This document shows positions 1-64,000 of a stretch of DNA of 64,000 bases, in pieces. Numbering within the stretch: the stretch's first letter is position 1; each line of letters opens with the position of its first letter. The stretch comes from Ilumatobacteraceae bacterium (lineage in GTDB: Bacteria; Actinomycetota; Acidimicrobiia; Acidimicrobiales; Ilumatobacteraceae): assembly GCA_017859785.1 (NCBI GenBank), contig JAFMMJ010000001.1:9618-73617 (forward strand). The letters are read 5' to 3'. Made by a program: the position numbers and the translations under genes. The notes under the pieces were generated by a model, which was not told the DNA's origin, ran no database searches, and saw nothing but the letters and a program-made list of their open reading frames with translations.

Positions 1-246
1 AAACACGAGATCATCGACACCGACATGGGCGGCCGCCTCGGTCTGCTCCTCACGGCGAATCGCCGCCATCTTCGGCCTCGGGATCGAATCGTCGAAACCC
101 CCCGCTTGGCCATCGGTCACGAGGCAGTAGGTGACCTGAACCCCACGGTCGGTGAGCGTCGCGATCGTGCCGGCGGCACCGAAGTCGACATCGTCGGGAT
201 GGGCGGTCACCACGAGTAGACGGTCGATCTCGTCGGGGCTCAGCAC
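1..246 (-). CDS. PIG-L/LmbE-family deacetylase (MshB/Mca-like). Only the N-terminal part is present; the gene runs off the window start.
   Basis: Not in the ORF track. Reverse-strand translation from GTG at 246 gives VLSPDEIDRLLVVTAHPDDVDFGAAGTIATLTDRGVQVTYCLVTDGQAG..., which contains the AHPDD signature of the PIG-L family. There is an in-frame TAG 8 codons upstream of the GTG. Confidence 0.75.
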   Translation of the reverse strand, partial: MLSPDEIDRLLVVTAHPDDVDFGAAGTIATLTDRGVQVTYCLVTDGQAGGFDDSIPRPKMAAIRREEQTEAAAHVGVDDLVF

Positions 247-280
247 GCCCGAGACCCTAGGTGACCCCTACCATCGACGC

Positions 281-1543
281 ATGTCTGAGATCGCCTTCGA
301 TCCACCGGCGGGACTGCCCGATATCTCGACGATGGACTTCTGGACCGCGCCCCGCGAGGAGCGCGAAGCCGCCTTCGCCGAACTGCGCGCCGCGCCGGGC
401 CTTCCGAAATATCCGGAGCGCTTCTTGGAGGGCTCGCCGTTCCCACCCGGACCCGGCTACCACGCCGTCACCCGCTACGACGACGTCTGGCAGGCGAGCC
501 GCAACCCGGAGCTCTTCTGCTCGGGGCAGGGGTCGAACATTGTCGATCTTCCCCAAGAGCTCAACGAGTTCTACGGATCGATGATCAACATGGACGACCC
601 CAAGCACTTCCGCTTGCGATCCATCGTCTCGAAGGGGTTCACCCCCCGCCACGTCACCGACCTCGAGGAGTCAGTGCGAGCCAAGGCCGCGGAGATCCTC
701 GATCGGATGCTGGCGCGCAACCCGTCGGGAACGGCCGACTTCGTCCACGAGTTCGCCGGCCCACTCCCCCTCGAGATCATCTGCTCGATGATGGGCATCC
801 CGCCCGAGGACTACGAGCGGATCTTCGACTGGACCAACACCATCCTCGGGGCGAGCGACCCCGAGTTCGGTGGCACCTACGAGCGCCTCATGGAGGTCTC
901 CCTCGAGATCTTCGCCTACGCCCAAGCTCTCGGTGAAGATCGCCGAGCGCACCCGACGAACGACATCACCTCAGCGCTCATGGCCGCCGAAGTCGACGGC
1001 GACCAGCTCACCCCACAGGAATTCGGCTCGTTCTTCATCCTCTTGGTGGTCGCCGGCAACGAGACCACACGCAACGCGATCAGCCACGGTCTGCGCGCCC
1101 TCACCGATCACCCCGACCAGCGCGACCTCTGGTTTGGCGACTTCGACACCCACACGCGAACCGCGGTCGATGAGATCGTCCGCTGGGCGACCCCGGTGAT
1201 CCACTTCCGCCGCACGGTCACCGCCGACACCGAACTCGGAGGGCAGTCCCTTGCCGAGGGAGACAAAGTCGTGCTGTTCTACGCCTCAGCGAACCGCGAC
1301 CCGGCCGCCTTCGAGCACGCCGACCGATTCGACATCGCCCGTCCGCTCCAACCCGTTCAAGTTGGATTCGGCGCGGGCGGGCCGCACTTCTGCCTCGGCG
1401 CGAACCTCGCCCGTCGTGAGATCGCCATCGCTTTCGACGAGATCCGCCGACGTCTTCCCACTCTGCGCACCGTCGGCGAGCCCGACTATCTGAAGAGCAA
1501 CTTCATCAACGGCATCAAGCGAATTCCCTGCGCCTGGGATTGA
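281..1543 (+). CDS. cytochrome P450 monooxygenase
   Basis: ORF 152..1543 trimmed to ATG 281 (MSEIAFDPP...). Motifs seen: I-helix VVAGNETTRN, ExxR (VDEIVRW) and the heme-thiolate loop FGAGGPHFCLGANLAR. Confidence 0.9.
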   Translation: MSEIAFDPPAGLPDISTMDFWTAPREEREAAFAELRAAPGLPKYPERFLEGSPFPPGPGYHAVTRYDDVWQASRNPELFCSGQGSNIVDLPQELNEFYGSMINMDDPKHFRLRSIVSKGFTPRHVTDLEESVRAKAAEILDRMLARNPSGTADFVHEFAGPLPLEIICSMMGIPPEDYERIFDWTNTILGASDPEFGGTYERLMEVSLEIFAYAQALGEDRRAHPTNDITSALMAAEVDGDQLTPQEFGSFFILLVVAGNETTRNAISHGLRALTDHPDQRDLWFGDFDTHTRTAVDEIVRWATPVIHFRRTVTADTELGGQSLAEGDKVVLFYASANRDPAAFEHADRFDIARPLQPVQVGFGAGGPHFCLGANLARREIAIAFDEIRRRLPTLRTVGEPDYLKSNFINGIKRIPCAWD

Positions 1544-1550
1544 CCACGGC

Positions 1551-2027
1551 GTGACCGTCTCAGACCGCATCCGCTGGATCGCCACCGCCACCTACGTCGG
1601 GTGGCTGACGCTGACCGCCTACGTCGCCCTCATCGTCATCGAGTTGCGTCGGGCGGCCGCGATCTCCGAGAGCCGCTTCGAGGACGGCGTCTGGGGTCAG
1701 CGCATCGAGATCGTCTCCTTCGTCGCGCTGCCTCAGAACGCGGTGATCCTCGTGCCACCGGCGATCGCCGCGGCAGTCGCCGGCGCGCTGATCGCCGCTC
1801 TGCACCCCGATGATCGGCCCGACCTCATCTGGTCGCGACGCCTCGCTCGGGTGACCGGCGGACTCGCGATCGTCGTGATCGCGCTCGCTGCGATCGGCAT
1901 CATCGGCATCCCGTTCCGCTACGCGGATCCGCTCGCTGACCTCGCCGCGATCGTGGGACGTTTGGCCGGGGTGGCGATCTCGCTCGCCGTGATCCGACTC
2001 TGCCGAGAGAGCGTCGACTCGGGCTGA
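1551..2027 (+). CDS. hypothetical integral membrane protein
   Basis: 158-aa ORF with a GTG start just after the P450 stop. It has several long hydrophobic segments. No family recognised. Confidence 0.5.
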   Translation: MTVSDRIRWIATATYVGWLTLTAYVALIVIELRRAAAISESRFEDGVWGQRIEIVSFVALPQNAVILVPPAIAAAVAGALIAALHPDDRPDLIWSRRLARVTGGLAIVVIALAAIGIIGIPFRYADPLADLAAIVGRLAGVAISLAVIRLCRESVDSG

Positions 2028-2034
2028 GCGACGC

Positions 2035-2637
2035 CTAGAAGCCGAGGTCGCCGGAGAGGAAATGGCGGCGGCAGAGGAGCTCGTAGCGGACAAGGTCGCC
2101 GAACATCTTCTGCTCGCCCGGACCAGCGGTGTCACCGACCACGACGGTCTCACCTTCGTAGACGACAAAGTCGTTGACGACGCGAGCGTTGTGGGTGGCG
2201 CGCGATCCGCACCAACACCGCGCCTCCACCTGCAGCGGCACGCGCTCATCAGCGATTTCGAGCATGCGCCGCGTGCCGTCGAAGAGCAGACCCCGGAAGT
2301 CGGTGATGAGACCGAAGGCGTAGACGTCGACCTCCATGTCGTCGACCACTCGGGCGAGCTGGTCGCACTGGGCCGGGGTGTAGAACTGCACTTCGTCGCA
2401 CACCAGGTAGTGGAGCGGCCAGTGCTCGACGGCGAGAGCGTGGAGGTCGAGTTCGGCATCGACATGAATGGCAGGTGCCCGCACACCGAGGCGGCTCGTT
2501 ACCTGGTTGCCCTCTCGGTCGAGGCAGGTGAGCAGCAGGCCGTAGAGATCGCGAGACGACAGGTTGTGATGGATCTGCAGGGCAAGCGTGCTCTTGCCCG
2601 AACCCATGGTGCCGAAACTGAAGCGAAGGTTCGCCAT
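2035..2637 (-). CDS. tdk: thymidine kinase
   Basis: P-loop GTMGSGKST and C-terminal zinc-ribbon cysteines (CWCG ... LCRRH). The 200-aa length is typical of type II Tdk. Confidence 0.9.
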   Translation of the reverse strand: MANLRFSFGTMGSGKSTLALQIHHNLSSRDLYGLLLTCLDREGNQVTSRLGVRAPAIHVDAELDLHALAVEHWPLHYLVCDEVQFYTPAQCDQLARVVDDMEVDVYAFGLITDFRGLLFDGTRRMLEIADERVPLQVEARCWCGSRATHNARVVNDFVVYEGETVVVGDTAGPGEQKMFGDLVRYELLCRRHFLSGDLGF

Positions 2638-2762
2638 CGAACCGTGACCCTACTGGCCGGGTGTGGCATGCTGGCCAAGGAGCCGAAACGGGACTCCTCC
2701 CGGGGGCGGCGACCGCACAAAACCAAGCGAATTATCGGGCGGGGGCCCGTCGGGGGGAAGAG

Positions 2763-4631
2763 ATGAGCGACACGATCGATCGCGCCGAGGTCGGGGTACT
2801 CGACCGTCTCGTGGTGAGGTTCGCAGGCGACTCCGGAGACGGTATGCAGCTCACCGGCGACCGCTTCACCTCCGTCAGCGCATCATTCGGAAACGACCTC
2901 TCGACTTTCCCCGACTTCCCGGCCGAGATCCGCGCCCCAGCCGGCACCGTCAACGGCGTCTCAAGTTTCCAGGTGCAGATCGCCAACCACGACATCACCA
3001 CCCCCGGCGATGAGCCGAACGTGCTGGTCGCGATGAACGCTGCCGCGCTGAAAGCCGACCTGCACCGTCTCGAACCGGGTGGCACCCTCATCGTCAACAC
3101 CGACTCGTTCGGTGAGCGCGACCTCGACAAGGCCGAGTACACCTCGAACCCGCTCGAGGACGGCACGGTCAGCGGCTACCGCGTCATCCCGGTCGCCATG
3201 ACCACGATCACCAAAGAGGCCTGCGAGCCCCTCGGCGTGAAGGCCCGCGACGCGGAGCGGTCGAAGAACTTCTTCGCCCTCGGCCTCGTGTCGTTCATGT
3301 ACACCCGCCCGACCGAGCCGACCCTCGAGTGGATCCAAGAGCGGTTCGGTAAGAACGAACTGGTCGCCGCCGCCAATACCGCGGCGTTCAAGGCCGGCTT
3401 CCATTACGGCGAGACCACCGAGGCCGTCGGGCACCGCTTCGAGGTGCGCCCCGCCACCCTTCCGGCCGGCGAGTACACCTCCATCACCGGCAACACCGCG
3501 CTGTCGTGGGGACTGGTCGCGGCTGGACAGCTCGCAAAACTGCCGGTCACCCTCGGCTCGTACCCGATCACCCCGGCGAGCGACATCCTCCACGAACTTT
3601 CCAAGCACAAGAACTTCGGAGTGCGCACCGTGCAAGCCGAGGACGAGATCGCAGCCGTCGGCGTGGCCCTCGGAGCCGCCTTCGCCGGCCATCTCGGTGT
3701 CACCACCACATCCGGGCCCGGTGTCGCACTGAAGAGCGAGACCATCTCGCTCGCCGTGTCGATCGAGATCCCCCTGTTGATCATCGACATCCAGCGCGGA
3801 GGCCCCTCCACCGGCCTCCCCACCAAGACCGAAGCCTCCGACCTCAACCTCGCCGTCTACGGCCGACACGGCGAAGCACCCCTCCCCGTCGTGGCGAGCT
3901 ACAGCCCCGCCGACTGCTTCCACGCCGCCATCGAAGCCGTGCGGATCGCACTCAAGTACCGCACACCGGTGATCCTGCTCTCCGACGGCTACATCGCCAA
4001 CGGCTCCGAACCCTGGCTCGTGCCCGACGCCTCAACCCTTCCGGACATCTCGGTGCCCTTCCAGACCGAGTTCAACGGCACCGACGCCGAGGGGAACCCC
4101 GTGTACCTCCCCTACCGACGCGACGAGACAACTCTCGCGCGACCGTGGGCGATCCCGGGCACCCCTGGGCTCATGCACCGCGTCGGTGGACTGGAGAAGC
4201 AGAACGAGACCGGCAACGTCAACTACACCCCCGAGAACCACGCCCTCATGGGCGACCTGCGCGCCGAGCGCATCGCCCGTATCGCCGACGACTATCCGGC
4301 CACCGAGATCCACGGTGACGTCGACGCCGAGGTGTGCATCGTCGGCTGGGGGTCGACCTGGGCGGCGATCGACTCGGCGGTGCAGCGCGAGCGCCGCAAC
4401 GGAGGTCGTGTCGCATGGGTGCATCTCCGACACCTCAACCCGCTCCCGAACGACCTCGGTGACATCTTGAAGCGCTATCGGCGCGTCATCGTTCCCGAGC
4501 TCAACCGGGGTCAGCTGTGCCGAATACTCCGCGCCGAATACCTGATCGCTGCCCAACCGGTCACGAAGGTGGCCGGCCTCCCGTTTACCGCCCGCGAGAT
4601 CGTGGACGCCCTCCACGCCGACGACAACTGA
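2763..4631 (+). CDS. korA: 2-oxoglutarate/2-oxoacid:ferredoxin oxidoreductase, alpha subunit
   Basis: ORF 2661..4631 trimmed to ATG 2763, which is preceded by the purine-rich GGGGGGAAGAG. KorA-type blocks are present (FAGDSGDGMQLTG, GSYPITPASDILHEL), and it is followed directly by korB. Confidence 0.9.
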   Translation: MSDTIDRAEVGVLDRLVVRFAGDSGDGMQLTGDRFTSVSASFGNDLSTFPDFPAEIRAPAGTVNGVSSFQVQIANHDITTPGDEPNVLVAMNAAALKADLHRLEPGGTLIVNTDSFGERDLDKAEYTSNPLEDGTVSGYRVIPVAMTTITKEACEPLGVKARDAERSKNFFALGLVSFMYTRPTEPTLEWIQERFGKNELVAAANTAAFKAGFHYGETTEAVGHRFEVRPATLPAGEYTSITGNTALSWGLVAAGQLAKLPVTLGSYPITPASDILHELSKHKNFGVRTVQAEDEIAAVGVALGAAFAGHLGVTTTSGPGVALKSETISLAVSIEIPLLIIDIQRGGPSTGLPTKTEASDLNLAVYGRHGEAPLPVVASYSPADCFHAAIEAVRIALKYRTPVILLSDGYIANGSEPWLVPDASTLPDISVPFQTEFNGTDAEGNPVYLPYRRDETTLARPWAIPGTPGLMHRVGGLEKQNETGNVNYTPENHALMGDLRAERIARIADDYPATEIHGDVDAEVCIVGWGSTWAAIDSAVQRERRNGGRVAWVHLRHLNPLPNDLGDILKRYRRVIVPELNRGQLCRILRAEYLIAAQPVTKVAGLPFTAREIVDALHADDN

Positions 4632-4641
4632 GGAACCGAAG

Positions 4642-5664
4642 ATGAGCGACAGCACCGTCACCCTCACCACCAAGAAGGACTGGGCCAGCGACCAAGAGGT
4701 GCGCTGGTGCCCCGGCTGCGGCGACTACGGGATCCTCCAGGCCGTTCAGCAACTCATGCCAGAACTCGGCGTCGCGCCCGAAAACACCGTGTTCGTCTCG
4801 GGCATCGGATGCTCCAGCCGCTTTCCCTATTACATGAACACCTACGGGATGCACTCGATCCACGGTCGTGCCCCCGCCATCGCCACCGGCGTCGCCGTTG
4901 CTCGACCCGACCTCGATGTGTGGGTGATCACCGGTGACGGCGACGGCCTCTCAATCGGCGGCAACCATCTCATTCACGCGCTGCGCCGCAACGTCAACCT
5001 CACGATCCTGCTCTTCAATAATCGGATCTACGGACTCACCAAGGGTCAGTACTCCCCCACCTCAGCCGTCGGCAAGGTCACCAAGTCGACGCCCTTCGGT
5101 TCGATCGACCCGCCGTTCAACCCACTGAGCGTCGCCCTCGGTGCCGAGGCCTCCTTCGTGGCCCGCACCCACGATCTCGACCGTCAGCACATGATGGAGA
5201 CGTTCCGCCAGGCCCATGATCATCGCGGGGCCGCCTTCGTGGAGATCTACCAGAACTGCAATGTGTTCAACGACGGCCAGTTCAACGACATCACCAAGCG
5301 ATCGGTGCGTGACGAAATGATGATCGACCTCGTCCACGGCGAGCCCATCCTCTTCGGCGCCGAACGCCAGCGCGGCGTCATGATGGGTGACGACGGCGGA
5401 CTGCGCCTCGTCGAGGTGGCCGACGTCGGCCTCGACCGGATCCTCGTCCACGACAAGCACCGCGACGCCCCATCGCTCGCTTTCGCTTTGGCCCGCCTCA
5501 ACCAGGACGACTCCTCCCCCACCCCCTTCGGCGTGTTCCGCCAAGTGGAGCGGGCCGAGTACGCCGGGGAGGTCACCCGACAGGTCGCTGCCGCCAGCGA
5601 GCGCAAGGGCGCCCCCGACCTCGACGCCCTGCTCCGCTCGAACGGCACCTGGTCGGTCGCCTGA
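4642..5664 (+). CDS. korB: 2-oxoglutarate/2-oxoacid:ferredoxin oxidoreductase, beta subunit
   Basis: Beta-subunit signatures WCPGCGDYGIL and the TPP-binding ITGDGDGLSIGGNH. The start is 10 nt after the korA stop. Confidence 0.9.
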   Translation: MSDSTVTLTTKKDWASDQEVRWCPGCGDYGILQAVQQLMPELGVAPENTVFVSGIGCSSRFPYYMNTYGMHSIHGRAPAIATGVAVARPDLDVWVITGDGDGLSIGGNHLIHALRRNVNLTILLFNNRIYGLTKGQYSPTSAVGKVTKSTPFGSIDPPFNPLSVALGAEASFVARTHDLDRQHMMETFRQAHDHRGAAFVEIYQNCNVFNDGQFNDITKRSVRDEMMIDLVHGEPILFGAERQRGVMMGDDGGLRLVEVADVGLDRILVHDKHRDAPSLAFALARLNQDDSSPTPFGVFRQVERAEYAGEVTRQVAAASERKGAPDLDALLRSNGTWSVA

Positions 5665-5674
5665 GCGCCGTCGA

Positions 5675-5700
5675 CGATGACGCTTAGGCGAGCGTCATCG
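5675..5700. terminator. hairpin between convergent korB and the hemolysin-III gene
   Basis: CGATGACGCT (5675-5684) pairs perfectly with AGCGTCATCG (5691-5700) around a 6-nt loop. It overlaps the last codons of the minus-strand gene. No T-tract, as is common in GC-rich actinobacteria. Confidence 0.45.
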
Positions 5701-6340
5701 AGCCGACCGCGACGAAATGCGCGGCCGCCGCGAACACGGTGAAGGCGTGCCAGATCTCGTGATAGCCGAAGATCTTCGGCCACGGATCCGGCCGCTTCAC
5801 GAGCATCACCGGAAACCCGATCGAATAGCTCAGCCCGCCCGCGACAATGAGCGCGAGCTGCCAAGCGCTCAGGTGGTCGAGGAGCGCAGGAGCGGCCGCC
5901 ACCGCCGCCCAACCGAGCAGCGGATAGAGCGCGTAGCCGAACCATCGAAGTGAGCGAACCTCGGCGATCTTCGCGATGACACCGAAGAGTGCGCCAGCGC
6001 CGATGGCGCTGAGCAACGGGACTCCCCACCCTCTGGGCAGGGCGACAACGCACAGGGGCACGTAGGTGCCCGCAATGAGGAGATAAATCGAGGCGTGGTC
6101 GAGGCGCTGCATGACGAGTCGCATCCGAGGCGACCAGTCGAGGCGGTGGTAAGCGGCCGAAACCCCAAACGAGATGACCAGAGTCGACAAATAAACGGCA
6201 ACCGATGAGACACGAGCCGTGCCCTCGACCGCGACGAGTAGGACGATGCCGGCTGGTAACACGCACAGCAGCGCGCCGAGATGGAACACCCCACGCAACC
6301 GAGGCCGCTCAGCGAGGCGGAGCATTGAGGATGAGGTCAC
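5684..6340 (-). CDS. hemolysin III / PAQR-family membrane protein
   Basis: Seven hydrophobic segments and family motifs (AAYHRLDWS, HEIWHAFTVFAAAAHF). Confidence 0.85.
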   Translation of the reverse strand: MTSSSMLRLAERPRLRGVFHLGALLCVLPAGIVLLVAVEGTARVSSVAVYLSTLVISFGVSAAYHRLDWSPRMRLVMQRLDHASIYLLIAGTYVPLCVVALPRGWGVPLLSAIGAGALFGVIAKIAEVRSLRWFGYALYPLLGWAAVAAAPALLDHLSAWQLALIVAGGLSYSIGFPVMLVKRPDPWPKIFGYHEIWHAFTVFAAAAHFVAVGSMTLA

Positions 6341-6352
6341 CCGAGCAACTCC

Positions 6353-7525
6353 TCAGACCGCCACGGCGCGCATCCCACGAGTGGCACGGTACAACCAGAG
6401 CGACACCGAGGTGGTCGCGACGGTGACTCCGGCCAACACCGCGGTCGTCGAGCCGACCACTCGAGCGATCGATGTCACGACGAGCGGCATCATCATGCCG
6501 GCGTAGGCCGCGGCGTAAAACGCGCCGTTGAGCGCACCCCGATCCTCTGGTCGACAGATGAGATCAACGAACCGCAGACCCGAGGTCATAGCGAGCCCCG
6601 AGGCCCCACCCATGAGCACCGCGGCCACGAAGAGCAACGGCCAGGCCCCGCTTGCGAACGCGATGAGACCGAGCAGACATCCGGTCGCGCCAACGGCGAG
6701 CGCGAGGGGCGCCGCGCGATGCGGGCCGACCCGACCCACCCAGGCCTGTGCCGGAACGATCGACACCATGGCAAGCATGCCGAGCAACCCGGAGACGAAG
6801 ACCGCAACCGACTCCATCGCCGGCTTCAAGATCACCGGGAAGAGGCCGAAGGCGAGCGACGGCATACCGAACACACCGAACGCCGTCGGCACGACGACAC
6901 GCCAGAACTCCGGGGCCGACTCGACGGGGATACCGAGGTTCGGACGGATGCGCCGACCCGGCGTACGCGTGACCGACTCGGGCGCCGCGATGAGCACCAA
7001 CAGGCCAGCAGCGATCGTCACCAGATGAATCACATACGGCAAGGTCAGCGGAGCCGGCCCCCACTGGCCGATCAGACCCGAGATCAGCGGACCAAGACCG
7101 AAACCGCTGTACATGACGACACCCACCAACCGGGCCGACCACATCGGGTCGTCTCGGCCAAGTTCTTGGATCCACGCGCTCGCCACCACGAGCACCAACC
7201 CCGACACCACCCCGAGCAGGAATCGTCCGAGGTAGAGCAGGGCGAGCGAGTCACGCCCAAACAGCAACACGACCGATGCAACACCCGAGAGCGCCACACC
7301 CGGGGCCATCACCGCACGACGCCCGAGCACATCGGAGGCGGGGCCCGAGAACACCAGAGCCGGAGCCAACCCGATCGGGTAGACCGCGAAGAGCGCCGTG
7401 AGCGTCCAAGCGCTCAATCCGAGCCGACCCTCGTAGATCAACAGCAACGGCGTCGCGACATTCGTACCAAGCGCTACGGCGAACAACGCAATGGCGACCG
7501 ACGCGCGTCCCGAGAGTCGTCCCAC
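6353..7525 (-). CDS. MFS transporter
   Basis: 390 aa with about 12 hydrophobic helices and the MFS loop motif GPASDVLGRR. Confidence 0.8.
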   Translation of the reverse strand: MGRLSGRASVAIALFAVALGTNVATPLLLIYEGRLGLSAWTLTALFAVYPIGLAPALVFSGPASDVLGRRAVMAPGVALSGVASVVLLFGRDSLALLYLGRFLLGVVSGLVLVVASAWIQELGRDDPMWSARLVGVVMYSGFGLGPLISGLIGQWGPAPLTLPYVIHLVTIAAGLLVLIAAPESVTRTPGRRIRPNLGIPVESAPEFWRVVVPTAFGVFGMPSLAFGLFPVILKPAMESVAVFVSGLLGMLAMVSIVPAQAWVGRVGPHRAAPLALAVGATGCLLGLIAFASGAWPLLFVAAVLMGGASGLAMTSGLRFVDLICRPEDRGALNGAFYAAAYAGMMMPLVVTSIARVVGSTTAVLAGVTVATTSVSLWLYRATRGMRAVAV

Positions 7526-7570
7526 GCGGGCACCGTACGCCCGCAGAGCACGCCGCGACGTGATCGGAGA

Positions 7571-9226
7571 TCAGCCGGCGACGCCGACCGCGCGCCGCTC
7601 GTCGAGGTATTGACGCAGGCGCTGCTCAGCCTCGTCGCCGAAGAGAATCTCAGCGACCTCGCGGAGCCCGGGATTGTCGAGGATGTCGGCGTCGTGCACC
7701 ACGAGATCGATCTTCGACCGGCGACGCATGAAGTCGTCGAGGCGCACGATCATCTCATGCTCAGCGGCGTTGTGTAGCTCGACCCGCAGGTAGTCGGCCG
7801 AGTCCATGACATCGGTCGCCATCGACGCGTCGTCGCGGATCGCCTCAAGCATCTCGAAGGCGCGGCGCCCGTAGCGGCGCCACAGACGATCCGACAACGG
7901 CTCGGTGTCGGGCTTGGACCGCAGGGAGTCGAGCTTCATCAACTTGGCCTGCCGGTAGAACTCGTCGCGGGTGGCCTTGGCCGGCTCGCCATACCAGTTG
8001 TGCAGATCCTTCTCGAGGGGCACACCGAGTTGCTCCACTTCAGCAGCGACCTCAGCGCCGACGTTGAGGCAGTCGGTGAGCTTGCCTCCGAACACCGTCA
8101 CCACCTGCCGCTCGTCATCGCGCTCGATCTCATGCTTGCGGCTGAGCGAGGTCCACTCGACCTTGCGCCATTCCTCGTCCTCGCCACCCTTCGGTCGCGA
8201 GACAACAAGGGGACGGACGCCGGAACGCTCCGCGATCACGTCAGCAGCGGTGAGCGGACGCTCGAGATCCATGCGCGCGTTGATCTGCTCGATGAGAAAG
8301 TCACGGTCTTCGTCGGTGACGCCGGTGTGCGGATCGTCGACGCGGGTGTCGGTGGTGCCGATCACCGAACGACGACCCATCGGGATCACGTAGAAGAGTC
8401 GCTGGGTGTCGTCGAAGAAGGCGAGGACCCGGTCGTTGCGGCCGCGCGTGAGACGGGGCACCACGAGGTGGATCCCCTTGGAGAACACGATGCGATGGTC
8501 GGTCTCGGTGCCCCACGATCCGTTGAGCTCGTCGACGAATGGCCCAGCGGCGTTCACGATGACCCGGGCCGAGGTGGTGAACTCCTCGCCGGTCTCGACG
8601 TCGCGCAACACCGCCGACCAACGATCAGTAAGCCGCTCAGCGGAGACCAGTTCGACGTAGTTGGCCGCCGCCGCTCCCGCCTCGAAGGCCGAGCGAACGA
8701 ACGAGAAGACGAACCTCGAGTCGTTATCGATGAGGTAGGCGTCTTGGTACTCGATGCCTCCTCGGGCCGTCGAGACGTTGATCGCGGGCTCTTCCGCGCT
8801 CAGAGATTCGGCCGAGAACACCTTCGGTGGTCGCGTGCCGAACTGGCCGATCATCCAATAGGCGAGCGCGCCGAGGCCAGCGAACCACGGACGGTACGGC
8901 GCGGAGCGGTCGAGTGTGGCGAGGAAGCCGATCTCGCGGATGTTGTCCGGATAGGCCTTCATGAGCCGGTTGCGGCTCCGACAGAGGTTGAACACGAGCG
9001 GCAGTTCGTAGTTCTCGAGGTACTTGAAGCCGCCCCACACCAGGTTTGACGACTCCTGAGAAGTGAACGAACCGAAATCGCTCCGGTCGATCAGCGCGAC
9101 CGAGGCGCCGCGACCGGCGAGCGAGGCCGCCGAGACCGCTCCGTTGATGCCCCCACCGACAACGAGCACATCGAACAGCCCGTCGCGGAGTCGCGAGATG
9201 TTGGACGCTCGATCAGCCACGTCCAC
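7571..9226 (-). CDS. glpD: FAD-dependent glycerol-3-phosphate dehydrogenase
   Basis: FAD fold DVLVVGGGINGAVSAASLAGRG with GlpD-family blocks throughout. Start set to GTG 9226, because the 40 further upstream codons of ORF 7571..9346 cover the IdeR-like operator of the divergent gene. The exact start is uncertain. Confidence 0.85.
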   Translation of the reverse strand: MDVADRASNISRLRDGLFDVLVVGGGINGAVSAASLAGRGASVALIDRSDFGSFTSQESSNLVWGGFKYLENYELPLVFNLCRSRNRLMKAYPDNIREIGFLATLDRSAPYRPWFAGLGALAYWMIGQFGTRPPKVFSAESLSAEEPAINVSTARGGIEYQDAYLIDNDSRFVFSFVRSAFEAGAAAANYVELVSAERLTDRWSAVLRDVETGEEFTTSARVIVNAAGPFVDELNGSWGTETDHRIVFSKGIHLVVPRLTRGRNDRVLAFFDDTQRLFYVIPMGRRSVIGTTDTRVDDPHTGVTDEDRDFLIEQINARMDLERPLTAADVIAERSGVRPLVVSRPKGGEDEEWRKVEWTSLSRKHEIERDDERQVVTVFGGKLTDCLNVGAEVAAEVEQLGVPLEKDLHNWYGEPAKATRDEFYRQAKLMKLDSLRSKPDTEPLSDRLWRRYGRRAFEMLEAIRDDASMATDVMDSADYLRVELHNAAEHEMIVRLDDFMRRRSKIDLVVHDADILDNPGLREVAEILFGDEAEQRLRQYLDERRAVGVAG

Positions 9227-9321
9227 AGGTTTCCATCTCGTGGCGCGTGTTCCAACCCCTGCTCGAAGGCGATAACGATCTGAGCCGGAACACGCCTCTT
9301 GCCTTCCATCGAGAACGCTTC

Positions 9322-9340
9322 TATTGTTAGGCACACCTAA
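9322..9340. promoter_or_regulatory. IdeR/DtxR-type iron box upstream of the Fe(III) ABC transporter
   Basis: TATTGTTAGGCACACCTAA matches 14 of 19 positions of the actinobacterial consensus TTAGGTTAGGCTAACCTAA. Its core GTTAGGCACACCTAAC is a dyad. It lies 24 nt upstream of the substrate-binding-protein start. Confidence 0.6.
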
Positions 9341-9363
9341 CACCACACGGAAATGAGTCCTTC

Positions 9364-10365
9364 GTGAAGTTCCCCCGCTCTCTCCTCCCCATCGGGCTCG
9401 CCGCAGCGGCCCTGTCAGCGACCGCTTGCGGCGGCGATGACCCGGTGACGCTCTACTCCGGGCGCGGAGAAGACCTCGTCCAGCCAGTCGTCGACTCCTG
9501 CGCCGCCTCGACCGGACTTGACATCGAGGTCCGCTATGGCGACTCCGCCGAGATGCTCCTGCTCATCCAGGAAGAAGGCGATAACAGTCCGGCCGATGTC
9601 TACTTCTCGCAGGGAGCCGGCTTTCTCGGCTTGCTCTCCGCCGACGGCGGACTCCTCCCTCTCGACGAGTCGGTGCTCAGCCGCGTGGGTGACGACAACC
9701 TCGTGTCACCGAATCGCGATTGGGTGGGTATCACCGGCCGGGCGCGAACCGTCGCCTACAACTCCGACCGCCTCAGCGCCGACGACCTGCCCGCGTCATT
9801 CGCCGACTTCACCGACCCGGCCTGGGCAGGACGAATCGGATGGGCGCCGACCAACGCGTCCTTCCAAGACCATGTGACCGCGCTCAGAACCCTGCTCGGC
9901 GAGGACGGCGCGCGTACCTGGCTCGAAGACATCATGGCGAACGACCCGATCGCTTACGGCGGCAACACCCAAGTGCTCGAAGCCGTTGCCGCGGGCGAGG
10001 TCGAGGTGGGCTTCGTGAACCACTACTACCTCTACCGATTTCTCGCGGAGGACCCGGATTTCCCGGTCGCCAACCGCTTCTACACCGACGGCGATCCGGG
10101 CGCCCTCGTCAACGTCGCCGGCGCCGGGGTTCTCGCGACCGCCGATGACCCCGATGCCGCATCAACGCTCATTGACTGCCTGCTCTCGGACGCGTCACAG
10201 CGCTACTTCGCCGAGGCCAACTTCGAACTGCCGGTGGTCGACTCCATCGAGCCCTGGTCCGACCTCCCCCGCCTCGACACTCTCACCCTCCCCGCCTTCG
10301 ACCTCAACCGACTCGCGGATCTTCAGGGGACGGTCGACCTGCTGATCGAGGTGGGCGCTCTCTGA
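9364..10365 (+). CDS. iron(III) ABC transporter substrate-binding protein (FbpA/AfuA-like)
   Basis: GTG start, signal peptide ending ...LSATAC (possible lipoprotein), and a periplasmic-binding fold typical of Fe3+ binding proteins. A two-domain permease gene follows. Confidence 0.8.
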   Translation: MKFPRSLLPIGLAAAALSATACGGDDPVTLYSGRGEDLVQPVVDSCAASTGLDIEVRYGDSAEMLLLIQEEGDNSPADVYFSQGAGFLGLLSADGGLLPLDESVLSRVGDDNLVSPNRDWVGITGRARTVAYNSDRLSADDLPASFADFTDPAWAGRIGWAPTNASFQDHVTALRTLLGEDGARTWLEDIMANDPIAYGGNTQVLEAVAAGEVEVGFVNHYYLYRFLAEDPDFPVANRFYTDGDPGALVNVAGAGVLATADDPDAASTLIDCLLSDASQRYFAEANFELPVVDSIEPWSDLPRLDTLTLPAFDLNRLADLQGTVDLLIEVGAL

Positions 10366-10387
10366 GCGCCGCCTACGCTCCCGCCTC

Positions 10388-12016
10388 GTGTCACGCTCCC
10401 GAGAGCATCTGACGCTCCGGCTGCTCGCCAGCCTCGTCGGACTCGCCGCCGCGCTCCCCTTTGGCTACCTCGTTTGGCGGACGAACGAGTACGGCTGGTC
10501 GGGAGCTCTCGACGTCGCGGTGTCCGCCCGGTCGCTCCGCCTCCTCACCTCAACGATCGGCCTCGCCGTCGCGGTCACCGCCTCAGCCGTCGCGATCTCT
10601 CTCCCCGTCGCCTGGCTAACGGTGCGCACCGACCTGCCAGCGCGCCGATTCTGGACGGTGGTGACGGCACTCCCGCTGGCCGTGCCGACCTATGTCGGAG
10701 CGTGGACCGTCATCGGGGCGCTCGGACCCCGCGGCATGCTCGCTGAGATCCTCGGCGTCGGGTCGATTCCCTCGCTGTATGGCTTCTGGGGGGCGTGGGC
10801 GGTGCTGACCCTCTTCTCGTATCCGTACGTGCTGCTCACCGTGCGAGCCGCGTGGAGTCGGCTCGACCCCGCTCTCGAGGAGGCCAGTCGCGTGCTCGGC
10901 CGATCCGGCACCGAGACGTTCATCAGAGTCGTGCTCCCTCAGTTGCGCCCCGCGCTCACCGGTGGATCGCTTCTCGTGGCGCTCTACACCCTGAGCGACT
11001 TCGGCGCCGTAACGATGCTCCGCTACGACACCTTCACCCGCGCCATCTACGTGCAGTACCGAGGCGCGCTAGATCGCGGTGCAGCGGCCGTGCTCGGACT
11101 CATCCTCGTCATCCTCACCATCGTCGTGTTGAGCGGCGAGCAGCGCTTCCGGCGGTCCGAGGTGGTGCACCGCCTGCATGGCGGCGGCGCGCGCACCGCT
11201 CCACTCGTTCGCCTCGGCGCGTGGCGAGCCACGGCGACCATCGGATTGAGCGCGCTCGTCACGCTCTCACTCGTTGTACCGGTGACGGTGATCGCGTATT
11301 GGCTGATCCGCGGCATCCGAGCTGACGAGCCCGTCCTCCCCGGGGTGAATCTCATCGTCAACAGCCTCGGTGTCTCGCTGCTCGCCGCTGTCGCAACCAC
11401 CATCGCCGCGGTGCCGGTCGTGTTGTTCGTGCGGCGCTCCCCCGGGCGTCTCGCCAACGTCGTCGAACGACTCTCATGGTCGGGGTACGCGCTACCGGGC
11501 GTCGTCGTCGCCCTCGCCCTCGTCTTCTTCGGGGCGTCCGTCCTCCCAGTCGCCTATCAGACCATCGGCATGCTCGTGTTCGCCTACGCCGTGCTGTTCC
11601 TTCCCCAAGCGATCGGAGCGGTCCGAGCGTCGCTCGCCCAAGTCACGCCGAGCATCGAGGAGGCGTCGCTCCTGCTCGGCGTGCCGCGACGGGAGACCTT
11701 CCGCCGAGTGCTCCTCCCCCTGCTTCGACCGGGCCTCGGCGCCGGAGCCGGCCTCGTGTTCTTGACCGCGATGAAAGAGCTCCCAGCGACACTGCTCCTC
11801 GCGCCCACCGGCTTCAGCACGCTCGCCACTCGGGTCTGGAATGCGACCAATGAGGGGTTCCTCGGCCGGGCCGCTGGACCAGCGCTCGCTCTCGTCGCCT
11901 TGTCGTCGGTACCGATGGCAGTGTTCCTCGCGCGCAGCGAACTGCGTGCGGAACAGACTGCTCAGACCGCGAACGCGGGCGCTGCCGAGCCGTCCGAGTC
12001 GACGGTCACCGCCTGA
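10388..12016 (+). CDS. iron ABC transporter permease (duplicated-domain FbpB type)
   Basis: 542 aa with two tandem ABC transmembrane permease domains of about 6 helices each. Confidence 0.85.
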   Translation: MSRSREHLTLRLLASLVGLAAALPFGYLVWRTNEYGWSGALDVAVSARSLRLLTSTIGLAVAVTASAVAISLPVAWLTVRTDLPARRFWTVVTALPLAVPTYVGAWTVIGALGPRGMLAEILGVGSIPSLYGFWGAWAVLTLFSYPYVLLTVRAAWSRLDPALEEASRVLGRSGTETFIRVVLPQLRPALTGGSLLVALYTLSDFGAVTMLRYDTFTRAIYVQYRGALDRGAAAVLGLILVILTIVVLSGEQRFRRSEVVHRLHGGGARTAPLVRLGAWRATATIGLSALVTLSLVVPVTVIAYWLIRGIRADEPVLPGVNLIVNSLGVSLLAAVATTIAAVPVVLFVRRSPGRLANVVERLSWSGYALPGVVVALALVFFGASVLPVAYQTIGMLVFAYAVLFLPQAIGAVRASLAQVTPSIEEASLLLGVPRRETFRRVLLPLLRPGLGAGAGLVFLTAMKELPATLLLAPTGFSTLATRVWNATNEGFLGRAAGPALALVALSSVPMAVFLARSELRAEQTAQTANAGAAEPSESTVTA

Positions 12017-13035
12017 CCGCGACTCACCGTCGGCCAACCCGGCGCTCGGCAGGCGAGGCGCGTCCCATCAGAGAGATCGACACGGATCATGTGGTCGTGA
12101 CCGAAGTACTCGATGTTGGTCACCGTGCCGTTTTCGTTCCCCTCGGCCGGGCTGACTCGCAGATGCTCGGGCCGGATGAGCACATCAACCTCACCGCTCA
12201 GAGTGTGCGTCAGCGCGACCGAACCGAGTGCTGTGTCGGCGCGATCTCCTGCCGCGTGACCGCGAACGAAGTTCGCGTCGCCGACGAACGATGCGATCCA
12301 CGCGGAGGCGGGGTCCTCGTAGAGCTCGGCCGGTGAGCCGAACTGCTCAAGGCGACCGTCGTGCATGACCGCTACCCGGTCGCCGAGCACGAACGCCTCC
12401 TCCTGATCGTGAGTGACGAACATCGCGGTGATCCCGAGGTCGGTCAACAGACGATGCACCTCGGCCCGCACCTGGACGCGAAGACCGGTGTCGAGGTTGG
12501 AGAACGGCTCGTCGAGGAGCAACACCGAGGGTCGCGGCGCGAGGGCTCGAGCGAGCGCGACCCGTTGCTGCTGACCGCCGGACAGGGTCGCGGGCATCCG
12601 CTCACCGAGCCCCGCCAGTCCGACCATGTCGAGGGACTCCTCCACCCGGCCACTGCCTCGCGCCGCTCGGTCGAGGCCGTAGCCGACGTTGTCGGCGACG
12701 CTGAGGTGAGGGAAGAGCGCCCAATCCTGGAAGACCATGCCGATACGGCGACGCTCGGGGCGCTCATGGGCGTGGCCATCGGCGACGACGCGACCCTCGA
12801 CCGTGACCGAACCGTGATCGATTCGCTCGAGACCTGCGATGCACCGAAGCAGGGTCGTCTTGCCGCAGCCGCTCGGTCCGAGGAGCGCCACGATCTCGCC
12901 GGGGGCGACATCAAGAGTGACGTCATGGAGCACCGTTGCTCCGCCGAAGGATTTTCCAACGGACTTCACTGAGAGACGGCCGCCGGCATGACCGAGACCA
13001 TCCGAACGCGCGGCGAGCACCTCGGTGTTAGGCAC
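11962..13035 (-). CDS. ABC transporter ATP-binding protein (FbpC/PotA type)
   Basis: Walker A GPSGCGKTT, signature LSGGQQQRV, Walker B LLLDEP and a C-terminal TOBE-like domain. GTG start at 13035. The 3' end overlaps the permease 3' end by 55 nt. Confidence 0.9.
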   Translation of the reverse strand: MPNTEVLAARSDGLGHAGGRLSVKSVGKSFGGATVLHDVTLDVAPGEIVALLGPSGCGKTTLLRCIAGLERIDHGSVTVEGRVVADGHAHERPERRRIGMVFQDWALFPHLSVADNVGYGLDRAARGSGRVEESLDMVGLAGLGERMPATLSGGQQQRVALARALAPRPSVLLLDEPFSNLDTGLRVQVRAEVHRLLTDLGITAMFVTHDQEEAFVLGDRVAVMHDGRLEQFGSPAELYEDPASAWIASFVGDANFVRGHAAGDRADTALGSVALTHTLSGEVDVLIRPEHLRVSPAEGNENGTVTNIEYFGHDHMIRVDLSDGTRLACRAPGWPTVSRGQAVTVDSDGSAAPAFAV

Positions 13036-13295
13036 GCTTCACATGCTACCGGTGCCCTCGGGTCTGGGCCAGCGTCGGCCGCCACAACGCCCCTCCCCCT
13101 GGGTGACACAGAGGATCCGCATCACGCATCCGCATCGACCGCCGAAACCATCGACGGTCGATGAATCCGGCCTGACAGAGTCGTTGTTGCTGGCAGAGGG
13201 ATCCCGCCTTCGACCCCTCTCGAGAGTGAGCGCACCCGAAGCACATCGTCATGTCGCCGCGCCTCATCGATGGCGCGGACCCACAGCCACGAATA

Positions 13296-13314
13296 CCGTA
13301 CACTTGTCCGTACA
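13296..13314 (+). promoter_or_regulatory. direct CCGTACA repeats just upstream of the antitoxin RBS (candidate TA operator)
   Basis: CCGTACA occurs at 13296-13302 and 13308-13314 (12-bp register). The pair ends 7 nt before the AGGAGG at 13321. Confidence 0.35.
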
Positions 13315-13330
13315 GCCAGAAGGAGGCGCC

Positions 13331-13609
13331 ATGGCGGTCAAGACCGAGAGAATCGAGGCACGACTCTCACCGGACGAGCGCGCGCTCATCGAACGGGCCG
13401 CGACCCTCACCGGCCTGTCAACCTCCGCCTTCCTGGTCGGCGCGGCGGTCGATCAGGCGGACCGCGTTCTCTCAGCATCGTGGGTCACCGCCGTGCCGGA
13501 GGACTACTTCGATCAGCTCGTGCAGGCGCTCGACGAGCCGGAGGCGGCGCCGGGGTTGCGAGCGGCCGCTGCGAGTTCGCGTGAACGGCAACGAATCGCC
13601 CGAGGGTGA
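13331..13609 (+). CDS. DUF1778-family (TacA-like) type II antitoxin
   Basis: ORF 13025..13609 trimmed to ATG 13331, which follows AGGAGG (13321-13326). The sequence MAVKTERIEARLSPDERALIERAATLTGLSTSAFLV is the ribbon-helix-helix DUF1778 pattern. Its stop overlaps the toxin start (GTGA). Confidence 0.8.
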   Translation: MAVKTERIEARLSPDERALIERAATLTGLSTSAFLVGAAVDQADRVLSASWVTAVPEDYFDQLVQALDEPEAAPGLRAAAASSRERQRIARG

Positions 13610-14106
13610 GCCTGAGAGTCGAACGCCTCGACCGGCAGTCGCTCGCCGGCTTCTCCTGCGGCAACGACGAGCTTGACGAGTGGCTCGCTCTCCACGCGAC
13701 ACCGGCGACCGGTCATGGCATACGGACCTACCTGCTCATCAACGCAGCCGAACGGGTCGTCGGGTACTTCTCGCTGGCACCCCACCTGTTGAGAAGAGGA
13801 GAGGCGCCGCGACGGCTAACACGAGGAGCGTCAGGGAACATCCCCGCCGTCCTGCTCGCCAAGTTCGCGCTCGACACGACGCTGCACGGCCAGGGCCTCG
13901 GCACCGAACTTCTCGTGCGCGCCCTGGAGACCATCCTTGGCGCCGCCCGGGAGGTCGGGGGACGAGTGATCGTCGTCGACGCGATCGATGCGGCCGCCCG
14001 GTCCTTCTACGAGCGACACGACTTTCAACCACTTCCCGGCGCACCTCACCGCCTCGTCATGAAGATGAGCACCGCAGCGCGAGCACTCAACATCGATTGG
14101 CCATGA
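13606..14106 (+). CDS. GNAT-family acetyltransferase toxin (TacT/AtaT-like)
   Basis: 166 aa with a GNAT acetyl-CoA motif region (LHGQGLGTELLVRAL). The N-terminal FSCGNDELDEWL block is typical of DUF1778-associated GNAT toxins. Confidence 0.8.
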   Translation: MSLRVERLDRQSLAGFSCGNDELDEWLALHATPATGHGIRTYLLINAAERVVGYFSLAPHLLRRGEAPRRLTRGASGNIPAVLLAKFALDTTLHGQGLGTELLVRALETILGAAREVGGRVIVVDAIDAAARSFYERHDFQPLPGAPHRLVMKMSTAARALNIDWP

Positions 14107-14127
14107 ACCACCGGTTGCAGAAAGAGC

Positions 14128-14159
14128 CGAGAGGGGGAGGCCGAAACCTCCCCCTCTCG
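14128..14159. terminator. strong bidirectional terminator hairpin between tacT-like and nrdJ
   Basis: CGAGAGGGGGAGG (14128-14140) pairs perfectly with CCTCCCCCTCTCG (14147-14159), giving a 13-bp stem and a 6-nt loop. Confidence 0.7.
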
Positions 14160-14194
14160 AGAACTCCCGGTCGAGCCGGGTGATGGCCTGGCGC

Positions 14195-17044
14195 TCAGCT
14201 ACAGCCTGAGGTGCTCCCGCACGACGGGCAGGCGTGGCAGGAACCGGCGCGCACCATGTGCACACCGCACTGCATGCACATCGGCGCATCCGAGGGCCGG
14301 AGCGCGCCACGAGCCGGGGTGTTGTCCTCGACCGTCGGCTCGATGGTGCCCGCCTCGAGACCGGCGACCAGGTCGGCGGCCGACGGGACCGTCTTCGGGT
14401 CGGCAACCACCTCAGAGCCCATCGACGACTCGATGACCGACTCTTCAACACCGGGGAGGGTCGGCTGGGTGCGCTCCTCGACGGTGAAGATCCCGAGCTC
14501 GGCGCGCTCGTCGTAGGTCATGTACTCGAGGGCGAGACGACGGAACAGGTAGTCCATGATCGAACCCGCGAAACGCACGTCCGGATCGTCGGTCATGCCG
14601 GCCGGCTCGAACTTCATGTTCACGAACGCCTCGACATAGGCGCGGATCGGCACCCCGTACTGGAGGCCGTAGCTGATCGACTTCGCGAAGGCATCCATGA
14701 TGCCCGCGAGGGTCGAGCCCTGCTTCGAGACGGTGAGGAAGATCTCGCCCGGCTGGCCGTGCTCGTACTCGCCGACGGTGGCGAAGCCCTTGCAATCGGC
14801 GACCCGGAACTCGAAGGTCTTCGAGGTGCGGGTGCGCGGCAGCTTCTGGCGGACGGCGCGGTGCACGACCTTCTCGATCACCTGAGCGGCCATCTCGCCG
14901 GCCGCCTCGACAGCGTCATCGTCGGCGCTCTCCTTCTTGGCGGTGGAGAGCGGCTGAGCAACCTTGCAGTTGTCTCGGTAGATCGCCACCGCCTTCAGGC
15001 CGAGCTCCCAAGAGAGCTGATGCAGTGCCTCGACATCCTCGACCGAGGCCTCCTCGGGCATGTTCACCGTCTTGGAGATCGCACCGGAGAGGAACGGCTG
15101 CACCGCTCCCATCATCCGGACGTGACCCTCGTAGTGGATGGTGTTGTCACCCATCGAGCAGGCGAACACCGGAATGTGCTCGGCAGCGAGATGCGGGGCG
15201 CCGAGGATCGACTTGTTCTCGTCGATGTAGGCGATGATGTCGGCGACCTGCTGGTCGTCGTAGCCCATGCGGGTCAAGGCGCGCGGGATCGTCTGGTTGA
15301 CGATCGACATCGTTCCACCGCCAACCAGCTTCTTCATCTTGACGAGGCCGAGGTCGGGCTCGATGCCGGTGGTGTCGCAGTCCATCATGAGGCCGATGGT
15401 GCCGGTCGGCGCAAGCACCGACGCCTGGCTGTTGCGGACGCCATGGGCGTCGCCGTCGCGCACCGCCGCTTCCCAAGACTGCTGGCCAGCGGCAAGGAGA
15501 TCAGCGGGCACCGCGTCGGCGCCCTCGATCTCGTAGGAGGCGTCGCGATGCATGCCAAGAACTCGGAGCATGTGCTCGGCGTTCTCCTCGAAACCCTCGA
15601 AGGGTCCAAGACGGGCCGAGGTGCGGGCGCTCGTGGCGTAGGCGTGGCCGGTCATCAGCGAGGTGAGGGCAGCAGCCCAGGCGCGACCCTCAGGCGAGTC
15701 GTAGGCGTAGCCGAGGGCCATGAGCAGCGCGCCGAGGTTGGCGTAGCCGAGGCCGAGCTGACGGAACTTGCGGCTGTTCTCGCCGATCTTCTCCGTTGGG
15801 TAGTCGGCGCGGCCGACGAGGATCTCCTGAGCGGTGAAGACCACCTCGACGGTGTGGCGATAGGCGTCCACATCGAAGGTGCCGTCGGTGTCGAGGTACT
15901 TGAGGAGGTTGATCGACGCCAGGTTGCAGGCCGAGTTGTCGATGTGCATGTACTCCGAGCACGGGTTCGAGCCGTTGATGCGGTCGGTGTTCGCAGAGGT
16001 GTGCCAGCGGTTGATCGTGGTGTCGAACTGCAGACCCGGGTCGGCGCACTCCCAGGAGGCCTGAGCGATCTGACGCCACAGGTCGCGGGCGCGCACCGTC
16101 TTGATCACCGAGCCGTCGGTGACCGCGCGAAGACCCCAATCGGCGTCCTCGACCACGGCCTGCATGAACTCGTCGGACACGCGGACCGAGTTGTTGGCGT
16201 TCTGGTACTGGATCGAGAACGAGTCGGCGCCATCAAGGTCCATATCGAAGCCAGCGTCGCGGAGCACGCGCGCCTTGCGCTCCTCCTTGACCTTGCACCA
16301 CACGAACTCCTCGACATCGGGGTGGTCGACGTTGAGGATGACCATCTTGGCCGCGCGACGGGTCTTGCCACCCGACTTGATGGTGCCGGCCGAGGCGTCG
16401 GCACCGCGCATGAAGCTGACCGGACCAGAGGCCGTGCCGCCGCCCTCGAGGAGCTCGGCGCTAGAGCGAATCTTGGAGAGGTTGACGCCGGAGCCGGAGC
16501 CACCCTTGAAGATGACGCCCTCCTCGCGGTACCAGTTGAGGATCGAGTTCATCGTGTCGTCGACCGACAGGATGAAGCAGGCGCTCGCCTGCTGGCGCAC
16601 GCCGGGCACGCCGATGTTGAACCAGACCGGGCTGTTGAAGGCCGCGCGCTGGGTGACGAGGATGTACTTCAGTTCGTCGGAGAAGGCGGTGGCCTCATCC
16701 TCGTCGGCGAAGTAGCCGCCCTCACGACCCCACGTGGTGATCGTGTTGACGACACGGTCGATGACCTGACGGACAGAGGTCTCGCGCTCGGGGGTTCCGA
16801 GGGTGCCGCGGAAGTACTTCTGGGAGACGATGTTGGTGGCGTTCACCGACCACGAGACGGGGAACTCGACATCGAGCTGCTCGAAGGCGACCGAGCCGTC
16901 CTTCCAGTTGGTGATGCGAGCGTCGCGACGCTCCCAGACCACCTCGTCGTAGGGGTTCACCCCAGGCGAACTGAACAGCCTCTTGATGCCGATGGTTCCG
17001 TCCGGTGGGGCGAGGGCTGCGGTCTTCTCGGGTGCCATCGACAT
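14195..17044 (-). CDS. nrdJ: adenosylcobalamin-dependent ribonucleoside-diphosphate reductase (class II)
   Basis: ORF 14195..17209 trimmed to ATG 17044 (AAGGAGA RBS). Class II RNR blocks run throughout, and there is a C-terminal Cys-rich tail (CMQCG...CHACPSCG). Confidence 0.92.
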   Translation of the reverse strand: MSMAPEKTAALAPPDGTIGIKRLFSSPGVNPYDEVVWERRDARITNWKDGSVAFEQLDVEFPVSWSVNATNIVSQKYFRGTLGTPERETSVRQVIDRVVNTITTWGREGGYFADEDEATAFSDELKYILVTQRAAFNSPVWFNIGVPGVRQQASACFILSVDDTMNSILNWYREEGVIFKGGSGSGVNLSKIRSSAELLEGGGTASGPVSFMRGADASAGTIKSGGKTRRAAKMVILNVDHPDVEEFVWCKVKEERKARVLRDAGFDMDLDGADSFSIQYQNANNSVRVSDEFMQAVVEDADWGLRAVTDGSVIKTVRARDLWRQIAQASWECADPGLQFDTTINRWHTSANTDRINGSNPCSEYMHIDNSACNLASINLLKYLDTDGTFDVDAYRHTVEVVFTAQEILVGRADYPTEKIGENSRKFRQLGLGYANLGALLMALGYAYDSPEGRAWAAALTSLMTGHAYATSARTSARLGPFEGFEENAEHMLRVLGMHRDASYEIEGADAVPADLLAAGQQSWEAAVRDGDAHGVRNSQASVLAPTGTIGLMMDCDTTGIEPDLGLVKMKKLVGGGTMSIVNQTIPRALTRMGYDDQQVADIIAYIDENKSILGAPHLAAEHIPVFACSMGDNTIHYEGHVRMMGAVQPFLSGAISKTVNMPEEASVEDVEALHQLSWELGLKAVAIYRDNCKVAQPLSTAKKESADDDAVEAAGEMAAQVIEKVVHRAVRQKLPRTRTSKTFEFRVADCKGFATVGEYEHGQPGEIFLTVSKQGSTLAGIMDAFAKSISYGLQYGVPIRAYVEAFVNMKFEPAGMTDDPDVRFAGSIMDYLFRRLALEYMTYDERAELGIFTVEERTQPTLPGVEESVIESSMGSEVVADPKTVPSAADLVAGLEAGTIEPTVEDNTPARGALRPSDAPMCMQCGVHMVRAGSCHACPSCGSTSGCS

Positions 17045-17203
17045 GTCTTCTCTCCTTGTGATCATTGTCGGTCGAGCGCTGCTCGGACCTGCGGGCGTCC
17101 CGCTCTGTTGTGAGGTCGGACCGACTCCCGTCGGTGCCGTTGTGCGCCCGCGGGGAGCGTTGTGCCTGAGGGCCGGTCTTCCCTGCCGCCGGACCCTGCC
17201 CGG

Positions 17204-17219
17204 ACACAAGATGTGGTGT
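17204..17219. promoter_or_regulatory. NrdR box 1
   Basis: ACACAAGATGTGGTGT fits the NrdR-box consensus acaCwAtATaTwGtgt. It lies about 160 nt upstream of the nrdJ start. Confidence 0.7.
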
Positions 17220-17245
17220 TTCGACCGCTATGCCCCACCCCGGAA

Positions 17246-17261
17246 CCACAACGAGTTGTGT
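17246..17261. promoter_or_regulatory. NrdR box 2
   Basis: CCACAACGAGTTGTGT (dyad ACAAC..GTTGT). Its centre is 42 bp from the centre of box 1, about four helical turns. Confidence 0.65.
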
Positions 17262-17496
17262 CTCCCGGACAGGACTGGCAATTACACCACTGTAGTTACG
17301 ACCCTGTCAACCACCCGCCGAAGAAATCCTGAAACCCATCCCCGCGAGCCCGACGGCGCCCCCGACGATGGACCGCGGTGCCGTGTCACAGGTCCAGAAC
17401 CTCTCGGCTCCAAACCCCTGGAGCGTGATCCAGGGGCTCGTTCCTCCGTGCACGACACCGCGGTCGATCGGTCTGCTCACCCTAGGAACGCCCCCC

Positions 17497-17578
17497 TGTG
17501 GATCGGAAGTGGACAAGTGAAAAAGGGGTGTGGAGAACCAAGAAATCCCGTGGAAAACCCATCAAGATTTGTGGACGG
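17497..17578. promoter_or_regulatory. array of five DnaA-box-like 9-mers, all in the same orientation
   Basis: The five 9-mers are TGTGGATCG (17497), AGTGGACAA (17508), TGTGGAGAA (17529), CGTGGAAAA (17549) and TGTGGACGG (17570). Each matches 7-8 of 9 positions of TGTGGA(T/C)AA. Spacings are 11, 21, 20 and 21 bp. The stretch is locally A-rich. Confidence 0.5.
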
Positions 17579-17662
17579 CCGGAGAAGCGTCGTCTCTCGT
17601 CGATGATCGCAGCTGTTCGTTGGTCTCAACCATCGACCACGAACCTGGAGCATGATCGTGGG

Positions 17663-18388
17663 GTGGACCACCGAGGAGCACCGGACGGACTCGACCTCGA
17701 GCAACTCGACGACGACGAACTCGTCCGCGCGATCGACCTCGCCTACGGCCCCGCGATACGCGACGGTGCCACCGACAGCGATGCTCCACCCGTTGAAATG
17801 TCGATGGTGACAAGCCTCGACGGCAGCGTCGCTGTCGCCGGGGGTTCGCGCGCCCTCTCCAGCCGTGTCGACCTCGCCGTGTTGCTTCGACTACGTCACC
17901 ATGCCTGCGTCACCCTCGTCGGCGCGGGAACGGTGCGTTCCGAGGACTACGCGGTACCGACCGATCCGACCGTTCGCTTCGCCGTCGTCACCGGACAAGG
18001 CGACCTCGACTGGGAGTCGGCGCTCTGGCGATCGGGCCACGCGACAGCGGTCGCACCGGAGAGCGTCGCCATCCCTGACCATGTTCCAGTAATCCGAGCC
18101 GGACACAACGACATCGACATCACTACCGTCGTTCAGCGAGTGAGCGAGCGATTCAGGTCCGGCACCGCCCCCATCCATCTCGAGGGAGGGCCGAAGCTGA
18201 ACGCGGCCCTCCACGATCACGACCTGATCGATGCGATCAACCTGACCATCTCACCGACGCTCGTCGCCGGACCGAGCCAGCGAGCCCTCGACGGCCCGAC
18301 CGAACGGCTCCGCCACTTCCGACGACGGCACGTCCTGATCGCCGGAGATCACCTGCTCACGCGGTGGGAGCGGGATCGGACTTGCTGA
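17663..18388 (+). CDS. RibD C-terminal-domain / dihydrofolate-reductase-like pyrimidine reductase family protein
   Basis: Family blocks MVTSLDGSVAV, TLVGAGTVRSEDY and IHLEGGPKLNAAL. ORF 17498..18388 trimmed to GTG 17663 (GGAG 12 nt upstream), because the Lys-rich first ~35 codons coincide with the DnaA-box array. ATG 17603 is an alternative start. Confidence 0.6.
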   Translation: MDHRGAPDGLDLEQLDDDELVRAIDLAYGPAIRDGATDSDAPPVEMSMVTSLDGSVAVAGGSRALSSRVDLAVLLRLRHHACVTLVGAGTVRSEDYAVPTDPTVRFAVVTGQGDLDWESALWRSGHATAVAPESVAIPDHVPVIRAGHNDIDITTVVQRVSERFRSGTAPIHLEGGPKLNAALHDHDLIDAINLTISPTLVAGPSQRALDGPTERLRHFRRRHVLIAGDHLLTRWERDRTC

Positions 18389-18824
18389 GCAGCTCGATCT
18401 CGCGGTGGAAATCAGCCGCCGCGTCGAAGTCCTTGTAGACCGAGGCGAACCTCAGATAGGCGACGTCGTCGAGAAGCCGGAGACGGTCGAGCACAGCCAC
18501 ACCGACCTGCGCGGTGGAAACCACCGTTCCGATCGCACGCATCTCCTCGTCGACACCGTCGACCAATGCTTCGATAGCGGCCTCGTCGAGGGATCTGCCC
18601 TTGGACGCGGCTGACACGCCAGCGATGACTTTCGCCCGATCGAAGCCCTCACGAGTGCCGTCGGACTTGACGACGAGGAGCGGCACCTCGTCCATCCGCT
18701 CAAAGGTGGTGAAGCGGTAACCGCAGTCAAGACACTCTCGGCGACGGCGGACAGCATTGCCGTCCTCGGCCAAACGCGAGTCGACGACCTTCGTGTCATC
18801 GGTACGACAGGCGGGACAATGCAC
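18357..18824 (-). CDS. nrdR: transcriptional repressor NrdR
   Basis: ORF 18357..18983 trimmed to GTG 18824 (VHCPACRTDDTKVVDSR...). It has a zinc ribbon (CPAC...CLDCG) and an ATP-cone domain. Confidence 0.92.
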   Translation of the reverse strand: MHCPACRTDDTKVVDSRLAEDGNAVRRRRECLDCGYRFTTFERMDEVPLLVVKSDGTREGFDRAKVIAGVSAASKGRSLDEAAIEALVDGVDEEMRAIGTVVSTAQVGVAVLDRLRLLDDVAYLRFASVYKDFDAAADFHREIELLSKSDPAPTA

Positions 18825-18865
18825 GCCTGAGAGGGTAATCGGGGGCCACCGTGGCCCCCGGGCAC

Positions 18866-19222
18866 TCAGGGAAGGCGAACGACCTGACCCGCCTGAATGC
18901 TCGGGCCGCCATTCAGCAGAACGAGCCGGTCGAGATACCGGTGAAGATCGACCGAGCCGTGGTGCTCGACGGCGATCGCCCACAACGTGTCACCGGGAAG
19001 GGCGGTGACCGTCGTGGGGGCGTTGGACGGCGCGGTATCGGCGGCGGAGGCAGTCACGCCGCCGATACCGGCCAGTGCTTCATTCACCGCGAGACCGGCG
19101 GTGACGACCATCAGAGCGAGCACCGTGCCGACCACCAGACGCCGACGGCGGTAGACCGCCTCGCTCGGGCGGGGGGCGACGGTGCGGATGGCGGCGGGGT
19201 TGTGGAGTGCGATGGTGCTCAT
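18866..19222 (-). CDS. LysM-domain membrane protein (ChiZ/Rv2719c-like)
   Basis: Trimmed to ATG 19222 (AGGAG RBS). One TM segment and a C-terminal LysM domain (GDTLWAIAVEHHG...LNGGPSIQAGQVVRLP). It occupies the conserved position between lexA and nrdR. Confidence 0.75.
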   Translation of the reverse strand: MSTIALHNPAAIRTVAPRPSEAVYRRRRLVVGTVLALMVVTAGLAVNEALAGIGGVTASAADTAPSNAPTTVTALPGDTLWAIAVEHHGSVDLHRYLDRLVLLNGGPSIQAGQVVRLP

Positions 19223-19340
19223 GTGGTGCTCCTGGTCTGCGTTGTTCGATGCGCCGTGGACCGTACGGAGGGGGTGTGACACCCCCGGAACGACCCGGGA
19301 ACACCGAGAATCCGTGTAGCGGCTCCGGAGAACCGCGATA

Positions 19341-19384
19341 CGAACACTTGTTCTGGGAACATTTGTACCCCGAACATCCGTTCG
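19341..19384. promoter_or_regulatory. three contiguous LexA SOS boxes in a 15-bp register
   Basis: CGAACacttGTTCT (19341-19354), GGAACatttGTACC (19356-19369) and CGAACatccGTTCG (19371-19384). The actinobacterial/Gram-positive consensus is CGAAC-N4-GTTCG. Confidence 0.7.
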
Positions 19385-19410
19385 TGTCAACCCCGCCTGG
19401 CAGAAAATTC

Positions 19411-19471
19411 CGAACACATGATCCCCGATCGAACGAACACATGTTTGACTTCGCGATCGAACGCGCGTACG
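19411..19471. promoter_or_regulatory. three further SOS-box-like sites proximal to lexA
   Basis: CGAACacatGATCC (19411-19424), CGAACacatGTTTG (19434-19447) and TCGAACgcgcGTACG (19457-19471). The last one abuts ATG 19472. Confidence 0.55.
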
Positions 19472-20113
19472 ATGCGGCCCATGGCATCGCCCAAGATCAG
19501 TGCCCGTCAGCGTGAGATCCTCACGTTCATCGAGTCGCAGATGCGCGACCGCGGTTACCCGCCGTCGGTGCGCGAGATTGGCGAGGCCGTCGGCCTCAAC
19601 TCCCCGTCAACGGTTCACACCCACCTCAACACCCTCACCCGCCTCGGCTATCTACGCCGCGACCCGACCAAGCCCCGCGCGATCGAGGTCACCTGGGATG
19701 CCAACTCCGGCGTCGCGATGGAGCGCCGCCCGGTGCGCCACGTGCCGCTGATCGGCGATGTCGCCGCAGGCACCGACGTGCTGGCCCAGGAGAACGTCGA
19801 GGAGCTCCTTCCACTCCCGGCTGACTTCACGGGCGACGGCGATCTCTTCATGCTCCGGGTGCGCGGCGAGTCGATGATCGACGCCGGCATCCTCGACGGA
19901 GACTTCGTGATCGCCGTCCAACAGCGCACCGCCGAGCGCGGCGACATCGTTGTCGCCGGAATCCCCGGCGACGAGGCGACCGTCAAGACCTACCAGCCGC
20001 GCGGCACCAACATCGTGCTCGTCCCGGCCAACCCGACGATGGAGCCGATGGAGTTTCCCGCCGACGAGGTGTCCATCTTCGGTCGCGTGGTCACTGTCAT
20101 CCGGCGTCTCTAA
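19472..20113 (+). CDS. lexA: LexA repressor
   Basis: ORF trimmed to ATG 19472 (ATG 19481 is an alternative). Winged HTH (ARQREILTFIESQ...PSVREIGEAVGL) and S24 peptidase domain (GESMIDAGILDGD). Confidence 0.92.
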   Translation: MRPMASPKISARQREILTFIESQMRDRGYPPSVREIGEAVGLNSPSTVHTHLNTLTRLGYLRRDPTKPRAIEVTWDANSGVAMERRPVRHVPLIGDVAAGTDVLAQENVEELLPLPADFTGDGDLFMLRVRGESMIDAGILDGDFVIAVQQRTAERGDIVVAGIPGDEATVKTYQPRGTNIVLVPANPTMEPMEFPADEVSIFGRVVTVIRRL

Positions 20114-20125
20114 AACCCGACCGAC

Positions 20126-20773
20126 TCAACCGAGTCTCGGGCCGCTCGGAGGGTCCCACACACTGATCACGGGACGCTCCGAAGCACCGTGTCGTCGAGA
20201 TGACGCCGCGGCCCTCGACGACACGGCGACCAACGCCGCCAAGGCGAGACCACCGATCATCACGGCCACCGCGGTTCCCCGGCGGCGAGATTCCACCTCC
20301 CGCGGGTCGAGACCGAGAGCCACGACCCCGTCGCCTTCCACCCTCACCAGATAGGGCCCGGGTTCCACCTCGACCCGGCCGAGCACCGTCGCGCGCCACC
20401 CGCCGACCGTGACCATCGAACCTCGGTCGCGATCGTCGATCTCAAGTGCCTCACCGGACGCATCAGCGATCACCACCGACCCCACCTCCACGTCATCTCG
20501 CTCCCCCGGCGTCACCGCGCCGCACGAGCCGACCGGGTCGATTGCGCCGCCGCGCTCTTCGGAGAACACGATGATGGTCCCCGAGCGATCAACTTCGAGC
20601 AACGAGTCGCACCCTCCAACAGCGCGGGCGAGACCGTCAACCACCGATGCCGGCAGCGGCCCAGCGGAGACCAAGGTGAGCGCGGTCGCTACGAGAGCCC
20701 CAACGGCCAGTAGCGCCGGAGCGATCCACCGGCGTCCCCCACCGGCCCGCGTGGGCCGGTGCGATGGTCTCAC
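20126..20773 (-). CDS. hypothetical membrane-anchored protein (TM segments at both the N and C termini)
   Basis: ORF 20126..20896 trimmed to GTG 20773, which overlaps the upstream aminotransferase stop (GTGA). No family recognised. Confidence 0.5.
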   Translation of the reverse strand: MRPSHRPTRAGGGRRWIAPALLAVGALVATALTLVSAGPLPASVVDGLARAVGGCDSLLEVDRSGTIIVFSEERGGAIDPVGSCGAVTPGERDDVEVGSVVIADASGEALEIDDRDRGSMVTVGGWRATVLGRVEVEPGPYLVRVEGDGVVALGLDPREVESRRRGTAVAVMIGGLALAALVAVSSRAAASSRRHGASERPVISVWDPPSGPRLG

Positions 20774-21900
20774 CGGTCGCCGCCCCCCGACAGGCGCGCC
20801 GCGAGAAGATCGATCCGGTCGATCGAGGTGACGACCGCGACGCGGACATGGTCGCGTCCCGCCTTGCCGTAGAACTCGCCTGGGCTCACGAGACATCCCC
20901 CCTCAACCGCCAGGCGCTCCGCGAACTCCCAGGCGTCTCCGACCCGGAACCAGAGATAAAAACCGCCAGCCGGACGCCCGATCTCCACACCCGACCAGTC
21001 GCCGATCGCGCGGGCGGCGGCATCGAGGCGGGCCAGATAGCGATCACGCTGCTCGGCCACGTGCTCGTCGTCGTCGAGGGCGACCACACCGGCGGCCTGC
21101 ACTGGACCGGGCATCATCATCCCGGCGTGCTTGCGAACCTCCGCGAGGTAGTGGACGAGTTCAGGATCGCCGGCGTAGAAGGCCACCCGCGCCCCGGCGA
21201 GATTCGACCGCTTCGAGAGCGAATGAAGGGCGATGACGCCATCGAGACCGTGCTCGAGGATCGTGCGGGCGGGCCCATCCCACGTGAACTCGGCGTAGCA
21301 CTCGTCGGAGAGCACCGGCACGCCATGAGCGCGCCCCCAAGCGGCCGCCGCGCCCAGATCGTCGAGCGCTCCGGACGGATTAGCCGGCGAATTGACCCAG
21401 AGCGCGAGCGCCCGTGCCGCGTCATCGGCGGAGATGGCGTCGAGGTCCATCACCCCATCGGCATTCGCCGGGACCGCTACCGCCCGGCAGCCCGCGAGTG
21501 TCGCCCCCATCTCGTAACTCGGATAGGCGACCTCGGGGAAAAGCACCGTGTCCCGCCCCGGCGAGCGGAGCCGCAACCACTGCGGAACCGTGGCGACGAA
21601 CTCCTTCGAACCAACGCAGGCGGCGATGGCCGAGATCGGAACGTCGATCGAGAACCGACGATTCATCCACCTCGCGGCGGCTGAGCGGAGCGCCTCCGAC
21701 CCGATCGACGGCGGGTATCCGCGCTCGGCACCGGAGTTGGCGAGGGCGGCCACGACCGAGGCGGCCGGCGCATCGAACGGTGTGCCGATCGACAGATCGA
21801 TCACCCCACCCGAGAACCGCTCCGCGTGATGGCGCAGACCATCGAGACGGTCGTATGGATACGGGGGCGGCACGAAGCCCTGCGGTGTCACGGACATCAT
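20770..21900 (-). CDS. class I/II PLP aminotransferase (succinyldiaminopimelate transaminase DapC-like)
   Basis: 376 aa. The N-terminal PPPYPYDRL...IDLSIGTP block is typical of actinobacterial DapC. The PLP-lysine region is LHSLSKRSNLAG. The start overlaps the hflX stop (ATGA). Confidence 0.75.
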   Translation of the reverse strand: MMSVTPQGFVPPPYPYDRLDGLRHHAERFSGGVIDLSIGTPFDAPAASVVAALANSGAERGYPPSIGSEALRSAAARWMNRRFSIDVPISAIAACVGSKEFVATVPQWLRLRSPGRDTVLFPEVAYPSYEMGATLAGCRAVAVPANADGVMDLDAISADDAARALALWVNSPANPSGALDDLGAAAAWGRAHGVPVLSDECYAEFTWDGPARTILEHGLDGVIALHSLSKRSNLAGARVAFYAGDPELVHYLAEVRKHAGMMMPGPVQAAGVVALDDDEHVAEQRDRYLARLDAAARAIGDWSGVEIGRPAGGFYLWFRVGDAWEFAERLAVEGGCLVSPGEFYGKAGRDHVRVAVVTSIDRIDLLAARLSGGGDR

Positions 21901-23216
21901 TCTCCCCCTTCCGCGCTCGAGGCGACGACGAACTCTCGGAGCCGCCCGAGCGAAGCATCCGAAAGCCGCACCCTCGTGCGTTGACCATCGGCCTCATCAG
22001 CGGTCGAGACGATCTGGCCCTCTCGATGCACCGAGGCGAGCACATCACCGCGATCCCACGGGATGAAGAGCTCGACCACCTCGGTGAGCGAACGCAGACG
22101 GTCGCCGAGTGTGGCGAGCATGAGATCAATCCCGTCGCCGGTGAGCGAGCTCACGGCCACCGAACCGGGATGATCCGCCACCAGGTCAGCCGCACCCGTC
22201 GGATCGAGATCGCTCTTGTTGAACACGATCATCTCGGGCACCCGATCAGCATCGATCTCCGACAACACCTCTCGCACGGCGGCGATCTGACCCTCAGGGT
22301 CGGGCGCTCCCGCGTCGACCACATGCACGAGTTGATCAGCAGTGGCCGCGACCTCAAGGGTGCCCTTGAACGCCTCGATGAGACCGTGAGGCAAGCGGCG
22401 CACAAAACCGACCGTGTCGGTCAGAAGTACCGGCTCACCACCTGGAAGAGCGAGACGCCTCGTGGTTGGATCGAGTGTCGCGAACAGTCGGTTCTCGGCG
22501 AGCACTCCCGCTTGGGTGAGTCGATTCAACAACGTGCTCTTGCCCGCGTTCGTGTAGCCGACGATCGTCACCTCGGCCAGACCCGAACGGCTCCGGCTCT
22601 TGCGCTGCAAGGCGCGAGTGGATGCCAACTCGCGCAATTCGACCTCGAGGGACCGGATGCGCCGGTTGATGCGACGGCGATCGACCTCGATCTTGGTCTC
22701 ACCACCGCCGAATCGCGCGCCGACCCCACCTCGCTGCTGGGAGAGCTTCGCCGTGCCGCCGCGGCGAAGTCTCGGCAATCGGTAACGAAGGAGAGCGAGC
22801 TCCACCTGCGCCCGCCCCTCGAGGGTGTGGGCGTTCTGGGCGAAGATGTCGAGGATCACCGCGGTGCGGTCGATAGCGGTTCGCCCGAGCAATTTCTCGA
22901 GCTGGAACTGCTGGGCCGGATTCAGCTCGTTGTCGAAGACCACCGTGTCCGCGTCGACCGCGAGACAAATCGACTTCAACTCCTCCGCCTTGCCTTTGCC
23001 GATGAAGAAGGTGTGATCCGGCGCGTCACGCCGCTGAACGAGGCGGGCGCAGACATCGGCTCCCGCGGTGTCGACCAAGAGTTCAAGCTCATCGAGGCTC
23101 GCTTCGGTGTCATCGTCCGTTGAACCAGGAAGGGTGACGCCGACGAGGACGATCTTCTCGCGGACCGTGCGATCGATCAGGGTGGCGCCGAGCGCCTCGG
23201 AATACGGGTTGCTCAC
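21897..23216 (-). CDS. hflX: GTPase HflX
   Basis: HflX N-domain plus G-domain (GYTNAGKSTLLN, LTDTVGF, NKSD). Trimmed to GTG 23216, which overlaps the dapF stop (GTGA). Confidence 0.9.
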   Translation of the reverse strand: MSNPYSEALGATLIDRTVREKIVLVGVTLPGSTDDDTEASLDELELLVDTAGADVCARLVQRRDAPDHTFFIGKGKAEELKSICLAVDADTVVFDNELNPAQQFQLEKLLGRTAIDRTAVILDIFAQNAHTLEGRAQVELALLRYRLPRLRRGGTAKLSQQRGGVGARFGGGETKIEVDRRRINRRIRSLEVELRELASTRALQRKSRSRSGLAEVTIVGYTNAGKSTLLNRLTQAGVLAENRLFATLDPTTRRLALPGGEPVLLTDTVGFVRRLPHGLIEAFKGTLEVAATADQLVHVVDAGAPDPEGQIAAVREVLSEIDADRVPEMIVFNKSDLDPTGAADLVADHPGSVAVSSLTGDGIDLMLATLGDRLRSLTEVVELFIPWDRGDVLASVHREGQIVSTADEADGQRTRVRLSDASLGRLREFVVASSAEGGE

Positions 23217-24031
23217 CGTGGTTCGATCTCGACGGTGGCGACCGCGACGGACGGACCCGACAAGACCGCGGTTCGTGTGCCGCGATCGACCGAGACGGTC
23301 ACCGTGCCACCGTCCATGTGGACCGTCACCTCCCCGTTCGCGTCGGCGGTCACGAGACCCCACTCGAGAGCGGCGACAGCGGTGGCGCACGCCCCGGTGC
23401 CGCAGGCCTCGGTGATGCCGACCCCTCGCTCGTGAACGCGCATGCGCACCTCATGAGGGCCCGGACCCGGCTCCACGATCTCGAGGTTGACCCCCGGGAC
23501 CACCGACCCGAGCGCCTCGAGGTCGACAACGGCGACGTCGTCCACGCCGACCACGGCGTGCGGGTTGCCGAGGCTGAGATGTCGAACCGGGCGATCGGGA
23601 TGACATCCCGTCTTCGCCCAGTCGGCTGGCTCGTGGGTGTCGGACACCTCCCCCATCTCGACCGAGGACACCATCGTCGTGCCGTCGTGGCTTCGGATCT
23701 CGACGGCGCGAAGGCCGGCGTCGGTGGCAACCGCCACGGTGCTCGGAACCGCCGCACCTCGATGCTCGATCCACGCCTGCGCGAAACAGCGGATGCCGTT
23801 GCCACTCATCTCAGCCGGGGAGCCGTCGGCGTTGAGCAGACGCATGACGACGTCCACCCCGGAGGGTTGATCGAGTGCGGGGGCCGACCCGATGAGCAGC
23901 CCGTCGGCTCCGATGCCCCGACGCCGGTCGCACACGGATCGGGCGAATTCGACCGCGTCGATCTCCTCGCTCAGGTCGAAGGTCACGAGGAAGTCGTTAC
24001 CAAGCCCGTGCAACTTCCGGAGGGTGGTCAC
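23213..24031 (-). CDS. dapF: diaminopimelate epimerase
   Basis: Trimmed to GTG 24031 (VTTLRKLHGLGNDFLV). Both catalytic-Cys blocks are present (NADGSPAEMSGNGIRC, ACGTGACA). Confidence 0.9.
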   Translation of the reverse strand: MTTLRKLHGLGNDFLVTFDLSEEIDAVEFARSVCDRRRGIGADGLLIGSAPALDQPSGVDVVMRLLNADGSPAEMSGNGIRCFAQAWIEHRGAAVPSTVAVATDAGLRAVEIRSHDGTTMVSSVEMGEVSDTHEPADWAKTGCHPDRPVRHLSLGNPHAVVGVDDVAVVDLEALGSVVPGVNLEIVEPGPGPHEVRMRVHERGVGITEACGTGACATAVAALEWGLVTADANGEVTVHMDGGTVTVSVDRGTRTAVLSGPSVAVATVEIEPR

Positions 24032-24059
24032 GGTTGGCCGTTCTCGGCGGGTGCGCTGA

Positions 24060-25010
24060 TCATGTGTGGTCCGTTCCGCCCGTATGGTCCCAGATCTCCT
24101 CGAGGGCGTCCATGGCCTCAAGAACGGGGTCGGCGGTGATATCAACCCAGCGTATGCGGGGGTCGCGGCGGAACCAGCGCTCCTGGCGGACCGCGAACTG
24201 GCGCGTATGAAGGATGGTCGCGTCGATCGCCTCGTCGAGGGAGCACTCGCCGCGGAGATGAGCAGCGATCTCGGCGTAGCCGAGGGCCTGTAGCGCTGTT
24301 CGCGAGGGCGAGGCACTCACAATGGCGGCGACTTCGTCGACGAATCCCGCGTCGATCATCGTGTGGACCCGGGCCTCGATTCGCTCGGCGAGAACGGCGC
24401 GCTCCCATCGCAGTCCAATCTGAGGCACCGGGGTGGGCGGGTAACGGTCGAGTCCGTCACCGAAGGATGAGAACGCCCGCCCGGTGACCTCGATGACCTC
24501 GAGGGCACGCACGACGCGGCGGAGATTCGTCGACTCCATCCGACCCGCGGCCACTGGGTCGACACTGGTCAGCCGTTCGTGCAGCGCCTCCACACCAAGT
24601 TCGCGCGCCTCATCCTCGAGGCGAGCGCGCACCACGTCGTCGCCACCAGCGAGTTCAAGACCATCGACCGCGCACCGGTGATAGAGCCCGGTTCCTCCAA
24701 CCAAAAGCGCGCGATTGCCGTGTCGACCGATGTCGGTCAACGACTCGCTGAGGAGATCCCGAAAGCGACCGACGGTGAACTCCTCGCAGGGCTCGCATAC
24801 ATCGATGAGATGGTGCGGCACCGCCGCGCGCTCCTCCGGGCTCGGCGAGGCGGTGCCGATGTCCATCCCCCGATACACCTGCATCGAGTCGACCGAGACG
24901 ATTTCGACGTCGACGTGCCGTTTCGCGAACGCGAGCGCGAGGGACGACTTCCCCGAAGCCGTCGCCCCGATGAGCGCCACCCGAGCTGTGTCAGCCATCG
25001 GGTCAGCCAT
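24060..25010 (-). CDS. miaA: tRNA dimethylallyltransferase
   Basis: Trimmed to ATG 25010 (MADPMADTARVALIGATASGKSSLA, with P-loop). ATG 24998 is an equally possible start created by a 12-bp tandem duplication. Confidence 0.9.
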   Translation of the reverse strand: MADPMADTARVALIGATASGKSSLALAFAKRHVDVEIVSVDSMQVYRGMDIGTASPSPEERAAVPHHLIDVCEPCEEFTVGRFRDLLSESLTDIGRHGNRALLVGGTGLYHRCAVDGLELAGGDDVVRARLEDEARELGVEALHERLTSVDPVAAGRMESTNLRRVVRALEVIEVTGRAFSSFGDGLDRYPPTPVPQIGLRWERAVLAERIEARVHTMIDAGFVDEVAAIVSASPSRTALQALGYAEIAAHLRGECSLDEAIDATILHTRQFAVRQERWFRRDPRIRWVDITADPVLEAMDALEEIWDHTGGTDHT

Positions 25011-25013
25011 CGG
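24990..25013. repeat. perfect 12-bp tandem duplication at the miaB-miaA junction
   Basis: GTCAGCCATCGG occurs twice (24990-25001 and 25002-25013). On the coding strand this duplicates ATG-GCT-GAC-CCG (MADP-MADx). Confidence 0.9.
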
Positions 25014-25014
25014 A

Positions 25015-26433
25015 TCAGATCGAAAGCACGGGGATCCGCGTGCGGTGAGTGGCCTCGGAGATGAGGTCGACGAAACGTCCCTCAAGGAAGTGGGGGGCGC
25101 CGCGAGTGACCTCGACGGTCGCGTAGGACCCGGCACGAAGGGGACGAGGAGGCACGAAGTGGACGAGCTTGTTCTGACGGGTTCGCCCTGAGAGAACCGA
25201 CGGGTCACGCTTCGATGGGCCCTCCACCAAGACCTCCTCGATCCGGCCGACCCGAGCCTCGTGACGAGCGAGCGCGGAGCGCTCGACGACGATCCTCAGT
25301 CGCTCGAACCGATCGCGCGCGACCTCCGGATCGACGAAGTCGTCAACGGCCTCCGCGGCCTCGGTGCCGGGACGCGGCGAGTAGATGAAGGTGTAGGCGT
25401 AGTCGTACTCGGCGGCCGCGGCCACTTCGAGGGTGCGCTCGAAATCGTCTTCGGTCTCGCCGGGGAAGCCGACGATGATGTCGGTCGACACGGCCAGGTC
25501 GTCGATGGTGGCGCGAGCCTCGGCGAGGCGGTCGAGATAGCGCTCGGCGGTGTAGCCGCGGTGCATCAGCGCGAGCACACGGTCGCTGCCGGACTGCAGG
25601 GGGTAGTGCAGGTGCTCGCACACCTCCGCCGTCGCCGCCATCGCCTCGAAGGTTTCCGTCCGCATGTCCTTCGGGTGAGGACTGGTGAAACGAACCCGTC
25701 GGATGCCCTCAACCGCGCCGACGGCACCGAGCAGGTCGGCGAACAGCGGGCGCGGACGCGCCTCCGCATCGCCGGCGCGTCGTAGCGCGAGTTGGAGGTC
25801 GCGACCGTAGGAGTTGACGTTCTGGCCAAGCAGGGTGACCTCGGTGACCCCGTCGGCCGCGAATCGCGCCACCTCGGCGACGACGTCGTCGAAGGGACGC
25901 GATACCTCCGCCCCTCGAACCGCCGGCACGATGCAGAACGCGCAGTTGTTGTCGCAACCGATCTGAATGGTCACCCACGCCGAATGGGACACCTCGCGTC
26001 GCACGGGAAGCGCGGAGGGGAAGAGCACCTCGTCGTCGACGACGGCCTCCTCGAAGATCTCGGTGATCGGACCGTGCCGCTCGACCGAGTCGAGCAGTTC
26101 CGCGGTGCGATGGACGTTGTGGGTGCCGAGCACCACGTCGACGTAGGGAGCCCGCTCACGGACGGTCTCGCGGTCTTTCTGCGCCAAGCACCCAGCGACC
26201 ACGATCCGACGGCCGGGTGCCGCGTCCTTCCAGGTCTTCAAGTGGCCGAGATTGCCGTAGAGCTTGTTGTCGGCGTTCTCGCGGATGCAGCAGGTGTTGA
26301 GCACCACCACATCGGCCCCATCGAGATCATCGGCCTCACTGAACCCGTCGCTCTCCAGCAGGCCCGCGATCCGCTCGGAGTCGTGCTCGTTCATCTGGCA
26401 CCCGTAGGTGCGAACGACATATCGACCCGACAT
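25015..26433 (-). CDS. miaB: tRNA-2-methylthio-N6-dimethylallyladenosine synthase (radical SAM)
   Basis: UPF0004 N-domain (TYGCQMNEHDSE), radical-SAM motif CDNNCAFCIVP and a C-terminal TRAM domain. Confidence 0.92.
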   Translation of the reverse strand: MSGRYVVRTYGCQMNEHDSERIAGLLESDGFSEADDLDGADVVVLNTCCIRENADNKLYGNLGHLKTWKDAAPGRRIVVAGCLAQKDRETVRERAPYVDVVLGTHNVHRTAELLDSVERHGPITEIFEEAVVDDEVLFPSALPVRREVSHSAWVTIQIGCDNNCAFCIVPAVRGAEVSRPFDDVVAEVARFAADGVTEVTLLGQNVNSYGRDLQLALRRAGDAEARPRPLFADLLGAVGAVEGIRRVRFTSPHPKDMRTETFEAMAATAEVCEHLHYPLQSGSDRVLALMHRGYTAERYLDRLAEARATIDDLAVSTDIIVGFPGETEDDFERTLEVAAAAEYDYAYTFIYSPRPGTEAAEAVDDFVDPEVARDRFERLRIVVERSALARHEARVGRIEEVLVEGPSKRDPSVLSGRTRQNKLVHFVPPRPLRAGSYATVEVTRGAPHFLEGRFVDLISEATHRTRIPVLSI

Positions 26434-26454
26434 GGAGCCGAGGCTAACGCTGCC

Positions 26455-27993
26455 TCATCGCAGTCCGAGCCGCGCGAACTGCTCCCCCGGGGCGTCGACC
26501 TGCTCGAGCGCGTGACGAAGGAGTTCCACGGCCTCTGGCTCGAGCGCCGAACCCGCGCGATCCTCTGCGAAGGCAGGGTCGTCGGCCAGATGCAGGTGAT
26601 GATCGTCGACCGGCATCGCGTGGGACCAGAACGGCAAGAGATCGCCCTCAACGAAGGGCTGGCGGATCACGGGCACCTCCGAACCGGGCATCGACCGCAG
26701 TTCGGCTCGGCCGTCGGGACGCGGGAAGCGGTAGCCGGGGACCGCGTGTTCGATCGGCATCGACGACCAGCGATTCGACCACATCGCGAGCGGATACGGA
26801 TCGCCGACGGCTGATCGGCCGTAGGTGCGCTCGGCATCGACGACATAGACATGCCGCGACCAGTAGCCAGCGAGCAAATGATCGCGCACCGAATCGACGC
26901 GGCCCTCAATCAGATCGACAAGGGAGCGACCGTGAGTGCGGTGCTCCGGGGTCACGCCGAAGACCTCGCACAGGGTCGCATGGAGGTCGACGGTCGTGGT
27001 TAACGCCTTCTCGCGGCGGGGTTCAACGCCAGGCCAGCGGACCATTAGCGGTATGCGAGCGAGTTCGGGCCACAGCGGCGCACCCGGCTTGCCGAAGAGA
27101 TCACGCTCCCCGAGGTAGAGGCCGTGGTCGGTGCACACCATGACAGCGACGTCATCGCCGAGACGGTCAACGGCGTCGAGCACCTGACCGAACCAGTGGT
27201 CGATCATCGAGAGTTTCGAGCCGTAGTTGCAGCGGATGTGCGCAGCCTCCCGCGGGGTGAGGACACCTCGCTCGAGGGCACCCACCGCATAGGGCGGCCA
27301 GATCAACCGCTCCCCTTCCCAGTCCGCGTCATACATGGATGCCCAAGGTTCAGGGGTGTCGAAGGGCTCATGCGGATCGAACTCGTCGATGAGCAGCAGG
27401 AAGCGGTCGTGGTGAGGCGCGGACACATCCAGCCATTCGGCGGCCGCCCGCATCGTCCTCGGGCCAGGGAAGTCGGCTTCATCTCGGAACCAGGTGCGCG
27501 AGTCGTCGTACGGGCGATGAATCGGAGCCGGCCGCGCGGGCAAGGCCGGGGCGCCGACAGCGGTGGCGTCGGCATGGGTTCGCCACGGGTCGTTCTCGCT
27601 TCCGCGCAGGTACTCCCAGGCGGTGAAGTCGGTGTGGTAGTTCTCGCCGCCGGTTTCGAACAGATGAGGGTGATCGGTCACGAGCATCGTCGTGACCCCG
27701 GATCGACGAAGCGACGCGGTGATCGACTCCTCCCACACCTCAATCGAGCCCCACGGCCTCCAGAGGAAGTCGAGCGAGCCGACCAACAGATCGTGCCGAG
27801 CTGGAATGCACGGCAGGGAACCGACGTGATGTCGATCGAACACGACCGACTCCCGAGCGAACCGGTCGAGGTTCGGCGTCTCGAACTCGTCCGATCCCCA
27901 TGCGCCGAGAAGGTGCCGGTTCAAGCTGTCGAGCAGCACGACTACCACACGGTCCGGTCGCTTCAGCGCGGAGGCATCGCCGTGCGGGTCCAT
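26455..27993 (-). CDS. sulfatase-family protein (alkaline-phosphatase superfamily)
   Basis: N-terminal LLDSLNRH...SLPCIPARHDLLVGS contains the CxPxR formylglycine motif. Confidence 0.8.
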   Translation of the reverse strand: MDPHGDASALKRPDRVVVVLLDSLNRHLLGAWGSDEFETPNLDRFARESVVFDRHHVGSLPCIPARHDLLVGSLDFLWRPWGSIEVWEESITASLRRSGVTTMLVTDHPHLFETGGENYHTDFTAWEYLRGSENDPWRTHADATAVGAPALPARPAPIHRPYDDSRTWFRDEADFPGPRTMRAAAEWLDVSAPHHDRFLLLIDEFDPHEPFDTPEPWASMYDADWEGERLIWPPYAVGALERGVLTPREAAHIRCNYGSKLSMIDHWFGQVLDAVDRLGDDVAVMVCTDHGLYLGERDLFGKPGAPLWPELARIPLMVRWPGVEPRREKALTTTVDLHATLCEVFGVTPEHRTHGRSLVDLIEGRVDSVRDHLLAGYWSRHVYVVDAERTYGRSAVGDPYPLAMWSNRWSSMPIEHAVPGYRFPRPDGRAELRSMPGSEVPVIRQPFVEGDLLPFWSHAMPVDDHHLHLADDPAFAEDRAGSALEPEAVELLRHALEQVDAPGEQFARLGLR

Positions 27994-28055
27994 GTCCGGA
28001 ACTTAGTGCGGCTGATGTCTGGAACATCTCGGGTCGACAGCGGTTGACTGCAGTC

Positions 28056-29426
28056 ATGACGGAAGCTCCGGAGCACTTCGACCTCGTGATCATCGGATCA
28101 GGCTCAGGGAACCACATCCCCGACTACCTCGATGATCGACGCATCGCGATCGTCGAGCGTGACGTCTTCGGAGGAACCTGCCTGAATCGGGGATGCATCC
28201 CCTCGAAGATGTTCGTCCTCCCCGCCGATCGACTCACCGAAGCAGCCGAAGCGGACCGTCTCGGGATTGACATCCCGGCGGGTCGCGCCGACTGGGCCGC
28301 CATCAGGGATCGCATCTTCAACCGGATCGACCCGATCTCGGCCAGCGGACGCGACTACCGCGCCGAGCGGTGCCCGAATATCACCCTTATCGAGGGGACC
28401 GCCTGCTTCATCGACGCCTCCACCATCGACGTCGATGGACGACGAATCACCGGAGACGACATCCTCATCGCCGTTGGATCGCGACCCGTGGTGCCACCGA
28501 TCCCAGGTCTCGTCGAAACCGGGTTCCATACAAGCGACTCGATCATGCGTCTCGATGCGCTCCCGGAGCGCCTCGGCATCATCGGCGGCGGTTACATCGC
28601 GGCCGAGATGGGCCACGTGTTCGCCGGCCTCGGCTCGCGGGTGTCGATGTTTAACCGCTCAGATCGACTGCTGTCGTCCCACGACCACGAGATCTCGCAA
28701 CGCTTCACTGAGGTGTTCGGCCGTCGAGTCGATCTCCACCTCGGTCATCTGCCGACGCGGGTGGAGCGCCGTGACGGCAGCATCGTCGTGCACGACCCTG
28801 AGGGCGAGATCGTGGTTGACCAACTGCTTGTCGCCACCGGACGGGAACCCAACAGCGACCTCCTCGAAGCGGAGCGGGCAGGCCTCACCATGCACCATCA
28901 CGGAACGATCGTGGTCGACGAGTTCCAGCGCACTTCTGTTCCCCGCATGTGGGCGGTCGGAGACGTGGCGAACAACAACAACCTCAAGCACGTCGCCAAC
29001 GCCGAAGCCCACGCCGCCTTCTGGAACATCGCCCACCCCGATGACCTACATCGAGTCGACCTCGGCCCGATCCCGGCCGCCGTGTTCAGCCATCCCCAGA
29101 TCGCCGCCGTTGGCGTGACCGAATCCGAGGCATCGGAGCAGGGCATCGACGTCGTGATCGGCCGCCGCGACTACGGCGGTACCGCCTACGGCTGGGCGCT
29201 CGCCGATGAGACATCCTTCGCGAAGGTGATCGTGGATCGATCCACGGGATTCGTGGTCGGGGCGCACATCATCGGCCCTCAGGCGGCCACGCTGATCCAA
29301 CCGCTCGTGCAAGGGATGCGTTTCGGTCAGACGGCCCGAGAGTTGGCGGAGGACGTGTACTACATCCACCCGGCGCTCACCGAGGTCGTTGAGAACGCCC
29401 TCCTGGAAGCGGTCGGTCAACTCTGA
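28056..29426 (+). CDS. mtr: pyridine nucleotide-disulfide oxidoreductase, mycothione-reductase-like
   Basis: Trimmed to ATG 28056. FAD fold DLVIIGSGSGN, redox-active disulfide GGTCLNRGCIPSK and a C-terminal dimerisation-domain HP motif. The symbol is tentative. Confidence 0.75.
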   Translation: MTEAPEHFDLVIIGSGSGNHIPDYLDDRRIAIVERDVFGGTCLNRGCIPSKMFVLPADRLTEAAEADRLGIDIPAGRADWAAIRDRIFNRIDPISASGRDYRAERCPNITLIEGTACFIDASTIDVDGRRITGDDILIAVGSRPVVPPIPGLVETGFHTSDSIMRLDALPERLGIIGGGYIAAEMGHVFAGLGSRVSMFNRSDRLLSSHDHEISQRFTEVFGRRVDLHLGHLPTRVERRDGSIVVHDPEGEIVVDQLLVATGREPNSDLLEAERAGLTMHHHGTIVVDEFQRTSVPRMWAVGDVANNNNLKHVANAEAHAAFWNIAHPDDLHRVDLGPIPAAVFSHPQIAAVGVTESEASEQGIDVVIGRRDYGGTAYGWALADETSFAKVIVDRSTGFVVGAHIIGPQAATLIQPLVQGMRFGQTARELAEDVYYIHPALTEVVENALLEAVGQL

Positions 29427-29466
29427 GGCTTACCGGGCACCCCAGCAGGGTGCTCGGTAAGGGGTT

Positions 29467-29895
29467 ATGGTCACTTTCATGATCGCGATCCTTCTCGACA
29501 CACCCGGTTACCGAATCATGGCGCTGCTCCACATCCTGAGCGCCATCGTCGCCTTCGGCCCGCTCCTCCTTTATTCCGGGCTCCACAAGGCTGGTGAGAC
29601 GACCACGATCGCCCGACTGCATATGCGCCTCACCTTCCCAGCGCTGATCGCGCTCTGGGTGCTCGGCATGGGGCTCGCTGGAATGTCCGAGGACAACTAC
29701 AAGGTGGCCGACCCGTGGATCAGCATCTCGATCGTGATCTGGGCAGTGCTCGTCGCCGTCAGTTGGCTCATGATTCGGCCCGCCATCTCGAGCGACAGCC
29801 CGTCGGCTGCGTCTCGCATGGCAGCGGGCACCGGCATCAGCCACACCTTGCTGCTGATCGGTTTGATCCTGATGGTGTGGAAGCCCGGGGCCTGA
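29467..29895 (+). CDS. hypothetical membrane protein (4 TM)
   Basis: 142 aa, ATG start, four hydrophobic helices. No family recognised. Confidence 0.5.
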   Translation: MVTFMIAILLDTPGYRIMALLHILSAIVAFGPLLLYSGLHKAGETTTIARLHMRLTFPALIALWVLGMGLAGMSEDNYKVADPWISISIVIWAVLVAVSWLMIRPAISSDSPSAASRMAAGTGISHTLLLIGLILMVWKPGA

Positions 29896-29904
29896 GCCCC
29901 GGGC
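29883..29904. terminator. hairpin between the convergent membrane-protein gene and recA
   Basis: GCCCGGGGC (29883-29891) pairs with GCCCCGGGC (29896-29904) around a 4-nt loop that contains the plus-strand gene's TGA. Confidence 0.5.
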
Positions 29905-29932
29905 CCTCAGCACCGTGAACTAACCGGAACGG

Positions 29933-30982
29933 TCAGTCGATCTCGATCGGCTCGTCGTCGGCCTCGGTGAACTCCTCAGCGTCGACCTCGCTGTCGCGAA
30001 GACCGGCCGCCACCAGCACCTTCTCGCTGATCTCGACCATCACCTCGGGGTGCTCGGTGAGGAAGTTCTTGGCGTTCTCACGGCCCTGGCCGAGCTGTTC
30101 GCCCTCGTAGGTGAACCAGGCTCCCGACTTCGTGACGATGCCGAGGTCGACCGCCATGTCGATGAGGGTGCCCTCACGGCTGATCCCCTTGCCATACATG
30201 ATGTCGAATTCCGCCTGACGGAAGGGAGGCGACACCTTGTTCTTGACGACCTTGACGCGGGTGCGGTTGCCGACGACCTCAGCCCCGTCTTTCAGGGACT
30301 CGATGCGGCGGATGTCGAGGCGGACCGACGAGTAGAACTTGAGGGCTCGCCCACCCGGAGTGGTCTCGGGGGAGCCGAACATCACGCCAATCTTCTCGCG
30401 CAGCTGGTTGATGAACACCGCGATGGTGCCCGTCTTGTTGAGGTTGGCGGTGATCTTGCGGAGCGCCTGGCTCATGAGCCGAGCCTGCAAACCGACGTGG
30501 CTGTCACCCATCTCACCCTCGATCTCGGCCCGAGGTGTGAGGGCAGCGACCGAGTCAATGACGATCACGTCGATGGCGCCGGAGCGCACGAGCATGTCGG
30601 CGATCTCAAGGGCCTGCTCGCCGGTGTCAGGCTGGGAGATGAGCAACTGGTCGACGTCGACTCCGATGGCCCGGGCGTAGATCGGATCCATGGCGTGCTC
30701 GGCATCGATGTAGGCGCAGGTGCCGCCGTTGCGCTGGGCCTCGGCGACGACATGCATCGCGAGGGTGGACTTACCCGAGGACTCCGGGCCGTAGATCTCG
30801 GTGACGCGACCGCGCGGAAGACCACCGATGCCGAGAGCGAGATCGAGGGAGAGGGCACCAGTCGAGATCGCCTCGATGGCCATCGAGCCCTTCTCTCCCA
30901 TTCGCATGATCGAGCCCTTGCCGAACTGCTTGTCGATCTGGGCGAGTGCCATGTCGAGTGCCTTGTCGCGGTCGTTGCTCAT
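29933..30982 (-). CDS. recA: recombinase RecA
   Basis: Trimmed to ATG 30982 (AGGAGG RBS). The sequence [30 protein letters not shown]... has Walker [10 protein letters not shown]. It is 349 aa and contiguous, with no intein. Confidence 0.95.
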
Positions 30983-31135
30983 AACGGCTGCCTCCTGTGT
31001 GGTGTTGGTGGGCTCGGGCCCGGGTGTGGTGCCGACCGGTTGATCGGTGTCGGCGAACCTATGAAGGGGGTGTGACAGCGGCCGGGGCCCCGTCACGGGT
31101 GAGTCGTTGGCTGGGAACGACATCAATGTAACTCA

Positions 31136-31150
31136 TCGAACATGCGTTCG
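31136..31150. promoter_or_regulatory. SOS box upstream of recA
   Basis: TCGAACatgcGTTCG has perfect half-sites. It lies about 150 nt upstream of the recA ATG. Confidence 0.8.
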
Positions 31151-31200
31151 CAAGCACCAATGTTGTTCGATCGCGTCGGCTGAACCGCCGACGGCGCAGG

Positions 31201-31680
31201 TCAGAGCGTGCCGTCTCGCCGACCCGCCATCTCGTCCTCATCAGGTCGACGCATGAAGAGGTCGACCGCCTGCCAGAGGGTGAACGAGATCGGGTACCAG
31301 ATAGCCGGTCCGGCGAGAGCGATCGCACCGACGATCACCACGATCGGAACGGTCGGGATGTCGGGCAAGGTCAACACGACCGCCACGAGGATGGCGATCA
31401 GGATCGACAGGAAGGTCAAGATGATGTTGGCCGTCGTCGCTCCGAGTTCGAACGCTTCGTCACCGCGACGATACGGATGACGACACCGTCGGCATCGGTC
31501 CGTTCGCGTGAACCACCCCGTGAAGTACGCGCGACGATCCCCGCACCATGGGCAACGGCGCGTCAACCCACGAGCCATCAATCGGAGGAAGCCCGGGAAC
31601 TCGGTGATCGGCGTAGCGACAGTCCCGTCGATGGAGCCGGATTCGGCGCGCTCAGGGGTCGAGTCGTCGGGGGGCGACAC
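31201..31680 (-). CDS. DUF983-like membrane protein
   Basis: Zinc-ribbon-like CPWCG...CRRCRH followed by two TM helices. GTG start; its position is uncertain. Confidence 0.6.
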   Translation of the reverse strand: MSPPDDSTPERAESGSIDGTVATPITEFPGFLRLMARGLTRRCPWCGDRRAYFTGWFTRTDRCRRCRHPYRRGDEAFELGATTANIILTFLSILIAILVAVVLTLPDIPTVPIVVIVGAIALAGPAIWYPISFTLWQAVDLFMRRPDEDEMAGRRDGTL

Positions 31681-31697
31681 GCCGATGAACCTAACGC

Positions 31698-32540
31698 ATG
31701 GTGGGCCTGCGCTTCAGGCACACTTGTGGCGTGCAACGCTCGTTCTCCGCTGTGCTGCTCCTCGTGGCGGCCATCGCCATCGGGATGAGCATCGGCGCCT
31801 GGTGGCTCGACCGAACGGTGTTCTCCCCAAGCCCCTCCCCCGATCTCGCCGAGGCGGTGCTCGACGACGCCGAGATCCGCCTCGAGATCAACGCCTTCAT
31901 CTCGGCGCGCACCGCGAGTGTTCTCGAGACGACGCCGGATGCCCTCGGCGCGTTCCTCGAGGAATCGGTGCTGCCAACGCCCGGCGGCGCCGTCGAGCTC
32001 GCCGAGTTCGTGCAACGCGCCCACCTTCGGGTCATCGGAAGCAACGACGACTCGATCGTGATCGTGCCAAGCGAACTCGTGCGCATCGTGCGCGACGAGC
32101 GGGCCTATGAGGCCGAGGCGGCGACCGTGCCCGTTCCGGTGATCGGCACCCTGAAGACCTTCCATACGGCAGCGGGCTGGATTTTCCGGATTGCGGGCGG
32201 CATCGGCCTGCTCACGCTGCTCGCCGGCCTCATCACCCGCCCGTATCGGTCAGAGATCGTCCGGGCTATCGCCGAGTTGCTCATGTCGATCGGCATCTGG
32301 ATGGTCGTGCTCGGCTACGCGGTGCCTGTGCACGTCGTGCCGGCTATCGACAACAACACCTGGACCGGGCTCGCCCCGCGGCTCGCCCTGCGCGTCGCGC
32401 CGACCACCATCGGCGCGGCGATCGTGTTGGTCTTCGGAGGACTCGCGCTCCTCCTAGCCAGCCTGAGCGGAGGTCGACGCCGGCAGTGGTCGTCACCGAT
32501 CCCGGCGATGCAGAACCGCGACCAGCACCGCTGGAGCTGA
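31698..32540 (+). CDS. hypothetical integral membrane protein
   Basis: 280 aa, ATG start, an N-terminal TM segment and several C-terminal TM segments. No family recognised. Confidence 0.5.
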   Translation: MVGLRFRHTCGVQRSFSAVLLLVAAIAIGMSIGAWWLDRTVFSPSPSPDLAEAVLDDAEIRLEINAFISARTASVLETTPDALGAFLEESVLPTPGGAVELAEFVQRAHLRVIGSNDDSIVIVPSELVRIVRDERAYEAEAATVPVPVIGTLKTFHTAAGWIFRIAGGIGLLTLLAGLITRPYRSEIVRAIAELLMSIGIWMVVLGYAVPVHVVPAIDNNTWTGLAPRLALRVAPTTIGAAIVLVFGGLALLLASLSGGRRRQWSSPIPAMQNRDQHRWS

Positions 32541-32552
32541 GCGCGAACTCCC

Positions 32553-33920
32553 TCAGCCGGTGAGTTCGGCCACGAACTCACCGAAGACATCGGCGTAACG
32601 CATCGCGTCCTGATCGGTGTGCATCACCGAGATCAGCCATTGCTCATCGAGACCCGGGGGAAGCAACACCCCGCGGTTGATGCCGTGGATCCACTGGGCG
32701 AACGCGAGGTCGAAATCGGTCGCCTTGTAGTCGCGGTAGTTCCGGACGCGCTCTCTCGACCAGGTGATGCATCCCTTCGCCCCGAACTCGACGGTGTGCG
32801 CCGGGATGCCCGAGTCGTCGATGATCGACTGGCAGGCCTCGACGAGTCGATGGTTGCGGTCGACCGTCTCGCCCACCACGTCGCGAGTGCACGCTTCGGT
32901 GAGGGTGGCCTTCACGGCCGCCATCACGAGAGGGTTGCCGTTGTACGTGCCGAGGTGGAGCACCGTGCCGTCGGTGATGTGCGCCATCAAATCGGCTCGA
33001 CCGCCGAACGCGCCGACGGGGAATCCGCCGCCGATCGACTTGGCGAGGGTGATCAGGTCGGGGCGCACGCCGAGCTGGTTGGTAGCACCGCCGTAGCCCG
33101 CGGTGATCCCCGTCTTCACCTCGTCGAAGATCAACAGCGTGCCGTGACGCTCGGTGATCTCGCGGACGGCTTCGAGATAGCCCGGGTCTGGCAGGCAGAT
33201 GCCGATGTTCTCCATCACTGGCTCGACAATGAAGCAGGCGACGTCTCCCCCGGAGAGCGCGCGGTCGAGGGCCTCGGGATTGTTGTAGGGGATGACGATG
33301 ACGTCATCGATGGTGCCCTGAGTGATACCGGCCGACTGCGGCACCGAGTTGGGACGATCAGCGGGGCCCGCCAGATCGAGCGGGGGCTTGTTGGAGATCA
33401 TCACCTCGTCGTGGTGACCGTGGTAGCCGCCCTCCACTTTCACGATCCGCTCGCGGCCCGTCACCCCGCGCGCGAGGCGGATGGCGTCCATCGTCGCCTC
33501 GGTGCCCGAGTTCGTCGGGCGCCACATCGGGAAGCCGTAGCGGTCGCGAAGGATCTCGCCGACCTCGCCGTTGAGTTCACATGGCGTGACGTAGAGCGTG
33601 CCCGAGTCGAGCTGCTCGGCGACCGCTCGACGGACAGCCGGGTGCATGTGGCCGGCGAAGAGCGCTCCGAAACCCATGTCGTAGTCGACGTAGACGTTGC
33701 CATCGACATCGGTCATGTGGGCTCCGGCGGCGTGCCGAACCACGATGGGATGCGGGTCGTACGCCTGGAAACTCGACGGCACCCCGGCCGGCATGACCTG
33801 GCGTGTGCGGTCGGTGGCCGCCTGCGAGCCGGCGGTCCGCTCCGCGTAGCGAGCGACCTCTCGCTCGGTGATCTTCTTCGCTCGGGCGACGAGACCCGTC
33901 TCGGCTTCCGTCGTCGTCAT
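32553..33920 (-). CDS. class III PLP aminotransferase (glutamate-1-semialdehyde aminomutase-like family)
   Basis: Family blocks TNSGTEATM, LLIFDEVKTG and TLAKSIGGGFP. Start moved to ATG 33920 (GAGGAG 6 nt upstream). ATG 33938 is the outer bound. Confidence 0.85.
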   Translation of the reverse strand: MTTTEAETGLVARAKKITEREVARYAERTAGSQAATDRTRQVMPAGVPSSFQAYDPHPIVVRHAAGAHMTDVDGNVYVDYDMGFGALFAGHMHPAVRRAVAEQLDSGTLYVTPCELNGEVGEILRDRYGFPMWRPTNSGTEATMDAIRLARGVTGRERIVKVEGGYHGHHDEVMISNKPPLDLAGPADRPNSVPQSAGITQGTIDDVIVIPYNNPEALDRALSGGDVACFIVEPVMENIGICLPDPGYLEAVREITERHGTLLIFDEVKTGITAGYGGATNQLGVRPDLITLAKSIGGGFPVGAFGGRADLMAHITDGTVLHLGTYNGNPLVMAAVKATLTEACTRDVVGETVDRNHRLVEACQSIIDDSGIPAHTVEFGAKGCITWSRERVRNYRDYKATDFDLAFAQWIHGINRGVLLPPGLDEQWLISVMHTDQDAMRYADVFGEFVAELTG

Positions 33921-34035
33921 GTCGACTCCTCGTGACATACGTGCGACCCACCTCGGCGGCAGTGTCGCGCGATACCCCTGCGATATCGCGTTGCCAAGAA
34001 ACTACCAGAGCCCCCGATTGGGCACCGGCGGCGGA

Positions 34036-35244
34036 TCAGCTGCGCGGCACCTTGATCCAGGGAAGGTCTTTGTCGACCCGTGGCTCACCGGGCAAGCCGA
34101 GTACCTGCTCGCCGATGATGTTCTTCAAGATCTCCGAGGTGCCGCCTTCGATCGAGTTGGCCCGCACTCGCAGGAACGCGTACTGCGGACTCTTGGAGGC
34201 TCCGGTCGCATCGAGCTCGGTGGGGCGGCGGAACGTGTAGTCGTAGTCGACCATCCCCGCGGCGCCGAGCAGATCGATGCAGAAGTCGTAGAGCTCCTTG
34301 TTGAGGTTGGCGAACTCGAGTTTCGCGACCGACCCCTCGGGACCGGGGTTGCCGGTCCGGAGCGACTCGGCGGCTCGGAGGTTGGTAAGGCGCGCCACCT
34401 CGCCGCGAACCCAGAGCTCCATCAGCCGCGCCTTGCGGGTCTCGGTGCGCTCGGTCGCATCGAGGTCGGCCCAAATCCGTACCGCGTCGTTCGCGGGTCC
34501 ACCCCGCACCGGCTTCGAGGAGCCGGCTCCCCCCGAACCGATCGCAGTTCGTTCGTTCATCAGGGTGGTGAGCGCGACGCGCCAGCCCTCACCCTCGGCG
34601 CCGATGCGTTGATCGTCGGGGATCCGAGTGTCGGTGAGGTACACCTCGTTGAACTCGGCCTCTCCGGTGATCTGGCGAAGTGGACGCACCTCGACACCCG
34701 GAGCCCGCATGTCGACGGCGAAGTAGGTCATGCCCCGGTGCTTCGGAGACTCGGGGTCGGTCCTCGTGACCAGCATTCCCCAGTCGGCGAGGTGCGCGAG
34801 CGTGTTCCACACCTTCTGGCCGTTCACGATCCACTCGTCACCGTCGCGCACGGCGCGGGTGGCGAGTCCGGCGAAGTCGGACCCGGCGCCCGGCTCGGAG
34901 AACAGTTGGCACCAACGCTCCTCGCCGGTGAACATCGGACGCAGGAACCGTCGCTTCTGCTCCTCCGAGCCATGGGTCACGATCGTCGGACCGGCGAGGG
35001 CCTGAAAGAACGACGTCGGGTCGGCAGCGGCCGCTCCAGCGGAGCGCATCCGCTTCTCGATCTCGCGGTTCAGATCGGGTCGGAACCCGAGTCCTCCGAG
35101 GCCCTCGGGAAAATGCACCCAAGCGAGACCCGCGTCGAACCGCGCTCCGCGGAACTCACGATCGTCCATCGACTTCGGGTCGTGATCAGCGAGGAAGGCC
35201 TCGACGCGCTCGACAACGGTCTGCAACTGGGTGTCAGTGCTCAT
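34036..35244 (-). CDS. acyl-CoA dehydrogenase
   Basis: ACAD N, middle and C domains (e.g. WCQLFSEPGAGSD, IEGGTSEILKNIIGE). Start at ATG 35244 (GGGAG upstream) or GTG 35250. Confidence 0.88.
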   Translation of the reverse strand: MSTDTQLQTVVERVEAFLADHDPKSMDDREFRGARFDAGLAWVHFPEGLGGLGFRPDLNREIEKRMRSAGAAAADPTSFFQALAGPTIVTHGSEEQKRRFLRPMFTGEERWCQLFSEPGAGSDFAGLATRAVRDGDEWIVNGQKVWNTLAHLADWGMLVTRTDPESPKHRGMTYFAVDMRAPGVEVRPLRQITGEAEFNEVYLTDTRIPDDQRIGAEGEGWRVALTTLMNERTAIGSGGAGSSKPVRGGPANDAVRIWADLDATERTETRKARLMELWVRGEVARLTNLRAAESLRTGNPGPEGSVAKLEFANLNKELYDFCIDLLGAAGMVDYDYTFRRPTELDATGASKSPQYAFLRVRANSIEGGTSEILKNIIGEQVLGLPGEPRVDKDLPWIKVPRS

Positions 35245-35311
35245 CGGCACAGTCTCCCAGAGCGGGCGGGTGGGGAACGACCCACGCCATGGCAGACTGT
35301 CGCCCGCACAT

Positions 35312-35389
35312 GGTGGGCGTAGCTCAGGTGGTTAGAGCGTCAGGTTGTGGCCCTGAAGGCCGGGGGTTCAAGTCCCCTCGCTCACCCCA
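35312..35389 (+). tRNA. tRNA-His (anticodon GTG)
   Basis: The cloverleaf can be drawn by hand. It has the extra G(-1) at 35312, acceptor GTGGGCG/CGCTCAC, anticodon loop TTGTGGC, T-loop GGTTCAAGT and an encoded CCA. Confidence 0.9.
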
Positions 35390-35443
35390 GGGCCCGGGCA
35401 GTTGGGCGGTGGTTGGCCTCCGCCTACACTGCCCGGGCTTCGA

Positions 35444-35518
35444 CCGCCTCTAGCTCAACGGCAGAGCAGTGGACTCTTAATCCATTGGTTCTGGGTTCGA
35501 ATCCCAGGGGGCGGACCA
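35444..35518 (+). tRNA. tRNA-Lys (anticodon CTT)
   Basis: Acceptor CCGCCTC/GGGGCGG, D-arm GCTCAACGGCAGAGC, anticodon loop CTCTTAA, T-arm CTGGGTTCGAATCCCAG and an encoded CCA. Confidence 0.9.
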
Positions 35519-35533
35519 CCGCGCCGCTCCGGC

Positions 35534-36232
35534 TCAGCCGGCGAGCGGTGAGGCCAACCGACTGGTGACGGCCTCGCGAACCTGATCGTCGAAGCTGCGC
35601 ACGTGCGCCTCGACGAGCGCGGCGACACGATCGGCGTCGCCCACGCGGAAACCATCGAGGATCTCCCGGTGCTCGTCGACGGCGTGACGAGTGTCGGCCA
35701 CCTCGGCGAGATACATGTGCCACACCCGGTCGCTCTGCGCGTAGAGCATGTCGAGCGTGTCGGTCATGAACCGGTTGCCGGCGGCTGACCAGATGAGTTC
35801 GTGGCAGCGGCGGTCGACCTCGAGGAGATCCTCGGGGGCGAGTCCGGGTTGATCGGCGCCAGCGATGACCTCGGCCATCTCGCTCCAATCAGCGGCCGAT
35901 CCGCGGTGCGCGGCGAGCCTCGCGGCGTAGGGCTCGAGGATCGCTCGGGTCTCGTACAGCATCGAGAGTTCGTCGACATCGATGGAGGAGACGAACATGC
36001 CGCGCCTTGGGATGACGGTGACGAATTGTTCCCGGGCGAGACGCTGGAGCGCTTCGCGGATCGGGGTGCGGCCGATACCGAACTCAGCCTGGAGCGTCTC
36101 CTCACGGAGCACGTCGCCGGGCGCCAGATCGAGTCGGACGATCCGTCGGCGGAGGCTCTCGTAGGCCTGTGTACTCAGTGGGATATTCGTGATACATTGA
36201 TGATATATCAGGTCCGCTCGGGTCGCACCCAC
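35534..36232 (-). CDS. GntR-family transcriptional regulator (FadR/FCD subfamily)
   Basis: Winged HTH (YESLRRRIVRLDLAPGDVLREETLQAEFGIGRTPIREALQRL) and a C-terminal FCD domain. The GTG start at 36232 is uncertain because codons 8-17 lie in an AT-rich palindromic patch. Confidence 0.85.
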   Translation of the reverse strand: MGATRADLIYHQCITNIPLSTQAYESLRRRIVRLDLAPGDVLREETLQAEFGIGRTPIREALQRLAREQFVTVIPRRGMFVSSIDVDELSMLYETRAILEPYAARLAAHRGSAADWSEMAEVIAGADQPGLAPEDLLEVDRRCHELIWSAAGNRFMTDTLDMLYAQSDRVWHMYLAEVADTRHAVDEHREILDGFRVGDADRVAALVEAHVRSFDDQVREAVTSRLASPLAG

Positions 36233-36285
36233 CGGGTTCGATACGAGAGACCGGACACCGATTCCACAACAACAGGGGGATTCCC

Positions 36286-38823
36286 GTGGGTGACACCGTT
36301 CCCAGCAACGCCAAGTGCGTGATCATCGGAGCCGGCATCGTCGGCAACTGCCTCGCCGGGCACCTCGCCCGGCTCGGCTGGAAGGACATGGTCCTGCTCG
36401 ACAAGGGTCCGCTTCCCAACCCAGGCGGCTCTACCGGACACGCCTCCAACTTCATCTTCCCCGTCGACCACAACAAGGAGATGGCCCTCCTCGGCGTCCA
36501 GTCGGCCAACCAGTACCGCGATGTGCAGCGCAGCGTCGACTCCGGCGGCATCGAGGTCGCCCGCACCGAGGAGCGTTGGCAGGAACTGCAGCGCCGCATG
36601 ACCAGCGCCCGCGCCTGGGGAGTCGAGGCCCGTCTGCTCACCCCCGCCGAGGTCAAGGAACTCGTCCCCTTCATCAACGAGGACGTCATCCTCGGCGGCT
36701 TCTACTGCCCCACCGTGTCCGTCGTCGACTCCCTCGACACCGGAACCATCTTCCGCAACGAGGCCATCGACAAGGCCGACCTCAAGGTGTTCGCCAACAC
36801 CGAGGTCATGACGCTCGAGACCGTCGACGAGCCGGCCACCGGCCGCAAGCGCATCTCGGCCGTCGTCACCGACAAGGGTCGCATCGAGGCCGAGTACGTC
36901 GTCATCGCCTGCGGCTGCTGGTCGAACCGCATCGCCAATATGGCCGGCGCCACCATCCCCCTCGTGCCCGCCGTCCACCAGATGGCCGACGTCGGCCCGA
37001 TCGACGTGCTCGTCGAGACCAACTCCGAGATCGACTACCCGATCGTCCGCGACATGGACACCTTCTGCTACGAGCGTCAGTCATCGGGCTCGATGGAGGT
37101 CGGCTCCTACGCCCACCGTCCGATCCTGCATCACCCCGACTCGATCCCGTCCAACGAGGAAGCGGCCCTCTCCCCCACCGAGATGCCCTTCACACAGGAC
37201 GACTTCGACCCGCAGATGGAGCAGGCCATCGAACTGATGGACATGCTCGGCGACGCCGAGATCAAGTACGCCATCAACGGACTGCTCAGCCTCACCCCCG
37301 ATGCCATGCCCTGCCTCGGCGAGACCGTCGAGGTGAAGAACCTCTGGTCGGCCGCGGCCGTCTGGGTGAAGGAGGGCCCCGGAATGGCTCAGGTGGTCGC
37401 CGAGTGGATGACCTACGGCTACCCGCGCGTCATCGACCCGCACGGCGCCGACATCGCACGCTTCTACAACCACGAGCGCAACGACGAGCACATCTGGGCT
37501 CGCGCCTCCGAGCACTTCAACAAGACCTACGGCATCGTTCACCCGGCCGAGCAGTGGGAGTCGCGACGCGCCCTGCAGACCTCGCCTTACTACTCGCGCC
37601 AGCAGGACCTCGGGGCCTTCTTCTTCCAGGCCCGCACCTGGGAGCGCCCCCAGTGGTACGAGTCGAACGCCGACCTCGTCGAGCGTTACAACGTCGCCGA
37701 CCGCGAAGCCGAATGGGACCGCCGCTGGTGGAGCCCGATCACTGTCGGCGAGCACCTCAACATGCGCGAGAACTGCGGCATGGTCGATCTCTCGGCCTTC
37801 CAGATCTTCGACCTCTCGGGCCCCGGCGCCGTTGAGTTCGCCGACTACCTGTCGGTCAACAAGATCGGCCCGGTTGGACGCGCCACGTACACCCCGTGGC
37901 TCACCCCCGACGCCGGCTTCCACTCCGACCTCACCATGCAGCGCATTGGCGAGGACACCGTGCGCGTCGTGACCGGCGTGTTCGACGGAGGGCGTGACCT
38001 CGCCTGGATCCGCAACTACATGCCGACCGACGGCTCGGTGACCGTCACCGACCGCACCCTCGAGATCTCCACGCTCGGCGTGTGGGGACCGAACGCGCCG
38101 GCGCTCCTCGCCACGCTCACCTCGGCCGACCTCTCCCACGAGGGCTCCCCCTACGGCTCACTCATCGACGTCGACCTCGACTGCGGGGGCACGACGGTGC
38201 CCGCCAAGCTGTTCCGGATCTCCTACGTCGGCGACACCGGCTGGGAGATCTACGTCGACTGGAACAACGGCCCGGCCCTGTGGGACGCCCTCATGGCCAA
38301 CGGTCGCGAGGCGTTCGGCCTGCGGCCGACCGGCGGCGGGGTGTACGGCACCTCGGGTCGCCTCGAGAAGGGCTACCGACTCCAGGGCGCCGAACTCGAG
38401 AGCGAGTACAACCCGCTCGAGGCGGGCCTCGCCCGGCCGAAGGTGAAGTCCGCTGACTTCATCGGCAAAGCCGCCTACCTCGCCGCCCGCGAGAAGGGCG
38501 AGCCCGAAGTGGTCATGTGCACCATGACCGTCGAGGACTCGACCGATTCCGAGGGGCGTGTCCGCTACCTCCAGGGCGGCAACGAGCCGATCCTCGACGC
38601 CGACGGCAACCGCATCACCGACAGCCACGGCCGCGTGTCCCGCGTGACCACCGCGGGCTACGGCCCGTCGATCGGCAAGCAGATCCTGATGGGGTATCTG
38701 CCCCGCGAACTCTCCGCCCCCGGCACCGATCTCAAAGTCATGTACTTCAACGAGATCTACCCGATCAAGGTGGTCGGCACCGGCGGGCCGTTCGATCCCG
38801 ACGACAGCCGTCTGAAGGGCTGA
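36286..38823 (+). CDS. dimethylglycine/sarcosine dehydrogenase-family flavoenzyme (FAD oxidoreductase fused to a GcvT-like folate-binding aminomethyltransferase domain)
   Basis: 845 aa. N-terminal FAD fold KCVIIGAGIVGNCLAGHL and a C-terminal GcvT-type domain. etfB and etfA follow directly. Confidence 0.88.
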   Translation: MGDTVPSNAKCVIIGAGIVGNCLAGHLARLGWKDMVLLDKGPLPNPGGSTGHASNFIFPVDHNKEMALLGVQSANQYRDVQRSVDSGGIEVARTEERWQELQRRMTSARAWGVEARLLTPAEVKELVPFINEDVILGGFYCPTVSVVDSLDTGTIFRNEAIDKADLKVFANTEVMTLETVDEPATGRKRISAVVTDKGRIEAEYVVIACGCWSNRIANMAGATIPLVPAVHQMADVGPIDVLVETNSEIDYPIVRDMDTFCYERQSSGSMEVGSYAHRPILHHPDSIPSNEEAALSPTEMPFTQDDFDPQMEQAIELMDMLGDAEIKYAINGLLSLTPDAMPCLGETVEVKNLWSAAAVWVKEGPGMAQVVAEWMTYGYPRVIDPHGADIARFYNHERNDEHIWARASEHFNKTYGIVHPAEQWESRRALQTSPYYSRQQDLGAFFFQARTWERPQWYESNADLVERYNVADREAEWDRRWWSPITVGEHLNMRENCGMVDLSAFQIFDLSGPGAVEFADYLSVNKIGPVGRATYTPWLTPDAGFHSDLTMQRIGEDTVRVVTGVFDGGRDLAWIRNYMPTDGSVTVTDRTLEISTLGVWGPNAPALLATLTSADLSHEGSPYGSLIDVDLDCGGTTVPAKLFRISYVGDTGWEIYVDWNNGPALWDALMANGREAFGLRPTGGGVYGTSGRLEKGYRLQGAELESEYNPLEAGLARPKVKSADFIGKAAYLAAREKGEPEVVMCTMTVEDSTDSEGRVRYLQGGNEPILDADGNRITDSHGRVSRVTTAGYGPSIGKQILMGYLPRELSAPGTDLKVMYFNEIYPIKVVGTGGPFDPDDSRLKG

Positions 38824-38826
38824 GCC

Positions 38827-39591
38827 GTGCGGATCCTCGTCTGCGTGAAGCGGGTACCCGCGCCCGGTTCCAAGATCAACATCACCGCCGACGGCCAACG
38901 CGTCGACGATGCCAACCTCGGTCACACCACGAGCCCCCACGAGGAGTGCGCGGTGGAGGCCGCGAGTCAACTCATCGAGGAGCACGGCGGTGAGGCCGTC
39001 GTGCTCACCCTCGGCGGAGTCGAGGCCGAGGAACAACTCCGTTACGCGGTCAGCGTTGGCATGCACAGCGGAGTGCTCCTCGCCACCGACGGCGGCGAAT
39101 GGGATCCGCAGCGCACCGCCGCGGCGATCGCGAGCGCCATCACCAACCTCGAGGCGAGCGGCGGACCCTTCGATCTCGTGCTGTTCGGCAACGAGTCGGC
39201 CGATTCGAGCGGTTTCCAGGTCGGCATCCGGGTGGCCCACACCCTCGGACGCCCCATGGTGAACGGCGCCAAGGGCCTCCGCGTCGACGGCGGTACCGCC
39301 CACGTCGAGCGTGAGGCCGACGCCGGACGCGAGGCGTACGAGCTGCCGCTTCCGGCCGTGGTCGGCGTGAAGGAGGGCATCAACCTGCCTCGCTACCCGA
39401 CCATGAAGGGACGTCTCGCGTCGAAGAAGGCCGGTGTGGTCACCGTCGAGCCCGCCGGGGAAGCCGGTGGACTCGCCATGGTCACGTTGAAGCCACCGCC
39501 GGAGCGAACCAACGAGACCGTCATCCTCGGCAACGGCCCCGAGGCCGCCGCAGCGGTCGTCGACGTACTCGAAGAGATCGGAGTCCTGTGA
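38827..39591 (+). CDS. etfB: electron transfer flavoprotein, beta subunit
   Basis: MRILVCVKRVP... is the canonical EtfB N-terminus. 254 aa. Confidence 0.9.
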   Translation: MRILVCVKRVPAPGSKINITADGQRVDDANLGHTTSPHEECAVEAASQLIEEHGGEAVVLTLGGVEAEEQLRYAVSVGMHSGVLLATDGGEWDPQRTAAAIASAITNLEASGGPFDLVLFGNESADSSGFQVGIRVAHTLGRPMVNGAKGLRVDGGTAHVEREADAGREAYELPLPAVVGVKEGINLPRYPTMKGRLASKKAGVVTVEPAGEAGGLAMVTLKPPPERTNETVILGNGPEAAAAVVDVLEEIGVL

Positions 39592-40553
39592 TGGAAGGCA
39601 CCACGCTCGTCGTCATCGAACACGACCGAGGCGCACTGGCTGAGGCGTCCCTTGAGGCCTTGGCCGCCGCACGCGCTCTCGGCACCCGCGTCGAGGCGCT
39701 CACGATCGGCGCCGACGCCGACGGACTCACCGACACCCTCGCCGCCCATGGCGCCAGCACGCATCATCGCGCCCACCATGAGATGCTCACCGACTACGCC
39801 CCGGAGGCCTGGGGCGAGGTGGTCGCCGCGGCCGTGCGCTCGATGTCGCCGGCGGTGCTGATGGCTTGCGGGACCGACCGTGGCAACGAGGTGCTCGCCC
39901 AAGCCGCCGCCCGACTCGACCTCCCCTTCGCGGCGAACTGCACGGACCTCTCCCCCGGAGACACCCTCAACATGACCCGGCTGCGCTGGGGTGGTTCACT
40001 CCTCGAAGAGGCGACGCTCTCGGCGCCGATGTGGATCGTTTCGGTGGCCCATCACCTCCACGAGCCCTCCGAAGCGCCGACCGAGTGCTCCATCTCGGAC
40101 CTGCCGGTCGATCTCGACCCCTCACTCGCCCGCTCTCGGGTGACCGCCCGGGTCGAGCGCGAGGCCGGAGTCACCCTCTCGTCGGCCCCGGTGGTGGTCG
40201 GCGGCGGACGCGGAGTCGGCTCGCCCGAAGGTTTCGCTCCGCTCGCCGAACTCGCCGCCGAGCTCGGCGGGGTGGTCGGCTGCTCTCGAGCGGTCACCAA
40301 CAACGGCTGGCGAAGCCACACCGATCAGGTCGGCCAAACCGGCACGCGAATCGCGCCCGACGTGTACATCGCTTGCGGTATCAGCGGCGCGATCCAGCAC
40401 TGGGTGGGCGCCATGGCGTCGAAGAACATCATCGCCATCAACACCGACCCCCAGGCGAACATGGTCACCAAGGCCGGTCACGCCGTCATCGGCGACCTCC
40501 ACAAGGTGATCCCCGCGATCACCGAGGAGATCCGACGCCGCCGCGCCAGCTGA
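39588..40553 (+). CDS. etfA: electron transfer flavoprotein, alpha subunit
   Basis: The start overlaps the etfB stop. The C-terminal FAD-binding block is YIACGISGAIQHWVGM-like (YIACGISGAIQHWVGAMAS). Confidence 0.9.
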   Translation: MMEGTTLVVIEHDRGALAEASLEALAAARALGTRVEALTIGADADGLTDTLAAHGASTHHRAHHEMLTDYAPEAWGEVVAAAVRSMSPAVLMACGTDRGNEVLAQAAARLDLPFAANCTDLSPGDTLNMTRLRWGGSLLEEATLSAPMWIVSVAHHLHEPSEAPTECSISDLPVDLDPSLARSRVTARVEREAGVTLSSAPVVVGGGRGVGSPEGFAPLAELAAELGGVVGCSRAVTNNGWRSHTDQVGQTGTRIAPDVYIACGISGAIQHWVGAMASKNIIAINTDPQANMVTKAGHAVIGDLHKVIPAITEEIRRRRAS

Positions 40554-40566
40554 GCGGCGTCGAACG

Positions 40567-41457
40567 TCAGGCCAGCAGCTGCTCGTGCCAGAGGCGCGTG
40601 TCGGCCACCGAGTTGAAGGTGAACGAGTGGATCGCCTCAATGTCGAGCTCACCGGCGCACGCCGCCAACTCGACCACCATGTCGGTCGGGTCGAACCCGC
40701 CCGGTGACATGAGGGCCATCACCGTCGAACGGTTCTTCGACAGATAACGGAGCGAGGCTCCGATACCGAGGCGCGTGCCGACGGTCATCAGCCGGGTGCG
40801 GTCGACCACCCCGGGGAGCCCAAGCCGGATCGGCAGATGCATCCCGGCGGCGCGCTCGGCGCGCAACCAGTCGACGATTTTCTCGGTGTCGAAGCACATC
40901 TGAGTGGAGCACCACCCGTGCACCCCGGCCTCGTCGAGCACCGCCTGCTTGGCGAGGAGCTGCTCAGAGGCGACCGCGGCGTCGAACATGGCGTGACCAT
41001 CGGGGTACCCGGTGACGCCGATGGCCTTCATGCCGTGGTCGTGAGTCACGAGATCGCGCAGGAACGCCAGCGCCCCCTCATAAGGGCCGGCGGGCTCGGG
41101 CGCGTCGCCGGCGACGATGAACACCTCATCGACCCCTGACGACTTCAACCAGGAGGCGAGTTCCGCGGTGTGATCGGGACCCTCCACGAGTCGAGTAGCG
41201 ATATGCGGAACCGGCCGATGCCCGAGCGCCACGAGCCGGTCGGTGATCTCCCGAGTGGCCGGGATGCCCTTCGCCGGCGAGCAGGTCACCGAGACGTTCG
41301 CGCCAGGCGGCAGGTCATCGATGGCCTGCTCGACCGACTTCATCGGAATCAGCTCGTAATGGAGGCCGGTGACGAGTTCGCGCACGGCGGGGTCGTCGAC
41401 GCGGACAGCGGAGTCGCGACCGCGGCCAGGGATGAGTCGTTTGAGGGTGGTGAGCAC
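40567..41457 (-). CDS. metF: methylenetetrahydrofolate reductase family protein
   Basis: 296 aa with MTHFR TIM-barrel blocks (YELIPMKS..., VFIVAGD, CFD). GTG start with GAGAGGAG RBS. It is the last gene of the corrinoid methyltransferase operon. Confidence 0.8.
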   Translation of the reverse strand: MLTTLKRLIPGRGRDSAVRVDDPAVRELVTGLHYELIPMKSVEQAIDDLPPGANVSVTCSPAKGIPATREITDRLVALGHRPVPHIATRLVEGPDHTAELASWLKSSGVDEVFIVAGDAPEPAGPYEGALAFLRDLVTHDHGMKAIGVTGYPDGHAMFDAAVASEQLLAKQAVLDEAGVHGWCSTQMCFDTEKIVDWLRAERAAGMHLPIRLGLPGVVDRTRLMTVGTRLGIGASLRYLSKNRSTVMALMSPGGFDPTDMVVELAACAGELDIEAIHSFTFNSVADTRLWHEQLLA

Positions 41458-41469
41458 GTTCGCTCCTCT

Positions 41470-43035
41470 CTAGGCGAACTCGTCGGGGATCTCACCCCGG
41501 CGTCGCTCGACATATTCGGTCAGTTCCTCGGCGATCGCCTCGTCGAGCGGGGGCGGCTCATAGGAGGCGAGTTGCTCCTTCCAGATGCGGTTCGCGCGCT
41601 GGGCGGCATCGAGCCCTCCCTCCTCGGTCCACTGCTCGAAACTCGAGTTGTCCGAGGTCGTCGAGCGGTAGAAGGCCGACTCGAAGTTGGCGAGGGTGTG
41701 CGCCGTGCCGAGGAAGTGGTTGCCCGGCTCGTTATCGCGGATCGCGTCGACCGCCTGGCCGTTCTCCGAGAGGTCAAGGCCTTGCACGAGCTTGTGCATC
41801 GCGCCGAGTTGGTCGCAGTCGAGGATGAACTTCTCGTAGCCGATGGCGAGCCCACCCTCAAGCCAGCCCGCCGCGTGGAGCACGAAGTTGACTCCGCCAA
41901 GCACGGTCGGCATGAGTGTCGCCATCGACTCGTAGGCGGCCTGAGCATCGGGCAACTTAGAAGCGCACAGCGAGCCACCCGACCGGAACGGCACATTGAG
42001 TCGCCGGGCGAGGGCGGCAACCGTGTACAGCACGATCGCTGGCTCCGGAGTGCCGAACGTCGGTGCGCCGGTCTGCATCGACATCGACGAGGCGAACGAT
42101 CCGAACACGACCGGCGAGCCCGGCCGCACCAACTGCGCGAAGGTCATTCCAACGAGCGCCTCGGCGAGGGTCTGAGCCGCCACACCCGCCGGGGTGACGG
42201 GTGCCATCGCGCCGGAGAGAATGAACGGGGTGAAGATCGACGCCTGGTTGTTCTCGGCGTAGACCTCGGCGGCCTCGAGCATCGTCGCGTCCCACACCAG
42301 CGGCGAGGAGGCGTTGATCAGGCTGGTCATCACCGTTCGGTCGGCCAGATCGCCACCGAAGGCGATCCGGGCCATCTCCACGGAATCGGCGGCGCGCGAA
42401 CCAGCGGTCACCGAACCCATGAACGGCTTGTCGCTGTAGCGGAGATGCGCGTGCACCATGTCGAGGTGCCGCTTCGACACCGGCACATCGACCGGCTCGC
42501 ACACCGTGCCACCAGAGTGGTGGAGATACGGCGACATGTAGGAGAGGCGGACGAAGTTCTCGAAGTCGGCCAGCGTCGCGTAGCGGCGGCCGGCGTCGAG
42601 GTCGTGCACGAACGGTGAGCCGTAGTTCGGCGCGAACACCGTCGCGTCGCCGCCGATCTGCACGTTGCGTTCCGGGTTGCGGCCGTGCTGGGTGTAGATC
42701 GCTGGGGCAGTCGCGGTGACGATCGAGCGGCACAAACCCCTCGGGAATCGCACTCGCGTGCCATCGACATCAGCTCCAGCCGCTCGGAACCGCTCGATGG
42801 CGGATGGGTAGTCGCGGATCTCCACACCCACCTCGGCGAGGATGGTCTCGGCGTTGTGCTCGAGGAGCTCGAGGCCCTCAGACGACACGATGTCGAGCGG
42901 CGTGAGCGAGCGGGTGATGAACGCGTCCGCTCCCGTCGAAGCGGCAGCGCGGGCGGCTTTGCGGGCCGATCGCCCTCCCCCGCGGCGACCCGCTCGCTCG
43001 GAGCCGGTGTCAGTTGTGGTGTCGGCATCGGTCAT
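41470..43035 (-). CDS. MttB-superfamily (trimethylamine methyltransferase-like) methyltransferase, non-pyrrolysine type; quaternary-amine:corrinoid methyltransferase candidate
   Basis: 521-aa uninterrupted ORF with no internal TAG and MttB-family blocks throughout. The ATG overlaps the upstream stop (ATGA). Confidence 0.85.
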   Translation of the reverse strand: MTDADTTTDTGSERAGRRGGGRSARKAARAAASTGADAFITRSLTPLDIVSSEGLELLEHNAETILAEVGVEIRDYPSAIERFRAAGADVDGTRVRFPRGLCRSIVTATAPAIYTQHGRNPERNVQIGGDATVFAPNYGSPFVHDLDAGRRYATLADFENFVRLSYMSPYLHHSGGTVCEPVDVPVSKRHLDMVHAHLRYSDKPFMGSVTAGSRAADSVEMARIAFGGDLADRTVMTSLINASSPLVWDATMLEAAEVYAENNQASIFTPFILSGAMAPVTPAGVAAQTLAEALVGMTFAQLVRPGSPVVFGSFASSMSMQTGAPTFGTPEPAIVLYTVAALARRLNVPFRSGGSLCASKLPDAQAAYESMATLMPTVLGGVNFVLHAAGWLEGGLAIGYEKFILDCDQLGAMHKLVQGLDLSENGQAVDAIRDNEPGNHFLGTAHTLANFESAFYRSTTSDNSSFEQWTEEGGLDAAQRANRIWKEQLASYEPPPLDEAIAEELTEYVERRRGEIPDEFA

Positions 43036-45044
43036 GCCGGAACTCCTCTCGCTCTGCGTCTCGGTCGCCCCGATCCCGAAGCGGGAGCGGAGGCGGATGG
43101 TTTGGGAAGGTTGATCGCCGTCGCGAGGTGCGGGGTGGGATCGGTGCTGTGCGGCACCCCCATCGCGGCGACGAAGAGCTCTTGGAAGCGCGGCTCCGTG
43201 GCCGTCTCGATCTTCACGATGTCGTTGGCGGCGTCTTCAAGTTCGGCGCGCATCGTCCGCGACAGGAGCGCTTGAACGGCTCCGGTGCCGGCGGCGTTAC
43301 CAACAGAACGCACCTTCTCAACCGGGCAGTCGGGAACCAGACCGAGGACCAACGCCCGAAGCGGGTCGATATGGGCGCCGAAGGCACCGGCCAAGCGGAC
43401 ATCGGTGATCTCCGGCCGGCCGGCGTGCTCAACGAGGAGGTCGATGCCAGCACGCAGCGCCGCCTTGGCGAGTTGAATCGCTCGGACGTCGTTTTGAGTG
43501 ATCGCGATCCGGCTGCCTCCCACCTCGGAGAGGACGTAACTGAAGGTCCGACCGTCAGCCACCACCCGACTCGTGCGCTCGGCGAGCGATCCGTCGATCA
43601 CCCCATTGGAATCGATAACCCCGGCGAGGTACATCTCGGCGATCGCGTCGATCACACCTGATCCGCAGATGCCGCTCGGCCCGGATGGACCCGTCGCCGC
43701 TGAGAACCCCTCCTCATCGGACCAGAGATCGACACCGATCACCCGGAAACGCGGCTCGAGCGTGTCGCGGTCGATGCGCACCGTCTCGATCGACCCGTGC
43801 GTCGCCCGCTGGCCGCTGCTCAACTGGGCCCCCTCGAAGGCCGGGCCGGTCGGGCTGGAGGCAGCGAACACCCGCTCGCGATCCCCGAGGACGATCTCAG
43901 CGTTGGTGCCAATGTCGACGAGCAGTTGCGTGGTCTCCGAGCGGTGCGGACCCTCGGCGAGCACCGCCGCGGCGGTGTCGGCGCCGACGTGGCCAGCAAT
44001 GCACGGAGCCACGTAACAGCGGGCGTACGGCAGAGTGAGATCGAGGTCGCCGGCACGGGTGACGAGCGCGCGGTTCGTGGTGAGGGTGAAGGGGGCCTGG
44101 CCGAGAGGTGTCGGATCGAGGCCGAGCACGAGATGGTGCATGATCGGATTGCCAACGAGCACCACCTCGAGCACGTACTCGCGGAAACTCTCGATCTGGT
44201 CGACCAGTTCCCCGATCAGGCCGTCGACGGCGGTGCGGACGGCCGCCGTGAGTTCCGCCTCGCCTCCCGGATTCATCATCACGTACGACACGCGGCTCAT
44301 GAGGTCCTCGCCGAACCGGATCTGCGGGTTCATGCGCCCCGCGCTGGCCAGCACCTCGCCGGTGGAGAGATCGCACAGGTGCCCGGCGATGGTGGTCGAC
44401 CCGATGTCGATCGCCACGCCGAGCAAGGCGTCGACGAAGCCCGGCCACACGGCGACCACCTGGTCGCTCTCGTCGACGACGACCGTCACCGCTCCCGAGC
44501 CGCGATCGATCGCCGGCTGGAGCATGGGCAGGGCGCGCAACGGCACATGAGGGGCGGTTCGACCGTGCTGGTCTCGGACCGAGAGCCGGACGAGATCGGC
44601 CAGGCTCCGGTCGTCGCCGAGTTCGGGTTGGGGAACCTCGACGAACCACGCGGTGAACGACGGGTCGACGGTGAACGCCGGCAGGTCGAGGTCCTTTCGG
44701 ACCACCTGACGGTGCACCTGGCTCTCCGGTGGAACCTCGATCACCACGTCGCCACATACCGTGGCGGCGCAGCCGAGTCGGCGCCCCGCGACGAGCGGTC
44801 GCGCTCCTCGGTAGTCGGTCTCGATGGATGCCCGCGGACCGAGCGCGTCGTTAGCGACCTCCATCCCCCACTTCGCGTGGACACCGGTCGACACCTCGAC
44901 CTGGCAGCGCCCACAGATACCGCGACCACCGCAGACCGTGTCGAGATCGACGCCGAGCGAACGGGCGGCATCGAGCACGGACGTTCCCTCCTCGACCGAG
45001 CCGTTCAGGCCCGACGGGGTGAAGACGATCCGATGCTCGCTCAT
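43032..45044 (-). CDS. corrinoid reductive activase (RamA-like: [2Fe-2S] ferredoxin domain + ASKHA/DUF4445 ATPase)
   Basis: N-terminal plant-type ferredoxin motif (CGGRGICGRCQV) followed by a large ASKHA-fold domain. Confidence 0.85.
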   Translation of the reverse strand: MSEHRIVFTPSGLNGSVEEGTSVLDAARSLGVDLDTVCGGRGICGRCQVEVSTGVHAKWGMEVANDALGPRASIETDYRGARPLVAGRRLGCAATVCGDVVIEVPPESQVHRQVVRKDLDLPAFTVDPSFTAWFVEVPQPELGDDRSLADLVRLSVRDQHGRTAPHVPLRALPMLQPAIDRGSGAVTVVVDESDQVVAVWPGFVDALLGVAIDIGSTTIAGHLCDLSTGEVLASAGRMNPQIRFGEDLMSRVSYVMMNPGGEAELTAAVRTAVDGLIGELVDQIESFREYVLEVVLVGNPIMHHLVLGLDPTPLGQAPFTLTTNRALVTRAGDLDLTLPYARCYVAPCIAGHVGADTAAAVLAEGPHRSETTQLLVDIGTNAEIVLGDRERVFAASSPTGPAFEGAQLSSGQRATHGSIETVRIDRDTLEPRFRVIGVDLWSDEEGFSAATGPSGPSGICGSGVIDAIAEMYLAGVIDSNGVIDGSLAERTSRVVADGRTFSYVLSEVGGSRIAITQNDVRAIQLAKAALRAGIDLLVEHAGRPEITDVRLAGAFGAHIDPLRALVLGLVPDCPVEKVRSVGNAAGTGAVQALLSRTMRAELEDAANDIVKIETATEPRFQELFVAAMGVPHSTDPTPHLATAINLPKPSASAPASGSGRPRRRARGVPA

Positions 45045-45056
45045 GTCAGGAATCGC

Positions 45057-45956
45057 TCACTCGGAGCGACGCCTCCTCCGACCCTCTCGGCTACCGCGAC
45101 CACCCTCGGCGGAAGGGTCGCGGTTCTCTCGGATCCACGCGGCGCAGTCACGGTCGTTGCCCATGAGCACGTCGGCGGCCATGACGGCTGCTTTCACCTC
45201 GGCGTGCATGGGGTTCATGATCGCCGAGGTCATCCCAGACGAGATCGCCATCGACAAGAAGGTGCCGGTGACGACATGACGATTCGGGAGACCGAAGCTC
45301 ACATTCGAAGCGCCGCAGGTGGTGTTGACCCCGAGTTCCTCGCGGAGCCGGCGCACCAGCGCGAACGCCTGGCGACCGGCCGTTCCCATCGCGCCGATCG
45401 GCATGACGAGCGGGTCGACGACGACATCCGCGGCGGGGATCCCGTGATCGGCGGCCCGCTCAACGATCCGCTTGGCGACGGCGAAACGCACATTGGGATC
45501 CTCCGAGATGCCGGTCTCATCGTTCGAGATCGCCACCACGGCAGCGCCATGACGAGCGACGAGTGGAAGCACCCGCTCCATGACCTCGTCCTCGCCGGTG
45601 ACCGAGTTGACCAATGCCTTGCCCTGGTAGACGCCGAGGCCGGCTTCGAGCGCCTCGATGATGGAGGAGTCGATGGAGAGCGGGACGTCGGTGATCGACT
45701 GAACGAGTTGCACCGCCCGCGCGAGCAGCGCCGGCTCATCGGCGAGCGGAATACCCGCGTTCACATCGAGCATGTGCGCGCCGGCGGCCACCTGGGCGAG
45801 AGCGTCGGCCTCGACGCGGGAGAAATCGCCGTTCTTCATCTCCTCGGCGAGGAGTTTGCGTCCGGTCGGGTTGATCCGCTCACCGATCATCACAAACGGT
45901 CGCTCGAATCCGATCACGACCTCTTTGGTCGCGGAGCTGATCAGGGTGTCGGTCAT
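45057..45956 (-). CDS. methyltetrahydrofolate:corrinoid methyltransferase (pterin-binding domain, MtgA/MeTr-like)
   Basis: Pterin-binding barrel blocks (IGERINPTGRK, LDVNAG, LVNSV, CGASNVSFGLP). Confidence 0.85.
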   Translation of the reverse strand: MTDTLISSATKEVVIGFERPFVMIGERINPTGRKLLAEEMKNGDFSRVEADALAQVAAGAHMLDVNAGIPLADEPALLARAVQLVQSITDVPLSIDSSIIEALEAGLGVYQGKALVNSVTGEDEVMERVLPLVARHGAAVVAISNDETGISEDPNVRFAVAKRIVERAADHGIPAADVVVDPLVMPIGAMGTAGRQAFALVRRLREELGVNTTCGASNVSFGLPNRHVVTGTFLSMAISSGMTSAIMNPMHAEVKAAVMAADVLMGNDRDCAAWIRENRDPSAEGGRGSREGRRRRRSE

Positions 45957-45973
45957 GGGTTCTCCTCGGAGGA

Positions 45974-46360
45974 TCAGTCGGGTGTGTCGTTCTCGTCGTC
46001 GAGTTCCTCGAGGGCGAGGAGTTCGGACTGTGGGACCTCGTCGTCGACGATGTCGGCTTCGAATCCGCCGACATAGGCGAGTCGTCCGAGATGCTCGCGG
46101 GGGTATCTCGCCTCGAGGCGGGCGGCCTCGGCCTCAGCAGCCTCGGCTGGATCGCCGTCGATGGGCACCGACACGCGACGCCACTGAGCGACGTCCTCGT
46201 CGGCGGTCACGATGCCGGCCTTGCGCTTCGCACGATCGATCGCGCGCTGGAACTTGGCTGACAGCGCCACTTGATGGCGCTCCCGCCCGCGCTGTCCATT
46301 CACTTGAGCAGGGATGTCCCGCCACAAGATGGTGACCACCTCTGCCCCACCTCGCGGCAT
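45974..46360 (-). CDS. small conserved hypothetical protein embedded in the corrinoid operon
   Basis: 128 aa (..VTILWRDIPAQVNGQ..). It is tightly packed between DUF1638 and the methyl-THF methyltransferase. The acidic C-terminus is low-complexity. Function unknown. Confidence 0.6.
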   Translation of the reverse strand: MPRGGAEVVTILWRDIPAQVNGQRGRERHQVALSAKFQRAIDRAKRKAGIVTADEDVAQWRRVSVPIDGDPAEAAEAEAARLEARYPREHLGRLAYVGGFEADIVDDEVPQSELLALEELDDENDTPD

Positions 46361-46361
46361 C

Positions 46362-46963
46362 TCAGACCCCCGCCCCGCTCAACCCGACGGCGACGGCCTC
46401 GCGAAGGTGCTCACGACCGGTGGCGATGATCTCCAGCGGAAGGGCCAAGCGGCGGGCGGCCGCCTCAGCCGCCTCTCGCACCTCTGGCTCGTCACCTTGG
46501 GTGAGCAACACAACGCGCGTGTACGCGGCGAAGTACATGTCGCGCAGTTCCGGGTGTCGGTCGAGACCGAGGCCGGACCACACGAGGGCGTCGAAGTGCC
46601 TGGCGAGGAAATCGGTCAAGTAGAAGGTGCCGAGCTCCTCTGAGTGAAGGCGTTCGAACTCGTCGACACCGCTCAAGAAGGCGTAGCAGTGAGCGCCCGG
46701 AAGGCGCCGAACATCCCGCGGGGTCGAAGCGATCCAGGCGTCGAGCAGGCCGCCGGTGCCGCAGTCGGCGTAACCGAGGAGGACGCTCCGGTCGAGTGGT
46801 TCATCGCTGAGTCGCTCCTCGATCGCGGGAACGATCCCATCGGGTCGGTTGTGCAACGGCGCGGGCAGGTAGTCGACCTCGACGGATTCGGCGAGTTCGT
46901 CGACCTCCAGCACGGCCCGCAGCTCACGGGCGAGAGCACCGCAGGCGAGCACGAGCGGACGGG

Positions 46964-46967
<4 letters not shown>
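46362..46967 (-). CDS. DUF1638-domain protein
   Basis: 201 aa. The start overlaps the corrinoid-protein stop (ATGA). Pattern LACGALARE...YLPAPLHNRP...GYADCGTGG is typical of DUF1638. Confidence 0.7.
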
Positions 46968-47689
<722 letters not shown>

Positions 47690-47791
47690 CTCCTGGGAAC
47701 ACGCTCAGAGAGCCCCGAGGGGTCCTCGCTCATGGGTATTGGAATCCATGCGACCCTGCGGTCGGACCCCGTGATTCACTTCCGGAACTTG

Positions 47792-47808
47792 GTTCCGTCA
47801 TACGGAAC
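47792..47808. promoter_or_regulatory. 17-bp palindromic operator upstream of the corrinoid operon
   Basis: GTTCCGT-CAT-ACGGAAC has perfect 7-bp arms. It lies about 100 nt upstream of the corrinoid-protein start. A second dyad, ATACGGA-N5-TCCGTAT, overlaps it at 47800-47818. Confidence 0.55.
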
Positions 47809-47906
47809 AGGTCCGTATGGTGAAATTCTAGCATCCCGAACTGCGACCTGTGACATCCGTCAAGCCCACCATTCCGCCAGGCGGAACCACCGTCTCCGTG
47901 GCCGAT

Positions 47907-48665
47907 TCAGGGCTGGAGACTGCCCGCGAGGCGCTTCGACACGCGCGCAGCGGTGCGCACCACGGCACGGGTGATCGCGTCACGTCGGTCCGGATCGGGG
48001 AACCGATAGGCCGGGCCGTGAACATGGATCGCGGCGATCACCGATCCCGCCGGATTGAAGATCGGCGCCGCCACCGAGTTGATGCCCTCGGCCATCTCCT
48101 CCATCGTCCAGGCGAAACCGTCGCGGCGGACCGACTCGAGGCGCCGAATGATCGCAACCGGGTCGGTGACGGAGCGCTCACACCAGGGTTCGAACGGGTC
48201 GGCGAGAGCCGCCGCCTGCTCCTCGTCAGAGGAGAACGCCAGCAGAACCAACCCTGAGGAGACCACGTGAGCGTCGACGGTTTCTCCGGTCCAGTCGCGC
48301 AACTGCACCTCTTGGCCAGCGTTCACTTGATCGAGGTAGTAGACCCCGCGGCCCTCCAAAACACCGATCCCCGCGTCCTCTTCGAGCAGGTCCACGAGGT
48401 CCTGGAGATGCGGACGGCTGATCGAGACGATGTTGCGACCCGGTGATGCGGCGGCGCTCAGCTCGATGAGGGTCTCCCCCAGTCCGTAGGAGCTGGAGTT
48501 CTCGCTCTGCTCGACCGCGCCGAGATCGACGAGGGTCGACAGCAGGCGCGCCACCGTGCTCTTCGGGAGGTCGGTCCGCTCGGCGATCTCGGACACGCCA
48601 GCCGGTCCGGTGGACAGGCTGCGCAGCACCGAGAAGGCGCGGTTGACTGACTGGACTCCTGACAT
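47907..48665 (-). CDS. IclR-family transcriptional regulator
   Basis: Trimmed to ATG 48665 (GGGAGG RBS). N-terminal HTH (VQSVNRAFSVLRSLS...GVSEIAERTDLPKSTVARLL) and a C-terminal IclR effector domain. Confidence 0.88.
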   Translation of the reverse strand: MSGVQSVNRAFSVLRSLSTGPAGVSEIAERTDLPKSTVARLLSTLVDLGAVEQSENSSSYGLGETLIELSAAASPGRNIVSISRPHLQDLVDLLEEDAGIGVLEGRGVYYLDQVNAGQEVQLRDWTGETVDAHVVSSGLVLLAFSSDEEQAAALADPFEPWCERSVTDPVAIIRRLESVRRDGFAWTMEEMAEGINSVAAPIFNPAGSVIAAIHVHGPAYRFPDPDRRDAITRAVVRTAARVSKRLAGSLQP

Positions 48666-48684
48666 GTTCCTCCCTGATCTCCCA

Positions 48685-48705
48685 CTGTTCCACAATGTGG
48701 AACAG
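48685..48705. promoter_or_regulatory. perfect 21-bp palindrome upstream of iclR (candidate IclR operator)
   Basis: CTGTTCCAC-AAT-GTGGAACAG lies 20 nt upstream of the iclR ATG. Confidence 0.6.
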
Positions 48706-48739
48706 ATGCCAACCTCAGGGGCGGGAAAATCCGACCGGA

Positions 48740-49621
48740 TTAGAACGCGCCGAGCATCCTCGCGGCGGCGAGGGTGTTCTCGAGCAGGCAGCCGATCGTC
48801 ATCGGACCGGTCCCACCGGGCATCGGCGTGATCGCGCCTGCGACCGCTTGCACTCGATCGAAATCGACATCGCCGACGATGCCGTCAGCCGTGCGCGACA
48901 CGCCGACATCGAGCACCGCGGCTCCTGGTCGGACATGGTCGGGACCGATCATGTGCGCCTGGCCGGCGGCCGCGACGATGATGTCGGCCTCGCGACACAC
49001 CTCGATCAGATCGGATGTGCGCGAGTGGGCAAGGGTGACCGTCGCATCGCAGCCCCGTCGACCGAGCAGCAGCACCTGAGGGAGCCCGACCAAGGTCGAC
49101 CGCCCAACGACGACCGCTCGACGACCGGAGGTCTCGATTCCGTAACGCTCGATCAGGCGCATGACACCGAGCGGCGTGCAGGGCACATGCCCGGGCAAGT
49201 CACGAACGAGGCGACCGAGTGAGCGCTCGGTGAGCCCGTCGACATCCTTCTCCGGTGGCAACAGTGCGAGGACCGGCTCCGGGTCAAGATGCGCTGGCAG
49301 AGGGAGCTGCACGAGGATCCCGTGCACCGTCGGGTCAGCCACGAGGGCGGCCACCTGCTCCTCCACCTCAGCCTGGGTGGCCGACTCCGGAAGTTCGACC
49401 CCACGCGAGACGAGACCGGCCTCCTCGGCCTTGCGGTGCTTCATCCGCACATAGATCTGGCTCGGCTTGTCGGCGCCGACGAGCACCGTCGCGAGGCACA
49501 CCTCAGGCGAGCCCGCCGCCTCAATCTCAGACCGGAGGCGCGACACCGTCTCATCGCGCAGACGGTTGCCGTCGAGGAGGATCGCCCCTCCGGCTGTGCG
49601 CTCGACGCTGTCGGAGGTCAC
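48740..49621 (-). CDS. folD: bifunctional methylene-THF dehydrogenase / methenyl-THF cyclohydrolase
   Basis: FolD blocks (LATVLVGADKPSQIYVRMK, GILVQLPLP, VVVGRSTLVGLP, PMPGGTGPMT). The start overlaps the fhs stop. Confidence 0.92.
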   Translation of the reverse strand: MTSDSVERTAGGAILLDGNRLRDETVSRLRSEIEAAGSPEVCLATVLVGADKPSQIYVRMKHRKAEEAGLVSRGVELPESATQAEVEEQVAALVADPTVHGILVQLPLPAHLDPEPVLALLPPEKDVDGLTERSLGRLVRDLPGHVPCTPLGVMRLIERYGIETSGRRAVVVGRSTLVGLPQVLLLGRRGCDATVTLAHSRTSDLIEVCREADIIVAAAGQAHMIGPDHVRPGAAVLDVGVSRTADGIVGDVDFDRVQAVAGAITPMPGGTGPMTIGCLLENTLAAARMLGAF

Positions 49622-51315
49622 GAAAGGCCCACGATCTGGCCGTCGTCATCGATGTCGATGCGGGCGGCCGCGGGCGAGGAGGCGAGACCGGGCATAGTGC
49701 TCATGTCGCCGCAGATCGGGTAGACGAAACCAGCACCGACGCTCGCGCGAGCCTCGCGCACCGTCAGGGTGTGTCCGGTGGGCGCGCCCTTCAGGCTCGG
49801 ATCACCGGAGATCGACAGGTGCGTCTTGGCGATGCACACCGGCAGTCCTCCGAAGCCGTTGTCCTCGTAGTTCTGCAATTGGCGGCTGGCGGCTGCGGTG
49901 TAGTCGACACGCGCCGCGCCATAGATCGTGGTGGCGACCTTCTCGATCTTGGTCTTCAGCGGATCGGAGTCCTCATAGAGGAAGCCGAAGTCGCTCGGCT
50001 CCTCACACGCCTCGATGACCGCCTCGGCCAACTCGACCGCGCCCGCTCCCCCGTCGGCGAAGTGGGTGCACACAGCGACGCGCGCGCCGAGCGACTCGCC
50101 GAAACGTCGGATGGCCTCGTGCTCGGAGGGATGGTCGGTCGGGAAGGCGTTGATGGCGATCACCGGGGTGACACCGTGAGCCTTCACGTTCTCGACCTGC
50201 TTGCGTAGGTTCTCCGCTCCAGCCATCACGTCGTCCGGGTTCTCGGCGAGCAGGTCCTCGGGGAGGGCCTTGCCGGCGACGATGCGGTACTTGCCGGAGT
50301 GGGCCTTAAGCGCGCGGACCGTCGCCACGAGCACCGCGGCATCGGGGGTGAGTCCTGAGGCGCGGCACTTGATGTTGAAGAACCGCTCGGCCCCCATATC
50401 GGCGCCGAAGCCAGCCTCGGTGATGAGGTAATCGCCGCCGCGGATACCGATGAGGTCGCCGACGACGGAGGAGTTGCCGTGGGCGATGTTGCCGAACGGA
50501 CCGGCGTGGACGATCACCGGGGTGTTCTCGATCGTCTGCAACAGGTTGGGAGCCAAGGCGTCGCGCATGATCACCGACATCGAGCCGGCACCGTTCAAGT
50601 CCTCAGCGGTCACCGGACGGTTGTCGTTCGTGTAGCCGACCACGATGCGACCGAGACGCGCGCGGAGATCCTCAGCGGAGGTGGCGAGCGCGAGGATCGC
50701 CATGACCTCCGAAGCCGCGGTGATGTCGAAGCCGGTCTGCCGGGTCACCCCGTCCATTCGGCCGCCGAGCCCGATGACGATGTTGCGCAACGCGCGATCG
50801 TTCACGTCGAGCACGCGACGCCAGGTGATGTTGTTGAGGTCGAGTCCGAGTTCGTTGCCGTGATGGAGGTGGTTGTCGACCATCGCCGACAGCAGGTTGT
50901 GGGCAGCGGTTACCGCATGGAAGTCGCCGGTGAGGTGCAAGTTGAGCAGTTCCATCGGGATGACCTGGCTGTAGCCACCTCCGGCCGCTCCACCCTTGAT
51001 GCCGAAGGTCGGCCCCATCGAGGGTTGCCGAAGCGAAAGGACCGCGTTCTTGCCGACATGAGACATCGCCTGGCCGAGACCGACCGAGGTGGTCGTCTTG
51101 CCCTCACCGAGCGGGGTCGGGGTGATGGCGGTGACGACGACGTACTTCGCCTTCGGCCGATCGGCCAGTTCGTCGATCGCGTCGAGGCTGATCTTGGCCA
51201 ACTCGGTGCCGTAGGGCCGGAGCAGGTGCTCTCCGATCCCCATCTTCGCCGCGACCTCGGGCATCGGCTTCGGAACGGCGGCTCGGGCGATCTCAAGATC
51301 GGACGGAAAACTCAT
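49618..51315 (-). CDS. fhs: formate-tetrahydrofolate ligase
   Basis: FTHFS signatures (TPTPLGEGKTTT, GGAAGGGYSQV, HAGPFGNIAHGNSS). 565 aa. Confidence 0.95.
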   Translation of the reverse strand: MSFPSDLEIARAAVPKPMPEVAAKMGIGEHLLRPYGTELAKISLDAIDELADRPKAKYVVVTAITPTPLGEGKTTTSVGLGQAMSHVGKNAVLSLRQPSMGPTFGIKGGAAGGGYSQVIPMELLNLHLTGDFHAVTAAHNLLSAMVDNHLHHGNELGLDLNNITWRRVLDVNDRALRNIVIGLGGRMDGVTRQTGFDITAASEVMAILALATSAEDLRARLGRIVVGYTNDNRPVTAEDLNGAGSMSVIMRDALAPNLLQTIENTPVIVHAGPFGNIAHGNSSVVGDLIGIRGGDYLITEAGFGADMGAERFFNIKCRASGLTPDAAVLVATVRALKAHSGKYRIVAGKALPEDLLAENPDDVMAGAENLRKQVENVKAHGVTPVIAINAFPTDHPSEHEAIRRFGESLGARVAVCTHFADGGAGAVELAEAVIEACEEPSDFGFLYEDSDPLKTKIEKVATTIYGAARVDYTAAASRQLQNYEDNGFGGLPVCIAKTHLSISGDPSLKGAPTGHTLTVREARASVGAGFVYPICGDMSTMPGLASSPAAARIDIDDDGQIVGLS

Positions 51316-51412
51316 CGTTGTTCACCCCTGATTCGGTGGTTTGTCGGCAGAATGAGCGGGCTGTTGGCCCGCCGACGCGTGGCCGGCGCGGATTGTCGCA
51401 CAGGTCACACTC

Positions 51413-51447
51413 GTTCCACAATACGGATTCATTCCAAGATGTGGAAC
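51413..51447. promoter_or_regulatory. two adjacent imperfect copies of the 17-bp operator in the fhs / formate dehydrogenase divergent region
   Basis: GTTCCAC-AAT-ACGGATT (51413-51429) and ATTCCAA-GAT-GTGGAAC (51431-51447). The outer arms are perfect matches to the iclR palindrome. Confidence 0.55.
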
Positions 51448-51478
51448 GATACACCGCTTCTCAACTAACCTAAACGTC

Positions 51479-53395
51479 ATGCCACGGCACCGCCACCAGC
51501 CTCTCGACCGCCTCACCACCCCACTCGTTCGGGAGAACGGCGCGCTCCGCCCCGCCACCTGGGACGAAGCCCTCGACCGGGCCGCCGAGGGATTCCGCCG
51601 CGCCGGTGGCGGTCAGTCAGTCGGTGTGTTCTCCTGCTCGAAGTCGACAAACGAGATGAACTTCATCGCGCAGAAGCTCGCCCGAGTCGCACTCGGTACG
51701 AACAACATCGACTCCTGCAACCGAACTTGACACGCTCCCTCGGTGGTCGGTCTGGCCGCCACATTCGGAGCGGGAGGAGGCACCTCCTCCTACGCGGAGG
51801 CCGAGGCCGCCGACGTCATCATCATGTGGGGCTCGAACGCCCGCAACGCGCACCCGATCTTCTTCCACCACGTGCTCACCGCCGTGAACAACGGCGCGCG
51901 CCTGTTCGTGGTCGACCCTCGACGCAGCGAGACGGCGCGCTTCGCTGACCGCTGGCTCGGACTCGAGGTCGGCACCGACATCGCGCTCTCCAACACGATC
52001 GCCCGCGAGATCATCCACGCCGGTCTCGCCCACACCGACTTCATTGAGCGGGCCACCAGTGGATTCGAGGAGTACGCCGCGTCGGTCGAGGAGTGGACCC
52101 TCGAGCGCGGTGAGTCGGTCACCGGCGTGCCAGCCGAAGCCATCCGAGAACTCGCCCACGCCTACGCCGGCGCGAAGGCCGCCCAGTTGTGCTGGACCCT
52201 CGGCATCACCGAGCACCACAACGGTGTCGACAACGTCCTCTCACTGTGCAACCTCGCCCTCCTCACCGGCCAGGTCGGGCGCTACGGCGCCGGACTCACC
52301 CCATTGCGCGGACAGAACAACGTCCAGGGAGGCGGCGACATGGGCGCGCTTCCCAACAAGTTGCCCGGCTTCCAAGACGTCACCGACGACGAGGCTCGAG
52401 CGAAGTTCGACGCGCGTTGGTCAGCGACCGTCCCACCGGAGAACGGCTGGCACCTCACGCAGATGTTCGACGCGATGGAGCGCGGCGACCTCACCTCGCT
52501 ACTCGTCATCGGCGAGAACCCGGCGCAGAGCGAGGCCGACGTCTCGCGGGCGATCGACCTGCTCTCCTCCCGCGATCACCTGGTCGTTCTCGACATCCAC
52601 ATGACCGGCACCGCCGAACTCGCCGACGTCGTGTTGCCGGGGAGCGCCTCATGGTGCGAATCGGATGGCACGGTCACCAACTCCGAACGTCGAGTGCAAC
52701 GCGTCCGCAAGGCCATCAACCCACCCGGCGAGGCCCGCGACGACATCGACATCCTGCTCGACCTCGCCGCCCGTCTCGGCCACGACTGGAACTACCGCGA
52801 TCACGAGGAAATCTGGGACGAGTTGCGGTCGCTGTCACCCATGCACGCCGGCATGCCGTGGTGGCGTCTCGAGGAACTCGGCGGCATTCAGTGGCCCTGC
52901 TATTCAGAAGACACGCTGGAGCCGCCCTTCCTCCACGGTCGCCTGTGGGCCGAGGACCCCGCCGAGCGCGGTCGACCCGCCCCGTTCGCCGTCGTCATCG
53001 ACGAGCCACCCGTCGAGGCCGTCGACGAGGAGTTCCCGCTCCGCCTCACCACCGGTCGACGTCTCGACTCGTACAACACCGGCGTGCAATCGGGCGGGTT
53101 CTCCTCGCCAAATCGCGCGGGTGAGACCGTCGACGTCTCACCTGGTGACGCTGACCGCCTCGGAGTCGCCAATGGCGAGATCGTCCGCGTGAGCTCGCGA
53201 CGCGGCGCGGTCGAGGCGCCGATCAGGATCGACCGGGGACTCCGCGACGGGCTGGTATTCATGACCTTCCACTTCCCCGATGAGGTCGATGTGAACCAGT
53301 TGACGATCGACGCCGTCGACCCCCGTTCGGGAACGGCGGAGTTCAAGGCTGCCGCTGTCCGTATCGACCGGATCACCCCGGCGGCGACAGGCTGA
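51479..53395 (+). CDS. formate dehydrogenase catalytic subunit, molybdopterin (bis-MGD) module only. The in-frame TGA at 51728-51730 is read as selenocysteine.
   Basis: ORFs 51479..51730 and 51743..53395 share one frame. The junction reads NNIDSCNRT-U-HAPSVVGLAATFGAGG, matching the CxR(V/L)-U/C-H-xPSVxGL active-site block of FdhF/FdhA. A SECIS-like hairpin follows. The start ATG has no obvious RBS. Confidence 0.8.
51731..51771 (+). promoter_or_regulatory. bacterial SECIS-like mRNA hairpin
   Basis: The upper stem GGTGGTC (51742-51748) / GGCCGCC (51754-51760) has the loop GGTCT and starts 11 nt after the TGA, the same spacing as in E. coli fdhF. The lower stem is GCTCC (51734-51738) / GGAGC (51767-51771). 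Confidence 0.65.
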
Positions 53396-53401
53396 GCAGA
53401 C

Positions 53402-55045
53402 ATGGAGGCAATCAAGCGGACGACCCCGGCATCCGATGCCGAGCGCGAGGCGATCGAGAGCGTGCTCGGGCCGTCCGACGACCGTCTCGGTCGCGACGCT
53501 GTCGCCGGTCATGTCGTCCGTGGGCAGCGGCACCTGCTGCTGCCTTGTCTCCACGCCCTCAATGACCGGATCGGCTGGATCAGCTCTCCAGCGATCGATC
53601 ACCTCGCCACGCGACTCGGCGCCTCCCCCGCCGAGATCCACGCGGTAGCCAGCTTCTACGGGCTCTTCTCTCTCAGCCCCCGTGAGCCCGTCCAGCGCCA
53701 CGTCTGCATCGACCTCGCCTGCCGGGCGGCCGGCGGGCCGACTGAACACAGCGTCGACCACGAAGCGCACCCCGCGCCCTGCCTCGGACTCTGCGACCGC
53801 GCCCCCGCCGCCATCACCATCGGCGGCCACGACCCCGAACCGGACCCCGCGTCCGCCGCCGTCGATCGCGCCGAGGACGACGTCCTGCTGCGGCGAGTCG
53901 GCGCGGGCGACCCGGTCGACCTCGACGCCTACCTCGCCGACGGCGGGTTCTCAGCACTCGAGCGCGCCCGAGATCTCGGCCCCGAGGGAATCATCAGCGC
54001 CGTCGAGGCCTCTGGACTCACCGGTCGGGGCGGAGCCGGATTCCCGACGGCCCGCAAATGGGACGCGGTCCGCACCCAGCCCGTCACCCCCCACCACCTG
54101 ATCTGCAACGCCGACGAGTCCGAACCGGGCACCTTCAAGGATCGGACCCTGATCGAGAACGACCCGTACGCCCTGATCGAGTCGATGGCGATCGCCTCGC
54201 TCGCCATCGGCTGCGAACTCGGGCGGGTATACCTGCGCGGCGAGTATCTCCGCGCCCACCTGACCCTGTCGACAGCCATCGAGCGCTGCCGCTCCGCCGG
54301 TTTGCTCGGAGCGTTGGCGGGCTTCGATATCGAGATCATCCGCGGCGCGGGCGCCTACATCTGCGGGGAGGAGACGGCGATCTTCAACTCCATCGAGGGA
54401 TACCGCGGCGAACCACGGAACAAGCCGCCGTTCCCGTTCGAGTCGGGGCTGTTCGGTGAGCCGACCGCGGTGAACAACGTCGAGACGTTGATGAACGTGC
54501 CCTCCATCATCGCCGAGGGCCGCCAAGCAGACCGCCGGCTCTTCTGCTTGTCGGGCGCCGTGCGCCGCCCCGGCGTCATCGAAGCGCCCATCGGCATCAC
54601 CCTCGGAGCGCTGATCGAGCGCGCGGGAGGTCTCCGTGAGGGCTCGGAGCTTCGCGCCGTCATGCTCGGCGGAGCCGCCGGCGGCTTCGCCGGTCCGGCC
54701 GACCTCGATCTTCCCCTCGATGACGCCCGACTCCGCGAGGTCGGGCTCACCCTCGGCTCCGGCGTCGTGATGGTCCACGATCAGCACGTCGACCTCGTCG
54801 ATCAATTGCGACGGATCGCCGCGTTCTTCCGCGACGAGTCCTGCGGGCAATGCGTCCCCTGCCGCGTCGGAACCGTCAGGCAGGAAGAGGCCATCGAGCG
54901 ACTCGCCTCCGGAACGGGCGAGGCCGACCTCTCACTGCTGCGCGATATCGCTGGCGCCATGCGCGACGCGAGCATCTGCGGTCTTGGTCAGACGGCGGCC
55001 AACGCGATCCAGTCGGCCGTCGTGCGGCTCGGGGTGCTGACATGA
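53402..55045 (+). CDS. NAD(H)-binding diaphorase subunit: fused NuoE-like [2Fe-2S] and NuoF-like FMN/[4Fe-4S] domains (FdsG-FdsB type)
   Basis: NuoE cysteines (VCIDLAC ... CLGLCDRAP). NuoF motifs GLTGRGGAGFPTARKW, ICNADESEPGTFKDR and ESCGQCVPCRVG. Confidence 0.88.
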   Translation: MEAIKRTTPASDAEREAIESVLGPSDDRLGRDAVAGHVVRGQRHLLLPCLHALNDRIGWISSPAIDHLATRLGASPAEIHAVASFYGLFSLSPREPVQRHVCIDLACRAAGGPTEHSVDHEAHPAPCLGLCDRAPAAITIGGHDPEPDPASAAVDRAEDDVLLRRVGAGDPVDLDAYLADGGFSALERARDLGPEGIISAVEASGLTGRGGAGFPTARKWDAVRTQPVTPHHLICNADESEPGTFKDRTLIENDPYALIESMAIASLAIGCELGRVYLRGEYLRAHLTLSTAIERCRSAGLLGALAGFDIEIIRGAGAYICGEETAIFNSIEGYRGEPRNKPPFPFESGLFGEPTAVNNVETLMNVPSIIAEGRQADRRLFCLSGAVRRPGVIEAPIGITLGALIERAGGLREGSELRAVMLGGAAGGFAGPADLDLPLDDARLREVGLTLGSGVVMVHDQHVDLVDQLRRIAAFFRDESCGQCVPCRVGTVRQEEAIERLASGTGEADLSLLRDIAGAMRDASICGLGQTAANAIQSAVVRLGVLT

Positions 55046-55914
55046 CAACGATCGACGGCACCGCTTCGGACACAGCGACGGTCGAGGCGATCATCGACGG
55101 GGTAACCGTTCGTGTGGCCGAAGGCACGACGATCCTCGACGCCTGCGGCGGTCGGGGATGCGGCATTCCCACCCTGTGCTACGGCGAGACGATCACCCCA
55201 CGCAACGCCTGCCGCGTCTGCATGGTGGAGGTGGAGGGCTCGCGCACCCTGGTTCCCTCCTGCTCGCGTCCGGTGACCGAGGGCATGGTCGTCACGACGC
55301 GTTCCGAGCGGATCGACCACTCGAGGCGGATGGTGCTCGAGTTCCTCGGCTCCTCGGTCGACCTCTCGCTCACCGACCATGTCGAAGAGTGGAACACCGA
55401 GTACGGCGCCGACCCGACGCGATACGGCTCAGAGGCCGCTCGAGTGGACGAGCCGGTTCGCATCGACAACGACCTCTACATCCGCGACTACTCCAAGTGC
55501 ATCCTGTGCTACCAGTGCGTCGACGCTTGCGGAGAGCAGTGGCAGAACAGTTTCGTGATCGACATCGCCGGACGGGGCTTCGACGCTCGGGTGTCGACCG
55601 AGCACGACGTCTCACTCCCTGATTCCGGATGTGTCTACTGCGGCAACTGCATCCAGGTCTGCCCGACCGGAGCGCTGATGTTCACCTCGGAGTACACCAT
55701 GCGCCAAGCGGGCACCTGGGACGAGTCGCGTCAGACCCAGGTCGACACGGTCTGCGGATATTGCGGGGTGGGCTGCAACCTCACCCTCCACGTGCAAGAC
55801 GACTCGATCGTGAAGGTGACCTCACCAGCCGACAGCGGCATCACGAGCGGCAACCTCTGCGTGAAGGGACGCTTCGGCTTCCAACACGCGCAGAACCGTC
55901 CCTCCGCCGACTGA
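55042..55914 (+). CDS. formate dehydrogenase alpha-subunit N-terminal Fe-S module, encoded as a separate gene ([2Fe-2S], two ferredoxin-type [4Fe-4S], and the molybdopterin-oxidoreductase Fe4S4 domain)
   Basis: Trimmed to ATG 55042 (ATGA overlap with the upstream stop). Cysteine motifs seen: LCYGE..ACRVCMV..SC, CILCYQCVDAC, CVYCGNCIQVCP and CGYCGVGCNL...CVKGRFGF. The protein ends exactly where the 51479 ORF's homology begins. Confidence 0.85.
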   Translation: MTTIDGTASDTATVEAIIDGVTVRVAEGTTILDACGGRGCGIPTLCYGETITPRNACRVCMVEVEGSRTLVPSCSRPVTEGMVVTTRSERIDHSRRMVLEFLGSSVDLSLTDHVEEWNTEYGADPTRYGSEAARVDEPVRIDNDLYIRDYSKCILCYQCVDACGEQWQNSFVIDIAGRGFDARVSTEHDVSLPDSGCVYCGNCIQVCPTGALMFTSEYTMRQAGTWDESRQTQVDTVCGYCGVGCNLTLHVQDDSIVKVTSPADSGITSGNLCVKGRFGFQHAQNRPSAD

Positions 55915-55939
55915 CCCGGCGAGGATCAGCCGACGTCGG

Positions 55940-57091
55940 TCACGTTCCGCCCATGGCGGCGACGATGCGCTCGAGCATGAACGGGCTCGTCGCCATGTTG
56001 AGGCGCACGTGCCCCGAGCCCTCGCGACCGAACTGCGGGCCAGGACTCACCTCGACCCCGCGCTCCCGGAAGATGTCGCGCGGCGCCTCTCCCTCTCCGA
56101 GATGCGAGCAGTCGATCCAGGCCAGATACGTGGCCTCCGGAGGGGTGTAGCGCGCGCCCGGGAGATGGCGACCGAGGAGATCGACGAGGGAACGGCGATT
56201 CTCATCGAGCACCCCCATAACGGCCGACAGCCAGTCGCCGCCGTCGGTCCACGCGGCAACCGCCGCCTCGACCGCGATGAGGTTCGGTGCGCCGAAGAAG
56301 TGATCGGGAAACGAGCGCAGCCGTCGCTCGAGTTCGGCGTGCCCGACATGCATCACCGCCCACCGGAGGCCAGCGAGGTTGAACGCCTTCGAGGCCGAGG
56401 TGACCGTCACCGTGCGGCGGGCCGCCCACTCCGACACCGACGCGAAGGGCACGTGGGTCTCGGCATCCGATGGGTCGTCGTAGACCAGGTCCGAGTGGAT
56501 CTCGTCGGAGACCACGACGAGCTCCGCTGCCTCAGCGATCTCCGCGAGGCGCTCCAATTCACGACGGCGGAAACGATGACCGGTCGGATTGTGCGGATGG
56601 CACAGGATGAGCAGACGCGGCCGCTGCGCGGCGATGATCGACTCGACCTCGTCCAACCGGTCAGCGCCGACCGGCAACTCGACGATGCGTCGATCCATCT
56701 CTCGAAGTGAGTTGAGGAACGGGTGATAGGCGGGGGTGTGCAGCGCGATCGGATCACCGGGCTCGGTGAGGAGTTCGATAGCGATGCGGACCCCCTGCAA
56801 CACATCGGCAACGTCGTGGACCCGCTCGATGTCGGGCGACCATCCCCACCTCGAGTTCATCCTCTCAACGAAGAGCCGGCCGGCCGGCGACGGCGTCGGA
56901 CCCCAATTCGGATAGCCGAGAGCGCCTCGAGCGACGAGCGCGCTGAGTCTCTCGCTGATCGCTGGGGCGATCGGGAAGTCCATGTCGGCCACCCATGCCG
57001 CGAGGCGTCCCGGGTGCGCCTGCCACTTCACGCCAGGGGTCGATGCCAGCATCGCTGGATCGAGGGAACGGAGACCGAAGAGGTCGCTCAT
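55940..57091 (-). CDS. PatB/MalY-type PLP-dependent C-S lyase (class I/II aminotransferase fold)
   Basis: Trimmed to ATG 57091 (ATGA overlap with the upstream stop). MalY/PatB N-terminal block VKWQAHPGRLAAWVADMDFPIAP and PLP-lysine region SASKAFNLAG. Confidence 0.82.
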   Translation of the reverse strand: MSDLFGLRSLDPAMLASTPGVKWQAHPGRLAAWVADMDFPIAPAISERLSALVARGALGYPNWGPTPSPAGRLFVERMNSRWGWSPDIERVHDVADVLQGVRIAIELLTEPGDPIALHTPAYHPFLNSLREMDRRIVELPVGADRLDEVESIIAAQRPRLLILCHPHNPTGHRFRRRELERLAEIAEAAELVVVSDEIHSDLVYDDPSDAETHVPFASVSEWAARRTVTVTSASKAFNLAGLRWAVMHVGHAELERRLRSFPDHFFGAPNLIAVEAAVAAWTDGGDWLSAVMGVLDENRRSLVDLLGRHLPGARYTPPEATYLAWIDCSHLGEGEAPRDIFRERGVEVSPGPQFGREGSGHVRLNMATSPFMLERIVAAMGGT

Positions 57092-57795
57092 CCCGCTTCG
57101 TCCGTCAGCCCGAGATCCCGGAGGCGTCGCTGCATGAACACCGGGACCTCGAAACCGTCTCCTGCCTCGGCGCGGCGAGTGGCCGGACCGTCCTCGGCCC
57201 ACTCATGACAGGAGCCGATGTTCATTCTCCAGGTGTCGTCGACGGTTCCCTCGAACAGCCTCATCCGCAGCGACGGGCTTTCACCCTCGGGCAGCTCAGC
57301 GGAGAACATCGACCAGGTGCACTGCACCGCGACCGGACCCATCGCGAGGAGAAGGGCGGTCGTATGGGTGCATCCGCGCGGCCCGCCGAACAGTTCGCGG
57401 ACTCGACCGGAGTACCCGCGGGCGATCGATACGCCCTCAAGCGAGCGGTAGTGCTCGGTAATCGTCGGGCAGGTTCCGTGCGGATACGACTCGAAGGTCA
57501 CCTCGCAGCGCTCGATCACGAGGGAGGGGAAACTGACCTCCATCTCGACGATCATGTGATGCACGATGATCGGGTCGGGATCATGGGAGATGTAGAGGCC
57601 AGGGGGCTTCTGATCGCGCACCCCTCCCCTGATGAGGATTCGATCGGAGGAGAGTCGATACGCCCTCACGCGGTACTCGCGGTCGTGGATCGGCTCGAGA
57701 GTTCCATCCTCGGGGAGGATGTCGTCTCGATCCCAGGCGGTCGTCGGGGTCGATGCGCTCACCCCGTGATGTTCGCAGAGCCGCGGTCCCGGCAC
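57088..57795 (-). CDS. hypothetical protein, DUF2889-like
   Basis: 235 aa with a conserved-looking RGCTHTTALL motif. Translationally coupled to patB. The GTG start is uncertain. Confidence 0.5.
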   Translation of the reverse strand: MPGPRLCEHHGVSASTPTTAWDRDDILPEDGTLEPIHDREYRVRAYRLSSDRILIRGGVRDQKPPGLYISHDPDPIIVHHMIVEMEVSFPSLVIERCEVTFESYPHGTCPTITEHYRSLEGVSIARGYSGRVRELFGGPRGCTHTTALLLAMGPVAVQCTWSMFSAELPEGESPSLRMRLFEGTVDDTWRMNIGSCHEWAEDGPATRRAEAGDGFEVPVFMQRRLRDLGLTDEAG

Positions 57796-57820
57796 CGAGC
57801 CGCGTGGCTACGGTGACGGC

Positions 57821-58420
57821 GTGGACCCATCTGCGGATGGCGGGGCTCGATCCCGCGACGCGACGACCGCGGTCGTGGTCGCTGATCGTCGAGGACGTGC
57901 CGCGTCGATGGCGACCGCGGTGCTGGTCGAACGTCTCTCCGCTCGTCACCGCGTCGAGTTGATCGACCTGGCGGGCTTCGGTGTCGCGATGACGGCAGCG
58001 GAGCGCCGCGCTTACGAGTCCGACGAGCCGATCGTCGACGCCGGAGTTCGTTCCTCCGCCGAGGCCGTCACCCGGGCCGAGGTGGTTGCCTTTGTGACCC
58101 CTCTCCAGTCGAGCGGTCTGTCCGCGCCAGTGAAGGGGTGGATCGATCGGGTACTCGTCCCAGGGGTTGGATTCGTCATCGGTGACGACGGGCGCATGCG
58201 ACCCGGTCTCGGTCACATCCGGCAACTCATCACGGTGAGCGTCGATGACCGCAGTCGGCTCCGTCGACTCCGTGAGGGCGACAGCGCGCGCCGAGTGGTC
58301 GCGAGAGCGCTCCGACTCGTGTGCGGTTGGTCGACTCGATCCTCGTGGATCCGCATTCGGTCGGAGGCCTCGGCGGCTGAGATCAGCGACGCAATGGCAG
58401 GAGCGGCCCGCCGATGGTGA
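57821..58420 (+). CDS. flavodoxin-fold NAD(P)H dehydrogenase (quinone)-like protein, divergent copy
   Basis: The C-terminal half matches the Flavodoxin_2 pattern (VVAFVTPLQSSGLSAPVKGWIDRVLVPGVGF). The N-terminal (Y)xHP flavin-binding motif is replaced by VVVADRRGR. GTG start. Confidence 0.5.
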   Translation: MDPSADGGARSRDATTAVVVADRRGRAASMATAVLVERLSARHRVELIDLAGFGVAMTAAERRAYESDEPIVDAGVRSSAEAVTRAEVVAFVTPLQSSGLSAPVKGWIDRVLVPGVGFVIGDDGRMRPGLGHIRQLITVSVDDRSRLRRLREGDSARRVVARALRLVCGWSTRSSWIRIRSEASAAEISDAMAGAARRW

Positions 58421-58911
58421 CGCTCGTCTACTGCCATCCCGTCGAGGGCTCCCTCACCTCCGCTGTTCGCGATAGCGCGGTCGAGGCCCTCGGTGGCACG
58501 ACACCGCACATCGTCGACCTGTCTGATCCTGATCGCGACACGGCCGCGCTCGCGATGACCGACGCTGACGCCCTCGCGCGATCGAGCTCGCTGATCCTCG
58601 TCTACCCGACATGGTGGAGTGGACCTCCCGCCGCCCTTCAGAACTGGTTCGACGAGGTGTGGAGCCCGTCGGCTCGTTTCGACACGATCCAGCGAATCGT
58701 CGTGTGCACCTCACATGGCTCGTCCAAGTTCGTCAACTCCCTCGAAGGCGAGAGCGGGAAGCGAACCGTGTCCCGCTACCTCCGGCCGCGATGCGCTCGG
58801 CGCTGCCGAGTGGAATGGATCGCGCTCTACGGGCTCGACCGCTGCGGGCCGGACCGTCGGGCCCGACATCTCGAGCGGGTCGGGCGCAGGATCAGCGCCC
58901 TCGGGAGCTGA
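58414..58911 (+). CDS. flavodoxin-fold NAD(P)H dehydrogenase (quinone) family protein
   Basis: MVTLVYCHPVEGSLTSAV... and LILVYPTWWSGPPAALQNWFDEVW are typical Flavodoxin_2 blocks. It overlaps the preceding paralog by 7 nt. Confidence 0.65.
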   Translation: MVTLVYCHPVEGSLTSAVRDSAVEALGGTTPHIVDLSDPDRDTAALAMTDADALARSSSLILVYPTWWSGPPAALQNWFDEVWSPSARFDTIQRIVVCTSHGSSKFVNSLEGESGKRTVSRYLRPRCARRCRVEWIALYGLDRCGPDRRARHLERVGRRISALGS

Positions 58912-59800
58912 CCGCGACCGCGACCTCCGCGGCTACCGCCGCGTTGTTCTCCGCGAGAGCCAGGTTCGCGGGAACGCTGTCACCATCCGTGGCGGCGCTG
59001 ATGCGGGCGAGCACGAACGGAGTGACCGCAGCTCCTCGAACTCCCTCGGCCGCGGCGTCGGCGAGCGCGTCGGCGAGCGCCGAGTCGATCGTCGTCGGGT
59101 CGAGTTCATCGTCGGCCGGGATCGGAACGGTGAGCAACACCCCCCGCTCAGGGCGGGTCCGCGCCGCGAGCACCGCGGCGACCTCGTCGGCCGACTCGAC
59201 CCGGTGAGGCACCCGCAGGCCACTCGAGCGGGTGTAGAAGGCCGGCAGCTCATCGTGTCGCCATCCGAGCACCGGAACACCCGCCGTCTCGAGGTGCTCG
59301 AGGGTGCGGGCGAGGTCGAGGAAGGCCTTCGCACCGGCGCATACCGTCACCAGCGGGTGGGAGGCGATCGCGTCGAGATCTGCGCTGACGTCGCCGGTGT
59401 CGGCGACCTCGCGATGAACGCCGCCGATGCCGCCGGTCGCGAAAACCGAGATCCCAGCGGCCGATGCCAGCGCGAGGGCCGCCGAGACGGTGGTCGCACC
59501 GAACTCCCAGCCTTGGGCGATGGCCACCGGGATATCCCGCTCCGCTGACTTGCGCGCGGCTCCGAGGATTCGATCATGCTCGTCCTCGGAGACTCCGACC
59601 CTCGGCACACCGTCGAGGACGGCCGTCACCGCGGGAACCGCACCGTTCGCGACAACCGCCGCGAGGCACCGATCGAGTGCCTCTCGGTTCGCCGGTGATG
59701 GCAGGCCGAGATGAGAGAAGATCGTCGATTCGAGAGCGACGACCGGACGCCCCTCATGGAGCGCCTCAGCGACCTCGGGAGCGAGAACCGGTTCGATCAC
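58892..59800 (-). CDS. psuG: pseudouridine-5'-phosphate glycosidase
   Basis: IndA/PsuG blocks (VVALESTIFSHLGLP, GATTVSA, FATGGIGGVHR). Trimmed to GTG 59800, because the upstream codons overlap the preceding gene's 3' end. Confidence 0.88.
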   Translation of the reverse strand: MIEPVLAPEVAEALHEGRPVVALESTIFSHLGLPSPANREALDRCLAAVVANGAVPAVTAVLDGVPRVGVSEDEHDRILGAARKSAERDIPVAIAQGWEFGATTVSAALALASAAGISVFATGGIGGVHREVADTGDVSADLDAIASHPLVTVCAGAKAFLDLARTLEHLETAGVPVLGWRHDELPAFYTRSSGLRVPHRVESADEVAAVLAARTRPERGVLLTVPIPADDELDPTTIDSALADALADAAAEGVRGAAVTPFVLARISAATDGDSVPANLALAENNAAVAAEVAVAVSSRGR

Positions 59801-59819
59801 GGTGTCAGTGTGGCCGGGT

Positions 59820-61058
59820 TCACCTATCGCGCACGAATCTCGACACCACCTCGACGTGGTGGCTGCCCGGGAACAGGTCGAGGGCGATCGCCGACTCGAG
59901 CTGGAAGCCGGCCTCCGCCAGAAGCGCCGCGTCACGGGCCATCGACACCGGGTCGCACGAGACCAACCCGACAACGGCGGGCCGGAGTCGTTCGACGGCG
60001 GCGACCCCTGGTCGTCCGAGGCCAGAGCGCGCCGGATCGGCGATCACCACATCGGGCGTGGGGGCGTCGGGTGAGGCGCGCCACGCCCCCACCTCGGAGG
60101 TCACGACATCGATCTCAGTCGGCGGAGGATCCAGGCGCGGGAGGTTGACCAGAGCATCCGCGGTCGCCGACCGCGAGCTCTCCACCACCGTCAGGCGTCG
60201 CGCCGAGGAACCGAGCCCTCCGGCAAGAAGCCCGACGCCGCCGTAGAGGTCGACGAGGTGCTCGGCGTCGGTGCACTCGGGAACCATGCGCGCCAAGGTC
60301 CCAATCAGGAGGCCAGCCGCCTCAGGACCGCTTTGGAAGAACGAGCCGGCCGAAACTCGGAGCCTCAGGAGTCCGCTCGCTGAGTCGACCACCTCCTCGA
60401 TGGCGGCGTCGCGACCGGTGCGTGTCTCGGTGGGAAGCCCCAACACCTCGCCTACCCGACGGTCCCAGCGGGCGGTCGATCCACCATCGTGACCCGACAC
60501 GCGAAGGGTCGCCTCGAGCCCCGGGGTGAGACGCATCTCATCGAGCAGCTCGACGAGCCGAGGGTGGGCGACCTCGCATCCGGCGATCGGCACCGCAGTG
60601 TTCGAGGACTCCATCCGGAGCGAGGGTTTCCCCGCCTCGTCGCCGATCACCCTCATCGTCGTCCGGTAGCCGGTTCGCGAGACCGACCCGCCATCGACGA
60701 CGTCGAAGTCGATCCGCGCTGTACGGCGGAGGGCTTCGACAACCACGCCGACCTTGTGCGTCATCTGGGCCGCGTCAGCCACCTCAGCCCAGTCGCAGCC
60801 ACCACATCCAGCCCGCCGCGCCGCGCAGCTCGCGACGATGCGGTCGGGGCTTGCCGAGAGAACCGAGGAGAGCCGAGCGCGAGACCAGTCACGGCGAGCA
60901 TCGATCACCGAGGCCACAACGCGATCCCCGGGCACCGCTCCTCGCACGAAGACGATCCTGCCGTCCGCTGAGCGAGCGAGGCTCTCACCTCCAGCGACGA
61001 ATCTCTCCGGCTCGAGCTCGACCTCGTCGCCGACAGCCGGCGGGCCGTCCGGTGGCAT
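59820..61058 (-). CDS. TRAM-domain class I SAM-dependent RNA (uracil-5-)-methyltransferase (RumA/TrmA family)
   Basis: N-terminal TRAM domain, Cys cluster CAARRAGCGGCDW, SAM motif DLYGGVGLLAG and a C-terminal catalytic-Cys region (VGLVSCDP). Confidence 0.85.
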   Translation of the reverse strand: MPPDGPPAVGDEVELEPERFVAGGESLARSADGRIVFVRGAVPGDRVVASVIDARRDWSRARLSSVLSASPDRIVASCAARRAGCGGCDWAEVADAAQMTHKVGVVVEALRRTARIDFDVVDGGSVSRTGYRTTMRVIGDEAGKPSLRMESSNTAVPIAGCEVAHPRLVELLDEMRLTPGLEATLRVSGHDGGSTARWDRRVGEVLGLPTETRTGRDAAIEEVVDSASGLLRLRVSAGSFFQSGPEAAGLLIGTLARMVPECTDAEHLVDLYGGVGLLAGGLGSSARRLTVVESSRSATADALVNLPRLDPPPTEIDVVTSEVGAWRASPDAPTPDVVIADPARSGLGRPGVAAVERLRPAVVGLVSCDPVSMARDAALLAEAGFQLESAIALDLFPGSHHVEVVSRFVRDR

Positions 61059-61116
61059 TCACGGATGCTAGACCGCACCCCGATCGGCCGAGCACCCGAC
61101 TCGGCGACGGCGACCG

Positions 61117-61141
61117 GGAATCATCGGGCCGGAATCATCGG
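61117..61141. repeat. 11-bp direct repeat in the rumA-like / rpe divergent region
   Basis: GGAATCATCGG occurs at 61117-61127 and 61131-61141 (14-bp register), about 30 nt upstream of the rpe ATG. Confidence 0.8.
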
Positions 61142-61171
61142 CGCGAAGCAATGGGGGCCTAACCTCAGCCC

Positions 61172-61858
61172 ATGGCTCGCCCGATCCAGATCGCGCCCTC
61201 CGTACTGCCAGCCGACTTCGCTCGGCTCGGTGAGGAGGTGGCCGCCCTCGAGGAGGCCGGATGCGATCTCATCCAATGGGACGTGATGGACGGGAACTTC
61301 GTGCCGAACCTCACCTTCGGGCCCGATGTGATCGCCGCTGCTCGCCGCCACACCTCACTTCCGTTCGAAGCTCATCTCATGGTTGCCGATCCCGACCTCA
61401 TGGCGGGGCGATATGTCGAGGCGGGATGCTCGCGACTGATCGTGCACGTCGAAGCCTGCGCGCACCTGCACCGCACCCTTCAGAACATCGCGTCTCTCGG
61501 GGCGACCGCGGCAGTCGCGCTCAATCCATCGACCCCGGCAACGGAGATCGCGCACATCTTGGACCTCGTCGATCTCGTGCTCGTGATGACCGTCAATCCA
61601 GGCTTCGGCGGGCAGGCCTACATCGCCTCGATGGAGCCGAAGATCGCTCAGGTCCGCGCGATGATCGATGCCGCGGGTCTCGCCGACACCGTCGACCTTG
61701 AAGTCGACGGTGGCATCTCCTCATCGACGGTGAGCGGCGCCGCGGCTGCCGGAGCCAATCTCCTCATCGCGGGTAGCGCCCTTTACCGGCACCCGGACGG
61801 GCTCTCGGCCGCGGTCGCCGAACTGCGATCCCTCGCCTCGGCTGCCCGCCCGGTCTGA
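61172..61858 (+). CDS. rpe: ribulose-phosphate 3-epimerase
   Basis: IAPSVLPADFARLGEEV...DVMDGNFVPNLTFG and MTVNPGFGGQ are canonical Rpe blocks. Confidence 0.92.
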   Translation: MARPIQIAPSVLPADFARLGEEVAALEEAGCDLIQWDVMDGNFVPNLTFGPDVIAAARRHTSLPFEAHLMVADPDLMAGRYVEAGCSRLIVHVEACAHLHRTLQNIASLGATAAVALNPSTPATEIAHILDLVDLVLVMTVNPGFGGQAYIASMEPKIAQVRAMIDAAGLADTVDLEVDGGISSSTVSGAAAAGANLLIAGSALYRHPDGLSAAVAELRSLASAARPV

Positions 61859-61865
61859 GGCGAGA

Positions 61866-62528
61866 TCAACGGCGTCGTAGCGAGCGGAGGAAACCAGCCG
61901 CGCTGACCCGGAGCAGCGCGAGCAGGAAGATCACCGCGACGACGATCGCGAACGGCACGATCACGGTCGCGGCGAGACGCGTGCGGTCCTCAAGAAGGTT
62001 GTCAAGGAGGCCCGTCTCGACCTCCATCCCGATCGGGGTGAGGGTCAGGATCGGATCCTCGAAGTCGGGGCAGATGACGTCATCCTCGGACACACCGATG
62101 ATCTCATCGCCGGCGAAGTTGACCGGCTCGGGCGCGAGCTTCGAGACGAGGATCCCGATATCCGGATCGATCTCGGCGCCGACGAGGTAGCGCTCACCCG
62201 GGTCGAGGTATTGGGCGTCGTAACCAAAGCGAACATCCACCAGCCCTCCGCGGTCGAAGGAGCCAAGTTCACCTGAGCGGACCGTGACATCGGTGAAACG
62301 AACGGTGCGGTCATCGGTCGCGGCGACCTCACCGAGGAACACCACATCCGGGGCAGCAGGCGCGGCGCAGCCAAGGGGTACCGGCACGAGCGGGAGCGTT
62401 CCGGGTGTAGTCCCCGCCACCACGCCCCCGTCGTCGGCGGGGGGTTCGTCTTGGGCGAGCGCGACACTCGAGGCGAGGGAGGAGGCCACGAGCAGGGCGA
62501 TAGCGAGGCTGACGCGACGCGGACCCAC
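61866..62528 (-). CDS. hypothetical secreted protein with a C-terminal membrane anchor
   Basis: Signal peptide (LAIALLVASSLASSVALAQD), an acidic middle region and a C-terminal TM helix followed by RRR. No family recognised. Confidence 0.5.
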   Translation of the reverse strand: MGPRRVSLAIALLVASSLASSVALAQDEPPADDGGVVAGTTPGTLPLVPVPLGCAAPAAPDVVFLGEVAATDDRTVRFTDVTVRSGELGSFDRGGLVDVRFGYDAQYLDPGERYLVGAEIDPDIGILVSKLAPEPVNFAGDEIIGVSEDDVICPDFEDPILTLTPIGMEVETGLLDNLLEDRTRLAATVIVPFAIVVAVIFLLALLRVSAAGFLRSLRRR

Positions 62529-62564
62529 GCCCGAACAGTACCGAGGGACCGCCGCGGACGGCCG

Positions 62565-63350
62565 TCAGCGGCCCCGGAAGACGGGATCGCGCTTGTCGAT
62601 GAAGGCGCCCATCGCCTCGGCGACATCCTCGGTGGAGAACGTCACGGTCTGAGCGAGACCCTCGTCGTCGAGGGCCTGCTCGAGCGTGACGTCGAAGGAG
62701 TTGTTGAGGAGCCGCTTCGACATCGCGAGGGCGATCGGCGGTCCGGCGGCCAAGCGAGCGGCGATCGCGTCGACCGTGTCGTCGAGTTCCGCCTCGGGCA
62801 CCACGCGGTTCACCAACCCGATCCGATCAGCCTCGGCCGCGTCGATGATGTCGGCGAGCAACACGAGTTCTTTCGCGCGGTGCATGCCGACCAGCCGTGG
62901 CAGGAGCCAGGAGCCCCCGAAGTCGACGACGAGGCCGCGTCGAGCGAAGATCTCGGAGAACCGGGCGCCCTCAGCCGCGATCACCATGTCGCAGGCGAGC
63001 GCCATGTTGAGGCCGGCCCCGGCAGCCACCCCGCGCACCTTCGCCACGGTCGGCTGGGCCAGGCGCTGGAGCGACAGGCAGAGATCGCCGATGTGACGCA
63101 TCGAGTGGAGCATGTGGCGCGACCGCGTCTCCTCTCCCGACACGTCGGCACCCGAGCAGAAATCACCACCAGCCCCGGTGAGGATGACGGCCCGCACGTC
63201 ATCGGCGGAGTGCAGGGCCCGAACAACGTCGGACAACTCCTCCCACATCACCGAATTTGCGGCGTTCTTCCGACGCGGCCGGTTCATCGTGATCGTGACC
63301 ACACGATCGGCTTCGTCGACGATGAGCGTCTCGTAGGGCCCCCACGGCAT
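62565..63350 (-). CDS. enoyl-CoA hydratase/isomerase (crotonase family)
   Basis: Crotonase oxyanion-hole blocks (AVILTGAGGDFCSGADV, VRGVAAGAGLNMALACD). Confidence 0.88.
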   Translation of the reverse strand: MPWGPYETLIVDEADRVVTITMNRPRRKNAANSVMWEELSDVVRALHSADDVRAVILTGAGGDFCSGADVSGEETRSRHMLHSMRHIGDLCLSLQRLAQPTVAKVRGVAAGAGLNMALACDMVIAAEGARFSEIFARRGLVVDFGGSWLLPRLVGMHRAKELVLLADIIDAAEADRIGLVNRVVPEAELDDTVDAIAARLAAGPPIALAMSKRLLNNSFDVTLEQALDDEGLAQTVTFSTEDVAEAMGAFIDKRDPVFRGR

Positions 63351-63365
63351 CGCCTCACCATACTG

Positions 63366-63482
63366 ATGGGCATGGGATTCAATCCGTACCGGAGATTCCG
63401 CGCCCGGCCCTCCGACTATGTGCTGGTGGCGAGCGCGCTCGCAGTGGCGGCGGGGCTCGTCATGTGGGGCGTCTTCGGCTGA
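63366..63482 (+). CDS. possible 38-aa single-TM small protein
   Basis: MGMGFNPYRRFRARPSDYVLVASALAVAAGLVMWGVFG fills the gap between two minus-strand genes and has a basic N-terminus plus one TM helix. There is no clear RBS. It is the tail of a long shadow ORF. Confidence 0.3.
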   Translation: MGMGFNPYRRFRARPSDYVLVASALAVAAGLVMWGVFG

Positions 63483-63488
63483 ACGTGG

Positions 63489-63830
63489 TCAGAACGCGGC
63501 CTCGTACCGCTCGACGGCGACCCCGGTGATCGCTACGACGTCGAAACGGAACGAATCGACATCGGGACGTCGAACTTGGATCCATTCCTCGGCCGCTCGC
63601 CGCAGCCGTCGCTGCTTGTCGGGGCCGACGGCCGCTACCGGCCCTCCATGCGAGTGCCGGGCCCGGGTCTTCACCTCGCAGAACACGATCACGCCAGCTC
63701 GTCCGACGATCAGATCGATCTCACCGTGCCGGCACGCCCAGTTTCGCTCGACCACGCGGTAGCCGTCGCGGCGGTAGTGGAGAGCGGCGAGCCGCTCACC
63801 CCATGAGCCTCTGGCGGCTGTTGCCGACAT
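63489..63830 (-). CDS. YraN-family (UPF0102) endonuclease-like protein
   Basis: The GEIDLIV...VFCEVKTR motif is characteristic of YraN. It sits just downstream of rplS, as in many bacteria. Confidence 0.85.
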   Translation of the reverse strand: MSATAARGSWGERLAALHYRRDGYRVVERNWACRHGEIDLIVGRAGVIVFCEVKTRARHSHGGPVAAVGPDKQRRLRRAAEEWIQVRRPDVDSFRFDVVAITGVAVERYEAAF

Positions 63831-63896
63831 GCGTCCTCCTTCGGGCCCATTCGGGCCGTCGACGGGGACGCTCTCAGGCGTCGATACGCGAGGGGA

Positions 63897-64000
63897 TCAG
63901 AAGTCGCGCTTCTCGCGGATGCGAGCAGACTTACCGACCCGGTCACGCAGGTAGTAGAGCTTCGCGCGGCGGACGTCGCCACGCTTGACGACCTCGATCT
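63897..64000 (-). CDS. rplS: 50S ribosomal protein L19, C-terminal end (5' part lies outside the window)
   Basis: Not in the ORF track. Reverse translation gives ...[33 protein letters not shown], with the stop at 63897-63899. Confidence 0.85.

Follow-up and report, generated by a model that had tools for sequence, protein, structure and literature searches.

How could a formate dehydrogenase work when its large subunit is cut in two, the halves are encoded back to front and, as a result, the Fe-S cluster next to the metal site is carried by a protein of its own? This question is raised by three genes of an Ilumatobacteraceae contig, within a 64,000-nt window (the whole stretch of DNA that was analysed), which by their sequence make up a working-looking NAD-linked formate dehydrogenase locus. 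An earlier note had described the alpha subunit as split and its parts as permuted (bis-MGD module, NuoE/NuoF fusion, Fe-S module), and the Pfam content agrees with this. The genes are tightly packed, with a gap of 6 nt between genes 1 and 2 and an ATGA overlap between genes 2 and 3. The features of the region are:

48740-49621, minus strand: folD, by Pfam, divergent from the fdh operon
49618-51315, minus strand: fhs, by Pfam, divergent from the fdh operon
51411-51449, no strand: perfect inverted repeat of 10 bp, TCGTTCCACA / TGTGGAACGA, with 19 nt between its arms, located between the divergent fhs and fdh genes
51466-51471, plus strand: candidate -10 hexamer TAACCT (TANNNT), ending 7 nt before the gene 1 ATG
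51479-53395, plus strand: gene 1, bis-MGD catalytic subunit, 638 aa with Sec84 (PF00384 Molybdopterin, PF01568 Molydop_binding)
51728-51730, plus strand: in-frame UGA decoded as selenocysteine at the metal-ligand (catalytic) position (SCNRT-U-HAPSV), from codon alignment and Sec machinery
51734-51771, plus strand: SECIS element, in which 51734-51738/51767-51771 form the lower helix, 51743-51748/51754-51759 the apical helix and 51749-51753 the loop (GGUCU)
53402-55045, plus strand: gene 2, NuoE-NuoF fusion (diaphorase; partial PF01257 2Fe-2S_thioredx, PF01512 Complex1_51K, PF10531 SLBB, PF10589 NADH_4Fe-4S)
55042-55914, plus strand: gene 3, Fe-S subunit, 290 aa (PF13510 Fer2_4, two Fer4, PF04879 Molybdop_Fe4S4)

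The cut falls in the linker directly after the FS0 domain. In alignments to Rhodobacter capsulatus FdsA (6tg9_A), residues 21-305 are covered by gene 3 and 307-931 by gene 1, and the TIGR01591 profile is divided in the same manner, positions 1-50 being matched by gene 3 and 51-672 by gene 1. In both cases the alignments abut, as anticipated by the proposal that the C-terminus of gene 3, CVKGRFGFQHAQNRPSAD, continues into the N-terminus of gene 1. Pfam identified no Molybdop_Fe4S4 domain in gene 1, which thus lacks an FS0 domain of its own; its score of 635 bits against TIGR01591 is just under the cut-off of 666, as expected with 50 profile positions missing. The best PDB matches of gene 1 are the formate dehydrogenase catalytic subunits 7qv7_S, 7bkb_D, 7vw6_A, 1aa6_A and 6tg9_A, and one_C_dehyd_B was a weak match in the profile search. 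Across 48 orthologues 143 of the 638 positions are invariant, including U/C84, H85 and R277 of the RGQNNVQG motif.

Gene 3 supplies ligands for a [2Fe-2S] cluster (C46, C57, C60 and C74), two ferredoxin-type [4Fe-4S] clusters (C153/156/159/163 and C197/200/203/207) and the metal-proximal FS0 [4Fe-4S] cluster (C238/241/245/273), the last accompanied by K275. An alignment of 15 gene 3 orthologues of 55-80% identity shows no variation at any of the 16 cluster cysteines or at K275. The AF2 model of this subunit is poor (pLDDT 58). Gene 2 has the FMN/NAD(H) site together with a [4Fe-4S] region of the N3 type and a [2Fe-2S] motif of the N1a type; its matches to the NCBIfam models nuoF_fam and nuoE_fam lie under their cut-offs, and domain searches found no extra bifurcating-type ferredoxin domains in it.

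The same layout is common to at least about 160 actinobacterial genomes, including Streptomyces. Of the Acidimicrobiia genomes sampled, about 72 of 301 had it; in the rest of the Actinomycetota it was present in 4 of about 370. The split in this order was seen in each of the 22 loci retrieved from Acidimicrobiia and in every locus with enough flank among those of 80 GTDB species, a set in which complete, single-contig chromosomes are represented, as are cultured strains of Streptomyces, Nonomuraea and Amycolatopsis. Overall, the order MGD-NuoEF-FeS was found in ~100 informative related loci from Acidimicrobiia, Streptomyces, Nonomuraea and Gaiellales. The split family forms a single clade (support 100), separate from the fused forms found in the class. 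These are distant paralogues of 35-38% identity, so it is not the case that the relatives all have an intact fused alpha subunit. Since the fused paralogues retain the canonical order NuoE-NuoF-[FeS·MGD], the arrangement studied here is, on this comparison, a cyclic permutation of it. Recurrence in relatives, together with the invariant ligands, supports the functional fission with gene-order permutation that had been suggested for this locus. We found no published description of the split layout; the parent kind of enzyme, MeFDH1/FdsABG, is already known.

The extent first assigned to gene 1 is correct, but under translation table 11 the reading frame is not uninterrupted: an in-frame TGA, which had gone unremarked, divides it into 83 and 550 aa. 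In related loci the codon at this position is TGA in 44 cases and TGC or TGT in 46, the Cys forms constituting one nested clade of the split family. Comparative sequence evidence identifies the TGA as a selenocysteine codon, given the downstream SECIS hairpin with its compensatory changes and the presence of selA, selB, selD and tRNA-Sec in this 1.96-Mb genome. The hairpin has a predicted folding energy of -34.7 kcal/mol (z -3.3) and a codon register which we take to be the same as in E. coli fdhF. Rfam SECIS_3 matches positions 51725-51779 with 24 bits (E 0.044), far under the gathering score. The apical helix is 100% paired across 41 distinct Sec loci, and pair 18:30, at synonymous sites, is CG in 21 of these and GC in 20. 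Cys loci served as a negative control: none of 44 has the full helix, and their loop is variable.

Among characterised enzymes the closest is MeFDH1 (Fdh1AB; PDB 7VW6, 7E5Z), the tungsten-containing formate dehydrogenase of Methylorubrum extorquens AM1, which depends on NAD+. The N-terminal domain of its alpha subunit holds two [4Fe-4S] clusters together with a single [2Fe-2S] centre, and its beta subunit corresponds to FdsB plus FdsG (PMC10869683). The two systems share the alpha-side cofactors (bis-MGD, FS0, two ferredoxin-type [4Fe-4S] and one [2Fe-2S]), a single-polypeptide diaphorase equivalent to NuoE plus NuoF, and the lack of a His-ligated cluster at the dimer interface (PMC10869683). 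The Fe-S module aligns to residues 68-340 of MeFDH1 alpha and the MGD module to 372-979. However, the alignments show no more than moderate identity (429 and 134 bits), the alpha subunit of MeFDH1 is one chain of 989 aa rather than two proteins cut after FS0 with the catalytic part encoded first, and the aligned MeFDH1 chain has Cys in place of Sec.

The molybdenum-containing, NAD+-dependent enzymes of R. capsulatus and Cupriavidus necator (FdsGBACD/FdsABGD; PDB 6TG9, 6TGA) gave the top PDB match for the Fe-S module. They have the same chain of cofactors, from bis-MGD through FS0, two [4Fe-4S], [2Fe-2S] and the NuoF [4Fe-4S] to FMN, plus a NuoE-type [2Fe-2S], and fused Fds-type paralogues with the Fds gene order occur in the same class (L136-L139). 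The Fds enzymes, by contrast, have a fused FdsA, separate FdsG and FdsB subunits, the order G-B-A, an FdsD subunit and Cys as the active-site residue. FdsA also has an extra His/Cys3 cluster, A4, at the dimer interface; the corresponding motif, HxxxCxxCxxxxxC, is missing from gene 3 and its aligned orthologues, whereas the fused paralogues have it. This His-ligated cluster is off the electron pathway in RcFDH (PMC7171172).

The best matches for the catalytic module are FdhF-type enzymes (E. coli FdhH, 1AA6; Thermoanaerobacter kivui HDCR FdhF, 7QV7; 497 and 427 bits), with common Sec/Cys-His and Arg catalytic motifs. Unlike gene 1, these have their own N-terminal FS0, chain residues 1-57 having no counterpart here, and pass electrons to hydrogenase-type partners instead of a NuoEF diaphorase. 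A catalytic polypeptide that is naturally two proteins is found in the same superfamily in formylmethanofuran dehydrogenase, FwdB/FwdD. There, the C-terminal Molydop_binding cap (FwdD) is cut off and FS0 stays with the core, whereas here the cap is kept and FS0 leaves.

Taking as observed the domain content, the continuity of the halves, conservation, the Sec codon with its SECIS and machinery, and the grouping of the split family as one clade, we consider that the locus very probably encodes a soluble, NAD(P)+-linked Sec enzyme with Mo/W-bis-MGD, a formate dehydrogenase of the MeFDH1/FdsABG kind that consists of three polypeptides rather than two. We infer that these form a complex with the following electron path and acceptor. 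Formate would be oxidised at the Sec84/His85/Arg277 metal site of gene 1, and electrons would pass from the pterin across the subunit interface to the FS0 [4Fe-4S] cluster, with its conserved Lys275, in the gene 3 protein. From there, still within gene 3, the two [4Fe-4S] clusters of ferredoxin type and the [2Fe-2S] would carry them on to the [4Fe-4S] and FMN of the NuoE-NuoF fusion, where NAD+ would be reduced.

That the locus is instead a decaying gene, a rearrangement scar or an assembly artefact, in which a once-fused alpha subunit has been broken and the TGA is a nonsense mutation, is barely credible, although gene 1 is interrupted by a table 11 stop, has no visible RBS and belongs to an assembly from which fdhD is missing. 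The same split and order recur across independent assemblies, about 100 in number and with both single-contig chromosomes and cultured strains among them, which excludes the suggested assembly error; GC3 is 0.80-0.85 in all three gene frames, the ligands are invariant, 44 loci have the TGA at this codon with a covarying SECIS behind it, and the genome has full Sec machinery. This conservation effectively refutes a scar. The missing fdhD gene, which encodes a sulfurtransferase/chaperone needed by known metal formate dehydrogenases, could also mean that the operon is intact while the enzyme is inactive or poorly matured in this genome. In the assembly, estimated as 98.8% complete, neither a PF02634 search nor tblastn with four FdhD sequences from Acidimicrobiia gave a hit, and fdhD is present in 40 of 40 other Acidimicrobiia genomes with the operon. 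We nevertheless regard such a loss of function as quite improbable: because the assembly comprises 114 contigs, a single 0.8-kb gene can lie in a gap, the operon has no signs of decay, and retention of selA, selB, selD and tRNA-Sec would be costly if the enzyme were dead. As to the cofactor, MoaC is present in the genome and MobA-like proteins gave only a weak match.

It is very unlikely that NuoEF plus the Fe-S protein is an independent NADH-linked module serving other partners, with the MGD protein non-obligate or the module swapped between catalytic subunits. In favour of it, the 5 kb upstream of NuoEF-FeS in L119 (Halopolyspora) contain no MGD gene, the MGD gene of L053, L055 and L056 is parted from NuoEF-FeS by two genes on the opposite strand, and profile searches showed a resemblance of the Fe-S protein to HoxU. 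Against this, the Fe-S protein has FS0 and the CxKGRF lysine, whose known role is solely beside a bis-MGD cofactor, the MGD protein has no cluster and hence no electron exit, and the three genes occur together in essentially every locus.

A real enzyme of the proposed kind might yet run mainly in reverse in vivo, as an NAD(P)H-dependent CO2 reductase making formate for Fhs/FolD and C1 assimilation. The adjacent folD and fhs are predicted to provide a tetrahydrofolate-linked route to or from formate; the linkage is close in many genomes (L010, L011, L025, L027, L028, L050, L051, L065, L071, L100 and L132), both genes also serve the reductive route, and Sec-type formate dehydrogenases are often good at reducing CO2. 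Metal formate dehydrogenases catalyse reversibly (PMC7171172). The context genes also encode, however, a dimethylglycine dehydrogenase-like protein, ETF, an MTHFR-like protein, an MttB-family protein, RACo, a pterin-binding methyltransferase and a corrinoid protein, in which the DMGDH-like, ETF, MttB-type methyltransferase and MTHFR-like functions point to methyl oxidation generating C1-THF. NADH is also a thermodynamically poor driver of CO2 reduction, and we consider the reductive direction unlikely. That the adjoining genes are for the oxidation of methyl groups and tetrahydrofolate C1 units suggests that the enzyme oxidises formate with NAD+, most likely as the last step of a route encoded alongside it, from a methyl group through methyl-THF, formyl-THF and formate to CO2.

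The absence of a visible RBS for gene 1 had been pointed out correctly, with no GGAGG-like sequence upstream of the ATG at 51479. Such an absence is in keeping with a leaderless mRNA, and from the position of the candidate -10 hexamer we infer that the operon of genes 1-3 is probably transcribed in this form, starting at that ATG. L010, L011, L025, L050 and L051 likewise have a TANNNT hexamer that stops 6-7 nt ahead of the start codon, and the sequences are all different. The inverted repeat at 51411-51449 is a candidate operator, perhaps of the IclR-type regulator encoded at 47907-48695, and its GTTCCAC...GYGGAAC pattern is retained in L010, L050, L065 and L100.

The region 51479-55914 is filled by three co-directional genes, with 6 nt separating genes 1 and 2 and an ATGA overlap joining genes 2 and 3. 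Their Pfam content bears out the earlier note, which had placed the bis-MGD module first, a fused NuoE/NuoF-like diaphorase second and the Fe-S module last.

Features of the formate dehydrogenase (FDH) operon and the adjoining region
51479-53395, same direction as genes 2 and 3: gene 1 (MGD), catalytic bis-MGD subunit with Molybdopterin and Molydop_binding domains only (Pfam)
53402-55045, co-directional: gene 2 (NuoEF), NuoE-like [2Fe-2S] domain joined to a complete NuoF-like FMN/NADH/[4Fe-4S] module
55042-55914, co-directional: gene 3 (Fe-S subunit), Fer2_4 [2Fe-2S], two ferredoxin-type [4Fe-4S] motifs and Molybdop_Fe4S4, the domain of the metal-proximal cluster FS0
36286-48695, adjoining the FDH operon: methyl-group/C1 oxidation island (Pfam)

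Gene 1 carries the MopB core (PF00384, E 2.5e-65; PF01568, E 6e-27) and matches FDH chains in the PDB down to E 8e-148. The FS0 domain (PF04879), which Pfam did not find on gene 1, is on gene 3. The latter ends 12 residues past CVKGRF and, as claimed from the sequence, its C-terminus runs on into the N-terminus of gene 1: on the FdsA chain of Rhodobacter capsulatus FDH (RcFDH; 6tg9_A), gene 3 covers residues 21-305 and gene 1 residues 307-931. The same continuity appears in the NCBIfam Fdh-alpha model (TIGR01591), where gene 3 accounts for profile positions 1-50 and gene 1 for 51-672; gene 1, aligned only from position 51, scores 635.2 against a cut-off of 666.25. The HoxU/NuoG-like Fe-S part and the catalytic part are thus encoded by separate genes 1.6 kb apart, an arrangement seen in all relatives. 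Fifteen Fe-S modules of 55-80% identity share every one of the 16 cysteines that ligate clusters, as well as the CxKGRF lysine, and 143 of 638 positions of gene 1 are invariant among 48 orthologues, including U/C84, H85 and R277 (motif RGQNNVQG). An AF2 model of the Fe-S subunit built on the 15-sequence alignment was poor (mean pLDDT 57.9). The diaphorase domains of gene 2 are PF01512, PF10589 and PF01257, and a CxxxxC...CxxxC motif was spotted by eye in its translation. Pfam found no Fer4-type domains in this protein, and the lack of such extra ferredoxin domains argues against a bifurcating enzyme of the FdhF-HylABC or HydABC type.

Translated with table 11, gene 1 is broken by a TGA at 51728-51730 (SCNRT-[TGA]-HAPSVVGL), the site of the metal-ligating Sec or Cys in formate dehydrogenases. 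Within an invariant flanking motif, the aligned codon is TGA in 44 of 90 related loci and TGC or TGT in the other 46. Directly 3′ of the TGA lies a hairpin (-34.7 kcal/mol, z -3.3), coinciding with a weak Rfam SECIS_3 match (24 bits, below the gathering score). Because of the higher G+C content of the Cys genomes, a comparison of raw folding energy 3′ of the TGA between Sec and Cys loci was uninformative; pairs were counted on a fixed structure instead. Across 41 distinct Sec loci, 100% of the cells of the 6-bp apical helix are paired and the GGUCU loop is invariant. Pair 18:30, formed by synonymous third positions, is C-G in 21 and G-C in 20 of these loci, with zero mispairs. The full helix is kept in 0 of 44 Cys loci, where the loop is variable. 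The genome also encodes tRNA-SeC (aragorn, anticodon tca) and selA, selB and selD, all with matches above their cut-offs and the first two adjacent. Together, the aligned TGA and Cys codons, the covarying SECIS, the Cys control and the Sec machinery show that the TGA is a genuine selenocysteine codon, one that had gone unnoticed in the earlier note.

Gene calling is affected accordingly in at least one relative (locus L011, 4376-6331), where the Sec gene is broken into pieces of 78 and 568 aa, and a search of 50%-identity representatives returned mostly fragments among its matches. The representative library holds many ‘Fe-S’ proteins of 357-386 aa at ~40% identity (P0204, P0210, P0224 and others), which are probably fused Sec-FdhA proteins cut at the UGA by gene callers. 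Another library protein, P0129, is 1405 aa long, with its Fe-S module at residues 835-1099.

The lack of a visible ribosome binding site at gene 1 proved correct, a Shine-Dalgarno sequence being absent. Instead, a TAACCT (TANNNT) hexamer ends 7 nt 5′ of the ATG at 51479. Five orthologous loci, with otherwise differing upstream sequences, have a TANNNT hexamer (TAGTCT, TAAGGT, TACAGT twice and TACGAT) ending 6-7 nt before the start codon, a spacing from which we infer a leaderless mRNA of the actinobacterial kind. A scan for consensus sigma-70 promoters upstream of gene 1 gave no hit, a result that is uninformative for actinobacterial -10-only or leaderless promoters. The fhs-fdh intergenic region also contains a perfect 10-bp inverted repeat, TCGTTCCACA/TGTGGAACGA (51411-51420/51440-51449), kept as GTTCCAC...GYGGAAC in four related loci (L010, L050, L065 and L100), a candidate operator at which the nearby IclR-type regulator might act.

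More than 120 close homologues of gene 3, full-length at 275-307 aa, share its domain set, and many of them are labelled Ilumatobacteraceae. Of 301 Acidimicrobiia genomes sampled, 41 gave an Fe-S match at E ≤ 1e-96, and a further 31 or so carried a slightly more divergent Fe-S subgroup. The MGD-NuoEF-FeS order was found in 20 of 20 regions examined from the former group and 5 of 5 from the latter. The operon is rarer in other Actinomycetota (4 of ~370 genomes sampled). Scanning GTDB with one genome per species gave at least 80 loci, from many cultured Streptomyces, Nonomuraea, Amycolatopsis, Nocardiopsis and Herbidospora, from Gaiellales and Thermoleophilia MAGs, and from a few MAGs labelled Acidobacteriota, Eremiobacterota or Anaerolineaceae. 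Wherever the flank was long enough, the order was MGD-NuoEF-FeS, except at L119 (Halopolyspora algeriensis). There, NuoEF-FeS is present with no MGD gene in the 5.2 kb upstream, and the catalytic partner may be unlinked or missing. Two related chromosomes match the window further, in that FolD-Fhs is divergent from MGD-NuoEF-FeS.

The earlier note had left room for a rearrangement scar or an assembly error. Both are excluded by the shared order across relatives and the invariant ligands. Open frames of 873-939 aa at some Fe-S matches, considered as fused alpha subunits, were rejected as stop-free frames of G+C-rich DNA; these loci have the same split order as the window. Fe-S matches in two pieces (genomes G103, G074 and others) are in fact single ORFs with a divergent linker and the same gene order. 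In one Ilumatobacteraceae sublineage (L053, 3124-5086; likewise L055 and L056), two opposite-strand genes, of 364 and 291 aa in L053, part MGD from NuoEF-FeS, so the MGD gene must be transcribed separately there. Genome G267 has a second, partial Fe-S-module-like ORF (L140, 12262-12864; query residues 89-284, 55% identity) 4 kb downstream of a complete operon.

Canonical fused enzymes occur in the same class (L136-L139), encoded as NuoE, NuoF and then a single ~930-aa alpha subunit whose Fe-S and MGD parts share a reading frame. Their identity to the window proteins is 35-38%; they are Cys enzymes and contain an HPLDCLTCxxxGDC motif. Set against these paralogues, the window order is indeed permuted, as first read: MGD-NuoEF-FeS is a cyclic permutation of the module string E-F-FeS-MGD. 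It likewise differs from FdsABG and Fdh1AB, in which the diaphorase precedes alpha (fdsG-fdsB-fdsA). When the catalytic module was placed in a tree, the 48 split-type sequences grouped as a single clade, set apart from the fused paralogues by a long branch (SH-aLRT 100). Nested within it, the Cys forms from Streptomyces, Streptosporangiaceae, Amycolatopsis and Nocardiopsis make up one clade whose sister group is Sec-type Nocardioidaceae, and Sec to Cys is one change on this tree. The split clade and the nested Cys clade imply that fission took place once, in a Sec-type ancestor, and that the split outlasted the change from Sec to Cys. With Sec ancestral and the split retained in the Cys forms, Sec-related pressure may have given rise to the layout but does not maintain it. 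The simplest conceivable route to the permutation would be for the operon to duplicate in tandem and then lose the outer parts.

By homology, electrons would pass from bis-MGD to FS0, through two [4Fe-4S] clusters and the [2Fe-2S] cluster to the NuoF [4Fe-4S], and on to FMN and NAD+. Methylorubrum extorquens AM1 FDH (MeFDH1) has two [4Fe-4S] and one [2Fe-2S] besides FS0 in its alpha N-domain, and a single beta chain as the counterpart of FdsB plus FdsG (PMC10869683), a cofactor inventory equal to that predicted for the window enzyme. The His/Cys3 cluster motif is absent across the split-family sequences compared. The missing cluster corresponds to RcFDH A4, which lies at the dimer interface, off the bis-MGD-to-FMN pathway (PMC7171172), and the main electron chain would thus be intact. 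The window enzyme is predicted to work as MeFDH1 and FdsABG do, but without two defining features, the fused alpha subunit and the gene order. Because FS0 and K275 are on a 31-kDa protein and the pterin is on a 70-kDa protein, the unusual first hop would have to cross a subunit interface.

To our knowledge, the proximal [4Fe-4S] is on the catalytic chain in all structurally known members and in other bis-MGD enzymes. The window enzyme would be the first case in the Mo/W-bis-MGD superfamily of a pterin-to-FS0 hop, via the conserved Lys, that crosses an interface. That the trans-supplied FS0 goes beyond a neutral fission, with domain I made from two chains, an assembly checkpoint and a permutation placing the Sec gene first, seems unlikely. 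At such a checkpoint, the free catalytic subunit would receive its cofactor, sulfurated by FdhD, and its Sec before docking; the FS0-bearing NuoEF-FeS module would dock last and close the site. The cyclic permutation would put the Sec gene first on a leaderless mRNA.

Upstream of the FDH operon are folD, fhs and an IclR regulator gene. The adjoining island, to which the regulator gene belongs, also encodes a B12-binding corrinoid protein, DUF1638, a pterin-binding methyltransferase, a RACo activase, a non-Pyl MttB-family methyltransferase, an MTHFR-like protein, ETF alpha and beta, and a dimethylglycine-dehydrogenase-like DAO-FAO_M-GCV_T protein. Judged from gene content, the set would take methylated amines by way of methyl-, methylene- and formyl-THF to formate, with FDH as the last, NADH-yielding step. 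The opposite direction, in which CO2 reduction would feed Fhs, we consider unlikely. In abundant aquatic and soil Acidimicrobiia, whose operon adjoins methyl-group/THF C1 oxidation genes, FDH capacity is easily overlooked because the Sec gene is cut in two and the pieces are generically named. The three window proteins are already in public annotation under such generic names.

Metal-dependent NAD-linked FDHs are intensively studied as reversible CO2/formate catalysts. The predicted chemistry here is ordinary; what makes the enzyme interesting is that FS0 is supplied in trans, that the family is broad and that cultured carriers are available. A natural, ancient and widespread trans-FS0 version lends itself to studying how an interface is tolerated by the pterin-to-FS0 hop and by domain I. 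The modular ~70-kDa catalytic subunit, available in Sec and Cys forms, might pair with other electron modules, and Streptomyces, Nonomuraea and Amycolatopsis offer culturable carriers for a direct test. Non-pathogenic cultured carriers of the Cys type include Streptomyces parvulus JCM 4068 (L090), Nonomuraea cavernae (L104) and Amycolatopsis eburnea (L084). A full-text literature search found neither an account of an alpha subunit cut behind FS0 or of the MGD-NuoEF-FeS order nor a characterised member of the split family. Split alpha subunits and actinobacterial enzymes are both absent from a 2026 Chem Rev review of metal FDHs.

The genome encodes MoaC and has a weak MobA-like match only. A PF02634 HMM search and tblastn with four Acidimicrobiia FdhD sequences did not find fdhD in the assembly, which is rated 98.8% complete in 114 contigs; given the number of contigs, an assembly gap hiding the gene is the simplest explanation. 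In the Acidimicrobiia sample, fdhD occurs in each of the 40 other genomes that carry the operon, often straight after the Fe-S gene. Streptomyces scabiei and Nonomuraea have it as gene four of the operon, and it lies directly 3′ of the Fe-S gene in L111 and L106; in L084 it was not seen at that position. The sole other genome of the same genus (G071) lacks the split operon; at its locus L128, which has no nucleotide similarity to the window genome, fdhD adjoins a different MopB enzyme with 34% identity to gene 1. In Streptomyces, Nonomuraea and Amycolatopsis (L111, L106 and L084), a gene for an ApbA/PanE-like reductase is found directly 5′ of the MGD gene.
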